Shown: in pieces, positions 1 through 64,000 of the stretch
How positions within the stretch are numbered: position 1 is the first letter of the stretch
Layout of the letters: the number at the start of each line of letters is the position of its first letter
IMG/VR virus record: IMGVR_UViG_3300023174_000038
Span: 1-64,000 of that record
DNA: 64,000 nucleotides
Direction: 5' to 3' (one strand)
Notes under the pieces: generated by a model
The model's input: the letters and a program-made list of their open reading frames with translations, nothing else
Databases searched by the model: none
What the model was told of the DNA's origin: nothing
Translations under genes and position numbers: made by a program

Positions 1-448
1 CAAAGTATACACATCTTGGCTTAGGACCATCATCAATAGGCACACATAAGAATTGACCATTCTTCAAACGAGGTGCATACCATGTTACATCGTGATAAAT
101 GTCTACAATTTCAATTGGTACAAATGAAGGGCTAAAACTAGTTAGTGGATTAAATTCAAATGCATTGAATCCTCTATCATTAATACTAGTTAGTGGTAAT
201 GTTTCTAAGTCTCCGTGTTCTTGTTCACCAATTAATATCTGCCAATCTACTGGCATTTTAATTGTTTGATTGCCTATTCTTAATACTAATGCAGGGCTGT
301 TAAATGATTCCAAAAAGATTAATGGGATATAATGATAATCTACGTTTTGTGGATTACTGTTATCTAGTATCGCAAAGCGAAGGTCGTCAATCTCTTCAGG
401 CAATGTCTCTAAATTATAAAATTCGTTTTCAAGTGTTAATATACGCAT
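1..448 (-). CDS. Phage hypothetical protein, running off the window start (MRILTLENEFYNLETLPEEIDDLRFAILDNS...)
   Basis: Hand translation from ATG at 448, open to position 1; directly follows uvsW; absent from the ORF track because it has no stop in the window. Confidence 0.8.
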   Translation of the reverse strand, partial: MRILTLENEFYNLETLPEEIDDLRFAILDNSNPQNVDYHYIPLIFLESFNSPALVLRIGNQTIKMPVDWQILIGEQEHGDLETLPLTSINDRGFNAFEFNPLTSFSPSFVPIEIVDIYHDVTWYAPRLKNGQFLCVPIDDGPKPRCVYF

Positions 449-468
449 GTTTTTATTCTATCACATTC

Positions 469-1926
469 TTATCTATAAGTCAACTTTTCTACATCAAACG
501 GGTAATTAGCCTCTTTATAAAAAGCCTTACGTTGAGTTAAATGTCGTTTGGCAAATTTACAACTACTTGTTATATCGTAGATTTGGACATGGTCTTTATC
601 CTCTGCTTTTCTAATACCTCGCCCGATAGATTGGATAACTCTAACAAAGCTCTTTCCGGGTTCAATCAGAACAAGATTAAAAATACGAGGTATGTTAATA
701 CCAACAGCCGCAACACCATATGTAGCCACGATAATCTTGTTAGTGCTTGTAGCAACTTCATCATATTCTTCTTTCCTTTCATTCATATTAGTAGCACCAC
801 TAACAAACACGCTACCGGGTAATCTACTGACAATCTCTTTTCCTGCATTAACCCTATCAACTAAAATCAATGTATTACCGGTATCATTAATACCACTGAT
901 TAAACTAGCTATCTTATCTAATCTTTCACTATCTTCTAGTAAATGTTTCAATTCGCTTTGATAGTTGGTAAACTCTTTACCATCTTGTAATTGCATGATG
1001 TTAACGTAACAACGTGCTAATACACCTTGGTCCTGCAATTCGCTTGCTGACAGTTTACCAATAACATTACCCAAACTTACATAGATGCTTTGTGATTCAA
1101 ACTTAGCTTTAGGGATAGTTCCTGTTAATCCCCAACGAATGGGTACTTTAGCAAATACACCAGTAAGCAATGTTTTTAGTGCGTCAGCTTTTGCCATATG
1201 CACTTCGTCAACCATCACACATACAACACCTTCAATGAAGTCTCCGATATCCACTTCTGCTTCACCTGCTTTTGTTTTCTTAAGCATATTGTTAAGACTT
1301 TGCCAAGTACAGATAGTATGTGTCTTACCAAACTCTTTACGATCACCAAAGTATACACCAACATCTAATCCTAGATTGATATAATCTGCTTCTGTTTGTG
1401 TTACTAATGATTTGTTTGGAACAATAACAATACTACGACCATACTTCTCAACGCTATTAGATAATGCCGCAGTCATCAGTGTTTTACCTGCCCCTGTAGC
1501 AATTTCTTGTAATGATTGGGGGTTTTCTAGGAAGTTGTTTACAATTTCAATTTGATAGTCACGTAATACTACTGGCTCACCTTCTTTAGGATGACCTTTA
1601 GGCCAGTTCTTATTTTTGAACGTATCCTCGGACACTTTGTCAAATGTAAAGGTTGTAGTGTAATCTCTTAAATCTTCTAGTTCAATATCATATCCTGCAT
1701 TGTCTAGGTAAGGAAGTATTTCAGGTAACAAGTTAATGTATGTACTACCCGCCAAACTGAAATAGCTTACCTTACCATTCCATCTACCTAGTCTTACTGC
1801 AGGTAGATAACGTGCTCCGGGTATTTCATACTCAAACATTTTCATCAGTGCTTTTCGCTCTGCTAGTTCAAGTCCCTCTATCTTTACATTCACTTCGTCT
1901 TTGACGATTATTTTACATTGTTTCAT
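469..1926 (-). CDS. uvsW: UvsW-like SF2 DNA helicase
   Basis: Q motif LRDYQ, Walker A ATGAGKT, DEVH, TGT, QSIGRGIR; near uvsX/uvsY. Confidence 0.9.
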   Translation of the reverse strand: MKQCKIIVKDEVNVKIEGLELAERKALMKMFEYEIPGARYLPAVRLGRWNGKVSYFSLAGSTYINLLPEILPYLDNAGYDIELEDLRDYTTTFTFDKVSEDTFKNKNWPKGHPKEGEPVVLRDYQIEIVNNFLENPQSLQEIATGAGKTLMTAALSNSVEKYGRSIVIVPNKSLVTQTEADYINLGLDVGVYFGDRKEFGKTHTICTWQSLNNMLKKTKAGEAEVDIGDFIEGVVCVMVDEVHMAKADALKTLLTGVFAKVPIRWGLTGTIPKAKFESQSIYVSLGNVIGKLSASELQDQGVLARCYVNIMQLQDGKEFTNYQSELKHLLEDSERLDKIASLISGINDTGNTLILVDRVNAGKEIVSRLPGSVFVSGATNMNERKEEYDEVATSTNKIIVATYGVAAVGINIPRIFNLVLIEPGKSFVRVIQSIGRGIRKAEDKDHVQIYDITSSCKFAKRHLTQRKAFYKEANYPFDVEKLTYR

Positions 1927-2941
1927 TCTTTTCCAAGTTAACTGGTTGACTATTTACCACGTTGATTACTTTTGCTGTGTTAGCATGATCGGTATCACTT
2001 ATCAATTTGAATTTGATTACTACCGGGAACTTATACTTACTCATATTATCGTGTAGCATAAATCCCGGAGTATCATTATAACGTATCCCGGCAATTTCTA
2101 ATGCCATCTTTAAATCGTTTTTAAACTTTACATTAGTTGACAATGCTACACCCGATACAGAGACATAATCACATTTGATATTTTTTAACCAAGGCACAAT
2201 GTCACATATGTTTGTTAATTCTACTTTGGGATTATATGAGCCGGCAAATCGTTCTTCATCAGTTAATAAGATATTGTTATCAATATCTATTCCATATCGC
2301 ACTAGTTCTGCTAATGTAGATAATTCTGTATTTAAAGTAATATGTTTGATAGCTTCATTTAATGCAGAGTTAGTAGATGCTATCATATAATTTCCATTAA
2401 TACAAACTAATGTGGGTGTCCAATATTTTACATCTTTGTAATAGTCTTGTTGGTTTAATATTTTCTTAACATTATCGCTATATCTAATTTCATTGAAGAA
2501 AATTGCAGTCATACGTAATGCTAATTTTAGTGAGAAGGTACTCAAATCAGCAATATAGTATTTATTTGTATTATCCCATACAAAACTAGATTGACTAAGA
2601 TTCCTAAATGCTGTAATAAATGCTTTATTGTAAGGTGTCTTTAGAATGATATTATCATCTACAATACCTATATGAGCGGATGTATATTCATCAGTAGTTT
2701 CTACTACAAGTGTTTTCCAAGGAAGGTTTGATAAATCCTTAATGAACATTTGATTTTTTACAAATTGTCGTTCATATTTTTCAATAAGTTTATCCACTAA
2801 ATTTGATTGATTGCTAGTGATACGTTTTTTAATTAATATAATTTTCTCAAGATTTTGAAGGAATCTAATGTCATACCTACTTAATCTTAAGTTGGCAGCC
2901 ATATAATATATCAATTGTTCTTTATTATTCAATTCAATCAT
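1913..2941 (-). CDS. Hypothetical protein
   Basis: 342-aa ORF overlapping the uvsW start; TTGATT-N17-TATAAT just upstream. Confidence 0.75.
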   Translation of the reverse strand: MIELNNKEQLIYYMAANLRLSRYDIRFLQNLEKIILIKKRITSNQSNLVDKLIEKYERQFVKNQMFIKDLSNLPWKTLVVETTDEYTSAHIGIVDDNIILKTPYNKAFITAFRNLSQSSFVWDNTNKYYIADLSTFSLKLALRMTAIFFNEIRYSDNVKKILNQQDYYKDVKYWTPTLVCINGNYMIASTNSALNEAIKHITLNTELSTLAELVRYGIDIDNNILLTDEERFAGSYNPKVELTNICDIVPWLKNIKCDYVSVSGVALSTNVKFKNDLKMALEIAGIRYNDTPGFMLHDNMSKYKFPVVIKFKLISDTDHANTAKVINVVNSQPVNLEKNETM

Positions 2942-2976
2942 TCACTAATTATACAACAAATAAAACAAAAAATCAA

Positions 2977-3002
2977 TAAAAAAGGAGAGACCAAAGTCTC
3001 TC
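2977..3002 (-). terminator. Intrinsic terminator after the ATPase gene
   Basis: GAGAGAC-TTTG-GTCTCTC followed by CTTTTTT on the minus strand. Confidence 0.75.
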
Positions 3003-3082
3003 AAAAGTAATTAACAAAGGAACTAACGAAAAATATTAACGAAACGGGCTTATTGACATTGCCGTTACGCACACTGCAGGGG

Positions 3083-4111
3083 TTATGCTTTCATGCAAGT
3101 TGTCTTAGCAAGATTCTGCCAGTTACTGGGACTGATCTTAACTAAGTCTGCAATCTTTAAACACATACGCAAGGACACTTCACGCAATTTAGTATGATTG
3201 TCCCACATGAAGTTAATAACAGTTTGTGACTGTTCTTCATTGAAATCATAATCTTTAAACAAGCCACCATCAGCATCACGATGTACTTGCTTGATACGCA
3301 ACATCTTGTCACGATCACCGTCAATTGTCAAGTCAAGAAAGTGACAACGTGACTGCAATGCTTCTAAGTGGTCCTGCAATTTCTTAGACTTCAGATTGCC
3401 AAATTTCAAGTTAGTGATAAAGATAGCACTACCATTGAAGTTGAAAGTATTCGGGATACCTTCTTCACGCAACAAACGTGAATCACTATTCCAGCAAATT
3501 CTACGTGTCTTGCCTGAATCTAATGCTGCCTTGAGAATGTTCAAACTCAAGTCATCAGTAAAAACTGAATCACAATCATCAAAAATTAACACATTCTTTG
3601 TGTCAGAATACTTGTACAGTTGAGTATACAAACCCAATGCTGTCATAGCACCTTTAACAATTTGAAAACGCACACGTTTGCCTGCAAGTTTGTCAAACAT
3701 ACTTGCTTTTTCCATTTGTGTCTCAACACCATAACTTTTGCCGACACCGGGCGGGCCTGAAACAATCATAGCACGAATATCACCATTGATACAAGCACGT
3801 GACATTTCATCAAGAACCTCAAAACGTGTAGCAATACGGTCCATTGCTTCTTGTTCTGATTCTTTAGTTACTTCTTTCTTAAACTCTACTACAGCATTAG
3901 CCATAACTTTATCTCCATTTAAAAATTCAATATTATCAATCGTATCTACTAAGATTTTAATCTCAGCACTACGACCTGGGAACTGACCATCATTTTTAAC
4001 AGTCACATAACTACCTTTTTTACCTGTCTGAAAACCCTTAACAAGTGTGAACACTTCACCTTTAACTGCTTCATTGCGATATGAACCTGACAAAATACGA
4101 ACTGTAGACAT
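3083..4111 (-). CDS. P-loop (AAA-like) ATPase
   Basis: Walker A GPPGVGKS, Walker B LIFDDCD, FITN, ALQSR; SD AGGAGA. Confidence 0.85.
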   Translation of the reverse strand: MSTVRILSGSYRNEAVKGEVFTLVKGFQTGKKGSYVTVKNDGQFPGRSAEIKILVDTIDNIEFLNGDKVMANAVVEFKKEVTKESEQEAMDRIATRFEVLDEMSRACINGDIRAMIVSGPPGVGKSYGVETQMEKASMFDKLAGKRVRFQIVKGAMTALGLYTQLYKYSDTKNVLIFDDCDSVFTDDLSLNILKAALDSGKTRRICWNSDSRLLREEGIPNTFNFNGSAIFITNLKFGNLKSKKLQDHLEALQSRCHFLDLTIDGDRDKMLRIKQVHRDADGGLFKDYDFNEEQSQTVINFMWDNHTKLREVSLRMCLKIADLVKISPSNWQNLAKTTCMKA

Positions 4112-4134
4112 AGCTTCTCCTGTGTGTTAATCAA

Positions 4135-4177
4135 TCAATACAAGTATTGTATCACGGATACCATTTATTGTCAAATT
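4135..4177 (-). promoter_or_regulatory. Sigma70-type early promoter, copy 1 of an exact 43-bp direct repeat
   Basis: TTGACA-ATAAATGGTATCCGTGA(17)-TACAAT; identical to 4576-4618. Confidence 0.85.
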
Positions 4178-4553
4178 AAGCTACCTTACGAAAATACATA
4201 TAGGGCAAGCCCAATGTATAGCAGAGGTACTCATCATCACCTTGAGTGTCCTCAGCTTCGTGGATCCAACGCATTGCTGTTGCACGGTCCTTGGCACCTG
4301 ACAAGATCAGGGCATCCACTCTTTTCTCAAAAGAGAAAACAGCGTTTTGTTGTGCCTGAACACGGATCTTTTCTTCACGGTCAATAACCTCACCCAACTC
4401 CTTGAACTCAGCTAGGAAGTCTGTTTCAGTCCATGCAGAAGTATCAATACCTCGGGGACGAATGCCAAAAGCATCTTTATACATATCCCAGTAGATACCA
4501 GCATATTGCTCTAAAGTTGTCAACTCTTCCCAAGACTTGAATTCTGTAGTCAT
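4176..4553 (-). CDS. Hypothetical early protein
   Basis: 125-aa ORF with SD GAGGA, flanked by the 43-bp repeats. Confidence 0.8.
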   Translation of the reverse strand: MTTEFKSWEELTTLEQYAGIYWDMYKDAFGIRPRGIDTSAWTETDFLAEFKELGEVIDREEKIRVQAQQNAVFSFEKRVDALILSGAKDRATAMRWIHEAEDTQGDDEYLCYTLGLPYMYFRKVA

Positions 4554-4575
4554 TTCGTAGTCCTCTTTATCAGTT

Positions 4576-4618
4576 TCAATACAAGTATTGTATCACGGAT
4601 ACCATTTATTGTCAAATT
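4576..4618 (-). promoter_or_regulatory. Sigma70-type early promoter, copy 2 of the 43-bp repeat
   Basis: Exact copy of 4135-4177. Confidence 0.85.
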
Positions 4619-4824
4619 TTGGCTATCAAATTAGCGTGAATTTCATTCATTTCCGACTGTTCTACGTAGAAATCGGATCTAGGATCATAATATTGGCCCT
4701 CTTTGTTGTCATAATACAACACTCTACCGGAGAAATTGAACGGACCTTCTAGGCCATTACGTGGACCATACTTTGTACGCATTTCGTCCATCAGATACTT
4801 GTCAGCAACAACTTTGTAACTCAT
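4612..4824 (-). CDS. Hypothetical early protein
   Basis: 70-aa ORF (GLEGPF..GRVLYYDNKEGQYYDP); its TGA stop lies inside the TTGACA of the next promoter. Confidence 0.8.
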   Translation of the reverse strand: MSYKVVADKYLMDEMRTKYGPRNGLEGPFNFSGRVLYYDNKEGQYYDPRSDFYVEQSEMNEIHANLIAKI

Positions 4825-4850
4825 AAGGCCCTTTCAACTGAATAAGACTC

Positions 4851-4884
4851 TATTGTATAGCAAAATCCATTTATTGTCAAATTT
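4851..4884 (-). promoter_or_regulatory. Sigma70-type early promoter (TTGACAATAAAT family)
   Basis: TTGACA-ATAAATGGATTTTGCTA-TACAAT. Confidence 0.8.
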
Positions 4885-5875
4885 TGTACACTATGGTATC
4901 ATCGCTACTTTTAGCGTTTTTTACTATGTTCTGATTACTTTGTCGTTTGCTACTTTGAACTGTCAATACATCAATTTTGTTATATCCAAACTCAGTATGA
5001 TATTTTAATACATCATCGGCCATATCTCTATTACGAACCTTACCTACATTCCAGCAACTGACACCATTTGGATTTAGATGTTCTATACCCAATTTAATAA
5101 TCTCACGTAAGAATCCATCAGCCCAATCCTGATATGTAGGTTTAGTAGTAATTGATTGAGTTGGTTCATGTGTATATACTTCTAAATCAAAGTAAGGTGG
5201 ACTAGTCAATACTAAATCAGCTTTAGGTAATTTGTATTGTTTCATATTCAATGCATCATCACATATCAATGTGACTTTGTTTTGTATACCTAAAAAGTTT
5301 ACAATACTCATTAAATTATTATATGTTTGTGTGTTAGGTTCAAAAGCGATGTAATGTGCTCCATAACTTACTGCACCTAACATACGACCTCCCCAACCTG
5401 CACAAGGATCTAGTACTACTTCTGGCTTATATTTAATACAAGCTAGTTTCATCATTTGCGGCCTATACATTGTATTTTTAGTAAGACTACAGCAGAAGTA
5501 TATACCACGTTTTAATTCACTAAGATACGGTGTGCTATGACATTTACGATTCCATTTGAGGACTTTTTCTAAATTAGTTTGAGTCCACAAACTTCTAAAA
5601 CTTGTACCTGTACTGCTTTCAATATCATAGAAGTTAGGGCAATAGTGTTCGCTTAGTTTCATACCTAAACGTGATGTACTACTAATTGTTGTATCAGTAG
5701 TAGTCCACTTGCATAGTTGTTGCCAATCTTTTTTTAGTACATCGTCAGTGTATTGTGGTAAGAAGTTATATTGTTCTAGTTCCTTAGCCAGATTGGGAAC
5801 GGCGGCATCAAAGTCTGCGTCTGATAGATTACGTGTTGAGTAACGTACATTTAGAATATCAGCTAATGTTACCAT
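4877..5875 (-). CDS. Amino DNA methyltransferase (m4C/m6A)
   Basis: Motif I VLDPCAGWGG followed by motif IV LTSPPYF. Confidence 0.85.
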   Translation of the reverse strand: MVTLADILNVRYSTRNLSDADFDAAVPNLAKELEQYNFLPQYTDDVLKKDWQQLCKWTTTDTTISSTSRLGMKLSEHYCPNFYDIESSTGTSFRSLWTQTNLEKVLKWNRKCHSTPYLSELKRGIYFCCSLTKNTMYRPQMMKLACIKYKPEVVLDPCAGWGGRMLGAVSYGAHYIAFEPNTQTYNNLMSIVNFLGIQNKVTLICDDALNMKQYKLPKADLVLTSPPYFDLEVYTHEPTQSITTKPTYQDWADGFLREIIKLGIEHLNPNGVSCWNVGKVRNRDMADDVLKYHTEFGYNKIDVLTVQSSKRQSNQNIVKNAKSSDDTIVYKI

Positions 5876-6411
5876 TCTTCAAAACTTTTAACCCAAGGCA
5901 ATTTCAAAAAGTTTTCCCAAGCATTAGCCTTACTCCTGGTGGTATTATACATCCAATCATCATTACCGCCACCTTCTCCTCCTTGTTGCCGACTAAAAAA
6001 ATTATAAGTATCTTGTAAATGTGTTGTAAAGTCGGCTTTGGTAAACCATATTATGGTACTGTCCTCTACAGTATGAGCTACTAGTATAGCTCGTTCCCAA
6101 TCTTTCCCCACACCAAAATGATTAAAAATAAAACCGTTACTAGCATTTAATGCGCTAAATTTAATTTCAACTTTAATTTCACCCACAAATCTATCATGAC
6201 CGGGATTTTCTTTACCTCTTACGATATGCCCAAGTGAGGTCAAAATGTCTGTTAACATTGCTTCCCCGAATGCTCCTTTTGCACCCGGCTGAAGATAGGG
6301 TAATCCAGCTAATGGGGTGTTAGCCCATTTATCATTAAGTGATTTTGATATAAGACTGATTGTCTCTGGTGAAATATTAGTGTATACTGTTTCACTATTT
6401 ATTAATTTCAT
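5869..6411 (-). CDS. Putative PD-(D/E)xK restriction-type endonuclease
   Basis: KGAFGE...GHD...VEIKFS pattern; overlaps the MTase start; ATG at 6411 preferred over the track start at 6429. Confidence 0.6.
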   Translation of the reverse strand: MKLINSETVYTNISPETISLISKSLNDKWANTPLAGLPYLQPGAKGAFGEAMLTDILTSLGHIVRGKENPGHDRFVGEIKVEIKFSALNASNGFIFNHFGVGKDWERAILVAHTVEDSTIIWFTKADFTTHLQDTYNFFSRQQGGEGGGNDDWMYNTTRSKANAWENFLKLPWVKSFEEW

Positions 6412-6413
6412 AT

Positions 6414-7235
6414 TTAAACTAAACTCCAATGTAATATTTGATAGTATTGTAACTCATCATACTTTTTAGGATAATATGTTCCTTCAATACGCAAATGTTC
6501 ATTAGTAAACATCTTATCCCAAATATGTTTTAACGGGTTTTTAGGCTCAACAGAAATCATATGTGCATTTCCGTTACTATTCTTTAGCCAGTATTCATGT
6601 TGTTTTACACGTTTGTTGCTTTTATAAAAACTTGTAATAGGTGTCAACGTAGTAATTTGTTTAAGAGGGGGTGAATCAAAAGTAGGTAATTCTAATTTAA
6701 TATCTCTTTTAAATATATCAAATTTAACATCATAATCATAGAATTCGGGCAATCTAAAAATAATAGGTAACAATTCTTCTGTAACTTTTTTATCATTGCC
6801 GTGAATAAACGTATTTAGGTCTTGTCTATATTTTGATAGTTTAACACCCTTAAGAGACCATAGCATAATTTTCTTACTAAAGTAATCTCTAATTTCAGTA
6901 GCACGAACTCTATCAGATTCTTCTACCCGCCTAAATAAGTTATCATCTAATAGACTAGTAATACCAATATAGTGTGAGCTTTTATCTTTACTATCACGTA
7001 AACGTTTCCAAGCCACACTTAATGCCAGCACATCTTCGGTAGTTTCAATAACTTCATATCGTTTTACGTAGTCACTTCTATTAATATTTTTGAATAGGTT
7101 ATTAAGATAGCTATCATCTAATGAAATAGATGACTGCGGTGATATTGAACCGATACTTATTGGGCTGATAGAATTCATTCCACTAGCTCCACCACCAGTT
7201 ATTGTTATTGTATTACTACTATTTGTATTAGTCAA
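6414..7235 (-). CDS. Hypothetical protein
   Basis: 273-aa ORF coupled to uvsY. Confidence 0.7.
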   Translation of the reverse strand: MTNTNSSNTITITGGGASGMNSISPISIGSISPQSSISLDDSYLNNLFKNINRSDYVKRYEVIETTEDVLALSVAWKRLRDSKDKSSHYIGITSLLDDNLFRRVEESDRVRATEIRDYFSKKIMLWSLKGVKLSKYRQDLNTFIHGNDKKVTEELLPIIFRLPEFYDYDVKFDIFKRDIKLELPTFDSPPLKQITTLTPITSFYKSNKRVKQHEYWLKNSNGNAHMISVEPKNPLKHIWDKMFTNEHLRIEGTYYPKKYDELQYYQILHWSLV

Positions 7236-7689
7236 TTCGTATATCCTCCATGCCTGCTGTACGTAAACGTACTATATGTCCCATCTGCCATTGTTTAGCT
7301 TCAAGACCCTTCATTATACCTAACCAACGATTTCTTAGTAATGCTACTTCATTGATAAGTGTTTCAAAGTCAACTACTTCATCTTCACCATCAACATACT
7401 TTTCAGCGTCACGGCTTGTTAATGCTCTATTATACGCTTCTAAATATTTTTGAAAATGTTTTCGGCGAATTTTCCGTAATTGAATATTAAGATAGTTCAG
7501 TACTGCTTCTATCTCTTGTAGTTGATTAAATCTATGTTCTGTGATTCCGGGTAATGCGGCAATGTTTTTTTCAACATTGCCGTATACCTTTACATCACTC
7601 TTTGCCGAAATTATTTCGTTATCATAATGACTAATAAAATCGGGTATCACAGCTAAATTAGTTGTGATCCGTGTATACCAATTTGACAT
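7228..7689 (-). CDS. uvsY: UvsY-like recombination mediator
   Basis: Size, helical composition, AEKYVDGED motif, position downstream of uvsX. Confidence 0.75.
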   Translation of the reverse strand: MSNWYTRITTNLAVIPDFISHYDNEIISAKSDVKVYGNVEKNIAALPGITEHRFNQLQEIEAVLNYLNIQLRKIRRKHFQKYLEAYNRALTSRDAEKYVDGEDEVVDFETLINEVALLRNRWLGIMKGLEAKQWQMGHIVRLRTAGMEDIRID

Positions 7690-7941
7690 TTAGTTCCAAT
7701 CGTCTTGGTCTTCGTCTTCTTCGTATTCTTCGTAGTCATCTTCAATATCATGTTGTTCAGCGTAACCTTTCAATGCACTAAGCATTTCCTTGTCACCTTT
7801 AAACGCATCTTTGATATCGTCAGTTTCGTAGTTGTTGTCAATCAATAAATTGATTAATGTATCTGCGGCATCACCACGGTCATTGAAATCAATGTGTGTT
7901 CGTAGTGCATCCCAAACTTCAGCAACAAAATCTAAACTCAT
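7690..7941 (-). CDS. Hypothetical acidic protein
   Basis: 83-aa ORF coupled between uvsX and uvsY. Confidence 0.75.
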   Translation of the reverse strand: MSLDFVAEVWDALRTHIDFNDRGDAADTLINLLIDNNYETDDIKDAFKGDKEMLSALKGYAEQHDIEDDYEEYEEDEDQDDWN

Positions 7942-9005
7942 TCTGTACCCTCCTCCTCAGGTGTTACAGTACTTATCTTTGTAGATGCTTTTTGACTATA
8001 CTCAGTCATAACTTTGTCTAAGCAACTGTCAGTATTTGCTTCCCAGCCTTTACGAAACTTCTTAATGATTTCACCATCAAGTGTTGTGTAGACAAGTGAG
8101 TTACCTTCTTTTTTAACAAGTTCAGCCTTCTCAATCATATCTAGTAAACCTGAATAAGGGCTCATACCTGTTTCATAAGGAATCTTAACTTGTACTGATT
8201 CAAATGGTTTTGCATAACGTGTTTTCATAATCTTACATGCCGCACGAATACCTCGCACGTCACTAATCTTATTACCATCTTCATCTTCTTTAAGTTTCAA
8301 TTTCTTCATAGCAACAACAATACTTGATGCGTAAACAAAACCTTGACCACCACTAATTTTATCATCTGGATCAAACATATCTTGACTAGCATATGTGTGA
8401 TTAGTAGCAACCAAACCAATGTTCAATGAACCAAACATATTAACACAGTTACGAACAAGTGCTGTTAGTGCTTTAGGCTTACGACCCATATCACCTTTCA
8501 TATCACCTGCTTCAAACTGATTAACGTCAGTTGGTGTTAGTAGCATACCAAGACTGTCAAGTACGAATAGTACCTTTGGTCTATCTGTTTCTGCAAGACC
8601 TTTATAGTCTTTAACGAATGTTGATATAGTTTTACCCACATCGTCAATCATGGCCATGTTAAGTTTAAGCAACTTGCTTTCGTCAGTTGATACACCTAAG
8701 GCATGAAGCCATGCTTCGTCCAGTGCGTTCTCGGAGTCAATAAGAACTACAAAAATTCCTTGTTCTTGTGCGTGTCTAACAAGGTTTCCTGAGCAGATGA
8801 ATGATTTTCCTGCTCCTGACTCTCCGGCAAAGACAGTAACTTTACCAAGAGGAACGCCTTTATTAAAATCGCCGCTAATAAGATAATTGAGTGCATAGTT
8901 ACCAGTTGAGATCCAATCAGTAGGATCATTAAATCCTATTGATAGACCTTCAATACTTTTTGTTATGTCGCGGCGAAATTTGCTGATATCAAAAGGTTTT
9001 GCCAT
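7938..9005 (-). CDS. uvsX: UvsX/RecA-like recombinase
   Basis: ISTGNYALN, Walker A GESGAGKS, LIDSENA, VLDSLG, SGGQG. Confidence 0.93.
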   Translation of the reverse strand: MAKPFDISKFRRDITKSIEGLSIGFNDPTDWISTGNYALNYLISGDFNKGVPLGKVTVFAGESGAGKSFICSGNLVRHAQEQGIFVVLIDSENALDEAWLHALGVSTDESKLLKLNMAMIDDVGKTISTFVKDYKGLAETDRPKVLFVLDSLGMLLTPTDVNQFEAGDMKGDMGRKPKALTALVRNCVNMFGSLNIGLVATNHTYASQDMFDPDDKISGGQGFVYASSIVVAMKKLKLKEDEDGNKISDVRGIRAACKIMKTRYAKPFESVQVKIPYETGMSPYSGLLDMIEKAELVKKEGNSLVYTTLDGEIIKKFRKGWEANTDSCLDKVMTEYSQKASTKISTVTPEEEGTE

Positions 9006-9006
9006 A

Positions 9007-9198
9007 TTAATTATCCAATTCTAGTGCTAATGCTTCTTTGATTACCTCAAAGAGTTCTTCATCAGTAGTACAAAGAAATTTGTAATTCTTCCAATCATTC
9101 TCCGAATCTCTTCCACCTACTTCAATCATATAACCGTTAGTATAACGATTGATTGTAAATGATTCATTTACTTTGTTTAGTTTTTCTAGGTATTTCAT
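9007..9198 (-). CDS. Hypothetical protein
   Basis: 63-aa ORF with SD AAGGA, in the operon. Confidence 0.7.
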   Translation of the reverse strand: MKYLEKLNKVNESFTINRYTNGYMIEVGGRDSENDWKNYKFLCTTDEELFEVIKEALALELDN

Positions 9199-9210
9199 TT
9201 TATATTCCTT

Positions 9211-9444
9211 TTATTTTGCGTGTACACCATTAGTATACACACTGAACGTTTGTTTGTCTAGTATATCTGGACATTTTTCTGCGATAGATTCTAATTCCCA
9301 ATCATTTGGATAATGACGTAATGCTGTTCTTGCACGATCTCTAATTAAGCTAGGAACACGTGGTGTTTTACCTGGATCGCATAATTCTTCCAATAGTTTT
9401 TTACCTTGCTTAATGGCGCGGTATCTTTCGTCACTTGTTGTCAT
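9211..9444 (-). CDS. Small hypothetical protein (BPSL0761-like)
   Basis: ERYRA...TPRVP..IR..A...LRHYP motif. Confidence 0.65.
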   Translation of the reverse strand: MTTSDERYRAIKQGKKLLEELCDPGKTPRVPSLIRDRARTALRHYPNDWELESIAEKCPDILDKQTFSVYTNGVHAK

Positions 9445-9486
9445 GGAGTTCTCCTTAGGTAGGGAGCAATTGCTCCCTATTACCTT

Positions 9487-10491
9487 TTAAGACTTGTTTT
9501 GTCTAGCACGAATCATTGCTAGAATGTCTTGTGCTTTGTCACTTGATGGTTGTGCTGTTGGAACCTTAATAGATTCGGCTGCAGCCATTGCATCTTCTTC
9601 CCATGGTGCTGAAGTTTCTGCTACGGGGGCGGTTGCGGGTGCTCTAGTTTCAGTAGTAGCTGTTTGTTTTTCCGCGGTTGCTCCTGCAGGTGCTTCTAGT
9701 CCCCAAGGACGATAGTAACTACCCCAACGCTCTAAGTCATATGGTTGACCATCTACACTTGCATCAAACATTTCTTTGATTACACGCAACTCTGCTTCGC
9801 CAGGGCGCTTTGGCAAGAACTCTGCCAAATTGTACAAACCATGTGCTTCAATAGCGGCTTGTTCTGCCTCAGTCAATGCTGACTCTTTACGTGCCCAATT
9901 ACTTGTTGAGTAATCAGCATAGCCACCTTTACTTGTTTTCTTAATGTTCAAATCAAGACCACGCATAAAATCTGTTGGCAATTCTTCCATCTCAGGATCC
10001 ATCAAACTTGCTTTAATGATTGTAAAGATTTGTGGACTGATAATGAATCTACGAATCGGATTAGCCGGTGTCTTATCATCACCAATTGGGTTCTGACGAA
10101 CAAAACCTTGAAACAAATAACTGCGTTTCTTCCAGTATTTGTTTGCTAACTCTTTTAATGTTTCATCTTTATACCAAGGACGAACTTCTGTTAAGATTGG
10201 GCACTGTGCTTTTGGGTCATACATCTCAACGCAAGGTACTTGTACTTCAATACGCTTAACGTTAGGATCACCCTTAACTCCATTGAATGGGAGTTTAATA
10301 ATTTGTCGTTCTACCCAGAAGTATGGGTTATTACTATCTGCATCAGGCAATAGACGTAATGTGGCTGTCGTGCCTTCGTCCATATTCCAGTGGGGGTAGA
10401 TAGAGTTATCTGATTGTTTCTGTGTTGAACCAGAAGTTGATTTGTTTTCTTGTGCCGCAATACGGGCACGAATCTCTGCTAATGATGCCAT
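9487..10491 (-). CDS. gp32: T4 gp32-like single-stranded DNA-binding protein
   Basis: LRLLPD, CPI, KKTSKGGYADYSTS, acidic Ala-rich tail; next to uvsX. Confidence 0.85.
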   Translation of the reverse strand: MASLAEIRARIAAQENKSTSGSTQKQSDNSIYPHWNMDEGTTATLRLLPDADSNNPYFWVERQIIKLPFNGVKGDPNVKRIEVQVPCVEMYDPKAQCPILTEVRPWYKDETLKELANKYWKKRSYLFQGFVRQNPIGDDKTPANPIRRFIISPQIFTIIKASLMDPEMEELPTDFMRGLDLNIKKTSKGGYADYSTSNWARKESALTEAEQAAIEAHGLYNLAEFLPKRPGEAELRVIKEMFDASVDGQPYDLERWGSYYRPWGLEAPAGATAEKQTATTETRAPATAPVAETSAPWEEDAMAAAESIKVPTAQPSSDKAQDILAMIRARQNKS

Positions 10492-10569
10492 GATAAATTT
10501 CCTTATAAATTGAGATGGTCTCGTTTTTAATATTCGCCGCTTCCCTATGAAGCGACTAACACAAGAGTT

Positions 10570-10608
10570 AGTATAGCATGTCTAACTCTCAATGTCAATA
10601 GTATTTAT
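10570..10608 (-). promoter_or_regulatory. gp32 promoter: sigma70 TTGACA-N17-TATACT plus an upstream ATAAATA
   Basis: Minus strand ATAAATACTATTGACATTGAGAGTTAGACATGCTATACT. Confidence 0.7.
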
Positions 10609-10654
10609 CCCTATTGTGGGTAAACACATTTTTTTGTATAGGTTTTTAACCCTT

Positions 10655-12091
10655 TTAGATGTAGGGTAATCCAATGATTTTGTCCAGCATACGTGAATAT
10701 GTTTTATCCAAACTTTCAGTAAACAAGTCAAGTTGATTTTGTACTGGCTGTTCCCACAATTTATGTTTAACAACTGTTAGCCAATTTTCTACTTGTTCTT
10801 TTTTCAATGGAGTATTTTCGTCACCTAAATTATATAACATAGGTGTATATTTTTCTATCATATAATGTATTTGTTCATCTGTATACTGGGTTTCAGGGTT
10901 TTCCAAATCTCTCCAATATGTATTTTTAAATACTTGAATTAATGCAGGTAAATGTTTAGTTATCCATTCATTGTATTTGGGATTACTATACTTTTGTAAA
11001 GGTTTAAATGTTTTACCTTCGGCTAGTTTTCTACCAATCATTTGTTCTGCACCTTTAGTAATATTCTTTTCATCTGCTGGACCTTTAGCCATTTTACTTA
11101 ATATGTCGGCTTGTGGACCTGCACCAGCTGGCTCTTGCATAGTAGAATCGTTTTGTGCTTGCCCTGTCATTTTACTAGTCATTGCAGTAATTAAATTAAG
11201 CTGATCCTCAATTTTATCTTTCATATCAGAAACTGTCTGTGCATCTTGTTGTGCACCGGCTCTTAATTGATAGGTAATGTCTTTTTCTTTTTGTACAGCC
11301 GCTAACTGTTTTTTTACATTATTCATTTCATTACCAAAATCTTTAATTTGATTTTCATAACCTTTAACTATTTCAGAATATTTTTGAATTTCTCCGGCGT
11401 GTGTTTTTTGCAGGTTACCCAATTGACCTGCTTTCTTGTTAATATATTTTACAAATCTACCTTCTTTTGCATTCAAATCGTCCTGAGTTTTTTGTAACTG
11501 GTTTTCCAATCTCTGATATAACTCATCTCCGATATTTTTTTGTTTGTTTAATGTGACTATTAAAGTATTTACTTTTGCCAAATCTTTATCGTCAATAGAA
11601 GGATTGTTGGAAATTTGTTTAATTTGTGCTTCTATATTTCTAAACTTTTCTGGATCCATTCCAGGTTTATTTTTTAATATTTCTAAATCTTTTTGCAATT
11701 TTTCTAAATCATCGGCACTTACTTTTGCTTTTTGTTGTGTTTTAGCACCGCCGGTTGTTAATGTACCACTCAGTTGTTTTAATCTAGCAACTTCACGATC
11801 CGTTTCAATAGATTGTCTTTCAAAATCTTGTAACTCTTGATCCAAATCATCCACTGCACCTCTTAAACGTTCATTCTCACGTTTTTGAGTATCAATTAAT
11901 TTATTTTGAGTTGAATCAGTTTTTTCCTGAGTAGACATTTGGTCAGCAATATACAATGTCAATGCTTGTTGGCTATCATAACCAGGATATTTATTTCTAG
12001 CTCTGTATATTAAATCTTTATCAACCGGCAAACCTCTAACAGTACCTGTATTGGTTTCACGGTCTTCATTTAATAATGATGAAATTTTCAT
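10655..12091 (-). CDS. Coiled-coil protein, possible internal head protein
   Basis: 478 aa, K/Q/E-rich heptads, N-terminus MKISSLLNE. Confidence 0.7.
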   Translation of the reverse strand: MKISSLLNEDRETNTGTVRGLPVDKDLIYRARNKYPGYDSQQALTLYIADQMSTQEKTDSTQNKLIDTQKRENERLRGAVDDLDQELQDFERQSIETDREVARLKQLSGTLTTGGAKTQQKAKVSADDLEKLQKDLEILKNKPGMDPEKFRNIEAQIKQISNNPSIDDKDLAKVNTLIVTLNKQKNIGDELYQRLENQLQKTQDDLNAKEGRFVKYINKKAGQLGNLQKTHAGEIQKYSEIVKGYENQIKDFGNEMNNVKKQLAAVQKEKDITYQLRAGAQQDAQTVSDMKDKIEDQLNLITAMTSKMTGQAQNDSTMQEPAGAGPQADILSKMAKGPADEKNITKGAEQMIGRKLAEGKTFKPLQKYSNPKYNEWITKHLPALIQVFKNTYWRDLENPETQYTDEQIHYMIEKYTPMLYNLGDENTPLKKEQVENWLTVVKHKLWEQPVQNQLDLFTESLDKTYSRMLDKIIGLPYI

Positions 12092-13983
12092 TTTTTAATT
12101 CCAGCAATGTTTAATATTCTTGCTAAGTCATCGGAACCTTCGGCTACAGTCTCATTAGTTAACGGTGTATCTAATTTCTTAACAGGAGGTTTTGGAGTAG
12201 GATAGTATGCAGATTTAGCACGTTTATCAGTACCTTTGATTTTAGGATTGTCTACTCTAGGATTTACATGTTTCCATGGGTCAAGAGCATCATTATCTTT
12301 CTCTTCACCTTCACCAACTAGATCACCAATTGTTGCTGGCTTGTTAGCTTTAGGACCTTTATTACGCCATTGTCCTGCTTCCCCTGTAGCATAGTCACCC
12401 GCAAACTCACCATCTTCTGTTACAGGTTCTTCTTTACTGCTATACTTGGCACGAATATTTTGCATTGTTTTCTCACTAGCATCTTCTTGTCCGGCTTTAC
12501 GTAGTGCATCCATACCATCTTTACCATACTTCTTGTCACCCAAGTATGCCTGCAATGCACTTTCTTCAACTTCATCTTCTTCTATGGTACTCATACGTTT
12601 TTTCAACGCTGCCATACCGGCTGGACTTGTCATATTTTTTTCATCAGCTTTGGCTAAATCTTGTTTAGTAACTTTCCAATCACCACCTGGTTGCTTGCGT
12701 TGTACAGCCGGTGTGTTGATTTTTTGGTCAGCTTGATGTGCGGCGTCTAAAGCCTCATCAACTGGTTTATCTTTAGGTTCAGGTTTTTTACCAGTTTGTG
12801 GTACGCCGGCTGATTTTTGTAATTTTTTAATTAGGTCTTCTTCACTACCACCACCTAATTTGTCAAATACTTTACTTCCGACTTTCTTAACTGTATCTAA
12901 TATACCTTCATCTAAATCTTCCTCTTCAGGAATACCAGCTGGATTAAGAGCCTGTTGACCACCGTCACCTTCTTCTAAAGCAACTTCAGTTAAACTATCA
13001 GCCCATTCACTTAACTCATTAACTTCTTTCATCTCAGCTACTTTCTTGTGTAGCTTATTCAATATTGGCATTACACTTTCAATACGTGGATCTAATGTTT
13101 CTTGTACAAACAACTCATTCAAGTTATTTTCTTCACTTTCATCTTCCATTAATGGCGGAGTATATGATTCAAAGTACGCATTGTACCCACGTGCACCACG
13201 CATCTTGCTTAACGATTCTCTTAAACTTTGATAGTGGTTAATGCCTTCATTAACTAACTGTTGTGCTGATTCGTTAAACTGATTATTACGTGTAGCACGA
13301 ACAAATGCACCCATCTTATTGTATTCTTCACATAGACCGATAATATGATTCCAACGGTCATCATGTGGCATACCGCCTTCAGCTAAATGTCGGGCATATA
13401 CCTGAGCAACTCCGGGCTTAGTTGTAGGAGCAAGAATTCTTTCACCTTGTGTGTTCTCTAAGAAGATACGGTTTACATTACGATAACGTTGTTCACCCTC
13501 TTCAATTTGACGACTATGTTCAATAACAATCTTAACTGTTGGAATATTGTCATTATAACTGGCTTTCTTACCCATTGGATAGTAACCTTCTGATATTCTT
13601 TCTTGCTTTTTCATATGTTCCCTTTTTGCCATATCATATTTTAAATGGTCTCTGTTTTTAACTTCAAAACTTAATTGATGTTGCTGTGCAAAACGCTTTA
13701 GATGATTCAATAGTTTGTACCATGAGTCATCACCACCATTATCTTCTTTTTCACTATTGGCAACATCATCACCAAAGTAAATTATCAACTTATGTAATCC
13801 ATCAATAGATGCTGTTACTGTGCCATATTCTTCCCCGTCTTTAGTAAACTTAAACTGAAAGACTTCTGCTTCTTCTGGAACTGGAATTTCCTTACCAGAA
13901 GTATCTAATAGAGTCGGGGCATACCCTCTACTACGTAATAGCTCAAATAATGAGCGGTTAATTGATTCTTGATTTTTAGCCAT
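12088..13983 (-). CDS. Putative head/core-associated protein
   Basis: 631 aa; many (L/I/V)xE motifs in the low-complexity C-terminal half; ends DLARILNIAGIKK; ATAAATA just upstream; follows the terminase. Confidence 0.65.
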   Translation of the reverse strand: MAKNQESINRSLFELLRSRGYAPTLLDTSGKEIPVPEEAEVFQFKFTKDGEEYGTVTASIDGLHKLIIYFGDDVANSEKEDNGGDDSWYKLLNHLKRFAQQHQLSFEVKNRDHLKYDMAKREHMKKQERISEGYYPMGKKASYNDNIPTVKIVIEHSRQIEEGEQRYRNVNRIFLENTQGERILAPTTKPGVAQVYARHLAEGGMPHDDRWNHIIGLCEEYNKMGAFVRATRNNQFNESAQQLVNEGINHYQSLRESLSKMRGARGYNAYFESYTPPLMEDESEENNLNELFVQETLDPRIESVMPILNKLHKKVAEMKEVNELSEWADSLTEVALEEGDGGQQALNPAGIPEEEDLDEGILDTVKKVGSKVFDKLGGGSEEDLIKKLQKSAGVPQTGKKPEPKDKPVDEALDAAHQADQKINTPAVQRKQPGGDWKVTKQDLAKADEKNMTSPAGMAALKKRMSTIEEDEVEESALQAYLGDKKYGKDGMDALRKAGQEDASEKTMQNIRAKYSSKEEPVTEDGEFAGDYATGEAGQWRNKGPKANKPATIGDLVGEGEEKDNDALDPWKHVNPRVDNPKIKGTDKRAKSAYYPTPKPPVKKLDTPLTNETVAEGSDDLARILNIAGIKK

Positions 13984-14004
13984 ATTGTATTTATCTTTTT
14001 TGTC

Positions 14005-15552
14005 TTAGCTTATGACCGCAAAGAAGGGTAAAGGAGCTATATACTCATCATGGTCACGTATCTGTGTCTCTAAATTCACATGATAATCACTTAAATGCTG
14101 TAACATACGTGTTACTAATAAGCTAGCCATAATCAAATCGTCGGTATCACCTATTTTAGCAGCATAACTACCACCATGTGCTACAAATGCTTTTAGTTCA
14201 CTTATAAGACTACGACTATTTACAGTCATTTTCTTGCTCTCAACCAATGTTTTGAACTTAGCACAACTTGCTAGTTTACTTTTATTAGTTGTGTTAAATC
14301 CTCTACGTCCTTTGCCTGCTTCACTAATAAAGATGCCCGGGATATTGCTTTCGCCGTATTCGTTTAATGATATGATAGCGGCTTCCCCTATACCATTACA
14401 TTCTATACTGTAATAGATGTTATTGGGTTCATTTGTACATTCTGCTATGTATTTGCTTATTTGTGCTAAGAGTTTAATCTGACTAGGGATATCTGTTTTA
14501 TTATGTTTCCATTCACCAACTTGGGTAGTAGTGTTTGCTTCAAAAATTTGTATTGCTGACGGATCACCGCCTGTACCAAGACTTGGATCTAATCCTATAC
14601 AATAGATATTACCTTTCTTTGGCTTTTCATACCACCGAACTTGTCCTATACGACTAACAGGTTCTATACCTTCCATAGCTATCAATGTGTTAGGATTAAT
14701 CAATGTCTCATCGGCAATAATAAATTCGCACCCAATTTCTCGGTTGAAACGATCCTCGCCGAGCTGTGCTTTCATTTCGTCAGCCCACTTTTGGTCTCGT
14801 CCTGGTTGCTCACTCCAATGCGCTCTATATGCTCTAAATCCGTTAACACCAATCTCAGTGGTATTGCCAAAATCATCTTCAGTCTTGTTAGCACCTTTCC
14901 AAATATAAGCAAATTGATCCTCATCACTATTTGGTGTGCTTGTGATAATAGCTTTACCACCAGTACTTAGTGTTGGTGTAATAGCTGTCCAGAATTCTTT
15001 AGCGATACTTGGGCGAACGAACGCAAACTCATCCAAGTATAATAGAGTAATAGACATACCACGACCTGTATTTTCAGTTGTTGTAGCTGAAACTATACGA
15101 GATCCATTCTCAAAGTCTAATGACCCTTTATTGTATGTTGTTACACCTGCTTTAATGTAATCAGGACAGTTTTCATATGCATATCGTATCCGTTGCATAA
15201 TCTCCTGTGCACCTGTATATTTGTGTGCCGCAACTAAGATAGTAGAGTCCGGAACAAACATTGCATACCAAAGTAGGTAACCGGCTGCACTTGTTGATTT
15301 ACCTGATTGTCGTGGCATCAAACTAATTGAAAATCTATAGTTATGATAGGTTTCAATTAATCGTGTTTGATAAGCCCAAGGGTGATAGACCATACTACCT
15401 TTAGTAGGATGCTGTATTATAAAAAAGTTATCCATGAAGTATAGATAACCTGTAACAGGATCACAACATTTGATAAAATCCTGTAGTTCTTTATCAGTTT
15501 TGAAAACTGTTTTAGTATAAGGATTTTTTACTAGTGAAGGGGCATTACTCAT
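14005..15552 (-). CDS. terL: Terminase large subunit (T4 gp17-like)
   Basis: PRQSGKST, LYLDEFAF, ITSTPN, nuclease motifs GLDPSLG and DDLIMA. Confidence 0.95.
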   Translation of the reverse strand: MSNAPSLVKNPYTKTVFKTDKELQDFIKCCDPVTGYLYFMDNFFIIQHPTKGSMVYHPWAYQTRLIETYHNYRFSISLMPRQSGKSTSAAGYLLWYAMFVPDSTILVAAHKYTGAQEIMQRIRYAYENCPDYIKAGVTTYNKGSLDFENGSRIVSATTTENTGRGMSITLLYLDEFAFVRPSIAKEFWTAITPTLSTGGKAIITSTPNSDEDQFAYIWKGANKTEDDFGNTTEIGVNGFRAYRAHWSEQPGRDQKWADEMKAQLGEDRFNREIGCEFIIADETLINPNTLIAMEGIEPVSRIGQVRWYEKPKKGNIYCIGLDPSLGTGGDPSAIQIFEANTTTQVGEWKHNKTDIPSQIKLLAQISKYIAECTNEPNNIYYSIECNGIGEAAIISLNEYGESNIPGIFISEAGKGRRGFNTTNKSKLASCAKFKTLVESKKMTVNSRSLISELKAFVAHGGSYAAKIGDTDDLIMASLLVTRMLQHLSDYHVNLETQIRDHDEYIAPLPFFAVIS

Positions 15553-15588
15553 AACAAGTATTTATATGAGCAACTTAGGAATAGTATT

Positions 15589-15611
15589 AAAAAGCACTCC
15601 TAAGAGTGCTT
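15589..15611 (-). terminator. Intrinsic terminator
   Basis: AAGCACTC-TTAG-GAGTGCTT-TTT. Confidence 0.75.
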
Positions 15612-15615
15612 GATG

Positions 15616-16332
15616 TTATTTGATATCTAAAGGTCTTTGTTTAGTAGCAACAAGACAATAAAACTTCTCATTCATTGTAGTAAATGAACTAGGATTATTG
15701 TTATCTATAGCAACAGACTGCTCTGTTGGTACATTAATTTCAAATTCAAAATTATCAAATTGATTGATAACAAATCCACAACGATCCAATAGTGCGGCTA
15801 ATTGCTGTTCTCCAAAAATACTATAATGATTCAAATTCCATTCATGTTTACGCTCACTATCGGGAGCAGGGACTTCAATATATAATTTACCAAATTGCTT
15901 AAGAACACGATTATATTCCATTAAACTGAATATAGGATATGGACTATGCTCTAATGCTTGACGTAAAAAGATGAAGTCTACACTTTCGTCATAATATCCA
16001 TCTTTTTGTGGTAAAAAACTTAAATCATATTTTTTAATTGTATGACCTTTATCTTCACAAATTTTAATATCACCTGGACTTAATGTAACCCCAGTAAGAT
16101 CGGTGTACCCGCGTTCTTTCATTTCATCCAAGAAATAACCAGGACCACAACCTAAATCAAGAATTTTTGCATCTTTTTTTATTTCAAGGGGGTCAATATA
16201 TTTTTCAACAACAGATTTGGTAAGTGCTGAATGCATTTGGCTATCACCCTCATCATATATATGAGCTGTGTATAGCCATTCGTTGTAAAATTTAAGCTTA
16301 ACTAAGTCTAGTGTATTATTAATATCAATCAT
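15616..16332 (-). CDS. Class I SAM-dependent methyltransferase
   Basis: ILDLGCGPG, ALEHSPYP, RVLKQFG.LYIEVP. Confidence 0.85.
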   Translation of the reverse strand: MIDINNTLDLVKLKFYNEWLYTAHIYDEGDSQMHSALTKSVVEKYIDPLEIKKDAKILDLGCGPGYFLDEMKERGYTDLTGVTLSPGDIKICEDKGHTIKKYDLSFLPQKDGYYDESVDFIFLRQALEHSPYPIFSLMEYNRVLKQFGKLYIEVPAPDSERKHEWNLNHYSIFGEQQLAALLDRCGFVINQFDNFEFEINVPTEQSVAIDNNNPSSFTTMNEKFYCLVATKQRPLDIK

Positions 16333-16384
16333 TTAAATCCCTGTAATTTGATATAATTACTTATACTGATTGATATAGCTCAAA

Positions 16385-16762
16385 TTATTTTCTTTTATAG
16401 CCTTTAAAAGCCTTGTGCGGACTTACTTTATTAGTATCTTCTGGTTCCATACTTCTATGGTCACGTACTAGTGTAGTAGCATCGCTAGGAGATACTGTAT
16501 TAAACGCTTGTTTCATCATTGTATGCTCTGCTTCTGTATATGGGTATGCCATATTATTTTTACCAGCAAAACTCTCATGATCCATATCTAATGATTTGGT
16601 ACTTTTGCCGTCAGCCATTGCAGCTGCCTTCATTATTTGATTTAAATGATATATTCTATCAGTACCATCATCACGAAATTTATAGGCGCCTTGTGTAGCG
16701 GATGCATGATGAGAATGCATCTTACCGCTCTTACCTTCAGTTACAAATTCAATCGCTCTCAT
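16385..16762 (-). CDS. Putative internal head protein, paralog A
   Basis: N-terminus MRAIEFVTE, C-terminus FKGYKRK. Confidence 0.7.
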   Translation of the reverse strand: MRAIEFVTEGKSGKMHSHHASATQGAYKFRDDGTDRIYHLNQIMKAAAMADGKSTKSLDMDHESFAGKNNMAYPYTEAEHTMMKQAFNTVSPSDATTLVRDHRSMEPEDTNKVSPHKAFKGYKRK

Positions 16763-17154
16763 TTTCTTTTATATCCTTTAAAGGGATTTATTGGACTAGA
16801 TTTAACAACATCAACTGCTTCTTCACTCTTATTAGTGCTGATTAATTTTTTACCACCGACTACACCTGTTTCACGCATAGCATAGTCAATATCTTTATCA
16901 ATATCTCCATCCATATATGATGAAACAATCATATTCTCTCCCCATGGAGTTTCTTTTTCAAAGTTATAAGGTGGAATACTATCTTGTTCTCTGTCTATTT
17001 GACCACGAGCTCCAGCCATTGCCACACCAAACCGATATTGTTTATAAAAATCACTATTAGGTAATCCAGGAATAATGTATGTTCCTGGCAAGGCTCTAGA
17101 CACATCAACTGACAATGCCGCTCTTTGCTCTGTAATAAATTCTTTTGCTCGCAT
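16759..17154 (-). CDS. Putative internal head protein, paralog B
   Basis: N-terminus MRAKEFITE, C-terminus FKGYKRK. Confidence 0.7.
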   Translation of the reverse strand: MRAKEFITEQRAALSVDVSRALPGTYIIPGLPNSDFYKQYRFGVAMAGARGQIDREQDSIPPYNFEKETPWGENMIVSSYMDGDIDKDIDYAMRETGVVGGKKLISTNKSEEAVDVVKSSPINPFKGYKRK

Positions 17155-18032
17155 TAGCTTTCCGTTGTTAGTATTAAATTATCTTCAGTTCCCATTAGAT
17201 AATTATTAGCATATCCGTCTAATGCAATCTCAGCACCCTGTATATCAACTGGTATAGGATATGTCACAAATGCTGATATAAAATGTTCTATACCTATATC
17301 TGCTAAAGGATTAATTAAAATTCGTACATTACCATTGGCAACATCCATGTCATATCTACAAATAGCATTACCCTCAAACAACGTTGAATGTCCACTAAAT
17401 CTTACACCAGCAAGATTATTAGTAATACTTGCAGTAAGAGTAATATCTTGCATGTCAGGTGTACCACCGTCACTTGAACGAATTTGAAAATCACCTTGAT
17501 AAAAACGTACTATAGGAACTTCAAATATAACTTGATTTGCAGCTGGACCCAATGTGTACGCAGTAGCAGTGGTCGTAGTAGTAAGAAATAGATTACTAAA
17601 GTTATTGTTAATCTTATAGAAAGCTGTTCTTAATGGATCACCGTTACCGTCGTTAGGACTTTCACCAATATTAATGTATTCTTGGTTACCGTACGGACCA
17701 AATGTTAATGAATTAGTATCAACTACGTCACCTAACGTAAGTGTAGTAGGCCCTGCTGGTTTTGTAACTCTTTGTTTTTGTCTAATTAGTACCGGATTAT
17801 TTGCCCTACTATCAAATCTATTAGTAATATAAACATTACCAATGTTAAGATTGTTGGTATTACCCGTATTAGATTGAGTTGTAGGATTGATTACTTCAAC
17901 TACTGTAGGTGAATTTGTATCGGTGGTTGGAAAAGAAAACAAATTATTAGCTACATTAGCAAAAGCCGTACTTAATGGATCTGCGTTACCATCGTTTGGT
18001 TGACTACCTGTATTAATAAATTCTTGTGACAT
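17154..18032 (-). CDS. Virion protein with two gp9/gp10-like N-terminal motifs
   Basis: INTGSQPNDGNADPL and INIGESPNDGNGDPLRTAFYKINNNF; ATG 18032 lies downstream of ATAAATA (track start 18095). Confidence 0.7.
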   Translation of the reverse strand: MSQEFINTGSQPNDGNADPLSTAFANVANNLFSFPTTDTNSPTVVEVINPTTQSNTGNTNNLNIGNVYITNRFDSRANNPVLIRQKQRVTKPAGPTTLTLGDVVDTNSLTFGPYGNQEYINIGESPNDGNGDPLRTAFYKINNNFSNLFLTTTTTATAYTLGPAANQVIFEVPIVRFYQGDFQIRSSDGGTPDMQDITLTASITNNLAGVRFSGHSTLFEGNAICRYDMDVANGNVRILINPLADIGIEHFISAFVTYPIPVDIQGAEIALDGYANNYLMGTEDNLILTTES

Positions 18033-18060
18033 GTAAAATCCTAGACCTATATAGTATTTA

Positions 18061-18321
18061 TCAAAAGCCGAACCAATTCTTCTTTGGGGCTTCAATAACT
18101 ATAGGGGTTTTACTACGTTGAATCTCTTGTAATGCTCTAATTGCTTCCATTTTAACTTGGTTGTCTGAACTCTTTGTCATTTCAATCAATACTGAAATCC
18201 TTGCGGCTTCACTCATAGTGGCGTCTCTACTTATGGATTTTTGTGCTTCTAAATATAACTCAAAGTCATTATTGGTGGCACAGCCGGCTAACAATACACT
18301 CAATAATATCAAATACTTCAT
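18061..18321 (-). CDS. Lipoprotein
   Basis: Lipobox LLAGC after MKYLILLSV. Confidence 0.75.
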   Translation of the reverse strand: MKYLILLSVLLAGCATNNDFELYLEAQKSISRDATMSEAARISVLIEMTKSSDNQVKMEAIRALQEIQRSKTPIVIEAPKKNWFGF

Positions 18322-18330
18322 AATATGCTA

Positions 18331-18591
18331 TTATTTTACGTTATCAAATATCTTTTTCTGTTCGTTATACCAATCTTGCCATCCATCTACTTTAGTTGAA
18401 CATTCATAGTAAAGTGAATAGTTATGTACAATAACTTTAAGCATTTCCGTAATAGCTACTTTATCACCTTCAATTTTTTTAAGACTTTCGCATTTCTTCA
18501 TTAATTCAGGGGTAGCATTGGGGAATTTTTGTTTAACAGGAACTACGGTTGAGCATCCGGCTAATAATAGAAGTATTAATAGATATTTCAT
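18331..18591 (-). CDS. Putative o-spanin (Rz1-like lipoprotein)
   Basis: Lipobox LAGC, P..P.LM..C..L pattern, NY..Y..C; overlaps the i-spanin stop. Confidence 0.7.
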   Translation of the reverse strand: MKYLLILLLLAGCSTVVPVKQKFPNATPELMKKCESLKKIEGDKVAITEMLKVIVHNYSLYYECSTKVDGWQDWYNEQKKIFDNVK

Positions 18592-19046
18592 TTTGTAGCC
18601 GCCTTATTCAACTCAGTAGCTTGGTTATGCAAATCTATGATTTCTTTAGGAACGGGACAATTTTCAATATACTTGATAACTTCCTCTTTCTTAACTACTT
18701 CTTTATCAATATACTTGATAACATCACGACCTTTTTCACGGATAACTTTAGTCTTTTCTACAATCTTTTCTTGGATTTCAATGTTCTTATTAGCAGATTG
18801 TACTTCAGCTTGAGCCATTTTAGCTTCCATCTCTTTGACTTTAAGTTCCCACTCTTTATAGTCGGCTAATCCGCCCTCAAGATAAACGCCAAAGACAAGT
18901 ACAATAATGCTACATATTTGTATAGCAAATTGATATGTTTTGACAAAAGGAATGAATCCTAGGACGAATCCTGCTATTGTGCCCAAAATACCTAATCCAA
19001 AGATTATATGTATTGCGGCGTCGGGTAGTAATGATAGTATCCACAT
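18588..19046 (-). CDS. Putative i-spanin (Rz-like)
   Basis: N-terminal TM segments, periplasmic coiled coil, C-terminal C.VP..II.LHN. Confidence 0.65.
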   Translation of the reverse strand: MWILSLLPDAAIHIIFGLGILGTIAGFVLGFIPFVKTYQFAIQICSIIVLVFGVYLEGGLADYKEWELKVKEMEAKMAQAEVQSANKNIEIQEKIVEKTKVIREKGRDVIKYIDKEVVKKEEVIKYIENCPVPKEIIDLHNQATELNKAATK

Positions 19047-19064
19047 AGTACCCTTATTTATGCT

Positions 19065-20141
19065 TTAAAAGAATGATTTTACTTTATCCGCTATATATTG
19101 TACTTCTTGGTCATTTAACTCTGGATACATTGGGAGACTTAATACACCCCTAGATAGTAACACACTATTACTTAATAAGTCAGGTTTGCCTAACTCTTTG
19201 CCAATTGGTAAATCACCCAACACATACTCATAATGAATTTTACTATCAATTCCGTCACTAAGCAAATGAGCTTGTAGTGAATTTCTATCGGCTAGGTACA
19301 TTACAAACTTTTGATGTGCATGAGGATCTTTAGTATCTGATAAACAATTTATAGGTAAATCCTTAAATTTATCACACCAATATTTTGCTATATCACTTCT
19401 ACGCTTCTGCCAAGCATCTATATACTTTGTTCTAACAAGAATTTGAGCACAATCTTGCTCACTCATTTTACTATTAGTACCTGCATCATAGAAATAAGGT
19501 TTGTTGTTATCTCTGTAACTTGAAGCATATAGGTATAACTTCTCATCATTAGTTACAATAGCACCACCGTTACCCGAGCTAGGTAAATTCTTTGTGGGAT
19601 CAAAACTTATTGACATACCACTACCTACCTCACCTTCACATACTAACCAGTGTTGTGCACCATCAACTATTACTCCATACGCAGTTGAATAACCTGCATT
19701 TGGCCAAGGTTTACGCCCAGCAAAACCCATCACACAATCATATATTCCACCTCTACTAGCATCAATGTGAATAACACCATTTTTATCAGTATCAGCTAAT
19801 TCAACATCCCATCCTGCTGTCAGAAAGGCATTCAATGTAGCCGGATAAGTTAAATTAGGAATACGAATGGTTGGATTGCCTTCCATAGTTTCACTATGTT
19901 TAATCTTTTTCCAACGGGCAATAATCTCTAACGCTTGTGTACCTGAATGTACAGTTATAGCATATTTTGTTTTAGTTCTGTGTTTAAGCCATTCTTCAAA
20001 CGAACGTGTATAATGCCCACCAACTAACTTCCCGTCTTTGAGGGCACGGTCTGTAGCATCTAGTAATTCATCTCTTAAATTACTGTACTGTCTTGCTAGA
20101 CCAAAATGTGCTATTACTAAGCCAGGCATAATATCTTTCAA
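19065..20141 (-). CDS. DegT/DnrJ/EryC1/StrS PLP sugar aminotransferase
   Basis: HSGTQAL, DGAQ, SFDPTKNL (PLP lysine), GGAIVTND, LSLPMYP; real start may be 20129. Confidence 0.9.
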   Translation of the reverse strand: MKDIMPGLVIAHFGLARQYSNLRDELLDATDRALKDGKLVGGHYTRSFEEWLKHRTKTKYAITVHSGTQALEIIARWKKIKHSETMEGNPTIRIPNLTYPATLNAFLTAGWDVELADTDKNGVIHIDASRGGIYDCVMGFAGRKPWPNAGYSTAYGVIVDGAQHWLVCEGEVGSGMSISFDPTKNLPSSGNGGAIVTNDEKLYLYASSYRDNNKPYFYDAGTNSKMSEQDCAQILVRTKYIDAWQKRRSDIAKYWCDKFKDLPINCLSDTKDPHAHQKFVMYLADRNSLQAHLLSDGIDSKIHYEYVLGDLPIGKELGKPDLLSNSVLLSRGVLSLPMYPELNDQEVQYIADKVKSFF

Positions 20142-21057
20142 ATCCTTCTTCTACATCTACTTTAGGATCATATCCAAAGTCTCTACGAGCGGCATCAATG
20201 TTTAATGCACCGCGACTAGGAAAATCAGCATCTTTATCTTTAACTACTAATGTGCCACCGCCTACTAACTTCAACGCTAGTTGTGCGGCTTCTAACAATG
20301 TACGACTGTGGCTCTTAGTAATATTGTATGTCTTGTTCTCTGTGTTATCACTCAATGAGGCTGCAACAATACCATCTGCGGCATCATCAACATATGTAAA
20401 GTCTAATGTTTCATTAGCACCATTGACGTTCAATATTCCACCGCGCATAGCAGTAAGCATGAACTTAGCAATCACACGATCCTCAACATCTAATGGACCA
20501 TATACAGCACTAGGACGAATGATAGTGTGGACAAGATTAGACTTACGTGTGTAATCTTTGACTAACCATTCACCTGCAAGTTTTAATATACCGTATTGAC
20601 CTTGTGGCTTACAGATTGCATCCTCGGTTACATCATCGGTGAAATCACCGTATACCATTGAACTGCTGATATAGATAAATTTACGTACATCATACTTATC
20701 ACTAGCTTCCAGCAAGTTGAGCAACCCTTCACTCATAACACGACTTCCCCATGCGGGATTTGCGTTAACTACTTTTTGTCTTGGGAAGCTAGCCATATGT
20801 ATAACAATTTCTGGCTGCTCTACATTGAATACGTGGTCAACTGATTTAGCATCACTAATATCTCGGTCGTAGATATAACTATCTACTGCTATTTTCTTTC
20901 TACGTTCAGTCATCAAATAATCAATTTCATCTTGTGGGATGATGCCATAGTTTGTTTTAGTATCCATGATAGATACTAGATGACCCTTGTCTTGCAATCG
21001 TTTAACTACATTGTGTCCTATAAGGCCAAGACCTCCTGTAACCAATATATTACTCAT
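20080..21057 (-). CDS. NAD-dependent sugar epimerase/dehydratase
   Basis: TGGLGLIG, SSSMVYG, YGILK, RPSAVYGP, DFTYVDD. Confidence 0.9.
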   Translation of the reverse strand: MSNILVTGGLGLIGHNVVKRLQDKGHLVSIMDTKTNYGIIPQDEIDYLMTERRKKIAVDSYIYDRDISDAKSVDHVFNVEQPEIVIHMASFPRQKVVNANPAWGSRVMSEGLLNLLEASDKYDVRKFIYISSSMVYGDFTDDVTEDAICKPQGQYGILKLAGEWLVKDYTRKSNLVHTIIRPSAVYGPLDVEDRVIAKFMLTAMRGGILNVNGANETLDFTYVDDAADGIVAASLSDNTENKTYNITKSHSRTLLEAAQLALKLVGGGTLVVKDKDADFPSRGALNIDAARRDFGYDPKVDVEEGFERYYAWLSNSTFWSSKTVQ

Positions 21058-21382
21058 ATTTTAATTTCCAAAATGTTAATTGTTTATGTGTTAGATATGC
21101 TCTAATTTGATAGACGTGACCATAACTATATAAATCATGGTTACGATGCCAACTAGGTGCAGGATTAGAGTTTTCCATTATCCACTTACCTTGTTCTGTT
21201 TGTTGCCATTCATATATAGGTTGTGCAACCATAAGATCGGGATCTTCAACATCACCCATTCTAATAGTATGAACTAATTGAGTAATGGATATGGTTTCTT
21301 CCCCGTCATCAGACACTTGTATCTGATATTTAGGTCTAGTGAATTCGTCTTTAGACTGCCATTGTTGCTTTGATTGGGCCAT
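21050..21382 (-). CDS. Hypothetical protein
   Basis: 110-aa ORF coupled between thyA and the epimerase. Confidence 0.65.
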   Translation of the reverse strand: MAQSKQQWQSKDEFTRPKYQIQVSDDGEETISITQLVHTIRMGDVEDPDLMVAQPIYEWQQTEQGKWIMENSNPAPSWHRNHDLYSYGHVYQIRAYLTHKQLTFWKLKYE

Positions 21383-22250
21383 GACTTTGATAGTTCTCTA
21401 AATGTATATCTTCCATTGTCATCTCAAAAATATTATTCTTTGTTGCATTTAACATCAATGTAGGCAATGGATATGGTTCACGTGTTAATTGTTCTTTAAC
21501 TTGTTCAATATGGTCTTTATAGATGTGTGTATCTCCTGTACTGATGACAAGTTCACCTACTTTTAGACCACAGTGATGTGCCAATAGATGTGTAAGTAGT
21601 GCATAACTAGCAATGTTAAAAGGTAAACCCAAGAACACATCAACACTACGCTGATACATATGGCAAGATAGTTCACAATTTTTGTTGACATAGAATTGGC
21701 TCATAACGTGACAAGGGGGCAATGCCATTTCATCTAACTCGCTCACGTTCCAAGAACTTAATATGTGTCTGCGCCCATTAGGATCTTCAGTTAATCCTTT
21801 AATGAGATTTGACAATTGGTCAACTTCAATCTTGTCAACTGCAAGGCGTGTGCCACCTTTGTGTGCCGAGCCCATGTCTTTTTCGGTACGGTACTTGTTC
21901 CAATGGCGCCATTGTACTCCGTATATACGTCCGAGATCGCCTTCAAATTTTGCTTTGTGTTTCCAATACGGTGCAAGCGCATTTGGCGTCCATATCGTAA
22001 CGGTACCATCTCTACTACCATGGGTAATCTCAGCCAATCTACGTTCATCACTAGAGCCTTCAATAAACCAAAGTAGTTCACCGACACAAGCTTTCCAAGC
22101 AAGTTTTTTAGTTGTAACGGCTGGAAAACCTCTACGCAAATCAAACCTTAACTGTCTAGCAAATAAAGAAATTGTACCGATTCCAGTTCTGTCATCTTTA
22201 ATTTCCCCGTTGTCTAAAATATCTTGTAATAGTTCTAAATATTGTTTCAT
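21351..22250 (-). CDS. thyA: Thymidylate synthase
   Basis: DRTGIGT, ELLWFI, YGVQWR, MALPPCH, YQRSVDVFLGLPFN, DTHIY. Confidence 0.96.
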   Translation of the reverse strand: MKQYLELLQDILDNGEIKDDRTGIGTISLFARQLRFDLRRGFPAVTTKKLAWKACVGELLWFIEGSSDERRLAEITHGSRDGTVTIWTPNALAPYWKHKAKFEGDLGRIYGVQWRHWNKYRTEKDMGSAHKGGTRLAVDKIEVDQLSNLIKGLTEDPNGRRHILSSWNVSELDEMALPPCHVMSQFYVNKNCELSCHMYQRSVDVFLGLPFNIASYALLTHLLAHHCGLKVGELVISTGDTHIYKDHIEQVKEQLTREPYPLPTLMLNATKNNIFEMTMEDIHLENYQSHGPIKATMAV

Positions 22251-22274
22251 AAATTATTATATCATGTTAATAAG

Positions 22275-22301
22275 AAAAGCCCCGACTTATCAGGGCTTTT
22301 T
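22275..22301 (-). terminator. Intrinsic, possibly bidirectional, terminator
   Basis: AAAAAGCCCTGA-TAAG-TCGGGGCTTTT. Confidence 0.7.
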
Positions 22302-22308
22302 GATTGAA

Positions 22309-22605
22309 TTAAAGTTTACCCAAAAGTCTATCAGTTTCGGGTTGAACAGTTTCAGCAATACTTTGCACATTAAGTACAAACTCTACACTTACAATAGAAT
22401 CTTCCAACTCATTTAATTTACGACTAACAGCATCTTCTACTTGATCTGGATCTAAACCTTGTTGAAGTAACTTCTGAATGTTAATCGTTTGTTGCTTCTT
22501 ACCGGTTAGTTTAATAATTAATTTTTTAATAAACTCTACTGGTATTTTGTTCTTCTCCACATCTTCAAGGATATGCTCCCATTTATCAATAAAATCAGGC
22601 GACAT
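22309..22605 (-). CDS. Hypothetical protein
   Basis: 98-aa ORF coupled to the upstream gene. Confidence 0.7.
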   Translation of the reverse strand: MSPDFIDKWEHILEDVEKNKIPVEFIKKLIIKLTGKKQQTINIQKLLQQGLDPDQVEDAVSRKLNELEDSIVSVEFVLNVQSIAETVQPETDRLLGKL

Positions 22606-23305
22606 TAGTTACTTTTTTTGTATATTTTCTTTTTGCTGGAGCAGCCACTTCTGTGATAACCTCTGCCTTTTTAGTTTTAGCTTTAGTTGCCTTAGGTGCT
22701 AATGAAGGATCCAATGTTTGAGCCTCAGTAGTTAGACGTTGTGCTTCAGCTAATAAGCCTTTAGCTTCACGTTCCATTTTTTGTGCTTGTTCAATACGTT
22801 GTTTAGCTAATGACGCATCACCCAATGCATCGCCTGATGAAGCGACTACTGGTGATTGACCTTTTTGTCCACGCATTCTACGTGCTACATCAGCTGGATC
22901 TTGTAATCCACGACTCTGGTCTAATTCAGCCATACGTTTAACTGCATCTTCACCCAATTTCATTTCATCTAAAATTTTATTAAGTTCATTCAACTTGATA
23001 CGTGTGTTTGGTGCAGGTGTCATTACAATCACTTCTGTATTGACTTTCTTTAGTTGACTTTCAGCATGTAAAACTTGCAGTATTGGTCTTCCGTCTTGTG
23101 TATAACTTCTATTTAATGCATCAGCCAAATTTTCACTACTTTGTCCAATATCACTTTCAATACAACGAATTAATGAATCATGTATGTTCTTATTGATTGT
23201 TTCTGTATATGTTACCAAGCACATATGAGGCTCGCCTGGTACTTCTCGGAAAATTACAGCTACTTTTCTATCCCCGTGTTTCCCTACGTGTCTTGTAAAA
23301 CTCAT
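22595..23305 (-). CDS. Hypothetical protein
   Basis: 236-aa ORF, SD AAGGAG, basic C-terminus. Confidence 0.75.
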   Translation of the reverse strand: MSFTRHVGKHGDRKVAVIFREVPGEPHMCLVTYTETINKNIHDSLIRCIESDIGQSSENLADALNRSYTQDGRPILQVLHAESQLKKVNTEVIVMTPAPNTRIKLNELNKILDEMKLGEDAVKRMAELDQSRGLQDPADVARRMRGQKGQSPVVASSGDALGDASLAKQRIEQAQKMEREAKGLLAEAQRLTTEAQTLDPSLAPKATKAKTKKAEVITEVAAPAKRKYTKKVTNVA

Positions 23306-23380
23306 ATTATGTTCTCCTTGTAATATGCTTAAAGTTATTTAATAAGAAATTTGTTGTTTACAAAATTTCCATATGCCCAT

Positions 23381-23638
23381 TTATGACCATTTTAGTTCGT
23401 AAAATACTGCTTCTTGTGGATCTTCAAATGCAATACAACTAGGAGAAACTAGTTCAAGTAACCTACTACTATTACTAATAGTAGGATATGTAATACTAAA
23501 TCTACCACTCAATTTATCTAAAACCCATTGTTTAGATTCAGGTGTGCATGGGTGTGAGGTTACTATAAAATGTTTAGGAGTATGTGTCAATTCTCTTTCA
23601 CTAAACCATGTAATAGGATCCAATTGATATTCAATCAT
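23381..23638 (-). CDS. Hypothetical protein
   Basis: 85 aa ending AFEDPQEAVFYELKWS; ATGA overlap with the upstream gene. Confidence 0.7.
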   Translation of the reverse strand: MIEYQLDPITWFSERELTHTPKHFIVTSHPCTPESKQWVLDKLSGRFSITYPTISNSSRLLELVSPSCIAFEDPQEAVFYELKWS

Positions 23639-24066
23639 TTTGTTAAATTATCCAACATCTTATATTTCTCCCAAGCTTCTACTACTACAGGTGTACTGTT
23701 ATCATTAGTGGGAACAACTTGCATCCACAATCCGTGACCTAACTTTGCCGGATGGTTGTATGGATAATAATGTCCGGCTGTTCTGCCTTCACTATCAAAT
23801 ACTCTAGGTTGGTGTATTCTGCCTGAATAATACAATCTAGTTGCTAATTCTGTTACTTTAGTTAAATCATAGTCATCTAATCCATAACTTGCAGGGTTAC
23901 TGGCATGAGGATTACCTTCTAGATAATATTGCTGTACTACCTGAATGTATTTTTCATGATCAGGGCATAACGTGCGTGTTACTATAAACATAACATCATC
24001 CTCGGACACTTCACCTGCCATCAAACTAAGTAAGCAACCGCCGAGGCTTGTACCAATGTACATCAT
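23635..24066 (-). CDS. Hypothetical protein
   Basis: 143-aa coupled ORF. Confidence 0.7.
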   Translation of the reverse strand: MMYIGTSLGGCLLSLMAGEVSEDDVMFIVTRTLCPDHEKYIQVVQQYYLEGNPHASNPASYGLDDYDLTKVTELATRLYYSGRIHQPRVFDSEGRTAGHYYPYNHPAKLGHGLWMQVVPTNDNSTPVVVEAWEKYKMLDNLTK

Positions 24067-24419
24067 ACAATCAATTTTCTTTCTTGCTTAACATAATCAC
24101 TATAAACTTTCTTCCCATTCTTTCTAATCCATTCTACAATAGGTTGTGGATCATCATTAAATGCTTCTGTAAGTTCTTTATACTTTAAAGTGCTAGTGAA
24201 TTCATAAATCTCATACGCACGTTGGCTATTAAATTTAGCACGAAGGATCAGCATTTGTAATGGAATGCCTGTAGGTTTTGCTGGAATTTGTTCTTCTTTA
24301 AGAATAGCAACAACCTTTTGCTTCTCCCATTGATTGTATCTATCCATATGATAGCCAACATCATGTAGGCTTTCAAGACCGTTACAGTCCCAAACTGCTA
24401 AGTAGTGTTTAGTCATCAT
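24063..24419 (-). CDS. Hypothetical protein
   Basis: 118-aa coupled ORF. Confidence 0.7.
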   Translation of the reverse strand: MMTKHYLAVWDCNGLESLHDVGYHMDRYNQWEKQKVVAILKEEQIPAKPTGIPLQMLILRAKFNSQRAYEIYEFTSTLKYKELTEAFNDDPQPIVEWIRKNGKKVYSDYVKQERKLIV

Positions 24420-24525
24420 GCTTTGATAAGGTATCTAATGCTCCGGTGAGTAGTCTAATAAAAATATAAAAGATTACTCCTAGTACTAATACTATAAATC
24501 CATAGCCAAGTATATCTAATATCAT
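24409..24525 (-). CDS. 38-aa single-TM membrane peptide (MILDILGYGFIVLVLGVIFYIFIRLLTGALDTLSKHDD)
   Basis: Hand translation; ATGA overlap with the vWA gene stop; fills the gap between neighbours. Confidence 0.6.
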   Translation of the reverse strand: MILDILGYGFIVLVLGVIFYIFIRLLTGALDTLSKHDD

Positions 24526-25808
24526 GCTGTTACTGGCTCATCATAGATTGCATATGTACCGAATGGGGGATTGGGATTCTTATCACCATGAATGACCCAT
24601 GTCGTATCACAATAATCTGCATCACCCCAACTACCAAAAGGATAGCCATCAGTAAAACAAATCAATCGTTTAGGTACATTGCCGATATCTTTCAAGTACT
24701 TAAAGATACAATCAAAGTCAGTACCGCCACCGCCCATTGGCTCATATTCATCAATGAGGTCCATGTTCTCACTACTGAAGTCTTTGGGGTTGTATGTCTC
24801 AGTATCAAAACAGAATACATGGACCTTATAACCATCAAAACTATTCATCATGCCACCGATTTCACCTAAGAATGCCTGTGCTTGACTATTGCTAATACTA
24901 CCTGACATATCAATTGCAATAACAACATCAATTTCTTCACCGGGATTCATGCCGGGCATGATAGCATCCATGTGCCAACCTCTACGTGAGGGACGCATCC
25001 AACTATAATCTGTACGAATAGCACTTGTCAAATTAGTTTGAATCAGTTCACGCCAAGGCATAACTGGGTTAGTATGCTGTTTAATCAAACGCTCAACACC
25101 TAAGGGTAATGAACCTGCTTCAGCACTACTTGCGGCATTGATAATAGCTTGCTTAACTTCCTGACGTACACGTTCACGTTCTTCAGGACTCATTGAAGGA
25201 CGCTTACCTTTTTTATTACCTTCACCTTCTTGATCACCGTCACTATCACCGTCACCATCCATGTGATCGTCAATCATCTGGTCAACTAAATCATCAATAG
25301 AGATTTTCTGAACATTCTTCATTAAATCATCATAGATTTCTTCTGCGGCTTTACCATCATACTTTTGCTCATATAAGCAAGGTACTGTCTTAATAAACTC
25401 ACCTACTTTGTGACGTTTCAAATCAGCATTAACAGCATAGTCATCAGCAATGTTCCAGATCTCAGGATCACGATTACCTCTACGACCCATGTGGTCATAT
25501 ACAACGTGTAACACTTCATGTCCAACTAAGAATTCAACTTCTTTGGGCTTCAACATCATAATGAAACGACTATTGTAGTAGAATTTCAAGCCATCAGTTG
25601 CCGCTGTACTACACCATTCATCAGCATTAATCAATTGCATACGTGTAGCAAGATTGCCAAAAAAACTATGACGTAACAATAGACCAATACGTGCGGTAAC
25701 TAATTTCTCACGTGCTTGATAGTCAATCTTACTATCTGTAGGTCCTACAAGATTCTCAAATTTCTTACTACGACTACGTTTCTTACTGGGATTAATTACT
25801 TCACTCAT
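24522..25808 (-). CDS. Metallopeptidase-like plus vWA domain protein (DUF2201-type)
   Basis: TAATDG, HEVLH, WN.A.D, MIDAS motif DMSGS, GGGGTDF, FTDG. Confidence 0.85.
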   Translation of the reverse strand: MSEVINPSKKRSRSKKFENLVGPTDSKIDYQAREKLVTARIGLLLRHSFFGNLATRMQLINADEWCSTAATDGLKFYYNSRFIMMLKPKEVEFLVGHEVLHVVYDHMGRRGNRDPEIWNIADDYAVNADLKRHKVGEFIKTVPCLYEQKYDGKAAEEIYDDLMKNVQKISIDDLVDQMIDDHMDGDGDSDGDQEGEGNKKGKRPSMSPEERERVRQEVKQAIINAASSAEAGSLPLGVERLIKQHTNPVMPWRELIQTNLTSAIRTDYSWMRPSRRGWHMDAIMPGMNPGEEIDVVIAIDMSGSISNSQAQAFLGEIGGMMNSFDGYKVHVFCFDTETYNPKDFSSENMDLIDEYEPMGGGGTDFDCIFKYLKDIGNVPKRLICFTDGYPFGSWGDADYCDTTWVIHGDKNPNPPFGTYAIYDEPVTA

Positions 25809-25833
25809 ATTGGTCCTTTGTTATTTAAGTATC

Positions 25834-25866
25834 TATTGTAACAGAGATTGTATTAATTGTCAAAAT
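25834..25866 (-). promoter_or_regulatory. Sigma70-type early promoter
   Basis: TTGACA-ATTAATACAATCTCTGT-TACAAT. Confidence 0.75.
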
Positions 25867-26030
25867 TACATTGACAGTTTGCGATAGCCTTTATCAAAGT
25901 AAATCCTTGCGTAAGGATCCGCACCTTTAGTGTACAGTTCCTCCGCTTCACTTTTGTTCAATCCACGATCTCGGGCACTTTGACCCATTGCGTAGAAATA
26001 CTTCTTGCCAGTTAAAATCTTTGTTGCCAT
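25866..26030 (-). CDS. 54-aa hypothetical protein (MATKILTGKKYFYAMGQSARDRG...)
   Basis: Hand translation; starts just after the ATPase stop and ends at the next promoter. Confidence 0.6.
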   Translation of the reverse strand: MATKILTGKKYFYAMGQSARDRGLNKSEAEELYTKGADPYARIYFDKGYRKLSM

Positions 26031-26031
26031 A

Positions 26032-27132
26032 TTAATTACCTGCGTCTACAATGTACTTGCCGTATTTCTTGTGAAAGTCATCAAAGTTCTTCAACTGACT
26101 AGGTTCAATCGGTAACTTGTATGTCTTAAGCGCAATCTTAGCACCCATAACAACTAGTTCAGTCTCAAAGTTTGCCATAATGTAACTGAAGAAATTATCA
26201 GCCATTGTGTGAAACTCTTTACTAGAAACTTTCTTTGTTTCAAGTGCATCACGCAATTCATAGCACATTGAAATTGTCAATGAGTACATAGCAGAAATTT
26301 CTTTAACTGCAAGGTCCTTAACTTTACCTGACAAAATATCTGAGGGTTCGGGCATACGACCTGCTACTTTACGATGTGCCGCAAACTTAACAGCAAGACC
26401 TTCACCGACAGCACCTGAAATCAAATTGAACAATGTATCACTATCTGTATCATCTTCATCATTCAACAAGTCACTTACAAAACACCATGTACGAGGTGTA
26501 GCAAATGCTCTGCTTGATGATTTAGCATCAAAGTCATACAAATCTTGTTTAGCGAAACTCAAGTAACCCACAACGTCTTTGTGAATACCTTTGTTTACTG
26601 CCCAGTTCTGCCAAGAAGTAAAATCTGCTCTCATTTCTAAGTGTAAGAAACGATTAGCGAGGGGCATCGGCATACGATATGTAACACCTTTGTCACTATC
26701 ACGATTACCTGCCGCAACAATCACAACGTTATCGGGAAGTACATACTTACCAACTCTGCGATTCAAAATCAACTGATAGCCGGCCGCTTGTACTGCGGGA
26801 CTTGCTGAATTCATTTCATCTAAGAATAGAACAACGATAGGGTACTTGCTTGCTAGTTCATCATCAGGCAAGTCAACTGGTGCCGCCCAATCCATCTTAT
26901 TAATATCTTTATTAAAGAATGGGATACCACGAATGTCAGTAGGCTCCATTTGTGCCATACGCAAGTCAATCATGTAGCCACCGAGTTCTTCAGTAACTTC
27001 TGCTACAACTTCTGATTTACCGATGCCGGGAGGGCCCCACAAGAAAAGCGGGCGTTTTGCTTTAAATGCTTTAAGCATTGCTTTGCGAGTTTGTACACTA
27101 GTGATAGTGAGATTATCTGATACTGATGCCAT
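26032..27132 (-). CDS. MoxR-like AAA+ ATPase
   Basis: WGPPGIGKS, LFLDEMN, AAGNR, PLANRF, TPRTW; partner vWA gene downstream. Confidence 0.88.
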   Translation of the reverse strand: MASVSDNLTITSVQTRKAMLKAFKAKRPLFLWGPPGIGKSEVVAEVTEELGGYMIDLRMAQMEPTDIRGIPFFNKDINKMDWAAPVDLPDDELASKYPIVVLFLDEMNSASPAVQAAGYQLILNRRVGKYVLPDNVVIVAAGNRDSDKGVTYRMPMPLANRFLHLEMRADFTSWQNWAVNKGIHKDVVGYLSFAKQDLYDFDAKSSSRAFATPRTWCFVSDLLNDEDDTDSDTLFNLISGAVGEGLAVKFAAHRKVAGRMPEPSDILSGKVKDLAVKEISAMYSLTISMCYELRDALETKKVSSKEFHTMADNFFSYIMANFETELVVMGAKIALKTYKLPIEPSQLKNFDDFHKKYGKYIVDAGN

Positions 27133-27165
27133 TAAGTGCTCCTGTTGAAAATTTAATATGTATGA

Positions 27166-27298
27166 AGTATAGTATAAAACTGATTTATTGTCAAATTTTG
27201 TGTTGTTGTTTATTTACAACAGTTTGGGTGTTGATAAACTGTCAGTTTTCTAGCTTCAATATGAGTATTGTATCACTGATTGGATTTATTGTCAAATT
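27166..27298 (-). promoter_or_regulatory. Two tandem sigma70 early promoters of the TTGACAATAAAT family
   Basis: TTGACA-N17-TACAAT (about 27267-27295) and TTGACA-N17-TATACT (about 27166-27194). Confidence 0.8.
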
Positions 27299-27594
27299 TA
27301 AGCAATACACTTGTATGCTCTACTTAGCATAGCTTGTAAGAGAGTACTGGCCCTACTAACATCAAAGTTTTCTTGACGATAGTGCCATTTTTTCTTACGT
27401 TCTGCAATTTCTAGTAGGTCCATTAGTTTATACTTGTCTTTTAGATCATTTGTACCCATAAGCATTTTCTGCATATCTACAATATCTAAACTGTACTCTA
27501 CCCATTTCATTGTACTATCAATCTTTTTCTTAGGGATCATTAGTGGCCCATCAATTGATTTTGTATACTTCAATACATAATTTGCTATCTTCAT
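27298..27594 (-). CDS. Hypothetical early protein
   Basis: 98 aa with its own promoter and SD AAGGA. Confidence 0.7.
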   Translation of the reverse strand: MKIANYVLKYTKSIDGPLMIPKKKIDSTMKWVEYSLDIVDMQKMLMGTNDLKDKYKLMDLLEIAERKKKWHYRQENFDVSRASTLLQAMLSRAYKCIA

Positions 27595-27621
27595 AATAGG
27601 TCCTTAATTAAGTAAAAGTCA

Positions 27622-27652
27622 ATTATAGACCCAAAACGATTTATTGTCAAAT
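27622..27652 (-). promoter_or_regulatory. Consensus sigma70 promoter
   Basis: TTGACA-ATAAATCGTTTTGGGTC-TATAAT. Confidence 0.85.
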
Positions 27653-27906
27653 TACTTCATTAAATTAGCCATTAATACTAACTTTTCTAAGTGATTGATA
27701 GCATTATTGATATCGGCTACTTTGTCATCAAGCATTGAGAACTTACCCGTTCTACGAATAGCTACCTCAAGCTTGCTTAATTCTGTAACCATTTTGTCTA
27801 TGTTTTTGTGCATACGATGTAAGTCTGGATTATAGCCAATGCCATTCATTTGACTACTTAAGTAACTACTAACTTGATTCCAATCTAATGCACGTTCTAT
27901 TTTCAT
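27652..27906 (-). CDS. Hypothetical early protein (probably leaderless mRNA)
   Basis: 84 aa; TTGACA-N17-TATAAT ends 6 nt before the ATG. Confidence 0.7.
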   Translation of the reverse strand: MKIERALDWNQVSSYLSSQMNGIGYNPDLHRMHKNIDKMVTELSKLEVAIRRTGKFSMLDDKVADINNAINHLEKLVLMANLMK

Positions 27907-27942
27907 AAGAGTATTATAACATGTTATGGTATTTATGTCAAC

Positions 27943-27966
27943 AAAAAAGGCTCCTAAGAGCCTTTT
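27943..27966 (-). terminator. Intrinsic terminator after the porin gene
   Basis: AAAAGGCTC-TTAG-GAGCCTTTTTT. Confidence 0.8.
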
Positions 27967-27985
27967 GTATAATCTTAACTAAAGA

Positions 27986-28891
27986 TTAAAAGCTATGAGA
28001 TAAACCAATACCAACTTGTTTAACATCATTTGTTTTACCACCAGCATCAACATTGCGATAAGCAACTAATACATTGGTACGCTTACTGAAAGCATAATTA
28101 ACACCTACGTTATATGCTTTAACTTCTCCTGCGGCTAAACCAGTTTTAGTAGCATAGCTACCTTTAACACTAACTTCATTAGTTACCGGAGCTGTTACAC
28201 CATAAAAATGACCTTTAGTTTTAACTAGACCTGCTTTATCATCACTTTGAATTGTAGACAATTCAAAACCAGCTAGTTTTCCACTAGCAGTTACTACATT
28301 GGTATAATCTGTACCAGATTCAAAACGTGCAACTGCGGCTGCAACAGGACCTAATTTTCCACCAATACTCCATGATGTTGCTTCTAACGTAGCAGGTGCT
28401 GTGTACATACTACGGTCATACGTAGCAAATACAGGACCAAAATTTGCGGCTAAGTAAGCACCATCACCAATACGCTTGTCACGTACATTAACTACATCAA
28501 CCGAAACGGATGAATAAAGCGCACCGCCAAATGGATCAGCGTTCTTCATAGTAATGTATTCACTGTGTTCTTTACGACCTAAATCAATACTACCAAATTT
28601 ATTAGAAAGACCAATTGTACTTTGACGATCACCTAATTGTGTTGTAGCCCCAGCTTTTGGATCATCGGCTACTACAGAAGTTTCAACAACTACTCTAGCT
28701 GTTAATCCATGTCCTAATTTTTCTTCAGCTTTGATGCCAAAACGACTTGAATCATTAACAAGAGAGTTAATTTTTACAGTACCTGTTTTAGTGCTATCAG
28801 CAAATTCACTGATTTTACCATATACTGATACTTGTGCTGTTGCAACCATTGTTGTTGCAGCCAATAATGTCGCTAATGCGATTTTTTTCAT
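27986..28891 (-). CDS. Gram-negative general porin (beta-proteobacterial type)
   Basis: Signal peptide, AQVSVYG, SRFGIKAEEKLGHGL, RQSTIGL..FGSIDLGR, YAFSKRT, C-terminal GIGLSHSF. Confidence 0.9.
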   Translation of the reverse strand: MKKIALATLLAATTMVATAQVSVYGKISEFADSTKTGTVKINSLVNDSSRFGIKAEEKLGHGLTARVVVETSVVADDPKAGATTQLGDRQSTIGLSNKFGSIDLGRKEHSEYITMKNADPFGGALYSSVSVDVVNVRDKRIGDGAYLAANFGPVFATYDRSMYTAPATLEATSWSIGGKLGPVAAAVARFESGTDYTNVVTASGKLAGFELSTIQSDDKAGLVKTKGHFYGVTAPVTNEVSVKGSYATKTGLAAGEVKAYNVGVNYAFSKRTNVLVAYRNVDAGGKTNDVKQVGIGLSHSF

Positions 28892-28975
28892 AAAATTTCC
28901 TTTTAAAAATAAACCTGATTAATCAGGCTAGACTAATATTTATAGTAATTTTTTCTACCCATATAAAATAGTTGT

Positions 28976-29668
28976 TTACGTAATAACGTCTGCTTTAACA
29001 TGAAAAATAGCTCTTTTTACCAAACTATCTATACTATTAACTAAGGGAATGCCGTTTTTTTCTACTTCTCTAACGGCTAATGGTAATTCTGTACAACCTA
29101 ATACTACTGCACTTGCTCCACGACTAATCAAACTGTCTACTACAGGCATTAACATATTATGTGATACAACCATATCCCCTGCCTTAATTAAATCTATAGC
29201 AGGTTGTACTATGTTGTTCATTTCTTCTTGACTGGGGACAATACAATCCCAATCAATTAAACGATTTTGATATAAGCCTAATTCAATTGTAGCTTGTGTT
29301 CCCATTATACCTATTGTACCCGTAACATTTATATCACGTAATACATCAGCTACACTATCTACAATATGTAAAATAGGAACTTTAAATTTAACTAATTCAT
29401 CATACCAGTAATGCGCTGTATTACAAGGGATAACAATCGTAGTACATCCAACTGCTTTCAATACTTGCATACCTTGTAGTAAATATGGTAGTGGTCTATC
29501 ATCACCATTACGTATACTTGTGCTACGATCAGGTACACGTGGCTCATTCCATAATACAAATGGAATATGTTCTTGGTCACAAGTTGCGGGGGTTTGTTGT
29601 ATAAGTCGTGTTATATATTCCGCACTTGCTGCCGGACCCATACCGCCTAGTATACCTAGACGTTTCAT
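28976..29668 (-). CDS. Aspartate/glutamate racemase family protein
   Basis: LGILGGMGP, catalytic cysteine pair IPCNTAH and LGCTELP. Confidence 0.92.
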   Translation of the reverse strand: MKRLGILGGMGPAASAEYITRLIQQTPATCDQEHIPFVLWNEPRVPDRSTSIRNGDDRPLPYLLQGMQVLKAVGCTTIVIPCNTAHYWYDELVKFKVPILHIVDSVADVLRDINVTGTIGIMGTQATIELGLYQNRLIDWDCIVPSQEEMNNIVQPAIDLIKAGDMVVSHNMLMPVVDSLISRGASAVVLGCTELPLAVREVEKNGIPLVNSIDSLVKRAIFHVKADVIT

Positions 29669-30270
29669 TTTTTGTTAAACAATAAACTAGATGCAATAAC
29701 CATAGCAGTTTGTGCGGCTTCTACATCTGTGGGTTGTTCTTTCCAACCTACACTAATCTGCCCAATGAAGACTCCGGGCTCTGCTGGTACACTGATACGA
29801 CACATATAGTTTACTCCGTATTCTTTATATACAAATCCAATAAGACTTTGTGGCTTTGTATATGGGCTACAGGGAATCTTACCTGACATCAATCCAATAA
29901 CATCGTTATTATTGTCATAGTTTTTACTAAACAACCCAACTTCTAATCCGTCATTTCTTTTATCTCTACCACCATTGCGTGTAGCTAAGTAAACAACTTT
30001 TCGTGTGTTAAGCAATGTATTGACTTCAAGAAAGGCAACCATTTCTACTTCAGTATTTTTTAATAAGAAATTATATGCGTCATCATACTTACCGTTCATC
30101 TTTGGTAATGCCTGTTGAGCACGGTAACTTGCTAAGAAGGCATCTTTTTCTGTATAAACTATCCAACCACCAAATCCTAGTACACAGAGAAACACAACGG
30201 TGAATAGGCGAAATGGACTTTCGCCTATATAGGTTAATAAACTAAAGAGAAAATCTTTAAGTTTGTCCAC
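29665..30270 (-). CDS. Single-TM membrane protein with a C-terminal GAF-like domain; resembles the T4 holin T architecture
   Basis: N-terminal amphipathic segment, TM at about aa 20-39, two Cys, C-terminal strand-strand-helix pattern; CDS is solid, function is inference. Confidence 0.55.
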   Translation of the reverse strand: MDKLKDFLFSLLTYIGESPFRLFTVVFLCVLGFGGWIVYTEKDAFLASYRAQQALPKMNGKYDDAYNFLLKNTEVEMVAFLEVNTLLNTRKVVYLATRNGGRDKRNDGLEVGLFSKNYDNNNDVIGLMSGKIPCSPYTKPQSLIGFVYKEYGVNYMCRISVPAEPGVFIGQISVGWKEQPTDVEAAQTAMVIASSLLFNKK

Positions 30271-31534
30271 CAGTAGCTACCTCTTTGTCGCAGACAAATG
30301 CTGTTACTGCAACATTGCCGTGTACGTGACTTGCTGTACGAATCATATCCATTAATGGATCAACGGCAATTAACAATACTAACACAGCTTCACTTGGTAG
30401 TTTTAATAAGTCACACACAACTGCTACTGTAGCAACTGTAAGAATACCTGTTGTACCTGCACTTGCTAATCCTGCCAAAATACTACCAAATAACACAACT
30501 GCTAGTCCCGTTAAGCCTAATGGAGCATCATAGATATTAGCAATGAATACTGTAGCAATAGCATAGTAAACAATACTACCAATACGATTGACTGTAAAAC
30601 TTAGTGGAACTGTTAGTTCAACACCACCTTTATCAAAGTGTAGTCTGTGTAATGATTCTTGTGCGTATGGAATACAAGCTAAACTACTACGTGAACTAAT
30701 AGCAACAATCAATGTTTCTTTAGTTTCACGGATAACAGTCATTAGACTTAATCCACTACGATACCAGATCATAGCAGTACCTGCGGCTACAACTAATAGT
30801 CCACCAACAAACTGTTGGAATACAAAGTCAAACATTGTTAAGAATATACCTACCCCTACCTTACCAACTTGGGCAGCAATCATTGCTAATAGAGCGATTG
30901 GTAAAAAGTAATTTAAGAATTTAAAGATACTGATACTTGCTTGTTGAATGCTTTTAAGTACTTCAACTAGCATCTTTTGACCTTCTGTTTTAAGATGTCC
31001 AAGAGCAACACCAAATATTAAACAGAAGATAACAATCTTCAAACTTTCACCATTGTTTAACGTGTTGAAAATGTTTTCTGGAATAAACTTCTCTGCCATC
31101 TTACCTGCACTTACTGCCGGTGCTACTGGCATTGGTTCTTTAAGAGTAATGTTTAAATCAGTACCACTGTCTTTGTTATTAACCAATACACCAAGTTGTG
31201 TTTTCTTTTCAGGAGTCATTTCAGTTCCTGTGACTAAAACTGTACCTACGCCAATTATTGCGGCTAAGAACATGCTACCAACAAAGCCTACAATGATTTT
31301 GCGTATTAATTGTTGGCTGCCTTCTTTTTGTAGTAAGCCAATGATACCAACTAGTATAGTTGCTAACAAGAATGGTAGTACAACAACTTTAAGTAAACTT
31401 ATATAGATACTACCAATACTATCAAAGTTAATGCTGAACTCGGGTGCGTAAACACCACTCAATATACCCACGATAATAGAACCAAGTATGGTCCACGGGC
31501 TTGTTAAAAACGTTTTTAAATGTGCGGTTGTCAT
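30257..31534 (-). CDS. Dicarboxylate/amino acid:cation symporter (DAACS, GltP-like)
   Basis: Multi-TM; LLK.VVLP, FIPENIF, SSRSS motif, DMIRTA in TM8. Confidence 0.9.
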   Translation of the reverse strand: MTTAHLKTFLTSPWTILGSIIVGILSGVYAPEFSINFDSIGSIYISLLKVVVLPFLLATILVGIIGLLQKEGSQQLIRKIIVGFVGSMFLAAIIGVGTVLVTGTEMTPEKKTQLGVLVNNKDSGTDLNITLKEPMPVAPAVSAGKMAEKFIPENIFNTLNNGESLKIVIFCLIFGVALGHLKTEGQKMLVEVLKSIQQASISIFKFLNYFLPIALLAMIAAQVGKVGVGIFLTMFDFVFQQFVGGLLVVAAGTAMIWYRSGLSLMTVIRETKETLIVAISSRSSLACIPYAQESLHRLHFDKGGVELTVPLSFTVNRIGSIVYYAIATVFIANIYDAPLGLTGLAVVLFGSILAGLASAGTTGILTVATVAVVCDLLKLPSEAVLVLLIAVDPLMDMIRTASHVHGNVAVTAFVCDKEVATGGQT

Positions 31535-31543
31535 ACTGAGTCC

Positions 31544-32361
31544 TTATTTCTTTTCAGCTTTGTAGCGATCCATTAACTTTTTAGTGTCAATATTACTGTA
31601 TTCATTTTTAATAACGTAATTAATAATGCTTAACAGTTGTAGTGATTTAGGATTTACTGCTACAGCAATATTATCTACGCTATCACTTATTGTAATTGTC
31701 TTAGTACTAATTGCGGCGTCTGGTTTCTCAAAAGCAATTTTCTTAATTTCAAACTCATCACGGTACGCAGCCGCAATATCACCCCTTGTAACTTTATCAA
31801 TGATTACATCCCATTTATCTTCTGGTAGAAATACAGCATTAGGGAAATTGATACGGGCAAATGTGTCATAGCTTGAGTTACGAATAAAACTTATTTTACC
31901 GTTAAAATCTCTAATTACTTGATATGTTTCTTTGCCTTGACTATTTTGACTTAGCCATAAACGATTAACAACTAAACTTTGTCTTAGCTTAATATAAGGA
32001 TCACTGAACCTAACAACCTGTAATCTAGGGCCGGTTACTGACAATTTGCTAACAGCAATATCGGCACGTCCGTCTCGTACTTGTTCAACAACTTCAGCAA
32101 AACTTTCTGCATCTCGTCTAAATTGTACTGGAACTCCGAGTAATACTCCAATTCTTCGTGCAATTTCAACGTCAAGACCATGGATATCATCCTCACCGCC
32201 ACTGAAGAAGGGAGGGTTATCTTTTTTGGTCATAGCCACAATAAGAACGTTTGCTTTCTTAATTGCGGCTATATCAGGGGGTAGTGGTACCGTAGAAGTT
32301 GGTAATTGTGCGTGGACAACTGAACTAATCAGTACAAATAATAATAGTAGTAGTTTTTTCA
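31544..32361 (-). CDS. Periplasmic amino-acid binding protein (family 3 SBP)
   Basis: Signal peptide MKKLLLL, NPPFF, GLDVEIA, GRADIAVS.LSVT..R, RFSDPY; start near 32361 (track start 32380). Confidence 0.85.
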
Positions 32362-32404
32362 TAGTGTTGTATTTATGCAAGGTTATATGTCAATTGTTTT
32401 ACTA

Positions 32405-32430
32405 ATAAAAAAGAGCCCCACAGAGCCCTT
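32405..32430 (-). terminator. Intrinsic terminator
   Basis: GC-rich hairpin AAGGGCTCTGTGGGGCTCTT followed by a T tract. Confidence 0.65.
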
Positions 32431-32512
32431 AGTACTGGTTACGCAAATCCAGCGACACGCTATTTTGTGTCCGATTTAAATATAGCTAAAAACCAGCGTT
32501 TAACGCCAGTAA

Positions 32513-33160
32513 TTACTTTCCCAATAAGCTGTCAACCTTAGCCTCAGCAACATCTAAACGTGCTTCAATAGCGTCCAATATTGGATCTGCTGGAGTAGAA
32601 ACTGCTTCAACAATTTGTTGTGTTACTTCAGGAGAAACTTCTTCAACACCTGTAGCTGTAGCAATTACTTCAGCAACTGCGGCTGCTACTTCTTGTGCTA
32701 CTTCTGGGGCCGGAGTTGGCATATCAGCAACTGCTTGCATAATAGCTTCTGTAATTGCTACTGGATCAACTACAACTTCTGGCTCTGCTGTTACAACTGC
32801 CATAACTGCGGCTGCAACGATTTCAGCAACTTCCTCATGAGCAACGGCTGCTGCTTCAGTTTGTGCTATAACAACGTCAGCAACAATGTCAGCGGCTTCT
32901 GCATGGTCAGCACTTGGTGATAGTGCAACTACTTCTTCAACTTCTATCGGTGCATCTGCGGCTGGGGCAGAAATAATAGCATCAATATGTTCTTGAGTTT
33001 GAACAGCAATCAAGTGGTCAACTTGTACTTCAACTACGGATAATCTTGCGTCTAGTTCTTCAATGCTTATGGCACTGTCTGTGTTAACTGTTGTTCCAGT
33101 TAGGTTGGCTAATTTGGCTTCTACAGCTACTAATCTTGCGGCTAAATCTTCAAATCTCAT
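32513..33160 (-). CDS. Acidic Ala/Val/Glu-rich protein with three ARLxxxE coiled-coil motifs; likely -1 frameshift extension to 32460
   Basis: SD AAGGAG; ends G GGA AAG TAA followed by a hairpin. Confidence 0.75.
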   Translation of the reverse strand: MRFEDLAARLVAVEAKLANLTGTTVNTDSAISIEELDARLSVVEVQVDHLIAVQTQEHIDAIISAPAADAPIEVEEVVALSPSADHAEAADIVADVVIAQTEAAAVAHEEVAEIVAAAVMAVVTAEPEVVVDPVAITEAIMQAVADMPTPAPEVAQEVAAAVAEVIATATGVEEVSPEVTQQIVEAVSTPADPILDAIEARLDVAEAKVDSLLGK

Positions 33161-33206
33161 GAGTTTCTCCTTGTGGGGTTAATTGTGTGCCACCATGGCA
33201 CATAAT

Positions 33207-33241
33207 TATTTAACAAGTATTGTGTGACAATGATGTGACAA
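33207..33241 (-). promoter_or_regulatory. Pho-box-like direct repeat plus TAAATA
   Basis: TTGTCAC-ATCA-TTGTCAC, 11 nt, TAAATA. Confidence 0.7.
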
Positions 33242-33242
33242 A

Positions 33243-33953
33243 TCACGACCAATATTTAGATCCGTCTAAATTGTCCCAATATTTTTTATTGTTCCGATTA
33301 ACAAAATTCTTAACCAAATATTTACCCATACCAAGATATCCCATCTTTTTAAATCTACGACTATCCTGTCCAAAGTGATGCTTAATGATTCTAAATTTTT
33401 TTGGACTGTACTTTTTAGACAAGAAATAATCCTCAGATGTTACAAACTGTTCAGGGAATCCTCCATATTCAATAAACTTATCTCTACGGGTTAGCATAAA
33501 TGCCCCAACAGCAAATGGACTAAAGAATTTCAATGTATGATTTATTGTATTAAAAAGCGTAAATCCAATCATAGCTCTTGGGTCTTTATCATAAGATTTG
33601 ATGTTTAACCCAACAAGATCCAATTGTTTAGATTCCATAATATCTACTGCATCTTTTATTACATTATTCTTAAAGAAACGAACATCAGCATCAATGAATA
33701 AAATGTACGGCGTTGTGGCTAATTTAGCACCGTTATTTTTAGCAATAGAAACAGGGCCGCCACCAATAATTTCAACATTCAATGAATAACTATTATCTTT
33801 AATGACCTTTCTAGTATTATCAGTGGAACAGTCAGCAATGATAACTCTAGTATCACCAATATCTTGACTACGCAACGAATCTAACAAATGATGAATATAA
33901 TTTTCTTCATTCTTGCAAGGTACAACAATAGTAATTTTATCACTGAGTTTCAT
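33243..33953 (-). CDS. Family 2 glycosyltransferase
   Basis: TIVVPCKNEE, IIADCSTDNT, KNNGA, LFIDAD, GGF, SED; start MKLSDK at 33953. Confidence 0.9.
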   Translation of the reverse strand: MKLSDKITIVVPCKNEENYIHHLLDSLRSQDIGDTRVIIADCSTDNTRKVIKDNSYSLNVEIIGGGPVSIAKNNGAKLATTPYILFIDADVRFFKNNVIKDAVDIMESKQLDLVGLNIKSYDKDPRAMIGFTLFNTINHTLKFFSPFAVGAFMLTRRDKFIEYGGFPEQFVTSEDYFLSKKYSPKKFRIIKHHFGQDSRRFKKMGYLGMGKYLVKNFVNRNNKKYWDNLDGSKYWS

Positions 33954-34120
33954 TTTTTTATACACTTTCCTTCAATTTTAAATTGATTAAACTTTAACCA
34001 ATATGTCATACTTTGTAAACTTTGTTCACATGAGGATCGGTCCTGAAATGTCAGTTCTACCCGTCCCGGTATGTCCTTTGGGTCGTTCATATGAACTGCT
34101 AATATTAGTAATACCCACAT
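33950..34120 (-). CDS. 56-aa protein with hydrophobic N-terminus (MWVLLILAVHMNDPKDIPGRVELTFQDRSSCEQ...GKCIKK)
   Basis: Hand translation; SD GGAGAAGGA; ATGA overlap with the GT2 start; overlaps the tail of the upstream phosphoesterase gene. Confidence 0.55.
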   Translation of the reverse strand: MWVLLILAVHMNDPKDIPGRVELTFQDRSSCEQSLQSMTYWLKFNQFKIEGKCIKK

Positions 34121-34868
34121 TGTCCTTCTCCTTAGTCCAAGTAACTATTTCCCAACGTCCATCATGATGTTCTACTAATGCTGTACAACTTTCAACCCAG
34201 TCGCCATCATTCATATAGATAACACCATCTATAGTTTTTATTTCAGCATGGTGTATATGACCACATATCACACCATCAAAGCCACGCTTTTTACAATAGC
34301 CAGCAAGATTCTTTTCAAACTGAAACATAAAATCTATAGCTTTTTTTACTTTGTGTTTAAGGTATTTGCTAATACTAAAGTACCCAAAACCAAAACGATG
34401 ACGTATCCAATTGAACTTACTATTGAGCGATAAAATGAAATCATATGCTTTGTCTCCTAAAAATGCTAACCAAGGTGCTAGTCGTGTTATGCCATCAAAC
34501 AAATCACCATGTGTAACTAAATAATGCTTACCATCTATACCTATATGTTCTATTTGATTATGAATTTCTATAAGACCAAAACTAAAATCATATGGAATCA
34601 TAGGTCTTAAAAACTCATCGTGATTGCCAGCAATATAAACAACTCTAGTACCACGTTTAGCATGGCCTAACACTCTACGTACTACATTGGTATGGCTTTG
34701 TTTCCAGCGCCATTTGTTTTGCTGTATACGCCATGCATCAATAATATCACCTACTAGATAAAGTGTATCACATGTATTGTGCTTTAAAAAGTTATTTAAC
34801 CTATCAGCCTGACTATCTTTGGTACCTAAATGTACATCACTCACAAAAATAGAACGATATGTTTTCAT
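34026..34868 (-). CDS. Metallophosphoesterase of the PlcP/LpxH-like family
   Basis: SDVHLG, LVGDIID.W, GNHDE, HGDLFD, CGHIHH, YMNDGDWVESCTAL; start MKTYRS at 34868. Confidence 0.85.
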   Translation of the reverse strand: MKTYRSIFVSDVHLGTKDSQADRLNNFLKHNTCDTLYLVGDIIDAWRIQQNKWRWKQSHTNVVRRVLGHAKRGTRVVYIAGNHDEFLRPMIPYDFSFGLIEIHNQIEHIGIDGKHYLVTHGDLFDGITRLAPWLAFLGDKAYDFILSLNSKFNWIRHRFGFGYFSISKYLKHKVKKAIDFMFQFEKNLAGYCKKRGFDGVICGHIHHAEIKTIDGVIYMNDGDWVESCTALVEHHDGRWEIVTWTKEKDNVGITNISSSYERPKGHTGTGRTDISGPILM

Positions 34869-34872
34869 ATAG

Positions 34873-34907
34873 TATTTATTGAGAGATATGTGACAAATTA
34901 GTGACAA
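34873..34907 (-). promoter_or_regulatory. Pho-box-like direct repeat plus TAAATA
   Basis: TTGTCAC-TAAT-TTGTCAC, 11 nt, TAAATA, 4 nt, ATG. Confidence 0.72.
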
Positions 34908-34909
34908 TC

Positions 34910-35530
34910 TTATTTGTTAGCTAAAGGATTGTCCATAGCTTTTTGTATTTTGCTATCAACTTCTCTCTTTAGCGTCTCTACTTCACGGTTGATTTCTCTA
35001 CGTGCCGCAGTAAATTCACTGTTAATTTCTTTACGGGTTGATTCCATATCTTTGCGAATTTGATTAGCTTCGTTCCTTGCTCTCTCCAAGTCTTCTCGCA
35101 CAGCTTTACGCATATCACGCATTTCTGATTCTGTTTCACGTTGTGCATTCTTAACACTACGTTCTACTTGTTCAGTTACAGTTTCATTACGGCGAATATC
35201 GTTCTTTAAATCGGTTTTGATATCACGTGTGTAATCAGCACCCTTTTGACTATTTTCTTCAATAACTGCTAAACGCTTATCAAATCCAGATAAGTCTGGC
35301 GCAGAGTATTCAGCTATCTTTTTCTTCATACCCACATAGTCTTTATAGACTTCAAATGTTCCATAAAGTCCACCTAATATAGATGATACGATAGTAAACG
35401 CTACCATTAGTTTAGCTGGAGTAAACTCATACCCACCAATACTAATTACAGTATCTTTACTTGCGTATTTCTTAGCGGCGGCTTCAAGTTCATCAACTTT
35501 AGCATTTACGTTTTTAATTTCTTCACTCAT
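34910..35530 (-). CDS. Membrane-anchored coiled-coil protein
   Basis: One TM (LMVAFTIVSSILGGLYG), long R/E/K heptad region, ends DNPLANK. Confidence 0.75.
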   Translation of the reverse strand: MSEEIKNVNAKVDELEAAAKKYASKDTVISIGGYEFTPAKLMVAFTIVSSILGGLYGTFEVYKDYVGMKKKIAEYSAPDLSGFDKRLAVIEENSQKGADYTRDIKTDLKNDIRRNETVTEQVERSVKNAQRETESEMRDMRKAVREDLERARNEANQIRKDMESTRKEINSEFTAARREINREVETLKREVDSKIQKAMDNPLANK

Positions 35531-35541
35531 TTTATTTTCCT

Positions 35542-37209
35542 TTATTTATATTGTAGATTCACCAAATCTTGGTGTAGTTTATCGCTAGACAATTGACGCA
35601 AAACTCTTGCGTTGTCTACATTTACTTGATTTTTGTAAATCTCTTTTGGTGCATAGAACGGTGCATCTGCTAATGCAAATGAATATGCTTGATAGCCTGC
35701 AGGTTGTGTTGCCATTCTTGCTATATCAACACCGCCGGCTAATTCATTTGGCTGAACATTTCTATTCACTGTTTCTGTCTTTTGTTCTTGTGTATTTGTA
35801 TTTTGTACAATTGGTCTTTCTTCAATTGCATCATTCAATACTGAACGTGAACCCATTTTAATACCTTCATTCTGAGGTACTTCTATTTCAGGAGTAGTAG
35901 CATTACGACCCTGCGGTGATTGTAAACTATACATTTCAGTTGATCCAAATGAAACATTATTACTCATTGTATTATTAGGATCAGAAAATATAGTTTGAGT
36001 TGGTGAACGTAGTCCTCCAAGATTGATTACACTAGTCTGTGTAGTATTTACAATAGCAACAATAGATGATTGTGAGGATGTATTTATTTGTGTAGTTGAT
36101 GATCCAGTAGTTGTCATACTGCTAGTAACACTTTGTGCAGTTAGTGAACCAGCAACTGATTCTGCTTGTTCTCGTGCTTGCTGTGCATCTTTTGCGGCGG
36201 CTGACTCTGCTGCCTGAACAACTGCCTTAGCTTCATTGCCTATTCTAGTTTGGTTACTACTAATCATACTTAATACATTACCTAGACTAGGACCGGCTTT
36301 ACTATCATCTTTAGCAGATTTATTTTCACTAGGACGAGGCTGAGATCCTGCAGGAGGAGGATTTCCTGGCGGGGGAAGGGGCCCTGCTTGTTGAGAACCA
36401 TTAGGTGGGGGAGGACTACCTGGGGGAGGAGGTGGAGGTGCGCCATCTTCTGGTGGAGGTGGGGGAGGTGCATCCGCTACTGCTACTGGAGTAGGTGCTA
36501 ATTTAGCAAGAGCATCTGAGTAACCTCTACAACTAGGTGAGTATAATGGGTTAGTAGCACAAGGGTCAACACTATACTTCAAACTAAAATTTACATTAAT
36601 AATTTCAGGACCATATGGTCCAACCCAGTAGTTGTTGTCTCTTCCCACAAATCCATACTGAGCATTACCTAAATCAGGAGTAGCATATGCTGACTTAAAT
36701 GTTTCTGACCAATAGAACTGAGTCCAACCATATCTACGATTTACATCATAGTTGTATGCTTCTACTACCTTTGTGTTTGTGTTGTTGTATATGTTTACAT
36801 AAGCCTTTAGATAATCTTGTCTGCCATCATCCCATCCATTACCGTTCTTAGCAGTAAAGCCAAAGTTAAAACCATTCACTTGTAATCCTGTGCCACTATT
36901 AGGTAGCGCATTTTTAATAGCAACAGTTTGATTTAAGTCTGTTAGTCCATATGAAAAATTAATGACATTAGACCCTGCGCCCCAGGCGGCAACTCTGGGC
37001 AATGGACCACAATAACCAGGGCCGCCCGGCTCCCAACATGTAAGCTGTTGACCAATAGTACCGGCATTTTGCCATGTACTTGTAGTAGCTGTGGCATTAC
37101 TGGTAAAATTGACCAAATTACCAGTTGTTGTTACATCCTGACTATTAGAATATCTTATTGACAATAAGACCAAGAACAGCCCCAATGCCAATTTTCTTAT
37201 AAGTGTCAT
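35542..37209 (-). CDS. Secreted/surface protein with a beta-rich N-domain, Pro-rich linker and low-complexity stalk
   Basis: Signal peptide; DPCATNPLYSPSC; PPPPPP runs. Confidence 0.75.
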   Translation of the reverse strand: MTLIRKLALGLFLVLLSIRYSNSQDVTTTGNLVNFTSNATATTSTWQNAGTIGQQLTCWEPGGPGYCGPLPRVAAWGAGSNVINFSYGLTDLNQTVAIKNALPNSGTGLQVNGFNFGFTAKNGNGWDDGRQDYLKAYVNIYNNTNTKVVEAYNYDVNRRYGWTQFYWSETFKSAYATPDLGNAQYGFVGRDNNYWVGPYGPEIINVNFSLKYSVDPCATNPLYSPSCRGYSDALAKLAPTPVAVADAPPPPPPEDGAPPPPPPGSPPPPNGSQQAGPLPPPGNPPPAGSQPRPSENKSAKDDSKAGPSLGNVLSMISSNQTRIGNEAKAVVQAAESAAAKDAQQAREQAESVAGSLTAQSVTSSMTTTGSSTTQINTSSQSSIVAIVNTTQTSVINLGGLRSPTQTIFSDPNNTMSNNVSFGSTEMYSLQSPQGRNATTPEIEVPQNEGIKMGSRSVLNDAIEERPIVQNTNTQEQKTETVNRNVQPNELAGGVDIARMATQPAGYQAYSFALADAPFYAPKEIYKNQVNVDNARVLRQLSSDKLHQDLVNLQYK

Positions 37210-38287
37210 CTATCTTTTCCTCATCCATTTTTGGAATCTTGTCTGGATTAGCTTCCCACTGTGCTTTAGCTTGCTCACCAATCTTACCTTCATATGGACA
37301 AGGTGTGCCGGCTGCTAACATAGCATCAAATACACGACGGTCTTGACACATAGTAGCAACAGCGGCTACTTTCATACCCATATCATATAGTGTCTTAGAT
37401 AACTTTAATCGTTCACAATTCATATCACGTATTGTTCCACCTGAACTTACACCAAACACTTGTGTTTGTACACTACCTGAACTTCCTGTTGAACAAAGGT
37501 CAGCATTACCACCTGATAACATAGAAGGAGCTACAGCAGTAGGTGGAGGTTGAATCACACGTTGGGTAATTTCAGTCTGATTAATATTCTTGTTAGTTAA
37601 TTCACCTTGTTGAATATTTGTATTAACTGAATTGTTTTGATTTATATTATTATTAGTGGAAGTACTAGTACTAGTTGATGTGTTAATATTACGGTTAGTC
37701 ATATCACCCGTATTAACATTGTTATTAGTAGCTGTACTTGTACTAACATTGTTATTGTTATTAGTAGCCGTACTTGCACTAACATTGTTGTTATTGTATG
37801 TCATCGTACCAGTATTTTCGTTCTTATTAATATTGGTATTATTACTTGTACTCGTACTAACATTGTTATTGTTATAAGTCATAGTACCAGTATTGACATT
37901 GTTATTATTATATGTCATTGTACCAGTATTTTCATTTTTATTAATATTTGTAACAGTTCCACTCTGAATATTATTGTTTGTGTTTACACTAGTGCTAGAA
38001 CTATTGTTATTATTAGTATTTGTACTAGTACTATTAACAGCACTGGTACTATTGCTATTGCTGTTACTGACTGTATTACTGTTTGAAGTAACCGTACTAG
38101 TGCTATTACTTGTACTGTTTGTATCAACTAAACTTTTGGAATCATACCCGCCTTGATTGATTAATGTACTTGTACCTGTGGTTGTACCACCGCTGGAACT
38201 TGATGTGGTAGTAGTTTGTGCTTGTGTAGTGAATGCCATACCCAGCAAGGCAACTATAGCGAGAATCTTTTTCATTTTTATTATCAT
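37145..38287 (-). CDS. Secreted Asn/Thr/Ser-repeat protein with a Cys-containing C-terminal domain
   Basis: Signal peptide (MKKILAIV...AQA); NTGTMTYNNNNV repeats; PPPTAVAP...C..CERLKLSK..MCQD..PCP. Confidence 0.75.
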   Translation of the reverse strand: MIIKMKKILAIVALLGMAFTTQAQTTTTSSSSGGTTTGTSTLINQGGYDSKSLVDTNSTSNSTSTVTSNSNTVSNSNSNSTSAVNSTSTNTNNNNSSSTSVNTNNNIQSGTVTNINKNENTGTMTYNNNNVNTGTMTYNNNNVSTSTSNNTNINKNENTGTMTYNNNNVSASTATNNNNNVSTSTATNNNVNTGDMTNRNINTSTSTSTSTNNNINQNNSVNTNIQQGELTNKNINQTEITQRVIQPPPTAVAPSMLSGGNADLCSTGSSGSVQTQVFGVSSGGTIRDMNCERLKLSKTLYDMGMKVAAVATMCQDRRVFDAMLAAGTPCPYEGKIGEQAKAQWEANPDKIPKMDEEKIDDTYKKIGIGAVLGLIVNKIF

Positions 38288-38347
38288 CCTCTAGAGATAG
38301 TATTTATTTGCTTATTAGTTGAGAAATATCACACTTTATTAAATAGG

Positions 38348-38367
38348 AAAGGCTCCTAAGAGCCTTT
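38348..38367 (-). terminator. Terminator hairpin ending the tmRNA coding piece
   Basis: AAAGGCTC-TTAG-GAGCCTTT, identical to 27946-27965. Confidence 0.7.
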
Positions 38368-38681
38368 ACTGAGTTTCTGTTACGAGGTATGTCTTACCCT
38401 AGGCTGCGTTTAGGCTGCCAATGCGAACTGTGAGTCGTTTGCGTTTACTTTTTTTGCTTCTACGGCCGAGTTCCCCCAACCCTAACGGCTTCTGCTTTGC
38501 CGAGCGCCTAATCTTAACTACTATCCTGTCGGTCGATCCCAAGTCACCCCCATCATAAAAACACAATACCAAAGTAAATTTACACGGAATACCAAAGTAA
38601 ATTTATGCTCTTATGGTGGAGGTGGGGAGAATTGAACTCCCGTGTCGCCAGTGTTTCCTAAGCAGGTTTACGCTGTTCTTA
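38368..38681 (-). ncRNA. ssrA: Two-piece (circularly permuted) tmRNA: acceptor piece about 38681-38614, intervening segment 38613-38552, coding piece from 38551; tag ANDSQFALAA at 38442-38410
   Basis: T-arm GGGAG-TTCAATT-CTCCC and CACCTCC-ACCA end; 5' GGGGGTG pairs with CACCTCC including the G3-U alanine wobble; tag frame GCA AAC GAC TCA CAG TTC GCA TTG GCA GCC TAA. Confidence 0.92.
38565..38605. repeat. 18-bp direct repeat (AATACCAAAGTAAATTTA x2, 23-nt period) in the tmRNA intervening segment
   Basis: 38565-38582 identical to 38588-38605. Confidence 0.9.
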
Positions 38682-39314
38682 CTATTTAGTCAACCTACCC
38701 CTAGATAGATTGAATAAAGTAATTTTATCATCATCTGGTTTTAAATAAAAGTTAATTTGGGAATTATTATACCAATGTTTACCGTATGCATTACTATTCT
38801 TATTCTTTCTGTTGTCTCTCCATTCCGATGTAGGTATCCATCCGGATGGAATTTCATTTTTGTAGTACATTTTACGATTAACTAATTCAACTGACGATTT
38901 TTCTACACACCAAACTTTTCCAAAATTAGAGTTATTTTCTTTTTGTTGGTGCTTTCTTTCTTTAAAAGTTTTATTTCTCTTTTCCATTGCAGATTGGGTT
39001 TTTGACAACTTACTTGCTCGGGCTTGTTGTTCTTGATTTATCGCAAAATTAGTTTTAGTTTGAACATTTTTAAATGGATTAGGATGTAATTGTCTGCATT
39101 TTTTACCAGCTTCACTTTGTCTAATTTTTACTAATTCTTCTTTAGGACTTAATTTTGCTAAACCCTGCCATGCAACATAATCTTGCCAACGACCATATTC
39201 TTCGTATAACTTGCGATGTGCCTCTGCATGTTCATCAATAGATAATTCTATAAGGTTCCTAGGATCATCTGTCCCGCCTGCGTGTTTAGGAATAATATGG
39301 TGTTTATGGCTCAT
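38682..39314 (-). mobile_element. Free-standing HNH homing endonuclease
   Basis: HHIIPKHAGGTDDPRNLIEL...EHAEAH; two NS(N)xxGKxW repeats; own ATAAATA 5 nt before ATG 39314. Confidence 0.85.
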
Positions 39315-39332
39315 GCAAGTATTTATGCCTGC

Positions 39333-39381
39333 CGCACCCCCGTCCAAGACACTTTTCTCTTTGCTTCATACAGCAATAACT
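39333..39381 (-). pseudogene. Truncated relic of a second tmRNA acceptor piece
   Basis: TAAATA (39394-39389), then GCTGTATGAAGCAAAGAGAAAAGTGTCTTGGACGGGGGTGCG breaking off in the presumed T-loop at the HNH promoter. Confidence 0.55.
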
Positions 39382-42300
39382 TCAATTGTATTTAGTATTA
39401 AAATACTCTTTTAACCAAGGCCAATCATAACTTAGTCGTAATTTATCTAACTCACCATTGACTGATTCATAGTATTCTACAGCATGTTGAGCACCTTGTA
39501 TACTATATTGGGCATAGTCTCCTTCACCAACTGTTGTCCATACTTTCAATCTGTGTCTACTAATAGCACTATCATCTAATCGTAACTTAATAGCTTCACG
39601 GAAACTAGTGCGCCATGTACTAAACTCATCTGTATTATATTTTGCTACACCTGAATTAATCTCAACAACTTCATGCTCACTATCCAATGTAAAGTCTAGA
39701 CCTTTACCCATATTACCTAATGTAATCTGTTTATTGTATGCAATCATGGCTTGGTGACCATATACTAATCCATTAACAGGGTTACTTGCATAGAAGATAT
39801 AATGTTTAGGTACTTGTAATCTATCAGGTTGCCATGAGAAATCAAACTTACTATTGACTTTTAACTTAGCAAATACAGTAAACATCCAAGATGTTTGACT
39901 AGCAATTGCGGTTGCATGATAGGCAGCAACACGACCATTGACCCCATCAACTCTAACAACACGATTTTTCAGCCCTTTAGTCACGTTCAGTAAGTGTTCG
40001 TAGTTCTCGTCAGCTATGGCTTCACCGTTACTTAGGAAGACTATATCCAGCGGCTTTGACTGTCCCATCTTTGTTGATTTAGCAATATATGGATAATCAT
40101 ACAATTCTTTCTCAACATGATCGTTAGCTTCTTTGGGTACAACAATACGTGTGCCTCCCATATTCGTAATCAATATATTCTTAGATTCAATAGACCACAT
40201 ACTGATTGGTTCATCATTAATGTCTGGTGCGATTAAATTATCACTTGTAGTAAACACAGCATAAGGGAAGTTATAACTATGTTTTTTGAAATTCAAATGT
40301 GTATCAGCATCAGTAACAAAACTAGGGGCAGGCAAACGTTTTACTTTTTGATGCTGATTAAAGTTAATCTTCTCTATATTTTCTAGCTTATCCAAATCTT
40401 CTACAAGAATACGTAATTTGTTTACATTAATAAAGAATGTATCTCCAAACTTCTGTTTATCACTAGGGAATACATGTAACTGCTCCAATGAGAATGGATC
40501 ACATATATAAGTAAAGTCAAAGTTAGTGTAATCACATATTGAACTGCATACCCAAATGTAATGGTCCTTTTTAATGCCCAACTCATATAGCATATTCTTC
40601 AATGTAGTTAAGTAATCAGTTTCATACTTAATTGTATAAACGTTTTCACGTTTAGTCTTGCTTTCAATTAATGAAACAATATCATTAACTCCGTCATTAC
40701 CATAATCAATTAAGTAAACATCATACAAACAGTTACTAGCAACGGCACGTTTTGTTTTTACAAAGTTTAAGTTACTTAGGTGTTCAATAATTTTCACATA
40801 CTTTGTATCTTCCGCAAAGGTTTCTTTATTGACCATAAACGTACTACCCCAATGACTCCATTGTGTTCCAAACACATGAACCATTGTCATTTGCCACGGG
40901 TTAGGATAATAGTTAAAATCAAAGTTAGTGTAATCTAATTCGCTATTCAGTATCCAGCATAGTTCTGTAGTAGATTTATTGATACAGCGATTGATTGTGT
41001 CTACCCAACTGTGTAGATAACGTGTCTTTTGTAATGTAGGGAATTGTAACTTAAGCTGTTCAAATCTATTAGCTGATTCTTTATTACCTTTATCCACAAA
41101 GAAAGTATCAACTTGTTTGAATAACTTAGATAGATATTCTTCATCTAATTTTGTATTCTCAATAAAACTAATATCTCTATAACCTTTTTGCCACATCTTA
41201 CCGTTAACTAAGTAGGTTTGTGTTAACTCACTGTCAGGACTACCAAACGTATTAATATTAAATGCTTGTTCTTTAGTAGGTTTCCAACTAAAATCAAATT
41301 TAGTATAATTAATATTTTTACGTAATGCCCAAAATATTTCATTGCTATGTTGTTCTATTAATGCATCAAGTGTAGTTTCAATGTAATATTGAGGGTATTG
41401 AATAATACTATCTTCTGATAATAGTATATTTTCTAATAATACTATTTCTCCATCATTACCCGGTGTTATAAATTTAGGACCATCTTGCAAGTGAATATCT
41501 TCTAATATTGTACCAAATTGATAGATATAAGGAGGACTATATGGATCTGGGTGCCAACTAAAATCAAATATAGTTTTATCAAAACCTGCAGGTATGATCC
41601 AATTAGTAAAATTTTGTTTAAGTTTTGCTATAGGATAATCCATATATTTGACCTCAGTTGCGCCATTTGCAATATATCTTGGGCCACCTATCTTATCCCA
41701 TGTGTTAGGGAACTGATAGATATATGCAGGCTCAGTACTATCTGGATGCCAACTATAATCAAATTCTTCTATATTATCAGGTATATCCCAATTAGTTTTA
41801 TTAGGCAAATACTTTGATTTAATGATATCCATGTACTTTATGTTTGTATTTTCTGTACAGCCGGGAGCAGTAAACATAGGTCCATTTGTTTTTTGCCATT
41901 GTGTTCCAAATTGATAGAATAAAGGCTCATCATCTATATTTGGATGCCAGCTAAAATCAAACTCACTAGTATCTAGCCCTGCAGGTATAGACCAATGTGT
42001 CATATCTTGTTTAACTTTTGCTATAGGATAGTCTAAGTATTTTGTTTCTGTAGCACCCTCTACTGTAAATTTAGGTCCACCTGTTTGACTCCACGTACTA
42101 GGGAACTGATAGATATATGCAGGTTCTGTATCATCGGGGTGCCAACTCCAATCAAATGACGTTTGGTCTACATTACGTGGGATCAACCAATTTGTAAATC
42201 TCCATGCTACTACTTCTGCTTTAACAGCATCAATATATTTTAATTCTGTTGCACCAGGAACTATATAGCGAGGTCCCCCTGTCTTTTGATGTATAGTACC

Positions 42301-43524
42301 AAATTGATATATGTAAGGTGGGTCATGTGGATTAGGTTCCCAACTAAAATCAAAACTATTCTTTATAACATAAGGGGGTATTTCCCAATTGTCCGTGCAT
42401 GGTTTACGTGTAGCACGTTCTTCCATGTATTTGTATTCAGTTGCTCCTTCAACAACATATTGTATAGATATTTTATCTTCTGGCTTATTCCATTGATTGC
42501 CCCATGCATAGATATAGGGAGGACTCCACGGGTCAGGAACCCATGAATAATTTATCCCATCACTATTTTCTAAATGTTCAAATCGTGTACTGTTAGGTAA
42601 CAGTTTAGCTTTCATTGATTCATCATCAATAAACTTATATTCTGTTGCTCCTGGTACATGATATTCAACAGTTGGCATAATCTCTGCTGGATATTGCGTA
42701 TTACCAAATACATAAATAAATGCAGGTTCACGCGGATCAGGTCTCCAACTAAAATCAAAATTAAACTTATCTATAGAGTTCCATATTACCCACCTATCCC
42801 ATTCAGGTAATACAGCAACTGAGTTATCCATATACTTTCGGTCAGTAGCTCCTACACAATGATACTCTACTGTGGGTTTTAACTCAGCGGATATATATTT
42901 ATTACCCCAAGTATAGATATATGCGGGTTCACGTGGGTCAGGTCTCCAACTAAAATCAAAACTTGATTTATCTACCGCTTGTATTTCTATCCAGTTATCC
43001 CATTCAGGTATTAATTCTACTACCTCAGGCATGTATTTTACATTAGTTGCATCCTTGACATGATATTCTACATAATGTTTAATTTCAGTTGGATAGAATT
43101 TGCAACCCCATTTATATATGTAGGGCGGGTCATGTGGGTTTGGCTCCCAACTAAAATCAAACTTTAATTCATCAATTTTATCTAGCACCACCCAATTAGC
43201 ATTTTTTAAATTCTTTCTGAGTATAGGCTCAACATCAGCACGATATATAATTATGTCGCTATATCGGTGTGAGCATAGCCAAGTGCCACTATCTTTATTT
43301 TGTTTATTAGGCCATACATTGTTATGTTCACTTGTCCAAACTTCGTCATCGGGTAAAAAGTCAAAGTCCCAATCCCAATCAAAATTTGTATAATCACAAT
43401 ATTCATTGATTATCCAAAAATGGTCGGTGGTACATTGTTGTCTAGCATCGGCTAAATCAATTGCATGTTTTTCTCTGGGGTGGGCGTTGGGTTTACTACC
43501 GTAATAAAATACATCTCTAAGCAT
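39382..43524 (-). CDS. 1380-aa repeat protein with degenerate glycosyltransferase-like modules
   Basis: Nine roughly 67-aa FDFSWxPxPxxPxYIYxFG repeats; C-terminal domain (DIVFLSNGE..RVDGVNG..AYH..NPVNGLVYG..WRTSFRE..K) resembles 50931-51884. Confidence 0.75.
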   Translation of the reverse strand: MLRDVFYYGSKPNAHPREKHAIDLADARQQCTTDHFWIINEYCDYTNFDWDWDFDFLPDDEVWTSEHNNVWPNKQNKDSGTWLCSHRYSDIIIYRADVEPILRKNLKNANWVVLDKIDELKFDFSWEPNPHDPPYIYKWGCKFYPTEIKHYVEYHVKDATNVKYMPEVVELIPEWDNWIEIQAVDKSSFDFSWRPDPREPAYIYTWGNKYISAELKPTVEYHCVGATDRKYMDNSVAVLPEWDRWVIWNSIDKFNFDFSWRPDPREPAFIYVFGNTQYPAEIMPTVEYHVPGATEYKFIDDESMKAKLLPNSTRFEHLENSDGINYSWVPDPWSPPYIYAWGNQWNKPEDKISIQYVVEGATEYKYMEERATRKPCTDNWEIPPYVIKNSFDFSWEPNPHDPPYIYQFGTIHQKTGGPRYIVPGATELKYIDAVKAEVVAWRFTNWLIPRNVDQTSFDWSWHPDDTEPAYIYQFPSTWSQTGGPKFTVEGATETKYLDYPIAKVKQDMTHWSIPAGLDTSEFDFSWHPNIDDEPLFYQFGTQWQKTNGPMFTAPGCTENTNIKYMDIIKSKYLPNKTNWDIPDNIEEFDYSWHPDSTEPAYIYQFPNTWDKIGGPRYIANGATEVKYMDYPIAKLKQNFTNWIIPAGFDKTIFDFSWHPDPYSPPYIYQFGTILEDIHLQDGPKFITPGNDGEIVLLENILLSEDSIIQYPQYYIETTLDALIEQHSNEIFWALRKNINYTKFDFSWKPTKEQAFNINTFGSPDSELTQTYLVNGKMWQKGYRDISFIENTKLDEEYLSKLFKQVDTFFVDKGNKESANRFEQLKLQFPTLQKTRYLHSWVDTINRCINKSTTELCWILNSELDYTNFDFNYYPNPWQMTMVHVFGTQWSHWGSTFMVNKETFAEDTKYVKIIEHLSNLNFVKTKRAVASNCLYDVYLIDYGNDGVNDIVSLIESKTKRENVYTIKYETDYLTTLKNMLYELGIKKDHYIWVCSSICDYTNFDFTYICDPFSLEQLHVFPSDKQKFGDTFFINVNKLRILVEDLDKLENIEKINFNQHQKVKRLPAPSFVTDADTHLNFKKHSYNFPYAVFTTSDNLIAPDINDEPISMWSIESKNILITNMGGTRIVVPKEANDHVEKELYDYPYIAKSTKMGQSKPLDIVFLSNGEAIADENYEHLLNVTKGLKNRVVRVDGVNGRVAAYHATAIASQTSWMFTVFAKLKVNSKFDFSWQPDRLQVPKHYIFYASNPVNGLVYGHQAMIAYNKQITLGNMGKGLDFTLDSEHEVVEINSGVAKYNTDEFSTWRTSFREAIKLRLDDSAISRHRLKVWTTVGEGDYAQYSIQGAQHAVEYYESVNGELDKLRLSYDWPWLKEYFNTKYN

Positions 43525-43542
43525 TATATTACTTAGCTGGAT

Positions 43543-45096
43543 TTATTTGTTATAATTATTTAATATATCAGATAGCCATGGTATATAATTTTCTAATTTA
43601 TGACCTCTAATGTCATCTAACCTACGGGTATCGTCAGCTAGCTTTGGTAACAGATGGCTATTATCTTTAGCAAACATATAGTTGATTAAACCACTATAGC
43701 TATGCCTAAATATATTACCCATTTCTAGTCCATATTTTTCATCTATTTCTTTGTAAAAAAATTCATATGCTTCTCGTATTTGATTTTTTACATTAACGGG
43801 TAGTACTTGTATACTCATGGGAGACGGGCCCTCTAGTACGTGATAGCTAGGCGTTTTTCTAATTCTTTTATAATTTTTTTCTATTAACCATTTAGAAATT
43901 TCTAAAAAATGATATACATTGAATATACTTATAGTAGTAGATATTGTACCATAAATAGATTTAGTTGGATTATTACCTAACACATCTAAATTTTGTTCTA
44001 GTGCATCCCAAGTACTTGGATATCTTAGATAGTATGCCAAATCCTCAATTGCATCTATACTGCATCCTATTCCTACGGATCTGAACTCTTCCCATAAGTT
44101 ATATAGCTTATTTGGTATAGCAAACATATTTGAATTGTAATCCAAATGAACACGATTGCTATGACCCATATCTATAATTTTTTGTAATAATTTAAAATGT
44201 ATTTTATTAATTGTAGGTTCGCCGCCGGTAAAATAATATCGGTCAATATAGGGAATTAGTTTTTCAATTTGATTCCAGAATTCATCCGATTCATACCATT
44301 CAAAATCCGAAGAATCAATGGTATAATTATTATTTTTTTTGATTACATTATACGTTTTTCCCCCATAAAAAGACATAGGAGCTGAGGAAGGCTTTTCTCC
44401 CTCGTATGACATGAAAACAAAATCGTCATACCACAGACTGCTATCGGTCGGGCCGCAATATCTACATTTTAAATTGCATAAATTTCCAAAACGAATATCA
44501 ATATATTTTATTGGAAACTTTTCTATATCTATACTTCCATCATTAGCAGTGTTATCAATGAATCCTGTATGTCCGTATGTATTAATACTGTGTAATCTTT
44601 TACTAGATAAACCGGTGTCTTCTTCTTTCCAACATAAATTACATGACGGATGTTTTTCTCCGCGCAACATACTTGCACGTAATTCTTTAAATACTGTGTT
44701 ATTTCGTGATTGATTTATATCAGTATTTTTAACGTTTAACATTTCTCCGTTCTCTATTAGTTTACCGTACGGGTAGTATATCTGTTGACAACAAATTCTT
44801 AAATCTCCATTTTGTTGTATGCCAGTAGAGACCCATGGTATTGGGCAAAACGTTGAATTTTTTGGAAGGTCCTGCATTTGAGGATTTATTTGATTCAGTC
44901 TTGTTTTTGCTAGCTCAATTGAAGCTTCTGAGCAATGAGGATTTTTCATACCTGCTACTATAACTTCTGATTCAACATCATGTGTTATCATAGCTGTTAT
45001 TAATTCAGGAAAATCTGTAATTGTAATAAGTTCAACTCGTTCATTAGAATCAAAACAGTTGTGAAGTTTATTAAACCAATATTCACTGGTATTCAT
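43543..45096 (-). CDS. Radical SAM protein with an N-terminal Twitch/SPASM-like domain
   Basis: FCPIPW..GDLRICC..SCNLCW; CNLKCRYC; FTGGEP. Confidence 0.88.
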   Translation of the reverse strand: MNTSEYWFNKLHNCFDSNERVELITITDFPELITAMITHDVESEVIVAGMKNPHCSEASIELAKTRLNQINPQMQDLPKNSTFCPIPWVSTGIQQNGDLRICCQQIYYPYGKLIENGEMLNVKNTDINQSRNNTVFKELRASMLRGEKHPSCNLCWKEEDTGLSSKRLHSINTYGHTGFIDNTANDGSIDIEKFPIKYIDIRFGNLCNLKCRYCGPTDSSLWYDDFVFMSYEGEKPSSAPMSFYGGKTYNVIKKNNNYTIDSSDFEWYESDEFWNQIEKLIPYIDRYYFTGGEPTINKIHFKLLQKIIDMGHSNRVHLDYNSNMFAIPNKLYNLWEEFRSVGIGCSIDAIEDLAYYLRYPSTWDALEQNLDVLGNNPTKSIYGTISTTISIFNVYHFLEISKWLIEKNYKRIRKTPSYHVLEGPSPMSIQVLPVNVKNQIREAYEFFYKEIDEKYGLEMGNIFRHSYSGLINYMFAKDNSHLLPKLADDTRRLDDIRGHKLENYIPWLSDILNNYNK

Positions 45097-46403
45097 AGCC
45101 GTTCTCCTGTATGATGTTGTAACTCAGGAAAGGTTTTTTTGAAATCAGTATTTCTTTCTTTATCTAGTTTAATCAAATAACCCATATACCAGTTAACATC
45201 AAAGTCAACAGTTTCTTCTAATGCATTTTTAATTATACTTAACCTGTTATCAAATACATTTTTACAATCTTCCTGTAATTTTTGTGAAGATTTTAATGGT
45301 AATAATGTATTGTAATACCATTGCTCATACTCGGAAATTTTAATACGTAAATGTTCTTTCCATTCTTTACTAGCGGACCTTATTGAAAAGTACTCAGGAT
45401 ATAGTAAAACAATATTATGATAATCAGATTCCCAAATACTAGTGTTGTAAAACGTATGCGGGAAGAGGTCATTTACTAAAAAATATTCTAGTATATCTTT
45501 TATCCGATGTATATTCATCAGACTCCAGGTTGGAGTAATTACCCAATGACGATTACTTCCTGTTAAATTATCTTTTAATAGTTTAATATTTTTCAATATT
45601 TTATTTGCATCAGCTGGATAGCGTATGTAAAATAATCTATCCACATCAACTTCATCTAAACTTACTAATACACGTAATTTTTCCATGTGTTTCCAGTAAT
45701 CTAAAACGTCTGTTGATTTATAAGTCATTGTGGTTAAGTTAGTACTGTACACAAATTCTATTTCTCCTAATCTGTTTGATTCTTTAATATATTCTAGTAT
45801 TTCATAATGTTCAGGATGAAGTAAAGGTTCTCCACCAGCAAAATATATTTCTTCAACATTGTTTACTTGCGATTTTATAGTTTCAATGAAGCTTTCTTTA
45901 TGATTTTTACTGTTATTAAATTGATCCTCAGTATAATTAGGATCAATTGCCTTCATAATAGGTACCCATGAACTACTATACGTAGGATGGCACACTGTAC
46001 ATGCTAGATTACATAAATTGTTAAATCTGAAATCCCATTTCAAAAATTTCATACTACTCATTGTTCCATCTATAGCAGTATTATCTTCAATCAGTTCTTC
46101 ATAAAAATCTTTAAACCTATCATTAAAGCTTCGGCGTATTGTTGACGTACTTCCCCATTCTTCTTCTTTGTAGCATCTTGTACAATGTTTTGATTTTGTA
46201 TCGTTTAATATATCTCGTCTTAATTCTTTATAATTTTCATTGTTCCAAATATCTTGTATATTTTCTTTATACAAATTCCCCATACTGCCACCTAAACTGA
46301 TACAGCAGGGAAGTATATCTCCTGTTGGAACATTATGTATATGCATAAACGGAGCCATGCAAAATACTTTGCTTTCTTTAATGTGAAATGTTTTTTTAGT
46401 CAT
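45093..46403 (-). CDS. Radical SAM protein with an N-terminal Twitch/SPASM-like domain
   Basis: FCMAPF..GDILPCC..HCTRCY; CNLACTVC; FAGGEP; start MTKKTF at 46403 (track 46523). Confidence 0.88.
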   Translation of the reverse strand: MTKKTFHIKESKVFCMAPFMHIHNVPTGDILPCCISLGGSMGNLYKENIQDIWNNENYKELRRDILNDTKSKHCTRCYKEEEWGSTSTIRRSFNDRFKDFYEELIEDNTAIDGTMSSMKFLKWDFRFNNLCNLACTVCHPTYSSSWVPIMKAIDPNYTEDQFNNSKNHKESFIETIKSQVNNVEEIYFAGGEPLLHPEHYEILEYIKESNRLGEIEFVYSTNLTTMTYKSTDVLDYWKHMEKLRVLVSLDEVDVDRLFYIRYPADANKILKNIKLLKDNLTGSNRHWVITPTWSLMNIHRIKDILEYFLVNDLFPHTFYNTSIWESDYHNIVLLYPEYFSIRSASKEWKEHLRIKISEYEQWYYNTLLPLKSSQKLQEDCKNVFDNRLSIIKNALEETVDFDVNWYMGYLIKLDKERNTDFKKTFPELQHHTGERL

Positions 46404-48720
46404 TTGAAATTTTAAAAACTTTTTTTGATTTATTTCTATACTGTTCGTGTACCGTTTCTTTTGTTTGAATTTCAGATGATATCCAATCTTTAATATTACC
46501 TGTTTCTTCAAAAACACCATCAAAACTATAATTAACCTTTTCTCTTTCCAATCGGTATGTTTCTTTTAAGTGCGGAGTTACTGTATCATGTACAAATTTA
46601 TGTGTCAACTTTATATTATAGTTGCCATTAGAGTCTATCTCAAACGTTAGATCAGAGTCGTACATTCTAGAAATATAATCACCAAACGTATTAAAGTCAG
46701 TTTCTGCATTGCACTTAAATGTAAATTTAAAAGCTCCAAAGTACGTGTGTATAACATATAGCAAAGCAAAATATTCGTTAGTTATACTAGCAAAAAACGT
46801 GTTATCTGTGTTTCTATTCAAGTTAACATATTGGTCATATGTTATATAGTCTGTTACATTTTTAGTACCAGTAAAAGTATAAAAATCTTGTATATTGTGA
46901 TATCGTTGAGCATTAATCATAGCAGAATCAGAATAATAATTGATTATATCTAACCACACATGGTTTAATTTTATTCTTAAAAATCTATGCATAGCAGTAT
47001 TATTATCAGTATGCCATGAGTTAAATAAATTGTTATCGTAGGGTTTCTCAATCCAATTCATTCCATAATCTTTCCAATTAGTATCCCAGTGTGCAATACT
47101 TTGGGGCGGTGATGCTCCAAAGCCTGGACTTATATTATCAATCCAATTTCTACAATTGAATAGTAATTGAAAACTATGTAAGCAGTCGATTGGTTCTTCT
47201 GTGGGGAATCCTACCATCCAATTTATGTGAACAAACATCCCCGACGCTTTAGAATCTTTAAGATTATTTTCTACTTCCCATATGTCAATCTTCTTACGCA
47301 TATCATTAAGAACTTTTTGACTTCCTGATTCTACCCCATAGCTCAGACATGTGCATCCACTATCTGTAACCTTTTGTAAGAATTCAGCAGTCATTCTTCC
47401 ATCACATCTTGCGTAAGAGTTCCAATGTATTTTAATATTTCTTTCTAATATTAGATCAACCAGTTTTTGGAAATTTTTTAAATTTCCATTAACTAAACTA
47501 TCAACAAACCAAAATCTACTAACACCTAAATTATTTTGTTGGTATTCTATTTCATCTACTACTCTTTCCGGAGTCATTGATCTAAATTTCCAGAAATGTG
47601 TTTCAGCGCAAAAACTACAGTCTGCTACACACCCTCTAGACGTTTCAATGCTAACCCCGTAGCTGTGTTCGTAGTTGCTAAAATTGTAATCAGAATAGTC
47701 CGGATACGGGTATACGTCTAAATCTAATTTACTATTTACCGTCCCTATAGTTTGACTGCTACCAATATCGGTATCATCAGTTAACTCTTCCAAAAATTTT
47801 ACAAAATTTTCTTCAGCCTCTCCTATAAATTTGTAATTTATAAGAGTTGTTAATAAATGTCCGTTGCTAATAGCACCGGGACCTCCTACCACGATACATA
47901 CATCGGGCATCATATATCTTAATTCCCGTATTAGATATAGACTAGCATGGATGTTTGTATCATATAAACTAAATCCAACGACCTTGGGATTAGATTGAAG
48001 AATATTAAATAATGTTCTATCAAATACGTCCTTCAAGTCGGGCAATATAAATTCACTAAAACTTTCCGAGCTATTCCAATAAAAATATCTATTTGATGCC
48101 CAGTAGTCAATTCCGGTGGTATCATGAAGATGATGGAAAGATTCTATATTAAGATCGTACACTCTAACACTATAATCTAAATGTCTCAATAATCCTGTTA
48201 GTTTGGCGAGGTTGTAAGGTGGAAATAGTTTTCCCCAAGCTGGCGCTACTACAAGTCCAATTCTAAATTTAGAAGTGTCTGCCCATTCAACTTCTTTATG
48301 GATATATCCGGAATCTACGGTAGGTTGTTCATCTCCTAAATGTGATATTGCATGACTTAGATTTGAATCTTTTTTAAGTATATGATTTAGGATAATTTGA
48401 TCCCGATCACCGACAACCATCTTTGTTGCCTCTTCCTCTTGTTTTGCAATATCATCCGACATTAGTGTTATTCTTTGTCGTCTGTCTCTTTCACTCCAAA
48501 ATCTAGGATTATCAATTTCGGGAAATCTTAATATTGCAATTTCAATAAATGCTTTATCAATTTTAGAACTAACCGCGGCAGCCTCTACGACAGACGCCAT
48601 TGTGTCCCATTTGATCATATTTTCTAATATATAAGTTGGGCATCCTCGTGTGGATGCAACATTAATTCTTTCTAAATGATCCGCATCTTTTAGTCTTTCT
48701 TCAAAGTTTATTTTTTTCAT
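46396..48720 (-). CDS. B12-binding (class B-like) radical SAM protein
   Basis: PPYNLAKL, VVGFS, VVGGP, GEAE (cobalamin domain); ETSRGCVADCSFC; YGVESGS; MVGFPTE. Confidence 0.88.
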   Translation of the reverse strand: MKKINFEERLKDADHLERINVASTRGCPTYILENMIKWDTMASVVEAAAVSSKIDKAFIEIAILRFPEIDNPRFWSERDRRQRITLMSDDIAKQEEEATKMVVGDRDQIILNHILKKDSNLSHAISHLGDEQPTVDSGYIHKEVEWADTSKFRIGLVVAPAWGKLFPPYNLAKLTGLLRHLDYSVRVYDLNIESFHHLHDTTGIDYWASNRYFYWNSSESFSEFILPDLKDVFDRTLFNILQSNPKVVGFSLYDTNIHASLYLIRELRYMMPDVCIVVGGPGAISNGHLLTTLINYKFIGEAEENFVKFLEELTDDTDIGSSQTIGTVNSKLDLDVYPYPDYSDYNFSNYEHSYGVSIETSRGCVADCSFCAETHFWKFRSMTPERVVDEIEYQQNNLGVSRFWFVDSLVNGNLKNFQKLVDLILERNIKIHWNSYARCDGRMTAEFLQKVTDSGCTCLSYGVESGSQKVLNDMRKKIDIWEVENNLKDSKASGMFVHINWMVGFPTEEPIDCLHSFQLLFNCRNWIDNISPGFGASPPQSIAHWDTNWKDYGMNWIEKPYDNNLFNSWHTDNNTAMHRFLRIKLNHVWLDIINYYSDSAMINAQRYHNIQDFYTFTGTKNVTDYITYDQYVNLNRNTDNTFFASITNEYFALLYVIHTYFGAFKFTFKCNAETDFNTFGDYISRMYDSDLTFEIDSNGNYNIKLTHKFVHDTVTPHLKETYRLEREKVNYSFDGVFEETGNIKDWISSEIQTKETVHEQYRNKSKKVFKISND

Positions 48721-49973
48721 TATGTTTGATTTTTAAATAATTCAAGTTGTTGCTCAGTATACTGAACTACTTCTCCTGGATTTTGCATCCCTCGTATTGG
48801 AACAAGACTTACAACACCTTTAACTCTTCCATTTGCACCCGGTCTGTTTAATAAATCTAAATTTAATATTTTCTCTTTTAATTTTAATGCTCTATCTATA
48901 TATTTAGGAGGAGCCATTAATTTTACTTCTAACCAATGGTCATCGTCATGTTCATCAAAATGTTCGCATATTACTTTAATATTTTTAACAAATCTATCTT
49001 CATCATTGTATTCTGTTAAGCCGTCAAAATGAGCACTTAATAATATGCTATTCATATATTTTGCTAGTTCCCCCCAGTATTTATGATCTCTGGTTCCATT
49101 ACTAGTTACCATAGTCCATTGGTTTTTACCTTTAAGATACTTAATAAAATCTAAAAAGTTAGGATGTAACGTAGGCTCACCGCCGCCAAAGTTCCATCTG
49201 ATGGTTTTATTATGGGCCCATTCTTCAATAATCTTATCAGCAGTGCTTATCAATAAGTCATAATCTTTATGGGTATCAGTTTTATTATGCACTCCTGGCC
49301 AGCAATAGGAACAATCATAATTACATTTTCTGCTAAGATCCCATAAAATTTGATAGGGCATAGAATAATTCAATTCAACTGCAACTGGATCACTTATATT
49401 ATCAACATAATCATTTTCAGTACGGTCTCGCCCTTGCCATCCTTCATTGTTAACAGCAAGCGTTGTCCTATGCATTTTAGTTTTGACTTTGCTTAATACA
49501 ACATCAGCACCGCAGCTACATGAATTCCACGGACATACAAACCACTCTTTAGACAAAGAAAAACTTTCATTTATATTGCCCAAAAACCCAGGTATATTAT
49601 TTTTATTTTCTTCTGTTACTGGGATTATTTTTTTATATGCCTTGCCATTCTTTTTAAATTCTGATTCTAATTTTAAAAATTCTTCGCCTGTATGCCACCA
49701 CTCAGATGGAATATTTTTTCCAAATTTATCAATCTTAGAGAATAACAATTCTTTCCAATTGTCATGATTAAAACGGTCTATGAATGAACTAGCTGTATTA
49801 CATACCCAAATGTTGCCGTCAAAGTCAATATATAAATTTTGAACTCCGGCGCTACATTTCCAATTTTGCCAATAATTATATCTGTTTGCAATTGCTTCGT
49901 CAACCGAAACTCTTATAAATTTTCCATCATCATCATATATTCTTAATTGCTTGTTGTTGTTAATATTATCCAT
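48720..49973 (-). CDS. Radical SAM protein with the SPASM-like domain placed N-terminally
   Basis: N-terminal WKCSAG..IDFDGNIWVC..CPWNSCSCGAD; CNYDCSYC; GGGEPT. Confidence 0.85.
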   Translation of the reverse strand: MDNINNNKQLRIYDDDGKFIRVSVDEAIANRYNYWQNWKCSAGVQNLYIDFDGNIWVCNTASSFIDRFNHDNWKELLFSKIDKFGKNIPSEWWHTGEEFLKLESEFKKNGKAYKKIIPVTEENKNNIPGFLGNINESFSLSKEWFVCPWNSCSCGADVVLSKVKTKMHRTTLAVNNEGWQGRDRTENDYVDNISDPVAVELNYSMPYQILWDLSRKCNYDCSYCWPGVHNKTDTHKDYDLLISTADKIIEEWAHNKTIRWNFGGGEPTLHPNFLDFIKYLKGKNQWTMVTSNGTRDHKYWGELAKYMNSILLSAHFDGLTEYNDEDRFVKNIKVICEHFDEHDDDHWLEVKLMAPPKYIDRALKLKEKILNLDLLNRPGANGRVKGVVSLVPIRGMQNPGEVVQYTEQQLELFKNQT

Positions 49974-49977
49974 TATG

Positions 49978-50937
49978 TTACTTTATATCTAATTCTTTGG
50001 TGCTCATTATGTCAAAATTACAATGACACATAGTTTTATTACATAATACAGGTGTTTTTGGTACTTCAAAGGCTTCAAATATATTACCAATCTTTCCACC
50101 TACTCTACACCAACCACGATATATGTCGCCACCTAAGTCTACAATAATCTGCTCTGCACCGGCATAACAATTCCACCCACTCCAATCATTAGTCTTTTGA
50201 CTGATAAATCTATGTGCGCTAGAAACAACTTCTGTATTATCTTCTTTAATCATCTTCATGGCACCACGATAGTAATCAAATGATTTGGTATACTTAATGT
50301 GTTTAACAATCAACTCATGTTGTTTATCAAATATCTTCTTTTGAAACTCATCATAATCATACAATGTATCACCAAAATCATGTATCAACGGCTGTAATGC
50401 CATACTGATATTGCCTATACCCTTAACTTTATTAGCTACAGCATAGCAAAAATCAAACTTATCTGGACTCATCATAATGTTTACATGTGTACGTACATCA
50501 TCATGCAACAACTTTACTACTTCTACAAAGTGGTCAGCTTCTGCAAACTCAGGGTGAAAGCTTAAACATACATGGTCAAAGTATTGTTTATTATCTTCCC
50601 ACCAACGTAATGTTCTACTGCCGTTACTAATCAATCCTACTTTAGCACCTAATTCGGTGCAATGTTTACATATCTCTACAAAATGTTTGTATAGTGTTAC
50701 TTCACCACCGGTTAGTTCAAAGTAAACTTTACGCGGAGCAACTTGTTCTACTACACGTGTGATAAATTCTTTAACTTTATCTAGTTCAGGCCATTTAATA
50801 TCACCTGAATGAAGATTCTCTGGACAATAACTACATTCAAAGTTACAAGTATTACCCATACACCAATTGACTACAAACCATTCTTCATGTACAGGGTTAC
50901 TGTGTACTAACTTAATATAATTGTGTTCCATTACCAT
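49978..50937 (-). CDS. Radical SAM/SPASM protein
   Basis: CNFECSYC, TGGEVT, SNGSR; C-terminal WNCYAG..GWC..CNKTMCHC. Confidence 0.88.
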   Translation of the reverse strand: MVMEHNYIKLVHSNPVHEEWFVVNWCMGNTCNFECSYCPENLHSGDIKWPELDKVKEFITRVVEQVAPRKVYFELTGGEVTLYKHFVEICKHCTELGAKVGLISNGSRTLRWWEDNKQYFDHVCLSFHPEFAEADHFVEVVKLLHDDVRTHVNIMMSPDKFDFCYAVANKVKGIGNISMALQPLIHDFGDTLYDYDEFQKKIFDKQHELIVKHIKYTKSFDYYRGAMKMIKEDNTEVVSSAHRFISQKTNDWSGWNCYAGAEQIIVDLGGDIYRGWCRVGGKIGNIFEAFEVPKTPVLCNKTMCHCNFDIMSTKELDIK

Positions 50938-51884
50938 CCTTCTATTTTTCTAATAACATCCATCTCTTTAACTAACGGTCCGAGATTATATTTATCAGAG
51001 CTATAGTGACGCTTGAAGAACTTGCTTTGTCCCCCGTCAAAGTGATGCATTGGCAAATCAAGTTTATCAGTTAATGCCGCACCTAATAATGCTGATTCAC
51101 GATCAGGATCTCTATGTAAATGTTCTTCCCATAATACAGTATAGTTATCAAACCATTGTACATTAGCAGGATCCCACTCAGTAAGCATAGTCATATATGT
51201 TCCAAGGCGGGCTCCATAGATAGCCCACTCACCGTTCTCTATATCACGACCGATGTTGTGCCAAATAGTTAAATTGTTTAAGTTACGACTAGCAACAGTT
51301 TCTTTTAGTGCATCAACTGTAGGTTTTGATCCACGGTCAAGAACCATTTTTACTCCTTCACGGAATCCAGCTCGCCACGCTTGAAACGGAGTATAATTAG
51401 GATAAGTAGTAGAGTAGCAGTCATACATTGTCCAATATAAGTTGTCTTTGCTGTCTAAACAAAAGTCAGCAATTCGTGAAACATCACCTTCAGTTTGATG
51501 CTCGTGTGTTTTCATTTCACGCACATAAGTTTTTGTCCAACTACTCATTCCACCATTGCCATAGCGTAGTCCATTGATGTTATTAATGGCTTTCCAACGA
51601 TATTGTGCTATCTTGTAGTTAGGATCTTTGTCAGTGAAGTCTAATTGTAGGTTGAAGAAACTTTCATCTGGCATGTTGTCACCGTCAATCAAAATGAAAC
51701 GTTCTGTGTCGCTTGCTTCACCTGCGGCTTTATGTGCGGCATCAGATCCCTTAACACTATCAACACGTTTGGCCCAAGGCACCATGTTTTTAATTTTGAG
51801 CCAAAATTCTTCTTTTTGTGGTTCATCATAACTGAGATAGATGCAGTCTAAGTCTGCTACATCAATAATATCATCAGAGTTCAT
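50931..51884 (-). CDS. Glycosyltransferase-like (GT-A) protein
   Basis: IYLSYDEP, RVDSVKGSDAAHK, FILIDGDN (DxD), AWRAGFREGVKM. Confidence 0.6.
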   Translation of the reverse strand: MNSDDIIDVADLDCIYLSYDEPQKEEFWLKIKNMVPWAKRVDSVKGSDAAHKAAGEASDTERFILIDGDNMPDESFFNLQLDFTDKDPNYKIAQYRWKAINNINGLRYGNGGMSSWTKTYVREMKTHEHQTEGDVSRIADFCLDSKDNLYWTMYDCYSTTYPNYTPFQAWRAGFREGVKMVLDRGSKPTVDALKETVASRNLNNLTIWHNIGRDIENGEWAIYGARLGTYMTMLTEWDPANVQWFDNYTVLWEEHLHRDPDRESALLGAALTDKLDLPMHHFDGGQSKFFKRHYSSDKYNLGPLVKEMDVIRKIEGW

Positions 51885-52203
51885 ATGTTTTTAATTTCCA
51901 TTTAGTTATATTATTGTAAGAGCTATCTACAACGATGCTCAAATCTTCATTAGCACAACTTGTACCTTCATCATCATGTATTAACTTAGATACAACGGAA
52001 CCGGCTATAGCGCCTGCTACTTTACCATCTACTACTCTAAGATCAGGACGACCTTGAGCATAGGTACTTGAGTCTATTACAACATAATTACCTTCTGGTT
52101 TTTCACATGTATAAAATAATACATTACCACGTTCATCATAATACAATCTGAACTCAGGCTTAATGATGGGAGGTGCTTCCCAAATTACAAATTCTTCCAT
52201 CAA
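51874..52203 (-). CDS. Hypothetical protein
   Basis: 109-aa coupled ORF. Confidence 0.7.
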   Translation of the reverse strand: MMEEFVIWEAPPIIKPEFRLYYDERGNVLFYTCEKPEGNYVVIDSSTYAQGRPDLRVVDGKVAGAIAGSVVSKLIHDDEGTSCANEDLSIVVDSSYNNITKWKLKTYEL

Positions 52204-52946
52204 TAACTTTCTAATATTTTATCACTAAACGATTTAATGTGATAGTGAAACGGGTAAAGTTGTGGGTAAGTATTTACTCTAATCATTTTAGGTAATACTT
52301 CGTATACTAACGTGTTAGTCCAATCTTCACTGGGTATACCATTAACATATTGTTTCATATGAATCATACTCATTTCATTAAAATCAGGCAATGTAGTTTT
52401 TTCTACACCTACTATATGACATGCTATAGCATATACCCAATCAGTTGATACTTCTTCGTTTGGGTTACATTTTAATATGGCTTTATATTCTTCCCAATTT
52501 TCAAAAATATCTCTTACTACTGTATAAAACAGCTTAGCCGTTTCTGACTTTTTAAAGTATGTTATGCTATTATAAGTATCTGGTAGCATATTCTCATCAA
52601 TAAACTTTCTATATACTCTGCAATCAGATAGTTCACCTTTAAAATTTCTAATAGTAGTGGATACTACTACATCATTTATACTTAGTATATCCCACCAATG
52701 TTCTATGCTTCGGGGGATAATCATATCTGCTTCTAGTTTGATGGTTTCATCGTACGGGCTTGCTTCATATACTTGCCAATCATTTGTATAACCACCCGTA
52801 TCACCATGTGGCAACATGTCACTGGTGATAATAGTTACATTAGCATTGGGCATAACTTTTTTAATGCTTAACTCTAATGCTTTTGCACAATTAGTATAAC
52901 TAACTTTCTCAGTATCTTGTGCCATAATTACAAAACCTCTAGTCAT
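52200..52946 (-). CDS. GT8-like glycosyltransferase
   Basis: A..L..SIK, SPYDETIKLEADM; paralog of 52943-53746. Confidence 0.65.
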   Translation of the reverse strand: MTRGFVIMAQDTEKVSYTNCAKALELSIKKVMPNANVTIITSDMLPHGDTGGYTNDWQVYEASPYDETIKLEADMIIPRSIEHWWDILSINDVVVSTTIRNFKGELSDCRVYRKFIDENMLPDTYNSITYFKKSETAKLFYTVVRDIFENWEEYKAILKCNPNEEVSTDWVYAIACHIVGVEKTTLPDFNEMSMIHMKQYVNGIPSEDWTNTLVYEVLPKMIRVNTYPQLYPFHYHIKSFSDKILESY

Positions 52947-53746
52947 GCTATTAGCTCCATAAAGTTTTCTTTATTCATAACATGAAAATCCATATTTTTA
53001 ATTGTTATATACTCTTTTCGTATTTTACCACGTTGCCAGTTGTCATACATAACAGTATATTCTGTGTTAAACACACTATCATTATCTCTATATATTGATG
53101 TGTTTTTACCAACATGTACTAAATTCCAGGGTATAATATCACGAGGACTATCACTATGCCCATTTGCTATACGTAAGGCAAGTGTTAGTGCGTAATCATT
53201 ACGATATACTCCACCAACAAAGCTATGTATATCACAGTAGTGGTCATAGTTATTTTGTACCATTTCTAAACATTCAAATATTTGTTTAGCACGATTGGAT
53301 TTTTTAAATGTAACAACGGTAGCCCACAAAGTTTTAAAACTATATGAACTTAATACTTCCTGTGCTACTCCTGGTTGCATTAAGTAACTAGTAGTATCAT
53401 GGCAACAGAAGTCATCATATATATTAAAAATTCTTAATAATTTATCTGAGTTAACCATATAATCTGTGTCTAGCAGAATCGTTTCATCATACGGGCTAAA
53501 GTCATATGCTTGATAACGTCCCTTGTTAATCCAAATATTATGTTCACGTATGTTGTTTTTATCAGCAGTGGTAACTATAACTTTGTCAAAGGTATATGAT
53601 TCTGTTGTTGGTAATGATTCTTCATCTGTAACTAATGTAACTGGAAGATTTAAGAAATGGTTAATGCGTTTAGCAGTGGCTACTGCCATGTCATAGTAAT
53701 TAAACTTGGGAGAGTTAAACGCAAATAATATTGCACCTTTGCTCAT
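52943..53746 (-). CDS. GT8-like glycosyltransferase
   Basis: TLVTD, FDKVI, SPYDETILLDTD (DxD), YRND, FHVMNK. Confidence 0.7.
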   Translation of the reverse strand: MSKGAILFAFNSPKFNYYDMAVATAKRINHFLNLPVTLVTDEESLPTTESYTFDKVIVTTADKNNIREHNIWINKGRYQAYDFSPYDETILLDTDYMVNSDKLLRIFNIYDDFCCHDTTSYLMQPGVAQEVLSSYSFKTLWATVVTFKKSNRAKQIFECLEMVQNNYDHYCDIHSFVGGVYRNDYALTLALRIANGHSDSPRDIIPWNLVHVGKNTSIYRDNDSVFNTEYTVMYDNWQRGKIRKEYITIKNMDFHVMNKENFMELIA

Positions 53747-54048
53747 CGTACAATCTCAATCTCTTTCCATTCTTTATACCAGTCAAGCATAACTTTACTA
53801 TATGTTTCTTTTAATACGTTTAGCAATTGTGCGCGGTTGACCTGTACAGGGTTATTAAAGTTATCAATTAATACAACAAAATTATCATCTAATGCATTTA
53901 AAAATGCAATAAGTTCAGGACTAGCTTTCCATAGTCCACCTTGTTCGGCAATAATAAATTTGCCATCGTATTTGTCTTTTAGTTGCGCTTTTGCGCTATT
54001 GTGATTGAAGCGGGCTTTAGCCTCGCTAATTAAGGTTTTGGTATCCAT
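53743..54048 (-). CDS. Hypothetical protein
   Basis: 101 aa, SD AGGAG, TAAATA upstream. Confidence 0.7.
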   Translation of the reverse strand: MDTKTLISEAKARFNHNSAKAQLKDKYDGKFIIAEQGGLWKASPELIAFLNALDDNFVVLIDNFNNPVQVNRAQLLNVLKETYSKVMLDWYKEWKEIEIVR

Positions 54049-54094
54049 TAAACACTCCTAAAAGTATTTAGATAGATACTGTGCTGTTGAAAAA

Positions 54095-55045
54095 TTAACT
54101 ACCTGTTACAGTACCAGTAATACTAGGTGTTCCCCACGTGTTGGCAATATATGTAACTTCGGGTGGGCGTATAGTTACTGTAGTAGCTGAACCGGTTGCT
54201 ACAGTAAGACCATTTGGGATTTCATCCCAAACTGTGTATATAGTAACAATACTACCTACGTCACCATTACTACCTTGAGTACCATTTGTTTTAACAAAGA
54301 TATTAATGTTAGTTGATAAGTAACCAGAAGGGCCTGTACTAGCAGTTTGATAGAATACATTAGCATTAGCAGTTGACCAATTATAATATCCACTATTAGT
54401 TGATATAGTAGGGCTAGATCCTCCGCCACCTACTCTAGTTACTCCGTTATAGCTTGTACCAGCAATACTTGCAGCACCCGAAGTAGGTGAGCTTAGAACC
54501 ACAGTACCCACATTGCTTGCTAAGTTATTTAATAGCAAATTAATTCCTGAACCAGCAGGATGCGAACATGTAATTGCTAATTGTCCACCTGAGTTAAAGA
54601 AATAACGTGCGGCATCACCGTTAGCAAACGATACAGTATGAGTAAATGTGATTGCGTTAAGCCATGTTGCACCATAAGTTGCGGTATTTGCACTTGTTCC
54701 GCTTTGCGATACAGCATTTAATCTATTTGTGTAAATTGTTTGTAAATTAGTAACAACATTAGCATTATATGTAATTGTATTTCCAGAGGCCGGGGCTGTT
54801 ACACTAGTAATACTTGAACTTTGATGACTAGCTGAGTTGGATGTTCTATTAATTAAATTAGCCCAACTAGTAGCAGTAACTGTGTCACCCGTAGCTACAT
54901 TTGCTAACGCTGTTTGACCATAACCTGCACCACCACTACCTGTAGCCCATACTGTGTTTAATACATTAGCTGTGCTGCCTGCGGCTGCACCCACTAAATT
55001 ATTATAATCACTAGCTTGAATTGTTCCGTATTGTGCGTAGCTCAT
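54095..55045 (-). CDS. Virion structural (tail-associated) protein
   Basis: G/S/T/N-rich; GYGQ and ARYFFNSGG motifs; tail gene context. Confidence 0.7.
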   Translation of the reverse strand: MSYAQYGTIQASDYNNLVGAAAGSTANVLNTVWATGSGGAGYGQTALANVATGDTVTATSWANLINRTSNSASHQSSSITSVTAPASGNTITYNANVVTNLQTIYTNRLNAVSQSGTSANTATYGATWLNAITFTHTVSFANGDAARYFFNSGGQLAITCSHPAGSGINLLLNNLASNVGTVVLSSPTSGAASIAGTSYNGVTRVGGGGSSPTISTNSGYYNWSTANANVFYQTASTGPSGYLSTNINIFVKTNGTQGSNGDVGSIVTIYTVWDEIPNGLTVATGSATTVTIRPPEVTYIANTWGTPSITGTVTGS

Positions 55046-55048
55046 CTT

Positions 55049-56230
55049 TTATCCTTTAATTGAAACAAATGCTTCTACTGTTCCAACACTGTCAGTAGTT
55101 TTGTTTGCTAGAGCACGACCAATTACATTAAATGATGTTGCTTCCCCGGCTTTTGCCGCACGTGCTATGCCGTTACCAGCACTAACTAAACGTTGACCTT
55201 TTTTAACTTTTCCAGTGACTTTAACTTGTACACGACCACCAACTGCTACTGCTGGGTGAGTTGAATCATTGCCGGCACCTGCATTCATTAGATAAGCCGC
55301 AGTATTTGATACAACACCAAATACATCTTCACTTAATTCATGTACTACTGCTGTGATTTCTGCATCACCGCCCAATTCAACTACTGTGCCTGCATCATAT
55401 TGAGAGTCTGCTTCAAACCGTTCAGCCAAGTCAGCGTATGTTGCATTTAATCTTGCTCCAACCCCTAATGTCCAAATACCTGAAATTGTTCCGCCGCCTG
55501 TAATAGCTGTAGTACTTATACTGCTAGGTTGTAATGTGCCAGTATATGTTGGCAAAAATAATGCTACATTAGCATTACCATAAGTACCAGTAGGATTGAA
55601 TGGTGTTCCGTTTGCATAATAATAGTTGTCTGTTTTAATACCTGAGGTGTAAATATTACCATTAGCTACAACCATAGTATTACCACCCAAGCCTCCGTTA
55701 TATGTCCATGTACCGTTCATTGTACCAGGCGTAATATTAGAACCTGTTGTAATATTTGATGTATTTAATGTAGCAACATTACCTACTGTAATGTTGGCAT
55801 TTGCAATTGTTGCATTAGCAGTAACGGTAGCTAAACGAACAGTAATTGTATCTCCAACTAATGCATTTACTGCTGTGATATTATTGGATTGTAGATTTCC
55901 AGTAACTGTAACTGATCCAAATGTTGTTGTACCTGTACCACCTGATTGTGCTAGAGTAATCCAAGAACTTGCAGTAGTAGTTCCGTCAGCAGGACATACA
56001 CATAGTGTATTTGCATTTGTGTTATACCATAATTGACCACGTAATGGATTTGCAGGTGGAGTTGTATCTGCAAAGTTTTCCATTGCATGAACAAAGTTAG
56101 TATCAAGTGATTGACCGTAACCGGCATAATTTCTGCCCGGTAAGCCCAATGATGTACTAGTTGTGTTTATAGTACCGTCAGCAATGGTTGTTAGTACTGT
56201 TCCATCACTCTTTACAATCGTATATGCCAT
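55049..56230 (-). CDS. Tail fibre/baseplate protein with a C-terminal chaperone-like domain
   Basis: N-terminal L.GRNYAGYG..NF...ENFA..PP.NPL.GQLWY; C-terminal YADLAE...GTVV..GVVS..GRV.VKV.G.V.KG. Confidence 0.75.
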   Translation of the reverse strand: MAYTIVKSDGTVLTTIADGTINTTSTSLGLPGRNYAGYGQSLDTNFVHAMENFADTTPPANPLRGQLWYNTNANTLCVCPADGTTTASSWITLAQSGGTGTTTFGSVTVTGNLQSNNITAVNALVGDTITVRLATVTANATIANANITVGNVATLNTSNITTGSNITPGTMNGTWTYNGGLGGNTMVVANGNIYTSGIKTDNYYYANGTPFNPTGTYGNANVALFLPTYTGTLQPSSISTTAITGGGTISGIWTLGVGARLNATYADLAERFEADSQYDAGTVVELGGDAEITAVVHELSEDVFGVVSNTAAYLMNAGAGNDSTHPAVAVGGRVQVKVTGKVKKGQRLVSAGNGIARAAKAGEATSFNVIGRALANKTTDSVGTVEAFVSIKG

Positions 56231-56261
56231 ATTAAATTACCCCGATATTCTGTTATTTATC

Positions 56262-56882
56262 TTAAATTGTCACTAAGTTTGTCAAACTCTGTATTCTTAC
56301 TGTATAGTCTATTTGAATTTGCCTATTTAAACTCTTTTGTACTGGGTGAAAAATCACATGAGTTAATAATCGTGTGAGAACATTCCCGTTACTATCTGTT
56401 CCGTAGTTTGCTAATAAACCCAATTCGTCAAATACATAAGCTGAATCTGTTTGAGTGCTATTATCAAATGCATTTTGTCCTGCAGGTTCACCGTAATCTA
56501 ACAAACATTGTACTAAAATATCAGTATAAACTCTACCGGTTGTATGTGATACTGTCATTTTGTTACGTGTAGGATCTAAATTAAAAACACTTGTATCATC
56601 TACAATTTTAGCGTAAGTTTGATTATATAGGGCTGCATTTTGACCAGTTGTATTTGGGGGTAGATATGTGATTACACCTGTTTCATCTACGCTTGCACCA
56701 CCGTTCCCAAATGCCATCTGATAAATTTCACCGTAACCACGACTGCTTAATGTATCAGCAATGGCTTCAGACATGTTTTCGTAGTTAATGGCATTGTGCT
56801 TATCTACTAGAACTTCTCCGCTAATAGGGTCATAAATCTTTAAAAACCCTTCTACTTTATATGATAGTGTTATTACTGACAT
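56262..56882 (-). CDS. Putative baseplate/tail protein
   Basis: HNAI, MAFGNGG, FDELGL, LLTHVIFHPVQKS..IDYTVRI; tail gene context. Confidence 0.7.
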   Translation of the reverse strand: MSVITLSYKVEGFLKIYDPISGEVLVDKHNAINYENMSEAIADTLSSRGYGEIYQMAFGNGGASVDETGVITYLPPNTTGQNAALYNQTYAKIVDDTSVFNLDPTRNKMTVSHTTGRVYTDILVQCLLDYGEPAGQNAFDNSTQTDSAYVFDELGLLANYGTDSNGNVLTRLLTHVIFHPVQKSLNRQIQIDYTVRIQSLTNLVTI

Positions 56883-57034
56883 TAGTTATCGCCTCTTGTT
56901 TGAACCAAAACTTCTTTAGTGTTTGGATCAGTTATTTTTAGATGAGATGAGAAGTAAAACCCACCGTGTTCGTCAGGTTTTGGACCATATTCCTGTACAG
57001 GTTTGGTCTTATTTTCTTCACTATTTTCACTCAT
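56882..57034 (-). CDS. 50-aa protein (MSENSEENKTKPVQEYGPKPDEHGGFYFSSHLKITDPNTKEVLVQTRGDN)
   Basis: Hand translation; ATAAATA just upstream; TAATG stop/start coupling to 56882. Confidence 0.7.
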   Translation of the reverse strand: MSENSEENKTKPVQEYGPKPDEHGGFYFSSHLKITDPNTKEVLVQTRGDN

Positions 57035-57049
57035 ATATTTATTTATCAT

Positions 57050-60000
57050 TTAAGACACGTCCGTATTTAAGAAATATGCCGCTACAGTCTCACTAATCTG
57101 TAAAGGATCGCCCTCAGTTACATTGTAAACATTGCTATTCCAAGTCAAATTGTAATTTACGCTAGGTAATAAGTTACTAGACAATATACCAAATACTTCA
57201 GAATATTCTGGGATATAAGCTAATTCTCCAGTACCATTAGTGCCCCGTTGTAATCCGGAAATAGCATTTAATGCCACTGCAGTACCTGTACCCGATCCTA
57301 TTCCAGTTGCAGTAAATTCTAGTCCCGGGGTATTACTACTAGCACCAATAGCTATAAAGTTTGTAGTTCCCACTGACTGTATAACATAATTACGACCTAC
57401 TTTAAAAGTACTAGCCTGTAATACAGGATTTACAATTGTATATCTAATTTGTTCACCATTAATGTACAACAAATTACCCTCAAGGGTAGTAATAGTTAAA
57501 CTATCACCTACAGTAACATCATTGTATATTTCTAGTATTGGTGCTAAATCTATAATAACAATATCATAATTTATAGAATCTATATAACTGCTGGTAGTAT
57601 TATTATATACAACTACTCTAGAAATAATATTTTTGTCTGCATTTAATCCAATACTGATAACACCGTTAACAGCCGCCGGTGCAGTTACGTTTTGTATAAC
57701 AGTATCAGTTACTCTGGTTAAATCATTAATGTACAATGTTGAATCAGTATAGAACAATGGTTCTACTAACCAAGTTTTAGTATTAGTGTTTGCTCTATAT
57801 ACAGAGCCTGCCCCGTTTTTATTAACGTTCTGTAAATATACCAATTCATTTGGTGTAGCACTAGATACCATACTAGTAATGATTATTTCATCAGCCGAAG
57901 TGATTGGAACCAATATACTTAGATTGTTATTAGCATTTAAATATAATGAACTAGATGGGACACGATATCCGTTAATAGTAACCCATAATCTGTCAACATT
58001 ATTTTGTTCCCAATCACTGTCTACTACAAATGATTCATTTTCCCAAATATAACCACCTGATATATATGACGAAGTACCTACAACAGGATCGTTAACAGCA
58101 CTTATACCTGATAGATATGGTGTATTGTATAAATCAACTTGAGTAGTATTAATTACATGCACGTAGTATGTATTATTATTTAACTGAGTGGAACCTATTG
58201 TGCCATCTATTCTAATTAACGCATTTCCTGCTACCGGCGCACTTAATCCATGTGGTATTCCGGTAGTTACACGTACTGCAGGAGATCCACCTACATATGT
58301 AAACATACCACCGGTACCGTTACCTGGATTGAATGTTGCACCACCTAAGGTTTGTGATATAGTGAATGTACCATTATACGGGAACGTTACCGATTTTACA
58401 TAATAAACTGTACCATTTGTTAATACATTACCAAATGCCGTTCCTTTAAAAATAACAGTTTGGTCAACAATAAATTTACTAGTATCACTACATGTTAATA
58501 AATTGCCTGTACTAGACACCACAGTAACATTTGTAGTTACAATAGGGGGAGAAATTTCGTTATCAATATTAACTATATTTGCAACTGTTACACCATTTAA
58601 ACCATACTGAGTATTAAATGATTGACGATCTGTCAAATTATAACTGGTAACTGCAACAACGTCATTTACCGTAGCTCCGGTAGTCAATGTTAATGTAGTA
58701 GTTAAAGAATTAATTGAATATTCACTATTAGTTAAACGAATTCCATTTACTTCTACTATTGCATTCGTTGGATTATCTCCGCTTACATAGTTAGTTAAAT
58801 CAAACTCAGTTTGTCCTGTTGTGGCAATAAACGTTTCAAGTTCAGGAATAGTGTACCCATATTGAGCCGGGAATGTTTCCCCAAATACAGTATACGTCAA
58901 GTAATCTACTTTATCATCATATTGTGATGTGAATATCATTATTGCTGATATACCATTTGGCGATATACCAAATGTATAATCATTTGTAATAGCTATTGCA
59001 CCACCAACAGCATCCGTTAACGGTACTATGCTTCCTCCCGGTGTTGTTGAAATAGTAAATTGATTACTATCAATAATTGATTTGATATAATATGTTGTTT
59101 GAGGAATTATTACACCACCAAACATTGTATTACTGAATATTATTGATTCATTTACTGACATTCCTTCAGTAGAGTTACAGGTAATACTATCAGTGGCACT
59201 TTCGGTTTCAGTTATGCGAGTTGAATTTCCCATTACCATTTTAGTACCATTATGATAAACAATAGGATTACTCCATGTTGTTCCGCTACCCGTTTGTATT
59301 ACTATATCCATTGATCCAGTGTCACTGGTTAACTGAAATGTAGGGCCTGCTACGCCACTTACTGTAGTGTCAGAAATTGTAATTTTATTTGTTATTGTAC
59401 TAATAGTTTTTATGTAGTACTGAGTATTTACCACAACTCCACCAAATACTCCACCTTGAAATATGATTGGAGAATTTAATGTTAGACTATGTACGGTGTT
59501 ACATAATATTGTGTCCGTTACGCTATTAGTTTCAGTAGCAACAATATTAATAGGTTCAGAACCTGGTCTAATAACACCCGAACCTGCAGTACGTGTTGCT
59601 GAATAATTACAATTTAAATATATTTCATTAAATCCAGTTGTATTATTAGTTCTAATAGGGTCAGACTGACTATTAGATTTCTCTAATTGATCTCCGTTAC
59701 CTACTTCATATACTTCTAACATTAATGTATCATTTAATGGCAATGCACTATATAAACTAATTGTTTTTGTTATCCAATCAGTCGTAAAAGAATCATCATA
59801 TAAACGTATAGCCAATCCAGTTGAACTATCAACTTGAAATACTGATAACTGTGCTGGAATTTGCACTAGACCAAAGAAGCTAAAAGTTACTTGGCCAACA
59901 GTTGGGGTGATTTGAGTAGATACTACATTATACCCAACATGTTGATAAGTTTCTACATCCCAATTTGTACCAGGACGAGTTGTAACTACCATAGTTAAAT

Positions 60001-63000
60001 TATCAGATACTACCCCAGGCACTAATTCTTCTGGTCCATAACCCGCAGTAAATGCATCTCCTTGTACATCATATACCGTAGGAGATGTTATGAATAACCC
60101 TGTGTTTACCCATACAACACCGTCTTCACTTTGTAGTACAACATTGTTGTTACCTACTATTGTTAGTAGACTGTCCGTACTATTCCAAATAATAGCATTC
60201 AAATTATATGTTGTACCCGAAGATTGGCTTGTCCATGTTACACCGTTGTCCGATGATGTTAATATAGTACCCAATTCTCCAATCGCTACAAACAATCCTA
60301 AATCATCTGCGTATATAATATTAGTTAGATTATCGCTGCCGGTGCTTACGTTTACCCAATTAGCTCCATTAATAGATGTGTAGATAGTTCCATTATTACC
60401 TACTATAACTATAATATTATTACCACTAGTTACACCATTAATGTTTTCTGTAGATCCTGTCGGAGTAACATTCGTCCATGTTACTCCATTCACGCTTCTT
60501 AATACAACACTTTTCGTAATTGTCGGTATCACGCTATAATCCGGTCCATATCCTACTGCTATGAATCCAGTGAAGTTGTTAATATTAATGCCAGCTACTC
60601 CATATAATTCAGAACCAGTAACTCGGTATCTTTCAACCCAATTATAAGCATCGGTACTGGATACAATATTATCTCCTACTGCAACGTAAATATCATTTAA
60701 ATATGATACACTATTTAAACTAGTACTGGCTATAGATACTGAACTAGTTGTTAAACCAGTAGTAGTCCAAACTAAACCATCATTACTAACAAAGATAGGG
60801 GTTGCACCATTAGTAGAAGTCATTACATAGGTACCATTAAAGTAACCAATATCACTTAACCCTAAAGGTTGATTTGATAATTTATCTGAAACCCATGTAG
60901 AATTATTTTTATATATTACATCTGAATATGCGGGTGTGTTAGCTGATGCCAAATAAGTTACACCGTTAAATATAATTCCAGTAGTATCTACTTCTGTAGG
61001 ACTAAACGGTTGGTCTTGTAATTCAGTATCTAATGTATATTCTTCTGCCGGCGGAAATGCATTATCCATATATGTACTATTTGGATATGTTATACCATCT
61101 ACTAATTGTGTTAGGTCTAGTCCCGGCATATTAGCAGTGGGTTGATAATAACCAACTATCCTGTCTAATGCATTAAGTTTTCTATTATCACTTTGTAATA
61201 ATTCCCATTTACCAAATATAAATTCAGTGTCATTATTACTTACAATACATTGGTATACTCTGTTGTTATACTTAACAATACTTTGATTGAAGTAGAACGG
61301 TTCTGGCAGTAATGCATAATCTCCTGCAGTATAAGGGAAAGCTATACCGCTTACAGGGATTTGCATTAGAGGATCGCTATAAACTTCACATTCTGTTGCA
61401 GAAATAACTTTTAAATAATATTGCTCTGTAACTTCATTTGGGGTGCCTGCGCCAATAACAGATAATATTGTTCCGTCTGATTCTAACGGTAAGAATTCAT
61501 TATCTGGGTTAGCAGTAATAGTATCAATGGTGTTAACTGTCATAACCAAATCATTAGCAGGAGTTGTTCCACCTAATAGATTTCCAGGTATAGTTATAGT
61601 ATTAGTTACTGTATAACCTTCACCTGGATCAGTAATAATTACTCTATATCCACCTAATATCCAACTTACAGTAAATTCAGGCACTGCTGTAGGTGTTTGC
61701 GTTAATGTTACATTAGTAGATGTATCTGATAACGGGAATACTGATCCGCCAGGAGTAGTTGATATTTTGATATATGGTTGACCGGTTACTGTCATAATTG
61801 CACCACTATCACTAGTTAAATCTATTTCGCTACCGTTAGGTAGTTGTGATATTTTAAACTGTGTACTAGTAATTGAAGCGCCAATAACATAGTATGCAGT
61901 ATCTAACACAGTACCACCTAATGCAGTGCCAGTAAATAGTATTTGCATGTTATTATAAAAACCTGCAGTGCTAGTACATATTAACACATTTCCTGCAGTA
62001 GTAGATGTTACATCAGTTTGCACTACACCGTTGTCCACAACATAATATGTTGTACCACCAATTAAAGTACTATAATTAGTAGGGACTGTGATTGGCATAT
62101 TATTGTAAATATTATTCAATCCGCCACTAGCTGACGTTATGCTTAAATAATCGCCTGCTGCCAATGCATTATCTATTTCACGTTCTACTAGGTTACCATC
62201 AGTACCAGTTAGTCCAATATATGTTGACGTAGAACTTGTTGGATAGAATGTAAATTGTTGTCCAGTTATTTGTCCTGGGCTAACAGGTAAACCAACATTA
62301 CAAGTCATTGTTCCTGTTGCAGTAGTTAATTTAACGGTGTTTGTTTGATCCGTTGCCATACAAGTGCCAGTGGCATCAGCTAATGCAAATGTTCCACCAT
62401 TAATTACAGTAGAGATTTGAAAATTATTACTATTAATTACGTTACTTACATAATAAGTAGTTCCTTGAACTATGTTACCAAATGTTAACACAGACGAACC
62501 ACTGATAGACATATTATTAAATATTATTGGATCATTAACAGATAAGCCCAATGTTCCTTCACATGTAATATAATCGGTGCTAGCAGTAGTGTTAGTAACA
62601 TTAATAATTAATGGATCTTCGGTCGTAGATATAGTAAAGTTTTCATCATCTATTACCGTTGTAACATAATATCTTTCATTTTCAATGATGCCGCCAAATA
62701 CATTACCAGTAAAGAATACCGGTAAGTTAGTATAAAATCCACTTGTTCCGCCTAAGTTACCGGCTGTTAAAGGACTAGTTATTGTATTAATTGTACCAGT
62801 AGTATTTGTAACATTTAGTATGCCGGAATAGAATAATGTAACTACGGCTGTATTGGTAACTTCACCTACATATAATAGTAGACCGGCTGAGCTAATAGTA
62901 GCATCACCTAAAGCAAACGTCCCGCCACCTACAGTAGTTGATATAGTAATATCAGTATCATTTAAAATTTCTTTTATATAATATATAGTGTTGTTAACTA

Positions 63001-64000
63001 TATTACTTGCTCCAACCGCACCTTGAAACTTGATTGGCATATTAACATAGAAACCAACTGTTGCACCAACAGTTCCCTGATCAGGTGCACCGCCTATTGA
63101 TGGTTGAATTGTAATTATATCTGTAGCTGCTACGGTTGATATAACATTTCTTGTACGTGAACTCCAAGACAAGATTTGGTCATTAGTAACACCTTCTATT
63201 TCAAATACTGCACCTGCCGCACTGGCTAAGATAGTGTCAATATTGGGTTGTGTTGATTCTAAACTAATACTTGAACTAGATATTCTTACTGAATTATTGT
63301 ATAATCCTGCATAAAAACTGCCATAGAATTGACCAGCTTGCCAATCTATCAATTGTGAATTGTATGTTGTTCTATCAAATCTTAAAGCAATTTGATTTTC
63401 TCTTATAGGAATTGATGTTGAAACACAGCTTGCTTTTGCGCTAAGGTTTAATATATTATTATCACCTAAGCCTGTACTAAAAAACACAACACGGTCAACA
63501 TCATTAATAGCATCTCTGTAAGTGGTGTACAATCCTACGTTAAATGCAGGAGTAGATTCTAATACGTTTACATAATAATATTGGTCAACATCTAGTCCAC
63601 CAACGGCAGTTGTATTTGCACCTATAGTATATTTTATCAAATCGCCAGTTTGTAACAATGGTGAAGGTAACGTTATTGTATTTGATAACATATCAACATT
63701 ATCAGCAGTAAATGTTATTGATATAGAAGGATCTATTATAATTTCAGGTAATACAGCATAGCCATCACCCGAATCAATTACATCCACACGTAATATTGAA
63801 TCCAAATTCATCACAGCTTGTAATACTGCCGCACGTCTTGGTTCTGGATATATTGTAGTATCAATATATGCAGTTACTCTAGGAGGATTTGTGTACCCAC
63901 GTCCACCGTTTAACATTAATATAGCCGGTAAATCAATTGTAATAATTTCCCCAGGAATATGTACAGTTATAGGAGTACCATCAACACCACGAGTTAATCC
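57050..64000 (-). CDS. Very large virion (baseplate/tail) protein, start outside the window; repeated beta modules and a BNR/propeller-like segment
   Basis: Frame stays open from 63916 to 64000; repeated G(L/F)xxNxPIxF...GxxYY(I/V)...F(T/Q)IS motifs; SxDGxxW repeats. Confidence 0.85.
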   Translation of the reverse strand, partial: GLTRGVDGTPITVHIPGEIITIDLPAILMLNGGRGYTNPPRVTAYIDTTIYPEPRRAAVLQAVMNLDSILRVDVIDSGDGYAVLPEIIIDPSISITFTADNVDMLSNTITLPSPLLQTGDLIKYTIGANTTAVGGLDVDQYYYVNVLESTPAFNVGLYTTYRDAINDVDRVVFFSTGLGDNNILNLSAKASCVSTSIPIRENQIALRFDRTTYNSQLIDWQAGQFYGSFYAGLYNNSVRISSSSISLESTQPNIDTILASAAGAVFEIEGVTNDQILSWSSRTRNVISTVAATDIITIQPSIGGAPDQGTVGATVGFYVNMPIKFQGAVGASNIVNNTIYYIKEILNDTDITISTTVGGGTFALGDATISSAGLLLYVGEVTNTAVVTLFYSGILNVTNTTGTINTITSPLTAGNLGGTSGFYTNLPVFFTGNVFGGIIENERYYVTTVIDDENFTISTTEDPLIINVTNTTASTDYITCEGTLGLSVNDPIIFNNMSISGSSVLTFGNIVQGTTYYVSNVINSNNFQISTVINGGTFALADATGTCMATDQTNTVKLTTATGTMTCNVGLPVSPGQITGQQFTFYPTSSTSTYIGLTGTDGNLVEREIDNALAAGDYLSITSASGGLNNIYNNMPITVPTNYSTLIGGTTYYVVDNGVVQTDVTSTTAGNVLICTSTAGFYNNMQILFTGTALGGTVLDTAYYVIGASITSTQFKISQLPNGSEIDLTSDSGAIMTVTGQPYIKISTTPGGSVFPLSDTSTNVTLTQTPTAVPEFTVSWILGGYRVIITDPGEGYTVTNTITIPGNLLGGTTPANDLVMTVNTIDTITANPDNEFLPLESDGTILSVIGAGTPNEVTEQYYLKVISATECEVYSDPLMQIPVSGIAFPYTAGDYALLPEPFYFNQSIVKYNNRVYQCIVSNNDTEFIFGKWELLQSDNRKLNALDRIVGYYQPTANMPGLDLTQLVDGITYPNSTYMDNAFPPAEEYTLDTELQDQPFSPTEVDTTGIIFNGVTYLASANTPAYSDVIYKNNSTWVSDKLSNQPLGLSDIGYFNGTYVMTSTNGATPIFVSNDGLVWTTTGLTTSSVSIASTSLNSVSYLNDIYVAVGDNIVSSTDAYNWVERYRVTGSELYGVAGININNFTGFIAVGYGPDYSVIPTITKSVVLRSVNGVTWTNVTPTGSTENINGVTSGNNIIVIVGNNGTIYTSINGANWVNVSTGSDNLTNIIYADDLGLFVAIGELGTILTSSDNGVTWTSQSSGTTYNLNAIIWNSTDSLLTIVGNNNVVLQSEDGVVWVNTGLFITSPTVYDVQGDAFTAGYGPEELVPGVVSDNLTMVVTTRPGTNWDVETYQHVGYNVVSTQITPTVGQVTFSFFGLVQIPAQLSVFQVDSSTGLAIRLYDDSFTTDWITKTISLYSALPLNDTLMLEVYEVGNGDQLEKSNSQSDPIRTNNTTGFNEIYLNCNYSATRTAGSGVIRPGSEPINIVATETNSVTDTILCNTVHSLTLNSPIIFQGGVFGGVVVNTQYYIKTISTITNKITISDTTVSGVAGPTFQLTSDTGSMDIVIQTGSGTTWSNPIVYHNGTKMVMGNSTRITETESATDSITCNSTEGMSVNESIIFSNTMFGGVIIPQTTYYIKSIIDSNQFTISTTPGGSIVPLTDAVGGAIAITNDYTFGISPNGISAIMIFTSQYDDKVDYLTYTVFGETFPAQYGYTIPELETFIATTGQTEFDLTNYVSGDNPTNAIVEVNGIRLTNSEYSINSLTTTLTLTTGATVNDVVAVTSYNLTDRQSFNTQYGLNGVTVANIVNIDNEISPPIVTTNVTVVSSTGNLLTCSDTSKFIVDQTVIFKGTAFGNVLTNGTVYYVKSVTFPYNGTFTISQTLGGATFNPGNGTGGMFTYVGGSPAVRVTTGIPHGLSAPVAGNALIRIDGTIGSTQLNNNTYYVHVINTTQVDLYNTPYLSGISAVNDPVVGTSSYISGGYIWENESFVVDSDWEQNNVDRLWVTINGYRVPSSSLYLNANNNLSILVPITSADEIIITSMVSSATPNELVYLQNVNKNGAGSVYRANTNTKTWLVEPLFYTDSTLYINDLTRVTDTVIQNVTAPAAVNGVISIGLNADKNIISRVVVYNNTTSSYIDSINYDIVIIDLAPILEIYNDVTVGDSLTITTLEGNLLYINGEQIRYTIVNPVLQASTFKVGRNYVIQSVGTTNFIAIGASSNTPGLEFTATGIGSGTGTAVALNAISGLQRGTNGTGELAYIPEYSEVFGILSSNLLPSVNYNLTWNSNVYNVTEGDPLQISETVAAYFLNTDVS

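Follow-up and report, generated by a model that had tools for sequence, protein, structure and literature searches.

Pho-box-like repeats at a fixed distance from a phage promoter motif, upstream of predicted phosphate-stress genes in a freshwater giant phage

In the genome of a freshwater giant phage, two copies of a direct repeat resembling the binding site of the phosphate-starvation regulator PhoB are each followed, after the same 11-nt spacer, by TAAATA, a hexamer that recalls the late promoters of phage T4. Is this arrangement a genuine regulatory module and, if so, which regulator and which sigma factor are likely to read it? To address this question, we analyzed a 64,000-nt stretch of DNA (positions 1 to 64,000 of IMG/VR record IMGVR_UViG_3300023174_000038, hereafter the window) and compared it with related viral contigs and with bacterial promoters. 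The locus comprises the following features, all on the minus strand, which is the coding strand:

34890-34907, minus strand: Pho-box-like direct repeat of site 1, TTGTCAC-TAAT-TTGTCAC (11-bp period)
34873-34879, minus strand: promoter core of site 1, A-TAAATA, 11 nt after the box and 4 nt before the ATG
34026-34868, minus strand: PlcP-like/LpxH-like metallophosphoesterase, 280 aa
33950-34120, minus strand: small 56-aa ORF with a hydrophobic N-terminus, overlapping the 3' end of the phosphoesterase gene
33243-33953, minus strand: family-2 glycosyltransferase, 236 aa from the ATG at 33953
33224-33241, minus strand: Pho-box-like direct repeat of site 2, TTGTCAC-ATCA-TTGTCAC, starting 2 nt after the glycosyltransferase stop codon
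33207-33212, minus strand: promoter core of site 2, TAAATA (preceded by GT), 11 nt after the box
33186-33202, minus strand: leader hairpin TGTGCCA-tgg-TGGCACA, 4 nt after TAAATA at the predicted 5' end of the transcript, followed by the AAGGAG ribosome-binding site at 33167-33172
32513-33160, minus strand: acidic Ala/Val/Glu-rich 215-aa protein of a virus-only family, function unknown
32429-32478, minus strand: conserved two-hairpin element at the 3' end of the module, followed by a terminator-like hairpin at 32411-32430

We first verified that the two sites are exact. In site 1, TTGTCAC is found at 34907-34901 and 34896-34890, the spacer at 34889-34879 and TAAATA at 34878-34873; in site 2, TTGTCAC is found at 33241-33235 and 33230-33224, the spacer at 33223-33213 and TAAATA at 33212-33207. 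There is no other exact copy in the window, and the only looser match (26679, plus strand, two mismatches) lies inside a gene. From base composition, 5e-4 exact matches are expected for the double heptamer and 5e-7 when TAAATA is added, while TGTCA-N6-TGTCA is seen twice against 0.22 in dinucleotide shuffles. TTGACA-N12-TAAATA at 32393-32370, before the solute-binding-protein gene, at first looked like a third site (3 such sites against 0.09 expected); however, the only relative with that gene has a plain TATAAATA and no half-site, and we treat it as an ordinary TAAATA promoter.

We next examined whether TAAATA behaves as a promoter motif in this phage. The coding strand carries 53 copies against 30 on the other strand, and 15 of these 53 lie within 45 nt upstream of an ATG where 2.3 are expected (p=5e-9), an enrichment that control AT-rich hexamers do not show. 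The motif directly precedes the terminase large subunit gene (TATAAATA at 15566) and is also found before large probable structural genes. It is distinct from the sigma70-type promoters of the phage, which form a separate class, TTGACA-N17-TAYAAT, with 14 members on the coding strand and none on the other. Compared with the 8-bp T4 late box TATAAATA (positions -13 to -6; PMC2988020), site 1 reads AATAAATA (7 of 8; the A(-13) variant is common in T4) and site 2 only GTTAAATA (6 of 8); across relatives, only TAAATA is invariant. Note that, on T4 numbering, the transcript from site 1 would start at or next to the ATG (leaderless or nearly so).

To determine whether the geometry is conserved, we searched for TGTMAY-N5-TGTMAY boxes, without reference to TAAATA, in 80 loci chosen only by PlcP homology. 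We found 56 distinct boxes, 55 of them on the gene strand. TAAATA follows in 54 of the 56: at exactly +11 in 46 and at +21/22, i.e. about one helical turn further, in 8, while the spacer sequence is not conserved. Of 58 distinct PlcP upstream regions, 25 carry the strict box and 2 a loose one, 6 lie behind a box-driven pstS, and 10 have the box about one helical turn further upstream. We then scanned the whole viral collection for TGTCAY-N5-TGTCAY-N11-TAAATA, which gave 47 distinct sites: 22 precede PstS, 12 the PlcP-like gene and 4 the acidic family, whereas the remaining 9 (other genes or none) are about the number expected at random. The identity of PstS is secure (NF008171, 400 bits against a cutoff of 339). 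The module is thus real and conserved, and the sequence-only reading, which had proposed a Pho-box/late-promoter hybrid that non-conserved spacing in relatives would refute and had expected pstS/phoH-type target genes, is supported in every part that sequence can test.

The 280-aa protein matches PF00149 (3.6e-11); LpxH equivalog models hit it only below cutoff (45.5 and 33.6 bits against 134 and 190) and the nearest solved structures are LpxH at 2e-5, as expected for a fold related to, but distinct from, LpxH. It has more than 8000 metagenomic homologues, the top 120 of which are all uncultured, phage-like sequences. The glycosyltransferase (PF00535, 1.2e-21) is its partner gene, as in bacterial plcP-glycosyltransferase operons, which are Pho-box controlled (PMC4796936), and the synteny holds in most relatives. 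The 56-aa ORF is found by tblastn at 50-86% identity in most related loci, although part of that conservation is forced by the overlap. The 215-aa protein, whose ATG (33160) lies 46 nt after site 2, gave no Pfam, PHROG or NCBIfam hit and no convincing atlas match; its atlas clusters are 100% viral, and it follows a box in 9 distinct leaders. The box of site 2 is identical to that before pstS in several contigs. The leader hairpin is kept in 9 distinct leaders, with one pair showing G-C to A-U changes, but this support is modest. The two-hairpin element at the 3' end of the modules covaries: 32 distinct copies lie after pstS, the acidic gene or the glycosyltransferase gene, 94.4% of cells are paired, 6 of 10 pairs have double changes, and 0 of 500 shuffles reach the score. 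No Rfam family matches 32000-35700.

We also compared the phage promoters with those of bacterial pstS genes. The nearest bacterial PstS proteins (70-78% identity) are from Comamonadaceae/Burkholderiales, and their genes carry the same box, but in a different context: the promoters read TGTCAC-N5-TGTCAY-N10 followed by TAGAGT (16), TAAAGT (12), TACAGT (3) or TACATT (2), and none of 42 has TAAATA. With the sigma70 hexamer at -12 to -7 and the T4 late core at -11 to -6, spacers of 10 and 11 nt both put the end of the box at -23. The host -10 element is replaced by the phage motif, and the end of the box falls at the same distance from the predicted start.

The explanation that we favor, with moderate confidence and in the absence of binding or expression data, is that the two sites are activator-dependent promoters of a phage phosphate-stress cassette. 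A head-to-tail dimer of a PhoB-type response regulator, most likely the host's phosphorylated PhoB made when the infected cell is phosphate-starved, would bind the two TGTCAC half-sites, which sit where a -35 element would be (about -39 to -23 on T4 numbering), and help RNA polymerase start at TAAATA. This element would be the second promoter class of the phage, probably read by a gp55-like late sigma as in the T4 superfamily. The phosphoesterase/glycosyltransferase pair and the acidic protein (and PstS in relatives) would therefore be made in the phage-directed phase, and strongly only under phosphate limitation; the pair probably swaps membrane phospholipid for glycolipid and so frees phosphate. 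In line with a weaker core that needs an activator, Pho-type promoters less often carry the extra upstream A than ordinary TAAATA sites (13 of 45 against 11 of 16; Fisher p=0.0075). The nearest cultured relatives by terminase, Atu_ph07, the PA5oct group and Sinorhizobium Phosso, encode gp55-type late sigma homologues, and in Atu_ph07 TAAATA precedes baseplate and virion genes (the PA5oct literature describes only sigma70-like promoters and does not inform on the TAAATA class).

Some observations leave this model open or fit it less well. PHROG scans found no late sigma among about 39 window ORFs, and Atu_ph07 gp694 used as a query found only itself; PhoB binding, phosphate dependence, the involvement of a gp55-like sigma and the late timing are inferred. 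PhoB normally acts through sigma70 region 4, which gp55 lacks, gp33 occupying the beta-flap instead; the proposed pairing therefore has no precedent. Moreover, in 10 of 10 contigs with two promoters, all four half-sites share C or A at position 4 (p=0.007), which a single conserved host PhoB does not easily explain. The host is not identified, and the phage is 35% G+C whereas Comamonadaceae are probably much more G+C-rich. No terminator separates site 1 from the upstream late-type promoter at 35548, and read-through can also express the phosphoesterase gene. Public sequencing runs did not help: those holding the phage are lake DNA metagenomes, and the three RNA runs contain only assembled contigs of relatives 85-90% identical, which give no start sites or strandedness. 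A bolder version of the model, in which PhoB directly activates RNA polymerase carrying a gp55-type sigma devoid of region 4, would be an activator-sigma pairing not described before and would form an AND gate between the late programme and host phosphate starvation, packaged in shuffling cassettes with a defined 5' end and a structured 3' end and with a half-site specificity (TGTCAY or TGTAAY) that tracks the host or the regulator. This version remains tentative. Sequence data cannot separate PhoB gating of the late holoenzyme from dual use of one element by sigma70-PhoB and the late sigma, the two alternatives raised by the sequence-only reading.

Among the other explanations, the one that survives best, though we consider it unlikely, is that of an ordinary PhoB-sigma70 promoter, TAAATA being simply the -10 element that host sigma70 uses once recruited by PhoB. 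The resemblance to the gene-proximal motif would then reflect AT-rich drift, or would mean that all TAAATA promoters of this phage are read by host sigma70. Indeed, the sequence, period and position of the box match host pstS promoters almost exactly, TAAATA keeps T-12, A-11 and A-9 of the hexamer, the mechanism of PhoB probably needs sigma70 region 4, and no late sigma was found among the window ORFs scanned. However, all 34 bacterial -10 hexamers that begin with TA at +10 end in T, whereas the phage element ends in A, is invariant and sits 1 nt further away, and the sigma70-class promoters of the phage use TAYAAT. Selection for exactly TAAATA across variable spacers is hard to explain for a sigma70 -10.

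Somewhat less likely still, the repeats could be bound by a phage-encoded regulator, either a PhoB/OmpR-like protein or an unrelated protein that binds tandem sites, the cassette then being a phage-autonomous regulon whose specificity co-evolves with the phage. The concerted switch of half-sites within contigs (all TGTCAY or all TGTAAY) speaks in favor of this possibility, as do the nesting of TGTAAY types inside TGTCAY phage lineages on the PstS tree and the report of phage-borne phoB and phoR genes in soil viromes (PMC10987575). On the other hand, the ancestral box type is identical to the host-lineage pstS box, the regulon content is the classic host Pho regulon, and no DNA-binding regulator was seen among the window ORFs scanned. 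A back-translated PhoB recognition motif (VDVHIRRLR) hit only six viral contigs, none of which carries the cassette, but this test is weak because a divergent protein would be missed.

It is very unlikely that the sites are plain sigma70 promoters with TTGTCA as a near-consensus -35 hexamer and a -10 located 16-17 nt downstream (TACTAT at 34874-34869 and AATTAT at 33207-33202). Although a consensus scan reports both at 9 of 12 matches, it found 14 such sites where 13.4 are expected by chance; at site 1, transcription would start downstream of the ATG; the proposed -10 positions are not conserved in relatives, whereas the second heptamer and TAAATA are; and TGTAAY variants are poor -35 hexamers. 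Finally, although phage pstS clearly derives from bacterial pstS, a non-functional remnant of a captured host promoter or a chance repeat is effectively refuted by the conservation of the box before three unrelated gene families with invariant spacing, while spacers and flanks vary.

Infection is thus probably wired to the phosphate status of the host. If the module works as proposed, a large and abundant group of freshwater giant phages (about 600 related viral contigs) reads the host's phosphate sensor and makes a phosphate-binding protein and a lipid-remodelling pair only when phosphate is scarce, which bears on nutrient cycling in phosphorus-limited lakes. Whereas phage auxiliary genes are usually inferred from gene content alone, here the promoter architecture indicates when they are used. 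The module also offers a natural test of whether a classical activator dependent on sigma70 region 4 can work with a T4-type split sigma.

How does this module compare with known systems? As in PhoB-dependent promoters of Proteobacteria, such as the Comamonadaceae pstS promoters recovered here, two TGTCAY-type half-sites in direct repeat with an 11-bp period replace the -35 element, end about 10 nt upstream of the -10 and lie upstream of pstS and plcP-type genes; the downstream element, however, is an invariant TAAATA 11 nt away instead of a variable TAnAnT 10 nt away, the promoters are on a lytic-type giant phage genome, and many phage lineages use TGTAAY half-sites. As in bacterial plcP-glycosyltransferase operons (PMC4796936), a metallophosphoesterase gene under a Pho box is immediately followed by a glycosyltransferase gene, but the cassette is phage-encoded, and the glycosyltransferase is of family 2 in the window while a family-4 one follows in at least one related contig. 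T4-type late promoters, read by gp55 with gp33 and the gp45 clamp, share an AT-rich core at -10 that contains TAAATA, is enriched before structural and packaging genes and needs no -35 hexamer; they have no conserved upstream element, however, and their activator is the sliding clamp rather than a site-specific protein, whereas here an activator box sits at -39 to -23 and the core is often only the 6-mer. In T4 middle promoters, where AsiA remodels region 4, an upstream activator site also replaces the -35 element about 12 nt from the -10, but the MotA box at -30 appears to be a single 9-bp element bound by a phage protein and the -10 to be of the sigma70 type TAnnnT; here we find a tandem repeat of host Pho-box type, a non-sigma70 core, and only two sites in 64 kb, both before phosphate-stress genes. 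Lastly, control of phage pstS, phoA and other genes by host PhoBR is already known in cyanophages (Zeng and Chisholm 2012, as cited in PMC10976474), where PhoB control of phage genes has been shown by gel shift (Rihtman et al. [quoted passage not shown] The cyanobacterial boxes, however, are of the PyTTAAPyPy(T/A) type, are loosely placed and were found unreliable to predict, whereas the box described here is of the proteobacterial type and has a strict geometry relative to a phage-type core promoter, in a regulon that includes a probable lipid-remodelling pair and an unknown acidic protein and in modules that have a conserved structured 3' end.

The window belongs to a 348.7-kb viral contig from lake water (IMGVR_UViG_3300023174_000038), is 35% G+C and carries all its genes on the - strand. 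On that strand, TTGTCAC-N4-TTGTCAC-N11-TAAATA occurs exactly twice, as noted in the sequence-only reading, whereas base composition predicts 5e-4 matches for the double heptamer and 5e-7 when TAAATA is added; TGTCA-N6-TGTCA is seen twice against 0.22 in shuffled sequences. The two sites and the elements associated with them are as follows:

34907-34873, - strand: site 1, 4 nt before the ATG (34868) of a 280-aa LpxH-like metallophosphoesterase gene
33950-34120, - strand: 56-aa ORF with a hydrophobic N-terminus, overlapping the last 90 nt of the phosphoesterase gene in another frame
33241-33207, - strand: site 2, starting 2 nt after the stop codon of the family-2 glycosyltransferase gene that follows the small ORF
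32429-32478, - strand: two-hairpin element
30257-32380, - strand: genes for a family-3 periplasmic solute-binding protein (PF00497, 1.5e-17) and a 425-aa sodium:dicarboxylate/amino-acid symporter (PF00375, 4e-66)

LpxH models hit the phosphoesterase only below their cutoffs. The small overlapping ORF is present in most relatives but absent from a sub-lineage whose phosphoesterase matches only residues 1-250. Site 2 is followed by a 46-nt leader with a hairpin and an AAGGAG ribosome-binding site, and then by the gene for a 215-aa acidic protein, which belongs to a virus-only family with no assignable function. The solute-binding protein and the symporter, encoded just downstream of the cassette, are unusual transporter-type auxiliary genes and are shared at 89-93% identity with one related contig (L012).

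To determine whether TAAATA is a promoter motif of this phage, we examined its distribution over the window. TAAATA occurs 53 times on the coding strand and 30 times on the other, and ATAAATA 22 times against 2. Fifteen of the 53 copies lie within 45 nt upstream of an ATG, where 2.3 are expected (p=5e-9), while TATAAT, TAAAAT, TATATA and TAATAA show no such enrichment. The motif precedes the terminase large subunit gene as a full TATAAATA, as well as a virion-structural-like gene and several very large genes. As far as sequence can show, TAAATA is therefore a promoter motif of this phage. A separate promoter class is just as clear: there are 14 near-consensus TTGACA-N17-TAYAAT sites on the coding strand and none on the other, and many share the extended form TTTGACAATAAAT. 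These near-identical, strong sigma70-type promoters (TTTGACAATAAAT-N10-TAYAAT; - strand positions 4174, 4615, 4880, 25863, 27194, 27295, 27650, 27941 and others) are clustered before small ORFs and are probably the early class. The phage thus has a sigma70-type class and a TAAATA class, and the two Pho-type sites use the latter.

The terminase is closest (48-50% identity) to those of the giant phages Atu_ph07, the PA5oct group and Sinorhizobium Phosso, a clade that encodes homologues of the T4 gp55 late sigma. In a 28-kb stretch of Atu_ph07, TAAATA precedes baseplate and virion genes. Describing the TAAATA class as late and gp55-type is therefore a reasonable inference, but this is not shown for this phage, and no such sigma was found among the window ORFs scanned. 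The window also carries a UvsY-like recombination mediator, which is a T4-superfamily trait, and two homing/HNH endonuclease-like genes (7228-7689, 38682-39347 and 24522-25808).

We next asked whether the repeat is a Pho box. The phosphoesterase gene was used to select 80 related viral loci (the best of about 600), which we searched for TGTMAY-N5-TGTMAY alone. This search returned 56 distinct boxes, 55 of them on the gene strand; TAAATA follows at exactly +11 in 46 and at +21/22, about one helical turn further, in 8, while the spacer itself is not conserved. Of 58 distinct regions upstream of the phosphoesterase gene, 25 have the strict module and 2 a loose one, 6 lie behind a pstS gene that has the module, 10 have the box about a turn further upstream, and the remaining 15 sit inside operons with no promoter. 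A scan of the whole viral collection for TGTCAY-N5-TGTCAY-N11-TAAATA, the pattern that the sequence-only reading proposed to scan for in this genome and in relatives, gave 47 distinct sites: 22 before PstS (identified above the curated cutoff; NF008171, 400 bits against 339), 12 before the phosphoesterase, 4 before the acidic protein and 9 elsewhere, nine being roughly the random expectation. Some pstS promoters carry a third in-phase half-site. In two contigs (L045:5896 and L225, - strand, about 5722), a box-N11-TAAATA promoter is followed by a fourth small protein family of unknown function (81-113 aa, motif KMKLEM..V......ELD). Taken together, the comparative evidence that the repeat is a Pho box is strong.

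The nearest bacterial PstS proteins (70-78% identity) are from Comamonadaceae and other Burkholderiales (Limnohabitans, Acidovorax, Hydrogenophaga and Polaromonas). Their pstS promoters read TGTCAC-N5-TGTCAY, then 10 nt, then TAGAGT (16), TAAAGT (12), TACAGT (3) or TACATT (2), and none of the 42 boxes has TAAATA within 30 nt. The phage box is thus the host-lineage Pho box in the host position, but the -10 has been replaced by the phage's own invariant motif, placed 1 nt further away. Since the sigma70 hexamer is numbered -12 to -7 and the T4 late box -13 to -6, the 10-nt and 11-nt spacers both put the end of the box at -23, which suggests that the extra base keeps the activator at the same distance from the start site. 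Pho-type promoters also carry the extra upstream A less often than ordinary TAAATA sites (13 of 45 against 11 of 16; p=0.0075), as would fit a weaker core that depends on an activator.

The units [box-TAAATA]-pstS, [box-TAAATA]-phosphoesterase-small ORF-glycosyltransferase and [box-TAAATA]-acidic protein occur in different orders in different contigs. In a related 24-kb contig (that of the homologue P0081), curli-type CsgF/CsgG genes lie upstream of the phosphoesterase gene, and a family-4 glycosyltransferase follows it in place of the family-2 enzyme. Each unit tends to end in a two-hairpin element of about 40 nt (GACAC-loop-GTGTC, then CTGGA-loop CGTAA-CCAG), which lies directly after pstS, the acidic 215-aa gene or the glycosyltransferase gene and is often followed by an intrinsic terminator. 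Besides the window copy, 31 other distinct copies were found, e.g. in the related loci L004 (1249-1297), L044 (2614-2661) and L009 (5618-5667). Covariation supports the element well: 94.4% of cells are paired, against 84% in shuffles and 24-51% when the partners are slid, 6 of 10 pairs show double changes, and 0 of 500 shuffles reach the score. It has no Rfam match and could be a 3'-UTR stabiliser or attenuator, or the recombination end of a mobile cassette.

At the other end of the units, the phosphoesterase transcript would, on T4 numbering, be leaderless or nearly so. The same holds for terminase and two other genes whose ATG lies 4-6 nt after TAAATA (gene starts at 15552, 13983, 34868 and 39314, - strand, the third being that of the phosphoesterase); these genes have no Shine-Dalgarno sequence, which implies leaderless or near-leaderless mRNAs from this promoter class. 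The phosphoesterase gene in relatives shows the same pattern, with gaps of 3-7 nt. The leaders of the acidic gene and, by eye, those of pstS begin with a small hairpin, for which covariation support is modest.

Two features do not fit neatly. First, phage lineages use either TGTCAY or TGTAAY half-sites (e.g. loci L010, L022, L034 and L040 against L001 and L002), and all four half-sites of a contig agree in 10 of 10 contigs with two promoters (p=0.007). On a PstS tree, which includes only the nearest bacterial sequences and whose root is unknown, the 15 phage sequences form one group (99/94) apart from the 80 bacterial ones, with the TGTAAY types nested among TGTCAY types. Such a concerted switch suggests a change in the regulator's specificity, through either a different host PhoB or a phage-encoded regulator; no phage PhoB-like gene was found, albeit by a weak test. 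Second, PhoB is known to act through sigma70 region 4, which gp55 lacks, and in T4 gp33 sits on the beta-flap instead. If the late holoenzyme is the one used, the activation contact must therefore be new; otherwise sigma70 uses TAAATA with PhoB's help.

The occurrence and geometry of the two sites are confirmed, and the proposal of the sequence-only reading, that host PhoB gates a phage late promoter or that one element serves both sigma70-PhoB and the phage late sigma, is supported as far as sequence comparison can go, the mechanism itself being still a hypothesis. In our literature searches we found no report of a proteobacterial-type Pho box fused at fixed geometry to a T4-late-type core, of a phage-borne phosphoesterase-glycosyltransferase pair under such control, or of the 3' element. 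What is established is host PhoBR control of cyanophage pstS and other genes, including by gel shifts, but there the boxes are cyanobacterial, loosely placed and poorly predictable (PMC10976474). In bacteria, plcP is Pho-box controlled and is often paired with a glycosyltransferase (PMC4796936).

Follow-up and report, generated by a model that had tools for sequence, protein, structure and literature searches.

Does a large freshwater phage carry genes that replace the phosphorus-containing membrane lipids of its host with sugar lipids? This question was raised by a stretch of DNA of 64,000 nucleotides (positions 1 to 64,000 of IMG/VR virus record IMGVR_UViG_3300023174_000038, in the following the window). 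The window belongs to a 348,701-bp virus record and encodes a large terminase. A near-identical DNA search of phage records gave no match. The original prediction had proposed that a PlcP-like phospholipase, an unannotated 56-aa ORF and a GT2 glycosyltransferase form a lipid-remodelling unit here. We first tested whether these genes exist as proposed. All three ORFs were confirmed on the minus strand, and the surrounding sequence was analyzed for further elements. The locus is organized as follows, in the direction of transcription:

34890..34907 (-), Pho-box-type operator P1, two 7-nt direct repeats TTGTCAC separated by 4 nt, ending 22 nt upstream of the phosphoesterase ATG
34873..34878 (-), -10-like hexamer TAAATA, 11 nt after the box and 4 nt before the ATG
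34026..34868 (-), PlcP/LpxH2-type metallophosphoesterase (280 aa), with a conserved core of about 250 aa (to about 34119) and an unconstrained read-through tail (residues 251-280) over the small gene
34124..34133 (-), Shine-Dalgarno-like AAGGAGAAGG of the small gene, encoded inside the phosphoesterase codons T-K-E-K-D
33950..34120 (-), conserved 56-aa protein with a predicted beta-beta-alpha-beta fold
33243..33953 (-), 236-aa family-2 glycosyltransferase, the presumed diacylglycerol glycosyltransferase
33224..33241 (-), Pho-box-type operator P2 (TTGTCAC-ATCA-TTGTCAC), starting 2 nt after the GT2 stop codon
33207..33212 (-), -10-like TAAATA of P2, 11 nt after the box, followed by a 46-nt leader with a hairpin and AAGGAGA
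32513..33160 (-), acidic 215-aa protein behind P2
32411..32510 (-), two terminator-like hairpins that close the unit

Next, the class of the phosphoesterase was addressed. The protein matches Pfam Metallophos at E 3.6e-11, and all the metal-binding motifs are present (D11xH13, G40D41, G81N82H83D84, H120, G203H204xH206), with D11, H13, D41, N82, H83, H120, H204 and H206 conserved. Source annotations call the enzyme 'UDP-2,3-diacylglucosamine pyrophosphatase LpxH', LpxH structures are its only sequence matches in the PDB (E 2e-5), and viral 'lpxH' has been listed under lipopolysaccharide biosynthesis (PMC9611531). We therefore compared the enzyme with LpxH in detail. It scores 44-46 bits on the LpxH models. 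The two equivalog models gave 45.5 and 33.6 bits, against cut-offs of 134 bits (NF003743) and 190 bits (TIGR01854). In 39 gammaproteobacterial genomes, true LpxH scored 207-341 bits, while second paralogues scored 26-49 bits, and one of these paralogues is 43% identical to the phage enzyme. In a maximum likelihood tree, 30 LpxH sequences, that of E. coli included, fall on one side of a branch with 100% SH-aLRT support and a length of 2.9. The window enzyme falls on the other side, among cellular proteins. It is 18% identical to E. coli LpxH, differs from LpxH in the lid and lacks its C-terminal pattern, but keeps the YMNDGDWVESC block of the PlcP-like set. No lpx gene is nearby. Among 301 sampled Alphaproteobacteria, 109 hold a 44-57% identical copy, and Alphaproteobacteria appear to use LpxI rather than LpxH (Metzger and Raetz 2010). 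Thus the enzyme is not LpxH, and a role of the unit in lipid A or lipopolysaccharide biosynthesis is very unlikely.

The genomic neighbourhood of cellular relatives corroborated this assignment. In the genome collection, 30 cellular loci with the enzyme were found, and an Agt-like GT4 lies directly downstream of it in 17 of them. Two complete loci have OlsB/OlsA-like acyltransferases instead. Both arrangements have been described for plcP (PMC4796936). The window enzyme is 49-57% identical to cellular copies (unnamed or MAG orthologues) that precede agt-like genes, and characterised PlcPs are 46-47% identical to each other (PMC8528852). The gene order, with the phosphoesterase first and a glycosyltransferase directly after, is that of the PlcP-Agt lipid renovation operon of Proteobacteria (S. 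meliloti PlcP; Phaeobacter MED193; SAR11 HTCC7211; P. aeruginosa PA3219-PA3218). The enzyme class is therefore well supported, as originally predicted, whereas phospholipase C activity is inferred from characterised relatives.

The 56-aa ORF had been placed simply between the two enzyme genes. This is not quite the case. It overlaps the last 95 nt of the phosphoesterase frame, and its TGA overlaps the GT2 start codon (ATGA at 33953-33950). It is translationally coupled on both sides. We wanted to know whether it is a real gene. It is intact and free of indels in 68 related loci, with 49 different sequences. Its pN/pS is 0.35, against 2.27 for the phosphoesterase frame over the same bases, and the phosphoesterase stop wanders from 11 to 46 codons downstream of the small ORF's ATG. 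At least 509 protein clusters of it exist in public data. D16, C31, L42, K43, F44, F47, K48 and C53 are invariant. Thus the small ORF is a real gene. In relatives that lack it, the GT2 ATG sits at the place of the Shine-Dalgarno-like sequence. Pfam, NCBIfam and PHROG scans gave no hit. The confident structure model (pLDDT 92) has no significant match in the PDB, the best being PurS-like at E 0.2. A protein-atlas search placed the protein among unnamed phage clusters, with DUF1482 as the nearest named family at 0.80, a score that chance often reaches. The overlapping 72-aa ORF of pelagiphage Mosig is a hydrophobic protein unrelated to the 56-aa protein. A complex of the small protein with the phosphoesterase was also predicted. 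The score was 0.45 against a best control of 0.00, the three runs agreed in at least 80% of contacts, and the partner's pLDDT was at least 74. However, this amounts to weak support only. In the calibration, 58 of 80 solved complexes and 2 of 110 mismatched pairs reached the mark, and scores of 0.60 or less are more often wrong than right. A role of the small protein as a subunit or regulator of the phosphoesterase thus rests on weak evidence.

The third gene was analyzed in the same way. By homologues, the true GT2 start is the ATG at 33953, not the GTG at 33965 given by the ORF list. The protein matches PF00535 at E 1.2e-21 (77.8 bits against a cut-off of 23.3). Its model (pLDDT 95.7) has a predicted GT-A fold with basic C-terminal helices, D88 and D90 of the DxD motif are invariant, and E174/D175 are conserved. 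It is therefore a GT2 enzyme and does not have the GT-B fold and GT4 domains of Agt. It reached 64.8 bits on TIGR04283, below the equivalog cut-off of 182 bits. In marine bacteria, plcP arrangements of types 3 and 5 show that partners other than Agt can follow plcP, including the processive Pgt of Mesorhizobium loti (PMC4796936). The phage GT2, which is short and has no membrane segments, also passes the Pfam GT21 threshold (25.3 bits against 21.7), and Pgt may belong to this family.

To test whether the enzyme and the transferase form a unit, related viral loci were compared. More than 598 IMG/VR contigs encode a relative of the enzyme. In the best 80, a transferase follows the enzyme in every locus that extends far enough, GT2 in 65 and Agt-like GT4 in 14. 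The small gene is present in 59 of the 80, and it always lies between the phosphoesterase and whichever transferase follows. The flanking genes differ between loci, and in one locus the pair persists at 43% and 45% identity. The transferase type changes at least 11 times on the enzyme's tree, and at least 4 times if only well-supported branches are counted. Thus GT2 and Agt-like GT4 have been swapped repeatedly in the same slot. In contrast, the GT2 itself has no characterised close relative. Fold and profile searches against the PDB and Swiss-Prot models gave only generic GT-A matches, to wall-teichoic-acid, O-antigen and polyprenol-linked transferases, and say nothing about the acceptor. PHROG matches to GtrB-like O-antigen conversion proteins were weak (E 6e-7 over the N-terminal 110 residues). 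The nearest proteobacterial relatives (33-35% identical) lie beside DedA/LssY-type membrane proteins, not beside plcP, and one 42%-identical relative has no phosphoesterase upstream. It is thus possible that the GT2 glycosylates another acceptor, such as a polyprenyl phosphate, an envelope polymer or a protein. The unit would then mainly alter the cell surface, for example to block superinfection as the original prediction had also considered, and the phosphoesterase would only supply phosphate. We regard this as unlikely, since the GT2 occupies the same translationally coupled slot as an Agt-like GT4 whose cellular orthologues follow plcP, no GtrA- or GtrC-like partner and no membrane-spanning segment accompany it, and the pair is kept together while the flanks vary. 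The use of diacylglycerol by the GT2 is nevertheless inferred from context only.

The upstream sequences provided evidence on the phosphate link that was not available to the original prediction. The 18-nt direct repeat TTGTCAC-N4-TTGTCAC, followed by N11 and TAAATA, occurs exactly twice in the 348,701-bp genome, at the two borders of this cassette. As a control, shuffled sequences were searched for the composite box-N8-14-TAAATA, and 0.0 copies were found. The architecture (7+4+7 nt, core TGTCA, 11 nt to a -10-like hexamer) matches the published Pho box, with the consensus CTGTCATNNNNCTGTCAT (PMC4415409, PMC8528852), and the P. aeruginosa plcP-agt1 operon has a Pho box (PMC8528852). TAAATA lies 4-7 nt before the ATG in most relatives. 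At the window phosphoesterase no Shine-Dalgarno sequence is present, which suggests a leaderless or nearly leaderless mRNA. The same architecture lies upstream of the phosphoesterase gene in 41 related loci and upstream of pstS in 14, and the 18-mer of P2 precedes pstS in identical form in two relatives. In 94 relatives, 66 of 74 such elements lie at cassette borders or before pstS, and all 11 loci with pstS upstream of the enzyme have one before pstS. However, 25 of the 94 loci lack both the small gene and the upstream box, and neither is therefore indispensable. Relatives show PstS-enzyme-small-GT and enzyme-small-GT2-PstS-Porin_O_P arrangements, the latter with a phosphate-selective porin, and in pelagiphage Mosig the homologue is next to pstS.

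We considered that the boxes might not be PhoB sites, but operators for a phage-encoded regulator, a phage-specific promoter class or recombination sites that move the cassette, with expression unrelated to phosphate. The motif was found upstream of only 1 of 28 cellular plcP-like genes examined, so that calling it a Pho box rests on its architecture and on its link to pstS in the phages. Furthermore, the modules pstS, enzyme-GT and the acidic protein occur in different orders between relatives, each with a box at its border, a pattern that would also fit recombination at the boxes. On the other hand, only two copies exist in 349 kb, so this is not a general phage promoter, and no OmpR/PhoB-type DNA-binding domain is encoded by the phage. 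We therefore consider this alternative doubtful, although binding of PhoB is itself inferred.

Based on these observations, we favour, with moderate confidence and without activity, lipid or expression data for any phage copy, a membrane-lipid renovation module that is switched on when the infected cell is short of phosphate. Phosphorylated PhoB of the host, which is unidentified, would bind the boxes, which would take the place of a -35 element in front of the phosphoesterase gene and of the next gene. The PlcP-type enzyme would cleave the head group off membrane phospholipids, yielding diacylglycerol and a phosphorylated head group, whose phosphorus can feed synthesis of the 349-kb genome. 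The GT2 would then put a sugar from a nucleotide sugar onto the diacylglycerol, giving a phosphorus-free glycolipid that keeps the membrane intact until lysis. GT2 enzymes invert the configuration of the sugar and GT4 enzymes retain it (CAZy classification). The GT2 version should therefore make a beta-linked glycolipid, where the Agt version makes an alpha-linked one. More tentatively, large freshwater phages may carry a self-contained 'Pho island' that hijacks the host's PhoB, strips phosphate from the membrane of the starved cell and rebuilds it with glycolipid through interchangeable GT2 and GT4 versions, with the 56-aa protein as a previously unknown partner of PlcP and the acidic protein as part of the same response.

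In contrast to the cellular PlcP-Agt operons, the module is encoded by a phage, its partner in this genome is a GT2, a conserved 56-aa gene is inserted and overprints the enzyme's tail, the start looks leaderless, and a second box lies before an acidic protein. Literature searches for phage-encoded PlcP or viral lipid renovation in bacteria found no description of such a phage module. Phosphate-acquisition genes of marine phages (pstS, phoH, phoA) probably respond to the host PhoBR system (Zeng and Chisholm 2012), but they import or release external phosphate, or deal with unspecified sources, whereas this cassette would tap the cell's own membrane, one of the large phosphorus stores of a bacterium. 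Lipid remodelling also changes phage adsorption and grazing resistance in bacteria (PMC9457565, PMC9938194), so the module could also affect superinfection.

The phosphoesterase gene is not rare. Besides the IMG/VR contigs, thousands of metagenomic proteins carry it, mostly from lakes, where phosphorus often limits growth, and its database label as LpxH hides the proposed role. Only one run labelled as a metatranscriptome, from a lake, contained relatives of the cassette, as short contigs (90-95% alike) over parts of all three genes. This run is flagged as probably DNA, and the contigs have no direction. Finally, the gene behind P2 was examined. It encodes an acidic protein rich in Ala, Val and Glu (pI 4.05) without a family match, is inferred to be driven by P2, and is a recurrent neighbour of the cassette.

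The analysed DNA is the first 64 kb of a 348,701-bp virus record that CheckV rates as complete. Every ORF of 125 aa or more is on the minus strand, and one of them is a T4-type large terminase at 14005-15552. The three ORFs of the original prediction, a PlcP-like phosphoesterase, a small protein and a GT2, are present. The elements of the cassette and its borders are as follows.

34890-34907, Pho-box-type repeat pair upstream of the phosphoesterase ATG
34026-34868, minus strand, phosphoesterase (ATG at 34868), matching Pfam Metallophos
33950-34120, minus strand, 56-aa ORF, preceded by AAGGAGAAGG
33243-33953, minus strand, GT2, matching PF00535 at E 1.2e-21
33224-33241, second Pho-box-type repeat pair, two nucleotides after the GT2 stop
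33207-33241, promoter of the next gene
32513-33160, minus strand, very acidic 215-aa protein driven by that promoter

The GT2 is best started at ATG 33953, which is the start used by its homologues. The 56-aa ORF overlaps the last 95 nt of the phosphoesterase frame, and its stop codon overlaps the GT2 start (ATGA).

We next asked whether the small ORF is a gene. In every related locus that has the insert, the +2 frame holds an intact ORF of 56-58 aa. Across 68 loci there are 49 different sequences and no indels, and D16, C31, L42, K43, F44, F47, K48 and C53 are invariant. Over the overlapped stretch pN/pS is 0.35 in the small frame and 2.27 in the phosphoesterase frame, and the phosphoesterase stop falls anywhere from 11 to 46 codons after the ATG of the small ORF. 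Thus the small ORF is a gene, whereas the conserved enzyme ends near residue 250 ('TWTKEKD') and residues 251-280 are read-through. In 21 of 80 viral loci the insert is absent, and the GT2 ATG then sits exactly where the ATG of the small ORF sits otherwise. The small protein has been recorded by gene callers in at least 509 clusters, all named 'hypothetical'. In two further clusters that were looked up, it again lies between the phosphoesterase and a GT2 or a GT4. AlphaFold gives a confident predicted beta-beta-alpha-beta fold (pLDDT 92.4), and the hydrophobic N-terminus is therefore a strand and not a signal peptide. No match was found in Pfam, NCBIfam, PHROG or among solved folds, and a protein atlas search revealed only unnamed phage clusters, with DUF1482 at a chance-level 0.80. 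A predicted complex with the phosphoesterase scored 0.45 (median of 0.50, 0.45 and 0.40), against 0.00 for the best of three controls. This is only weak support, since the mark was reached by 58 of 80 solved complexes and 2 of 110 mismatches, but passes at 0.60 or less are more often wrong than right. The runs agreed in at least 80% of contacts, and the pLDDT of the partner was at least 74.

As the original prediction had proposed, the enzyme is of the PlcP/LpxH2 type and not LpxH. The NCBIfam LpxH equivalogs give 45.5 and 33.6 bits, against cut-offs of 134 and 190. In 41 sampled gammaproteobacterial genomes, true LpxH scores 207-341 bits. In contrast, second paralogues in the same genomes score 26-49 bits, and the one in a Photobacterium genome is 43% identical to the phage enzyme. 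A maximum-likelihood tree of 73 sequences places 30 LpxH sequences, including E. coli K-12 LpxH, on one side of a branch with 100% SH-aLRT support and a length of 2.9 changes per site. The window enzyme lies on the other side, in a phage clade (99%) nested among cellular proteins. The alignment shows all metal-binding motifs, and in addition a C-terminal YMNDGDWVESC block that is shared by the PlcP-like set and that E. coli LpxH lacks. Identity to E. coli LpxH is 18%.

The genomic context of relatives of the enzyme was then analyzed in a genome collection, where the scan returned 35 loci. Six of these (L015-L019 and L049) are 73-87% identical to the phage enzyme and are filed in MAGs of unrelated taxa: Haliscomenobacter, Polynucleobacter, Fischerella, a gammaproteobacterium and Chitinophagia. 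The five that are long enough to show it (L015-L019) carry the phage cassette, so they are probably phage contigs binned by mistake. The cellular relatives proper are 41-61% identical and come from Sphingomonadales, Parvibaculales, other Alphaproteobacteria, Gammaproteobacteria, a Holophagaceae MAG and Leptospira. In 17 of the 30 cellular loci (L020-L048 and L049) an Agt-like GT4 follows the enzyme directly. In two complete gammaproteobacterial MAG loci, L032 and L038, OlsB-like and OlsA-like acyltransferases follow instead. These are the arrangements described for plcP by Sebastian et al., who also note types in which other glycosyltransferases follow (PMC4796936). Of 301 sampled Alphaproteobacteria, 109 carry a 44-57% identical copy. 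For comparison, characterised PlcPs are 46-47% identical to each other (PMC8528852).

More than 598 IMG/VR contigs encode a relative of the enzyme, and thousands of metagenomic proteins are 83-90% identical. Among the best 80 viral loci, a transferase follows the enzyme in every locus whose DNA extends far enough. It is a GT2 in 65 and an Agt-like GT4 in 14, and the small gene is present in 59. Flanking genes differ from locus to locus, so the genes travel as a unit. In L005, a 378-kb contig that is presumably phage, curli-type genes (CsgF, CsgG, a curlin-repeat protein) and a FecR-like gene lie just upstream of the cassette (1-5236). On a tree of the enzyme gene (95 rows), the transferase type needs at least 11 changes, and at least 4 on well-supported branches alone. 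The two transferases have therefore replaced each other repeatedly in one translationally coupled slot. A third kind of transferase (Glyco_trans_1_3, GT-B) follows a 42%-identical enzyme in L004, an unverified phage contig from a faecal sample (3793-5705).

The GT4 version is 36-47% identical to the GT4 that follows cellular plcP-like genes, and its best NCBIfam matches are glycolipid synthases, all below their cut-offs. The GT2 belongs to a family of proteins of about 235 aa that are 34-47% identical. In the related locus L136 both genes have diverged to 43% and 45% identity and are still adjacent. However, a 42%-identical relative of the GT2 on a short contig has no phosphoesterase upstream, and the nearest proteobacterial GT2s (33-35% identical; 5 of 401 genomes) sit beside DedA/VTT-LssY_C membrane proteins. 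The predicted GT2 model is excellent (pLDDT 95.7), but it matches only generic GT-A enzymes. Diacylglycerol as its acceptor therefore rests on context alone.

A Pho-box-type promoter marks the cassette. Directly upstream of the ATG of the enzyme lies TTGTCAC-TAAT-TTGTCAC (34890-34907), followed by 11 nt, TAAATA, 4 nt and the ATG. After the GT2 stop lies TTGTCAC-ATCA-TTGTCAC (33224-33241), followed by 11 nt, TAAATA and a 46-nt leader with a hairpin and AAGGAGA in front of the next gene. A Pho box is defined as two 7-nt direct repeats separated by 4 nt, with CTGTCAT as the conserved unit (PMC4415409), and the P. aeruginosa plcP-agt1 operon has one (PMC8528852). In the whole 348,701-bp genome the repeat pair occurs twice, even with one mismatch allowed. 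The composite with TAAATA also occurs twice, against 0.0 in shuffles, and both copies are located here. TAAATA lies 4-7 nt before the ATG of the enzyme in most relatives and there is no Shine-Dalgarno sequence, which suggests a leaderless message.

Next, a relaxed form of the element (TGTMA-N6-TGTMA-N9-16-WAAATR) was searched for across 94 related loci (735 kb). It occurs 74 times: 41 just upstream of the enzyme gene, 14 upstream of pstS, 11 just after the transferase and 8 elsewhere. All 11 loci with pstS upstream of the enzyme have the element before pstS and not between the two genes. In contrast, 25 loci, all without the small gene, have no box upstream of the enzyme gene, and the motif lies upstream of only 1 of 28 cellular plcP-like genes examined. 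The modules pstS, enzyme-small-GT and the acidic protein occur in different orders in different relatives (L009, L050, L070 and L082, compared with the window), each bordered by a box. The repeated promoter elements may double as recombination points. In L017, one of the probably mis-binned contigs, a box very close to the E. coli consensus (TGTCATAAAACTGTCA; 1201-1237) precedes a 220-aa ORF about 2.8 kb upstream of the enzyme gene. A BPL_N-domain protein of similar size lies just upstream of the cassette in the relatives L173-L175.

Further relatives, L173-L175 (3487-5174) and L176-L178 (654-1649), show the orders enzyme-small-GT2-PstS-Porin_O_P, with a phosphate-selective porin, and PstS-enzyme-small-GT4. 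PstS and the porin lie directly after the cassette, or PstS directly before it, which makes a multi-gene phosphate island in phage genomes. Pelagiphage Mosig has its 47%-identical homologue back to back with pstS. The divergent intergenic region between these two Mosig genes (L002 3890-3990) holds TTAACA-type repeats at 11-nt spacing. The phage analyzed here has a phoH gene, but no pstS and no OmpR/PhoB-type DNA-binding domain, so a host regulator would have to act. The one lake run labelled as a metatranscriptome that contains relatives may be DNA, and in the absence of binding or expression data PhoB-dependent induction remains an inference.

Based on these observations, we propose a mechanism in which PhoB-dependent induction of the cassette would lead to cleavage of phospholipid to diacylglycerol and a phosphorylated head group, by analogy with characterised PlcPs. 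Glycosylation of diacylglycerol by the GT2 and a role for the small protein together with the enzyme are likewise inferred. In the CAZy classification GT2 enzymes invert and GT4 enzymes retain the configuration of the sugar, and the two cassette versions should therefore yield different anomers. The host is probably a Gram-negative bacterium with a PhoB-type regulator. The window also encodes a Porin_4-type porin, and the DNA comes from lake and freshwater metagenomes.

In the proposed mechanism the module works like the PlcP-Agt lipid renovation operon, and its enzyme passes the family tests on metal-binding motifs and clade. It differs from this operon in that it is phage-borne, uses a GT2 in this genome, carries an overprinting 56-aa gene and is paired with a second box-driven gene. 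Full-text searches found no description of a phage PlcP or of phage-driven phospholipid-to-glycolipid renovation in bacteria; viral copies are listed as lpxH, under lipopolysaccharide biosynthesis. The second box-driven gene encodes the acidic 215-aa protein (pI 4.05, 51% Ala+Val+Glu), which has coiled-coil-like ends and a very acidic middle rich in Ala, Val and Glu. Its GC content is 44% in a 35% GC genome, and it matches no family. Homologues lie beside the cassette, upstream or downstream, in at least 14 relatives, each with its own box.

The surrounding DNA encodes a run of host-like uptake genes (27986-32380, minus strand). The binding protein, symporter and racemase of this run also lie upstream of the cassette in the related locus L013. 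The run consists of the following genes.

27986-28891, minus strand, Gram-negative porin (Porin_4)
28976-29668, minus strand, Asp/Glu racemase
29665-30270, minus strand, 201-aa protein, unknown
30257-31534, minus strand, sodium:dicarboxylate-family symporter
31544-32380, minus strand, family-3 solute-binding protein

Other genes of the window were also recorded.

24522-27132, minus strand, a DUF2201 metallopeptidase/VWA-like protein next to an AAA ATPase
35542-38287, minus strand, two secreted-looking low-complexity proteins that overlap by 65 nt: a 380-aa one rich in Asn, Ser and Thr, which matches PHROG 20531 of unknown function, and a 555-aa one with a proline-rich centre
39382-43524 and 57050-63916, minus strand, giant ORFs of 1380 and 2288 aa with no Pfam match
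43543-49973, minus strand, three adjacent radical-SAM-type proteins, one with a B12-binding domain (46396-48720)

What the first reader, a model, noticed from the sequence alone, without database searches (positions are those of the whole stretch)
38368..38688. Phage-encoded circularly permuted tmRNA under a late-type promoter
The CCA-ending acceptor piece precedes the GGGGGTG coding piece. They are separated by a 62-nt intervening segment whose ends pair (ATAAGAGCATA/TGTGTTTTTAT) and which contains an 18-bp tandem duplication. The ANDSQFALAA tag has a ClpXP-type LAA end. Two-piece tmRNAs are known from few lineages, and a phage copy could sustain ribosome rescue or counter host RNA-cleaving defences.
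Basis: partly seen in the sequence, partly recalled or inferred. Interest (0 to 1): 0.6.

Follow-up and report, generated by a model that had tools for sequence, protein, structure and literature searches.

The report
Jumbo-phage two-piece tmRNA gene
A 349-kb freshwater T4-like jumbo phage carries an intact, circularly permuted (two-piece) tmRNA gene for rescuing stalled ribosomes; this kind of phage gene is already known and proves common, but here a homing-endonuclease gene has landed inside an older copy of it.

Summary
On the minus strand, 38677-38348, lies a complete permuted tmRNA gene: ARAGORN tmRNA*, tag ANDSQFALAA; Rfam beta_tmRNA 91 bits, tmRNA_permuted 90 bits. The order is acceptor piece ending CCA, a 62-nt intervening segment (IVS), coding piece, terminator. 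The IVS ends pair, and this stem covaries across 43 related genes. The "18-bp tandem duplication" is an 18-mer repeated with a 5-nt spacer.

The window is part of a 348.7-kb T4-like jumbo phage from lake metagenomes, with 25 tRNAs, a late sigma factor and no SmpB. ATAAATA is the genome's dominant upstream motif. The tmRNA has the one-mismatch variant CTAAATA where relatives have their -10 element, so "late-type promoter" is plausible but unproven.

It is not rare. Phage two-piece tmRNAs are published (Buchholz 2022; Al-Shayeb 2020), and I found over 90 viral contigs with this beta-type family, plus unannotated copies in phages Phosso and BUCT-ZZ01.

A 50-nt relic (39382-39333) breaks off in the T-loop. 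Homologous endonucleases abut tmRNA genes in two unrelated phages. Expression, processing and tagging remain untested: no RNA runs are on record.

The parts
38683..38689 (-). CTAAATA, a late-promoter-like -10 element (one mismatch to the genome's ATAAATA motif). It overlaps the endonuclease stop codon. Predicted start about 38677.
   Evidence: Motif enrichment; conserved NTAAATA at this position in the subfamily; late sigma factor present. Function is inferred.
38614..38677 (-). Acceptor piece, about 64 nt: inter-piece helix strands (AGCGU 38674-70, UUAG 38661-58, CUG 38651-49, CGA 38647-45), T-arm 38641-38625, acceptor 3' strand 38624-38618, ACCA 38617-38614.
   Evidence: Rfam alignments; independent family consensus fold, 98.5 % of cells paired, 19 of 26 pairs compensatory. 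The 5' end is inferred.
38552..38613 (-). Intervening segment (IVS), 62 nt: 10-bp terminal stem (38613-38604 with 38565-38556), UGAU leader 38555-38552 facing ACCA, and a loop holding the 18-mer direct repeat (38605-38588, 38582-38565).
38368..38551 (-). Coding piece: acceptor 5' strand GGGGGUG 38551-38545 (G3.U70), D-loop-like ACUUGGGAUCGA, return strands of the inter-piece helices (38532-38503), hairpin CGGC/GCCG 38502-38486, subfamily hairpin 38481-38464, and an invariant post-tag segment 38399-38369.
38410..38442 (-). Tag reading frame: resume codon GCA, peptide ANDSQFALAA, stop TAA.
   Evidence: ARAGORN; sequence; the same tag or ANDxxFALAA in more than 90 related viral genes.
38338..38367 (-). 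Intrinsic terminator: 8-bp stem AAAGGCTC/GAGCCTTT, then a T-rich tail.
   Evidence: terminator stems covary among subfamily members.
38682..39314 (-). Free-standing HNH homing-endonuclease gene (210 aa from ATG 39314), with an ATAAATA motif at 39326-39320.
   Evidence: phrog_655; Pfam HNH; similarity to T4 MobB/MobC; homologues abut tmRNA genes in L043 and L114.
39333..39382 (-). Relic of an earlier tmRNA acceptor piece: 50 nt identical to relative L308, cut off 4 nt into the T-loop. It is preceded by its own CTAAATA at 39395-39389.
   Evidence: depth spike at 39340-39456 in lake metagenomes; no Rfam hit on the fragment alone.

Best explanation
This is a functional two-piece (circularly permuted) tmRNA gene of beta-type architecture, carried by a lytic T4-like jumbo phage.

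Inferred mechanism. A precursor of about 330 nt is made, either from the late-type element CTAAATA (start near 38677) or by read-through from the endonuclease gene, and ends at the terminator (38367-38348). It folds so that the 7-bp acceptor stem continues through ACCA/UGAU into the 10-bp IVS stem, giving a near-continuous helix of about 21 bp. Host RNase P cuts 5' of G38551. Endo- and exonucleases trim the 62-nt IVS back to CCA at 38614. The acceptor piece (about 64 nt) and the coding piece (about 200 nt) stay joined by the acceptor stem and four short helices. Host alanyl-tRNA synthetase charges the RNA through G3.U70. With host SmpB (the phage has none) and EF-Tu it enters stalled ribosomes. 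Translation resumes at GCA 38442 and adds ANDSQFALAA, whose LAA end is the ClpXP-type degradation signal. The likely benefit is to keep ribosomes free when infection produces many broken or stop-less mRNAs.

Shown here: the gene anatomy, the selection on it, and the phage context. Inferred: transcription start, processing, charging, tagging and the benefit.

The present gene probably arrived or was kept together with an HNH homing-endonuclease cassette that replaced the rest of an older resident tmRNA gene from its T-loop onward.
For: Detection: ARAGORN and two Rfam models. Every element needed for function is present: 7-bp acceptor stem with G3.U70, 5-bp T-arm with loop UUCAAUU, encoded CCA, GGGAUCGAC motif, inter-piece helices, resume codon preceded by GUAAAC, a 10-residue tag and a stop codon.

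Selection: in 41 unique related genes an independent consensus fold gives 98.5 % paired cells, 19 of 26 pairs with compensatory changes, and an invariant G3.U70. The IVS stem covaries. The subfamily hairpin and the terminator covary, and the post-tag 31-mer is invariant. The tag is kept as ANDxxFALAA in more than 90 viral genes.

Phage context: 348.7-kb virus record, Gp23 capsid, gp43/44/46/47 homologues, late sigma factor, 25 tRNAs, no integrase. The phage needs host SmpB: no PF01668 match.

Linkage: exact contigs across the endonuclease/tmRNA junction and across the IVS in runs from three studies.

Precedent: Melnitz and 53 other phage two-piece tmRNAs (PMC9004378); huge-phage tmRNAs (PMC7162821).

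Relic and cassette.
Against: No RNA data exist for this phage, so transcription, two-piece processing, charging and tagging are all inferred. The gene has the lowest beta-model score of its family: 91 bits, 7 above the cut-off, against 110-150 for relatives. It has one A.C mismatch in the helix next to the T-arm, and it lacks the stem of the post-tag hairpin that the model expects, although that is a conserved subfamily trait. The promoter element is a one-mismatch variant. The host is unknown, so compatibility with host SmpB, AlaRS and the Clp proteases is assumed. Pseudoknot PK1 was not established.
Confidence: 0.8

Rival explanations
1. The RNA is made but acts as a decoy or modulator, not a rescuer. 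It would compete with host tmRNA for SmpB, AlaRS or ribosomes, or selectively tag host proteins for degradation to recycle amino acids, rather than sustaining general ribosome rescue.
For: A CDS-less tmRNA-like RNA of mycobacteriophage DS6A inhibits the endogenous tmRNA in E. coli (cited in PMC11915505). Buchholz et al. propose selective tagging of host proteins. The phage has no SmpB of its own, so it must draw on the host pool.
Against: The full tag frame with resume and stop codons is conserved across more than 90 viral genes, together with the complete tRNA-like domain. A pure decoy would not need the tag frame. Nothing in the sequence can direct tagging to host proteins specifically.
Confidence: 0.1
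2. The gene is a passenger. It was dragged in by homing-endonuclease-driven gene conversion or picked up from a host or co-infecting phage, and persists as a homing-site carrier with little selective value to this phage. It may be decaying.
For: It sits directly behind a homing endonuclease, with a relic of a displaced copy. Its model score is the lowest in the family and the post-tag stem is lost. The neighbouring genes are shuffled among relatives. Four of five cultured relatives of the same capsid group lack a tmRNA.
Against: All helices and motifs are intact. The window's coding piece matches its own acceptor piece (AGCGU/GCGCU) and not the relic. The features that lower the score are invariant or covarying within a five-member subfamily, which indicates selection rather than decay.
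Confidence: 0.08
3. The tmRNA is not the phage's own: it is host DNA from a chimeric assembly, or an attachment-site remnant of a temperate element.
For: tmRNA genes are classical integration sites. Local GC (45 %) exceeds the genome's 36 %.
Against: Phage genes flank it on both sides and relatives show synteny. Exact contigs cross the junctions in three independent studies. No integrase was found. The gene is complete, with a phage-type promoter motif. The same family occurs in more than 90 viral contigs. Higher GC is normal for structured RNAs.
Confidence: 0.02

Closest known systems
Betaproteobacterial two-piece tmRNA (Rfam RF01850; described, from my own knowledge, by Sharkady and Williams 2004, a paper not held in the library)
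   Same: Same gene order: acceptor piece, IVS, coding piece. Same inter-piece helices, an ANDxxFALAA-type tag, the post-tag loop motif CCUCGUAACAGAA, and a terminal hairpin. It is the best-scoring Rfam model.
   Different: The score is only 91 bits against 169-296 in bacteria. CCA is fully encoded. The IVS is 62 nt with a 10-bp stem and a repeat-bearing loop, against 4-50 nt in the bacterial genes examined. There is an extra hairpin before the tag and no post-tag stem. It is carried by a phage.
Phage-encoded two-piece tmRNAs: Methylophilales phage Melnitz and 53 ARAGORN-permuted genes in public phage genomes (Buchholz et al. 2022, PMC9004378)
   Same: A complete permuted ssrA in a lytic T4-like aquatic phage without SmpB, proposed to sustain translation. 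Their Fig. 5 places phage genes in all three two-piece lineages.
   Different: Melnitz is alpha-type, lies behind an early promoter and is fused to a glutamine riboswitch. This one is beta-type, sits behind a late-type motif, lies in a 349-kb jumbo phage, and follows a homing-endonuclease insertion.
tmRNAs of huge phages (Al-Shayeb et al. 2020, PMC7162821)
   Same: Phages above 200 kb carry tmRNA among many translation genes, detected with ARAGORN.
   Different: That paper reports tmRNA together with SmpB and, in the passages read, does not discuss the permuted form, the IVS structure or endonuclease association.
Unannotated permuted tmRNAs found here in cultured phages: Sinorhizobium phage Phosso (PV764938.1:349596-350198) and Synechococcus phage BUCT-ZZ01 (ON615601.1)
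   Same: Phosso is the nearest cultured relative by capsid (73 %) and also has a permuted tmRNA whose IVS ends in UGAU before G1. BUCT-ZZ01's gene scores best as beta-type, like the window's.
   Different: Phosso's is alpha-type with an IVS of about 390 nt. BUCT-ZZ01 infects a cyanobacterium and has the tag ANDETFSMALAA. Neither has an adjacent homologue of the endonuclease in the stretches examined.
Free-standing homing endonucleases of T4-like phages (Mob and Seg families; SegB in the T4 tRNA cluster, from my own knowledge) and group I introns with LAGLIDADG endonucleases in the tmRNA T-loop (PMC11915505)
   Same: An HNH endonuclease similar to T4 MobB/MobC sits beside or inside a tRNA-like gene. 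The break point of the relic is in the T-loop, the region where tmRNA introns insert.
   Different: There is no intron: no Rfam intron hit, and only about 21 + 44 non-coding nt flank the ORF. The insertion is followed by a whole replacement gene rather than the second half of a split one.

Membership tests
tmRNA (SsrA) | tRNA-like domain: 7-bp acceptor stem with the G3.U70 alanine identity pair, T-arm, 3' CCA | tested here: met
   GGGGGUG/CACCUCC with G3.U70, T-arm GGGAG-UUCAAUU-CUCCC, encoded ACCA. G.U is invariant in 41 relatives.
tmRNA (SsrA) | Internal tag reading frame with an alanine resume codon and a stop codon, ending in a protease-recognition motif | tested here: met
   GCA 38442 to TAA 38410, peptide ANDSQFALAA.
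tmRNA (SsrA) | Pseudoknot PK1 upstream of the tag | tested here: inconclusive
   Hairpin CGGC/GCCG (38502-38486) matches the model and a second covarying hairpin follows. A pseudoknot pairing could not be established, and the tools used do not predict pseudoknots.
tmRNA (SsrA) | Alanylation, SmpB binding and trans-translation activity | not testable with these tools
   No SmpB in the phage genome. No RNA or biochemical data.
Permuted (two-piece) tmRNA gene form | The 3' tRNA-like half with CCA is encoded upstream of the 5' half plus tag, with an intervening segment between them | tested here: met
   CCA at 38614, G1 at 38551, 62-nt IVS. RF04321 at 90.1 bits against a cut-off of 47. ARAGORN tmRNA*.
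Permuted (two-piece) tmRNA gene form | The two pieces are held together by base pairing that is under selection | tested here: met
   Inter-piece helices in the window. Family covariation: 19 of 26 pairs compensatory.
Permuted (two-piece) tmRNA gene form | The precursor is cleaved into two mature RNAs | not testable with these tools
   No RNA run holds the sequence. Read laying returned DNA contigs only.
Beta-type two-piece tmRNA (RF01850) | Score at or above the curated gathering threshold | tested here: met
   91.2 bits against 84, so marginal. Relatives score 110-150 and bacteria 169-296.
Beta-type two-piece tmRNA (RF01850) | Post-tag hairpin with loop CCUUGUUACCAAA | tested here: not met
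   The loop motif is kept (CCUCGUAACAGAA), but five stem pairs are non-canonical in the window. The same stemless form is invariant in its subfamily.
T4-type late promoter | TATAAATA-like -10 element recognised by a gp55-type sigma factor, with no -35 element | tested here: inconclusive
   Late sigma factor present (phrog_12791, E 1.6e-70). ATAAATA is enriched 13-fold upstream of genes. The tmRNA site is ACTAAATA, 6 of 8 to TATAAATA and 6 of 7 to ATAAATA, at the conserved position. No transcript mapping.
Free-standing HNH homing endonuclease | HNH catalytic motif, and a location beside a conserved target gene that lacks the endonuclease in relatives | tested here: met
   Pfam HNH 21.6 bits (cut-off 21.4) and phrog_655. 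Absent next to the tmRNA in relatives L308, L277 and L206. Cleavage activity not testable.

The most novel reading that the evidence does not exclude
Phage tmRNA genes may be a recurrent homing target, and their intervening segment a cargo site.

(1) A family of free-standing endonucleases shares one C-terminal domain, presumably DNA-binding, but carries either an HNH or a GIY-YIG nuclease. These enzymes would recognise the conserved tRNA-like part of permuted tmRNA genes, cut endonuclease-free alleles near the T-loop, and spread together with a cleavage-resistant replacement tmRNA gene, leaving relics such as 39382-39333.

(2) The covarying stem that closes the IVS would be a processing module whose loop tolerates insertions. 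In some phages the loop carries a translated 21-24-residue membrane peptide gene. Its ribosome-binding site lies in the stem and its stop codon is the UGA immediately before tmRNA nucleotide 1.
Probability: 0.4. Interest if true: 0.6.

Novelty: new member of a known kind. Interest (0 to 1): 0.4.

Why it matters
The gene itself adds one more well-resolved example to a known class. It shows that two-piece tmRNAs are a routine part of the translation toolkit of aquatic T4-like phages, including a 349-kb jumbo phage. Current records under-report them: the copies in phages Phosso and BUCT-ZZ01 are unannotated, one of them under a 'hypothetical protein' CDS.

Two practical points follow. First, the tmRNA subtype cannot be used to name the host: a beta-type gene sits in a cyanophage, and published Melnitz carries an alpha-type gene in a beta-lineage host. 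Second, the family offers natural material for studying how two-piece tmRNA precursors are processed, because it has a conserved stem and a UGAU leader with IVS loops ranging from 32 to 119 nt.

The endonuclease insertion with its relic would, if confirmed, show that selfish endonucleases exploit tmRNA genes in phages as they exploit tRNA clusters and T-loop introns elsewhere.

Tried and rejected
- **Group I intron in the T-loop:** rejected. There is no Rfam intron or tmRNA_intron hit. Only about 21 + 44 non-coding nt flank the 633-nt ORF, and a complete acceptor piece follows, rather than a second exon.
- **attP or integration remnant:** rejected. No integrase, and the gene is complete.
- **Host inference from tmRNA subtype:** abandoned. 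Phosso matches its alpha host, but cyanophage BUCT-ZZ01 carries a beta-scoring gene and published Melnitz is mismatched. The most similar bacterial gene (L340, a genome of about 2.0 Mb, locus GC 0.40) could not be named.
- **'MAG' hits L129 and L178** (binned as Haliscomenobacter and a Lake Erken bin): probably phage contigs in bins. They have low GC and tRNA clusters, and the 6.9-Mb bin has another sub-threshold tmRNA-model hit on its main contig.
- **blastn of the window gene against 50,697 deposited phages:** no match.
- **RNA evidence:** no RNA runs hold the sequence.
- **Read laying joints** 38638>39339 and 38461>39354: these looked like endonuclease-free alleles, but contigs of other family members mapping at 90 % likeness explain them equally well, so they are not counted as evidence.
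- **Sigma-70 scan near the gene:** nothing above shuffled expectation. TTGAC at 38693-38689 is too close to the TAAATA element to serve as its -35.
- **The 57-aa ORF 38399-38572** that overlaps the coding piece is taken as spurious.
- **MFE folding of the whole precursor:** recovers the T-arm, the acceptor stem and the IVS stem, but not the Rfam inter-piece helices. Those rest on the Rfam alignment and family covariation.
- **Supplements of PMC11915505:** gave no phage breakdown. PMC516066 is not held.

Full report
**1. What is at the coordinates.** The feature lies on the minus strand. ARAGORN finds one permuted tmRNA in the window, at 38319-38707(-), with tag ANDSQFALAA. Rfam finds beta_tmRNA (RF01850, 91.2 bits, cut-off 84, E 3e-26) and the general tmRNA_permuted model (RF04321, 90.1 bits, cut-off 47, E 5e-16) at the same place, and nothing else in 64 kb.

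Reading 5' to 3' on the minus strand:
- a CTAAATA motif, 38689-38683;
- an acceptor piece, about 38677-38614, with T-arm GGGAG/UUCAAUU/CUCCC, acceptor strand CACCUCC and an encoded ACCA;
- a 62-nt intervening segment (IVS), 38613-38552;
- the coding piece, starting GGGGGUG at 38551, so that G3 pairs with U, the alanine identity pair;
- the tag frame, GCA 38442 to TAA 38412-38410;
- an intrinsic terminator, 38367-38348.

In the Rfam alignment all inter-piece helices can form in the window: AGCGU/GCGCU, UUAG/UUAA, CUG/CAG and CGA/CCG. There is one A.C mismatch.

The IVS is exactly 62 nt. Its ends pair over 10 bp (38613-38604 with 38565-38556). The 18-mer TAAATTTACTTTGGTATT occurs twice, with a 5-nt spacer (period 23), and nowhere else in the genome.

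The end-pairing is not chance. I extracted 43 unique related permuted genes and anchored them on CCA and G1. In the register that starts right after CCA and ends 4 nt before G1, 9.28 of 10 positions pair. Every other register gives about 4.4, and swapping arms between sequences gives 5.92 +/- 0.23 (maximum 6.86 in 1000 trials). Each stem position shows three to seven pair types.

ACCA faces a conserved UGAU (A-U, C.A, C-G, A-U). The acceptor stem, this quartet and the IVS stem therefore form one long helix, and the minimum-energy fold of the precursor recovers it.

**3. What genome this is.** The window is the first 64 kb of a 348,701-bp IMG/VR virus record (CheckV 100 %, GC 36 %). It has:
- a T4-type major capsid protein (PF07068, E 5e-99);
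- homologues of T4 gp43, gp44, gp46 and gp47;
- a late-transcription sigma factor (phrog_12791, E 1.6e-70);
- 25 clustered tRNA genes;
- no SmpB and no integrase.

By capsid, the nearest cultured phages are the jumbo phages Phosso (73 %), Vibrio 2.275.O, PA5oct and the Rak2-like group, all with proteobacterial hosts. The DNA occurs in lake and freshwater metagenomes from nine studies. No RNA run holds it. Exact contigs cross the endonuclease/tmRNA junction and the IVS in runs from three studies.

**4. The promoter claim.** The most enriched 7-mer within 100 nt upstream of the 350 crude gene calls is ATAAATA: 81 regions against 6 expected. TATAAATA gives 19 against 1.5. The extended motif is (G)ATAAATA, at a median of 27 nt before the start codon. 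Together with the late sigma factor, this is a T4-style late promoter.

The tmRNA has CTAAATA, a one-mismatch variant that is itself 5-fold enriched upstream of genes. It lies where relatives have their -10 element. Many family members have TTGAC-N17-TATAAT there. The window's own subfamily all have NTAAATA 4-5 nt before the acceptor piece, and L277 has the consensus ATAAATA plus an upstream sigma-70 promoter. A start about 6 nt downstream would fall near 38677, just before the first helix.

"Late-type promoter" is therefore reasonable but unproven. Read-through from upstream promoters is also possible, because there is no terminator between the endonuclease gene and the tmRNA.

**5. How common and how known.** Al-Shayeb et al. 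2020 report tmRNAs in huge phages. Buchholz et al. 2022 describe the two-piece tmRNA of phage Melnitz. They count 53 ARAGORN-permuted genes among 402 phage tmRNAs, mostly aquatic, and place phage genes in all three two-piece lineages.

My scans agree. A pattern for the beta-type tag region also hit the limit, and 90 of the 92 ARAGORN calls in those contigs were permuted, in contigs of 33-45 % GC with tags ANDxxFALAA. These viral genes score 110-150 bits on the beta model.

In bacteria the same tag pattern falls almost only in Burkholderiales, where most genes are standard one-piece. Only 4 of 151 sampled genomes of that order have a beta-type permuted gene above the cut-off. One of these, L340 (a genome of about 2.0 Mb, locus GC 0.40), shares the phage-like design, with an encoded CCA and an IVS of the form AAAG...CUUU-UGAU. 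High-GC ones have IVS of 4-50 nt.

Two cultured phages carry unannotated permuted tmRNAs. Phosso's is alpha-type with an IVS of about 390 nt. Cyanophage BUCT-ZZ01's scores best as beta-type. The latter, together with Melnitz, shows that the subtype does not name the host, so I leave the host open.

**6. Is the window copy healthy?** It has the lowest beta-model score in its family. The deviations are an extra hairpin (38481-38464) and a stemless post-tag segment (38399-38369). Both are shared by a subfamily (L308, L277, L241, L273), in which the hairpin and the terminator stems covary and the post-tag 31-mer is invariant.

An independent consensus fold of 41 unique family genes with the IVS removed gives 98.5 % paired cells, 19 of 26 pairs with compensatory changes, and an invariant G3.U70. 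I conclude that the gene is under selection as a two-piece tmRNA.

The ORF just upstream (ATG 39314 to TAG 38682, 210 aa) is an HNH homing endonuclease: phrog_655, Pfam HNH, and similarity to T4 MobB/MobC.

A depth spike at 39340-39456 in the lake contigs led me to the sequence upstream of it. Positions 39382-39333 are 50 of 50 identical to the 5' part of relative L308's acceptor piece, with its own CTAAATA at 39395-39389. The match stops four bases into the T-loop (GGGGG-UGCG|), where the endonuclease cassette begins. This relic has the family-consensus sequence: 22 fetched loci share its 26-mer core.

The intact acceptor piece downstream is of a rarer type, and it is the one that pairs with the window's coding piece (AGCGU/GCGCU). 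The relic's GCUGU would need ACAGC, as in L308. So the endonuclease, together with a complete and matched tmRNA gene, replaced the rest of an older resident gene.

Relatives have no endonuclease gene at this spot. In two unrelated contigs, homologous endonucleases abut permuted tmRNAs:
- L043: HNH, 37 % identity over 226 aa. Its stop codon lies inside the acceptor piece, and AATTGCTGTATA is repeated on both sides of the gene.
- L114: a GIY-YIG N-terminus, with a C-terminal domain 50 % identical to the window protein.

This suggests, but does not prove, that the shared C-terminal domain targets tmRNA genes.

**8. Mechanism and rivals.** The best explanation (confidence 0.8) is a working two-piece tmRNA that uses host RNase P, 3' trimming enzymes, AlaRS, SmpB, EF-Tu and Clp proteases. 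Its likely role is to keep ribosomes available late in infection. The rivals are a decoy or modulator role (0.1), a selfish passenger of the endonuclease (0.08), and an assembly or attachment-site artefact (0.02). All functional steps are inferred, and only the anatomy, selection and context are shown.

**9. Verdict.** As a phage-encoded permuted tmRNA it is a new member of a known kind. The endonuclease insertion with its relic, and the structured IVS that carries variable cargo, are the parts worth following up.

Noticed in passing
window 39333-39395 (-) and 38682-39314 (-): A 50-nt relic of a second tmRNA acceptor piece is identical to relative L308 and has its own CTAAATA motif. It is truncated 4 nt into the T-loop by an HNH homing-endonuclease cassette, and the intact tmRNA gene follows the endonuclease gene.
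   Followed up: yes
L043:2789-3702 (-) and L114:4211-4758 (-): Homologous endonucleases sit directly upstream of permuted, alpha-scoring tmRNA genes in two unrelated viral contigs. L043 has an HNH enzyme (37 % identity) whose stop codon lies inside the acceptor piece. L114 has a GIY-YIG N-terminus with a C-terminal domain 50 % identical to the window's. The shared domain may target tmRNA genes.
   Followed up: partly
IVS of L206, L243, L258, L231, L235, L268 (relatives; not in the window): The IVS loop holds a mini-ORF preceded by AAGGAG in four of the six loci (L206, L243, L258, L231). It encodes a 21-24-residue hydrophobic peptide and ends at the UGA of the conserved UGAU just before tmRNA nucleotide 1. 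Between L206 and L243, 14 of 21 differences are at third codon positions, with 13 synonymous and 6 mostly conservative codon changes, so it looks translated. The ribosome-binding site lies in the IVS stem.
   Followed up: partly
PV764938.1:349596-350198 (L319/L329) and ON615601.1, about 116.9-117.3 kb (L347:1274-1704): Cultured phages Phosso (Sinorhizobium) and BUCT-ZZ01 (Synechococcus elongatus) carry permuted tmRNA genes that are not annotated in GenBank. BUCT-ZZ01's overlaps a 'hypothetical protein' CDS and scores best as beta-type although the host is a cyanobacterium. Phosso's has an IVS of about 390 nt.
   Followed up: partly
whole genome G000 (e.g. 86506-87417 for the sigma factor): (G)ATAAATA is the dominant upstream motif (81 of 350 upstream regions), a median 27 nt before start codons. 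It is accompanied by a gp55-type late sigma factor next to the gp46/gp47 homologues. TTGACA-type early promoters are also enriched (45 against 11 expected).
   Followed up: partly
L129 (contig of a MAG binned as Haliscomenobacter) and L178 (contig of a Lake Erken bin): These low-GC contigs, with tRNA clusters and phage-type beta permuted tmRNAs, sit in bacterial MAG bins. The 6.9-Mb bin has another, sub-threshold tmRNA-model hit on its main contig, so they are probably misbinned phage DNA.
   Followed up: partly
window 28000-47000 compared with L308, L206, L282, L203, L281: The tmRNA lies in a shuffled accessory region (glycosyltransferase, phosphoesterase, two radical-SAM proteins, a 1380-aa protein with no family match). 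The order and content of these genes differ among otherwise close relatives.
   Followed up: no
window 37234-37467 and 37819-37935: Contigs from lake run X4 show many internal skips and back-steps within ORF 37145-38287 (380 aa, phrog_20531, unknown function), and depth spikes there. This suggests a repetitive or hypervariable gene just downstream of the tmRNA.
   Followed up: no

Follow-up and report, generated by a model that had tools for sequence, protein, structure and literature searches.

An HNH homing-endonuclease gene inside the two-piece tmRNA gene of a lake phage, accompanied by a foreign tRNA-like domain

Organization of the locus

The sequence analysed, referred to here as the window, is a stretch of 64,000 nucleotides (positions 1 to 64,000 of IMG/VR record IMGVR_UViG_3300023174_000038) from a 349-kb lake phage. 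An HNH homing-endonuclease gene lies inside the phage's own two-piece tmRNA gene, where it is preceded by a dead 5' stump of an acceptor piece and followed by a complete two-piece tmRNA (38681..38348). All features are on the minus strand and are as follows.

39382..43524, minus strand: conserved 1380-aa gene of unknown function, the last codons of which (ACT AAA TAC AAT TGA, stop at 39384..39382) hold the promoter-like TAAATA/TACAAT of the ancestral tmRNA gene.
39385..39414, minus strand: promoter-like region of the ancestral, now truncated, tmRNA gene, TTAAAA-N18-TACAAT, overlapping TAAATA at 39394..39389.
39333..39381, minus strand: relic, the 5' half of a tmRNA acceptor piece of allele A (P2 5' strand, GGAC, T-stem GGGGG 39341..39337, T-loop bases TGCG 39336..39333), cut off inside the T-loop.
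39319..39332, minus strand: left end of the cassette, comprising the linker G-CAGGC (39332..39327) and the promoter-like motif ATAAATAC (39326..39319), 4 nt upstream of the HNH start codon.
38682..39314, minus strand: intact HNH homing-endonuclease gene (210 aa; ATG at 39314, stop at 38684..38682), the last codons of which (TTG ACT AAA TAG) embed TAAATA (38688..38683).
38614..38681, minus strand: working acceptor piece, allele B (P2 5' strand, T-stem GGGAG 38641..38637, T-loop TTCAATT 38636..38630, T-stem CTCCC 38629..38625, acceptor strand CACCTCC 38624..38618, ACCA 38617..38614).
38552..38613, minus strand: spacer between the acceptor and coding pieces, with a 17-nt direct repeat AAATTTACTTTGGTATT (38604..38588 and 38581..38565).
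38503..38551, minus strand: 5' end of the coding piece, also allele B (acceptor strand GGGGGTG with G3-U pair, GGGATCGAC element, P2 3' strand down to GCGCT), the right-hand end of the replaced tract.
38348..38502, minus strand: resident-type mRNA-like half with PK1, tag reading frame 38442..38410 (ANDSQFALAA, stop TAA) and terminator hairpin 38367..38348.

The tmRNA was identified using ARAGORN, which calls a permuted tmRNA at 38319..38707 with tag ANDSQFALAA, and using Rfam covariance models, which give 91.2 bits for beta_tmRNA (gathering 84) and 90.1 bits for tmRNA_permuted (gathering 47). The acceptor stem GGGGGUG pairs with CACCUCC 7/7, with G-U at position 3, and is followed by ACCA. The tag frame starts with the Ala resume codon GCA. 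The arrangement is not an assembly artefact: contigs of an independent study (run X2) cover the tmRNA and the HNH without mismatch, and a 2050-nt contig at about 95% identity crosses the HNH, the relic and the 1380-aa gene.

The HNH protein scores 21.6 bits against Pfam HNH (PF01844; cutoff 21.4) and matches PHROG 655 'homing endonuclease' with E=1e-12. Its N-terminal motif, HHIIPKHAGGTDDPRNL...EHAEAH, aligns to the HNH domains of a group II intron maturase and of Cas8f-HNH. In 40 homologues G13, G14, N20, H29 and H33 are invariant and H5/H6 are at least 90% conserved. A fold search was uninformative. The gene is under purifying selection (dN/dS 0.07-0.19), and none of its 685 homologues has a functional name. 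The 1380-aa gene has no Pfam or PHROG family; 75 related loci were found in viral contigs, many followed directly by a two-piece tmRNA.

The relic and the chimeric tmRNA

The loci used for comparison are numbered with the prefix L. The HNH-less relatives L018, L002 and L066 carry an intact two-piece tmRNA that starts at the very same place, overlapping the end of the 1380-aa gene. The relic has no mismatch to L018 between the stop codon of that gene and TGCG (39381..39333), where the window reads ...CTTGGAC GGGGG TGCG; the alignment block, which runs two columns past the junction, scores 55/57. Over the same block the relic scores 53/57 to L002 and is 32% identical to the window's own working acceptor piece. 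L018 then continues AATCCCCCCAGGTCCACCA, into the T-arm and CCA, as the first-pass annotation had predicted for relatives lacking the HNH. The relic is therefore not a chance look-alike. The same sequence as the promoter-like region precedes the intact tmRNA in L002, L018, L032 and L003.

In-register pairing was scored between the acceptor and coding pieces. The relic pairs 11/11 with an allele-A coding piece but only 7/11 (2 Watson-Crick) with the window's coding piece, with which the downstream acceptor piece pairs 10/11. This supports the pairing proposed in the first-pass annotation, in which only the downstream piece fits. Across alleles, cognate P2 pairing is 10-11 of 11 and cross-allele pairing 3-7 of 11; cognate acceptor stems pair 7/7 and non-cognate stems 5/7, so that the two halves of the tRNA-like domain co-vary.

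Two details of the first-pass annotation required correction. The relic had been described as ending exactly where the HNH promoter begins, but the 6-nt linker GCAGGC separates it from the promoter-like ATAAATAC. TAAATA had been taken as the element upstream of the relic, but a sigma-70 consensus scan finds TTAAAA-N18-TACAAT there, and TACAAT may be the real −10 element. That the second TAAATA drives the new acceptor piece, as was also proposed, is unproven: the motif is conserved at the end of every same-strand HNH gene and in front of nearly all of these phage tmRNA genes, but no terminator separates the relic, HNH and tmRNA, and read-through transcription is equally possible. ATAAATA occurs 22 times on the coding strand against 2 on the other, and 10 copies lie within 25 nt upstream of ORF starts.

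Identity was then compared segment by segment. The working acceptor piece is 98-100% identical to L004, 96-100% identical to L098 and near-identical to L168, whereas its 5' half is 32-44% identical to alleles A, C and D (76-88% identity is reached only over the short, conserved 3' end of the acceptor piece). The 5' end of the coding piece is 100% identical to L004, 92% to L098 and 46-55% to alleles A, C and D. The spacer is unalignable between alleles. In contrast, the mRNA-like half is 88% identical to L003, 86% to L002 and 84% to L018, but only 70-71% identical to the allele-B carriers L004 and L098. The replacement is thus confined to the tRNA-like domain (acceptor piece, spacer and the first ~50 nt of the coding piece, up to about 38503), and the tmRNA is chimeric. 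This refines the first-pass proposal of co-conversion of a resistant ssrA.

Because the relic ends in the T-loop, a self-splicing group I or II intron was considered, with the relic as exon 1 spliced to a downstream exon; group I introns are known at four subsites of the tmRNA T-loop, some of them carrying homing-endonuclease genes (PMC11915505). No intron family matched positions 36000..42000 even at E<=10, the base before the break is G rather than the usual U, and the downstream gene has its own complete 5' half, which fits the coding piece. No splice joint was seen in RNA contigs, although the RNA libraries gave no coverage of the HNH and the power of this test was very low. We consider an intron very unlikely.

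Recurrence of the cassette in other viral contigs

The HNH is absent at the same site in L002, L018, L066, L032, L003 and L005, and is present in 3 of the 75 loci around the 1380-aa gene. The same HNH and allele-B module lies behind three different relic contexts and in front of different tag regions. Besides the window, L168 has a relic of allele F, an HNH 77% identical, allele B and tag ANASNDEVYALAA, and L098 has a relic of allele A behind a different upstream gene, a 48%-identical HNH and allele B. A second HNH clade (68-70% identical; 10+ loci) is always joined to one acceptor-piece type but to eight different tags. The closest HNH in hand is only 77% identical, so no actual donor was found.

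Of 35 HNH homologues in IMG/VR, 24 lie within about 1 kb of a tmRNA gene, and 21 junction instances were found in metagenome contigs. More distant homologues (S-SKS1, MAG contigs) are not next to a tmRNA. The sequence T(T/G)CGA|CAGG(C/T)ATAAATAC(T/A)TG(T/C)ATG is shared by all same-strand HNH loci except L111. The relic breakpoint after T-loop base 5, T(T/G)CGA, recurs with three different right-hand sequences (CAGG..., CTAAGCC... and CTCAAAAAC...); in the window the relic stops after the fourth base. In many loci only a 19-nt stump (TCCTGGAC-TTTGG-TTCGA) lies upstream of the HNH, behind unrelated genes, which simple homologous homing does not explain. Many loci keep only this stump or none at all, yet have a complete tmRNA, which again disfavours an intron.

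HNH-less and HNH-carrying relatives occur in the same lake samples; L004, L098 and L106 come from the window's own sample. In run X2 a contig at depth 104 joins the relic region to the mRNA-like region without the HNH, beside this phage at depth about 6.

The locus is also very mosaic without the HNH, with alleles A, C, D and B occurring among close relatives. Other relics are followed by small cargo ORFs rather than an HNH (L024, L062, L106, L111 and L156), and L060 has an orphan acceptor piece and a duplicated gene end. It is therefore possible that the tmRNA locus is a general recombination hot spot, at which ordinary illegitimate or homologous recombination swapped the tRNA-like domain and created the relic, with the HNH as a passenger. 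We regard this as unlikely, since HNH homologues of two different arrangements are tied to tmRNA genes in many unrelated contigs, the HNH stays joined to one type of tRNA-like domain while relics and tags change, the gene is kept under purifying selection, and the breakpoint position is the same in independent alleles.

Origin of the arrangement and related systems

The likely explanation, held with fair confidence, is that a free-standing HNH homing-endonuclease gene, travelling together with a tmRNA tRNA-like domain, has invaded the two-piece tmRNA gene of this phage, in line with the mobile HNH-ssrA cassette proposed in the first-pass annotation. In the ancestral state, still seen in HNH-less relatives, the tmRNA gene starts inside the last codons of the 1380-aa gene and runs acceptor piece, spacer, coding piece. 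In the window the resident acceptor piece is broken after the 4th-5th base of its T-loop; the inserted DNA brings a short linker, its own promoter-like ATAAATAC and the HNH gene, a whole new acceptor piece and the matching 5' end of the coding piece, and rejoins the resident sequence in the conserved PK1 region (GCTCGGCAAAGCAG). The result is a working-looking chimeric tmRNA and a dead 5' stump.

By analogy with intronless homing in T4-like phages, we infer that in a mixed infection the HNH cuts or nicks an HNH-less tmRNA gene in or near the T-arm DNA, and that the break is repaired from the HNH-carrying genome, with the left crossover in the relic and the right crossover in the conserved mRNA-like domain, so that the nuclease gene and the tRNA-like domain are copied together. 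The direction of transfer is likewise inferred. Cleavage of the T-arm DNA and resistance of allele B are inferred from the recurrent breakpoint only, without biochemical evidence; a breakpoint marks where homology ended in a founding event and need not be the cleavage site. The working alleles behind HNH genes do not share one obvious 'resistant' T-arm (their loops include TTCAATT, TTCGAGC, 6-nt TTCGAA, GGCGGTA and GGCAGTT), and odd T-loops also occur in HNH-less phages. The permuted gene order puts both strands of the tRNA-like domain about 130 nt apart in the DNA, and one short conversion tract can thus swap a self-consistent, co-varying module.

The closest precedent is T4 SegB, a free-standing GIY-YIG homing endonuclease in the T4 tRNA gene cluster (PMC2330249). 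Its recognition site contains the conserved T-psi-C stem-loop DNA of tRNA genes, and in mixed infection it and the neighbouring tRNA genes are inherited together and replace the recipient's markers. The breakpoint here is also in the T-loop DNA and the neighbouring tRNA-like domain travels with the nuclease, but the nuclease is of the HNH family, the target is a tmRNA, the insertion lies inside the gene and leaves a truncated 5' stump, and the product is a chimeric RNA whose domains have different origins. In the intronless homing and marker exclusion of T4-type phages (SegF, SegG, mobE; PMC2790892, PMC2988022) the endonuclease gene lies next to a cleavage-insensitive allele of its target, flanking sequence is co-converted, and the gene is present or absent among close relatives. 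Those genes sit between protein-coding genes; here the insertion interrupts an RNA gene and carries a replacement half-gene, so that no splicing and no intergenic site are needed.

Group I introns of the tmRNA T-loop invade the same few nucleotides of the same gene, but here gene integrity is kept by duplicating and replacing the 5' half instead of by splicing, and the host is a phage with a permuted gene. Integrase-borne islands in tRNA and tmRNA genes (Islander; PMC4383910) also split the gene, restore it with incoming DNA and leave a displaced fragment at one end. Those islands use a tyrosine integrase, replace the 3' end and leave a 3' fragment with an att repeat. Here only the HNH lies between the relic and the tmRNA, the 5' half is displaced, and the relic and the new 5' half are 32% identical, so there is no repeat. 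Complete permuted ssrA genes are known from aquatic phages such as OM43 phage Melnitz (PMC9004378), for which no link to a homing endonuclease, relics or domain swapping is reported in the papers found.

Three ways are known for a tRNA-type gene to survive invasion: intron splicing, restoration of the 3' end by an integrase-borne island, and insertion beside the gene rather than in it. This locus shows a fourth, in which a homing-endonuclease gene sits inside the gene and carries a replacement half-gene that, owing to the circular permutation, is a complete, internally co-adapted tRNA-like domain. It defines a large, unnamed HNH family tied to phage tmRNA genes, which offers candidate nucleases with a defined RNA-gene target. 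It also explains pseudo-tmRNA stumps that annotation will otherwise miss or miscall, shows that tmRNA domains are exchanged independently in nature, and provides natural experiments on which T-loop and P2 variants a tmRNA tolerates.

A further reading, not exclusive of the main explanation, is that the HNH is domesticated and serves the phage, for example by cutting the tmRNA genes of competing phages or of the host or by regulating the tmRNA locus, with its conserved 5' flank as an operator that mimics the target. Strong purifying selection holds across deep divergence. In the divergent arrangement a conserved inverted repeat (GTCGAAACC..TTGTCAA..GGTTTCGAC) lies between the HNH and the tmRNA, its arms copying the tmRNA 5' element of the same locus. 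However, functional data are lacking, and the presence/absence polymorphism among close relatives and the relics are the marks of a mobile element rather than of a fixed accessory gene; we think this reading improbable.

It is also possible, although less likely than not, that phage tmRNA genes and a dedicated family of HNH endonucleases are in an arms race fought in the T-arm DNA. Repeated invasions would leave stacks of relics (L024, L062, L106 and L111 each carry two) and would drive wholesale swapping of the tRNA-like domain as a self-contained module, which the permuted gene order makes possible. They may also explain the strikingly noncanonical T-loops of these phage tmRNAs (GGCAGUG, GGCGGUA, UGCGAAU and 6-nt loops in place of the near-universal UUCRANN). 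The conserved GGTT(T)CGAC element in front of every HNH gene would then be a target mimic that the nuclease binds to control itself.

Organization of the locus and the truncated tmRNA gene

The window is part of a 348.7-kb viral contig from a lake metagenome (IMGVR_UViG_3300023174_000038), with about 35% G+C and nearly all genes on the minus strand. A large terminase subunit at 14005..15552 confirms that it is a phage. Among phage GenBank records no close relative was found, and only the N-terminus of the HNH matched S-SKS1-type cyanophages, at 71-72% over about 200 nt. The features of the locus, in order along the minus strand, are as follows.

43524..39382 (minus): conserved 1380-aa gene of unknown function, with a TAAATA/TACAAT motif inside its last codons
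ending at 39333 (minus): relic, a 49-nt stretch ending CTTGGAC-GGGGG-TGCG
next (minus): linker GCAGGC, followed by ATAAATAC
ATG at 39314, stop at 38682 (minus): 210-aa HNH gene
38707..38319 (minus): ARAGORN call of the circularly permuted tmRNA gene that follows directly after the HNH gene and is complete, with tag ANDSQFALAA
38604..38588 and 38581..38565 (minus): two copies of a 17-nt direct repeat, AAATTTACTTTGGTATT, in the intervening segment between acceptor piece and coding piece
38367..38348 (minus): terminator hairpin

In Rfam the tmRNA scored 91.2 bits as beta_tmRNA and 90.1 bits as tmRNA_permuted, both above their thresholds. Its acceptor stem pairs 7/7 with the G3-U alanine identity pair, and ACCA is encoded. 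The tag appears to resemble the E. coli tag ANDENYALAA, which points to a proteobacterial host, but no genome among 185,579 species encodes exactly this tag, and HNH relatives in the genome collection are all short MAG contigs with conflicting labels and no tmRNA. Directly downstream of the tmRNA (window 37145-38287) lies a 380-aa Thr/Asn/Ser-rich ORF with a signal-peptide-like start (PHROG 20531, unknown function), and upstream of the 1380-aa gene (43543-49973) lie three radical-SAM-like ORFs.

A search with the 1380-aa protein gave 75 related loci in viral contigs (loci are designated L followed by a number). ARAGORN found a two-piece tmRNA in 33 of them, and Rfam added more. The 1380-aa protein family has no known domain; its homologue in L060 shows many repeats of the type FDFSWHPD...PYIYQFGTQ. 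In L018, L002, L066, L003, L032 and L005 the tmRNA gene begins within the last codons of the big gene, exactly where the relic of the window begins, and there is no HNH. The relic has no mismatch to the L018 acceptor piece from the end of the big gene to TGCG, and the alignment block, which runs two columns past the junction, scores 55/57. L018 then continues AATCCCCCCAGGTCCACCA, which is the rest of the T-loop, the T-stem, the acceptor strand and CCA. The relic therefore stops after the fourth base of a seven-base T-loop (TGCGAAT), and it is only 32% identical to the window's own working acceptor piece. Alignment with relatives lacking the HNH had been proposed as a test in the first-pass annotation, which expected the relic to continue into an intact T-arm and CCA, and the test came out as predicted. 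Nucleotide identity of L018 (8780-10336) and L066 (10600-12160) to the window (39330-40880) rises from 55-75% to 87-93% over the last ~200 nt of the big gene plus the relic, although the proteins are only about 50% identical overall, which hints at local exchange, or at constraint, around the tmRNA start.

An assembly artefact is argued against by an independent study (sequencing run X2), which has mismatch-free contigs over the tmRNA and the HNH and a contig crossing the HNH, the relic and the big gene; the architecture also recurs in more than 20 contigs. An intron in the T-loop is disfavoured because no intron family matches at E<=10, the base before the break is G and the downstream gene needs nothing from the relic. 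RNA data could not add to this: four runs were compared with the region, and the RNA libraries contained only conserved tmRNA parts, mostly from relatives, with nothing over the HNH, so that neither splicing nor promoter use could be tested. In RNA runs X15 and X17, metatranscriptome contigs match the relic region (window 39333-39391) but continue into intact allele-A T-arms (allele A being the type found in L018 and in the relic), with loose ends at 39333/39336 that read ...AATCCCGCCAGGTCCACCATAAG on the minus strand. Allele-A acceptor pieces of relatives are therefore present in RNA libraries. An integrase-borne island is likewise disfavoured, as there is no integrase and no repeat, and it is a 5' part that is displaced.

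Extent of the replaced tract

Identity was calculated by segment against carriers of allele B (the type of the window's working acceptor piece) and against relatives with alleles A, C and D. The result shows that the working tmRNA is a chimera.

Identity of segments of the working tmRNA to other alleles
Acceptor piece, 5' half: 98% to L004 and 96% to L098 (allele-B carriers); 32-44% to alleles A, C and D
Acceptor piece, T-loop 3' part to CCA (17 nt, conserved): 100% to L004 and L098; 65-88% to alleles A, C and D
First ~50 nt of the coding piece (5' acceptor strand, GGGATCGAC element, P2 3' strand): 100% to L004 and 92% to L098; 46-55% to alleles A, C and D
From GCTCGGCAAAGCAG (PK1) to the terminator: 70-71% to L004 and L098; 88% to L003, 86% to L002 and 84% to L018 (alleles A, C and D)

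The values for the last segment match the level of identity of the flanking 1380-aa gene to those same relatives. The incoming tract thus runs from the T-loop break (39332) to about 38503, and the tag-coding half is resident.

The two halves of the tRNA-like domain co-vary. Thermodynamic co-folding of acceptor and coding pieces did not separate cognate from non-cognate pairs, because the minimum-energy folds were not the tmRNA fold, and in-register pair counts on the Rfam consensus helices were used instead. The relic pairs 11/11 with an allele-A coding piece but 7/11 with the window's coding piece, of which only two are Watson-Crick pairs, whereas the window's acceptor piece pairs 10/11 with its own coding piece. 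Cognate acceptor stems pair 7/7 and non-cognate acceptor stems 5/7. A swap of the acceptor piece alone would therefore give a badly paired tmRNA. The permuted gene order puts both strands about 130 nt apart in the DNA, so that one short tract carries a matched pair.

Recurrence of the cassette and of the relic breakpoint

A tblastn search with the HNH found it in L062, L024 and L098, and a dedicated search found 35 loci in viral contigs, of which 24 lie within about 1 kb of a tmRNA gene. A pattern search for the junction in metagenome contigs gave 21 instances.

Position of the HNH relative to a tmRNA gene in 35 loci
HNH on the same strand, directly upstream of a complete tmRNA (as in the window): 8
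HNH divergent from a two-piece tmRNA: 15
HNH upstream of a one-piece tmRNA (L138): 1
Contig ends too close to judge: 4
No tmRNA detected: 7

The most telling case is the closest HNH (77% identical), in L168 from an ENA assembly. It has a full relic of yet another allele (F, with intact forms in L031, L044, L060, L070 and L073), broken after GCGGG-TTCGA and followed by CAGGC. The HNH follows, then the same allele-B tRNA-like domain as in the window, then a different mRNA-like half with tag ANASNDEVYALAA. L098, from the window's own sample, has an allele-A relic behind an unrelated upstream gene, a 48%-identical HNH, and allele B. A second HNH clade (68-70% identical) is always followed by one acceptor-piece type (GAATATTGCTGTAAA...), but by eight different tags. 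The nuclease gene and the tRNA-like domain therefore stay together while the relic upstream and the tag region downstream change, which is the pattern expected from homing with a short co-conversion tract. That the HNH is a mere passenger cannot be excluded without biochemistry, but this fits poorly with the linkage pattern and with the purifying selection on the gene.

In all same-strand loci except L111 the HNH is preceded by T(T/G)CGA followed by CAGG(C/T)ATAAATAC; the upstream element of the HNH can be written GGTTCGAC-AGGC-ATAAATAC. The relic part keeps the recipient's own T-loop variant, TGCG or TGCA in allele-A relics and TTCGA in most others. L111 has two relics, both broken after TTCGA but followed by other sequences (CTAAGCC..., CTCAAAAAC...). 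The break after T-loop base 5 thus arose more than once. The CAGG after the relic may be a remnant of the acceptor 3' strand or of the coding piece (TTCGA-CAGGG follows the 5' element in allele A), which would make the junction a T-loop/5'-element hybrid formed through TTCGA microhomology; this is plausible but could not be decided. In many contigs only a 19-nt stump (TCCTGGAC-TTTGG-TTCGA) remains, behind at least four unrelated upstream genes, which the simple model does not explain.

A different breakpoint (GGACG followed by CAAGGGTAGGACACCG), followed by small cargo ORFs, lies further upstream in L024, L062 and L106, and those loci therefore carry two stacked relics. The older relics (L024:12695-13040, L062:11614-13030, L106:1855-2470, L111:1252-2460), broken either at this site or after TTCGA with CTAAGCC following, are succeeded by 0.3-1.4 kb of small ORFs of recurring families (MIDYHEAV...CMCRGC..., ...EKFAELIVEEC...) with no database family. 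In L060 (10980-11275) an orphan but complete acceptor piece with its own promoter is followed by a duplicated copy of the last ~30 codons of the big gene and a paralogue of the neighbouring 223-aa ORF, and a second, complete tmRNA lies 1.9 kb downstream.

We read the locus as intronless homing, here inside an RNA gene and with a carried replacement domain. The cleavage site and specificity of the HNH, the resistance of allele B and the direction and recency of transfer are inferred, and the idea that working alleles behind the HNH share a 'resistant' T-arm was not borne out. Group I introns invade the same T-loop in bacterial tmRNA genes (PMC11915505). T4 SegB recognises T-psi-C stem-loop DNA and drives inheritance of the T4 tRNA region (PMC2330249), islands restore tmRNA 3' ends after integration (PMC4383910), and two-piece tmRNAs are known in aquatic phages (PMC9004378). 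We found no paper that links an HNH family to phage tmRNA genes or describes relics and domain swapping.

The nuclease, expression signals and T-loop variants

The match of the nuclease to Pfam HNH is just above threshold (21.6 bits against 21.4), and PHROG 655 'homing endonuclease' matches at E=1e-12. The motif aligns to HNH domains of solved structures. In 40 homologues G13, G14, N20, H29 and H33 are invariant and H5/H6 are at least 90% conserved. There are 685 homologues in metagenomes, none with a functional name, and dN/dS between seven homologues is 0.07-0.19. The AlphaFold model was confident locally (pLDDT 88) but extended (pTM 0.41), and Foldseek against the PDB gave no significant match, with the best HNH hits at E>2.

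In L004, a close relative from the same sample, a 225-aa ORF (10121-10798, minus strand of the locus) lies between the big gene and an allele-B tmRNA. It matches PHROG 314 'homing endonuclease' at E=4e-7, and its N-terminal motif looks GIY-YIG-like by eye. No relic is present and the end of the big gene is altered. Its three relatives are not next to a tmRNA. The idea that two nuclease families target this locus rests on one case.

ATAAATA is strongly strand-biased in the window, with 22 copies on the coding strand against 2 on the other. ATAAATA(C) sits 4-25 nt before at least 10 ORF starts (for example at 15560, 32370, 34875 and 13990), often leaving almost no leader. It is probably a phage promoter of the T4-late type, and the HNH has a good copy 4 nt before its ATG. 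TAAATA also precedes almost every acceptor piece in these phages and is embedded in the last codons of every same-strand HNH gene (...AAA TA[AG]), which fits the proposal of the first-pass annotation that the second TAAATA drives the downstream acceptor piece. In L004, however, the same allele B is preceded by a full TTGACT-N17-TATAAT promoter, which the window has lost to HNH coding sequence. No terminator separates relic, HNH and tmRNA, and read-through from the TTAAAA-N18-TACAAT of the relic or from the HNH promoter is therefore as likely.

Where the HNH is divergent from the tmRNA (L114-L134; for example L121:2420-2500 and L118:2420-2500), the intergenic region holds a conserved, co-varying inverted repeat (GTCGAAACC..TTGTCAA..GGTTTCGAC, or GTCGATCC..GGATCGAC), which flanks the tmRNA -35 box and abuts the HNH TAAATA. 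Its arms copy the tmRNA 5'-end element of the same locus, and it could be an operator or a target mimic.

Many of these phage tmRNAs have T-loops that depart from the near-universal TTCRANN, namely GGCAGTG, GGCGGTA, GGCAGTT, TGCGAAT and apparent 6-nt loops (TTCGAA, TTCGAT), as seen at L003:10186, L032:10180, L012:11896, L021:11725, L073:14542, L110:3180, L160:1471, L108:3187 and L018:10324. Allele F occurs with either TTCGACT (L060) or GGCAGTG (L073) on the same stem. All pass the Rfam threshold where tested. Another phage contig, L138 (452-3325), carries an RNase P RNA (191 bits), at least ten tRNA genes and a one-piece tmRNA, with an HNH homologue 300 nt upstream of the tmRNA. Some relatives (L031:11669-12211, L050:13110-13633 and L072:11404-11922) have tmRNA genes of 520-540 nt with very long intervening segments.
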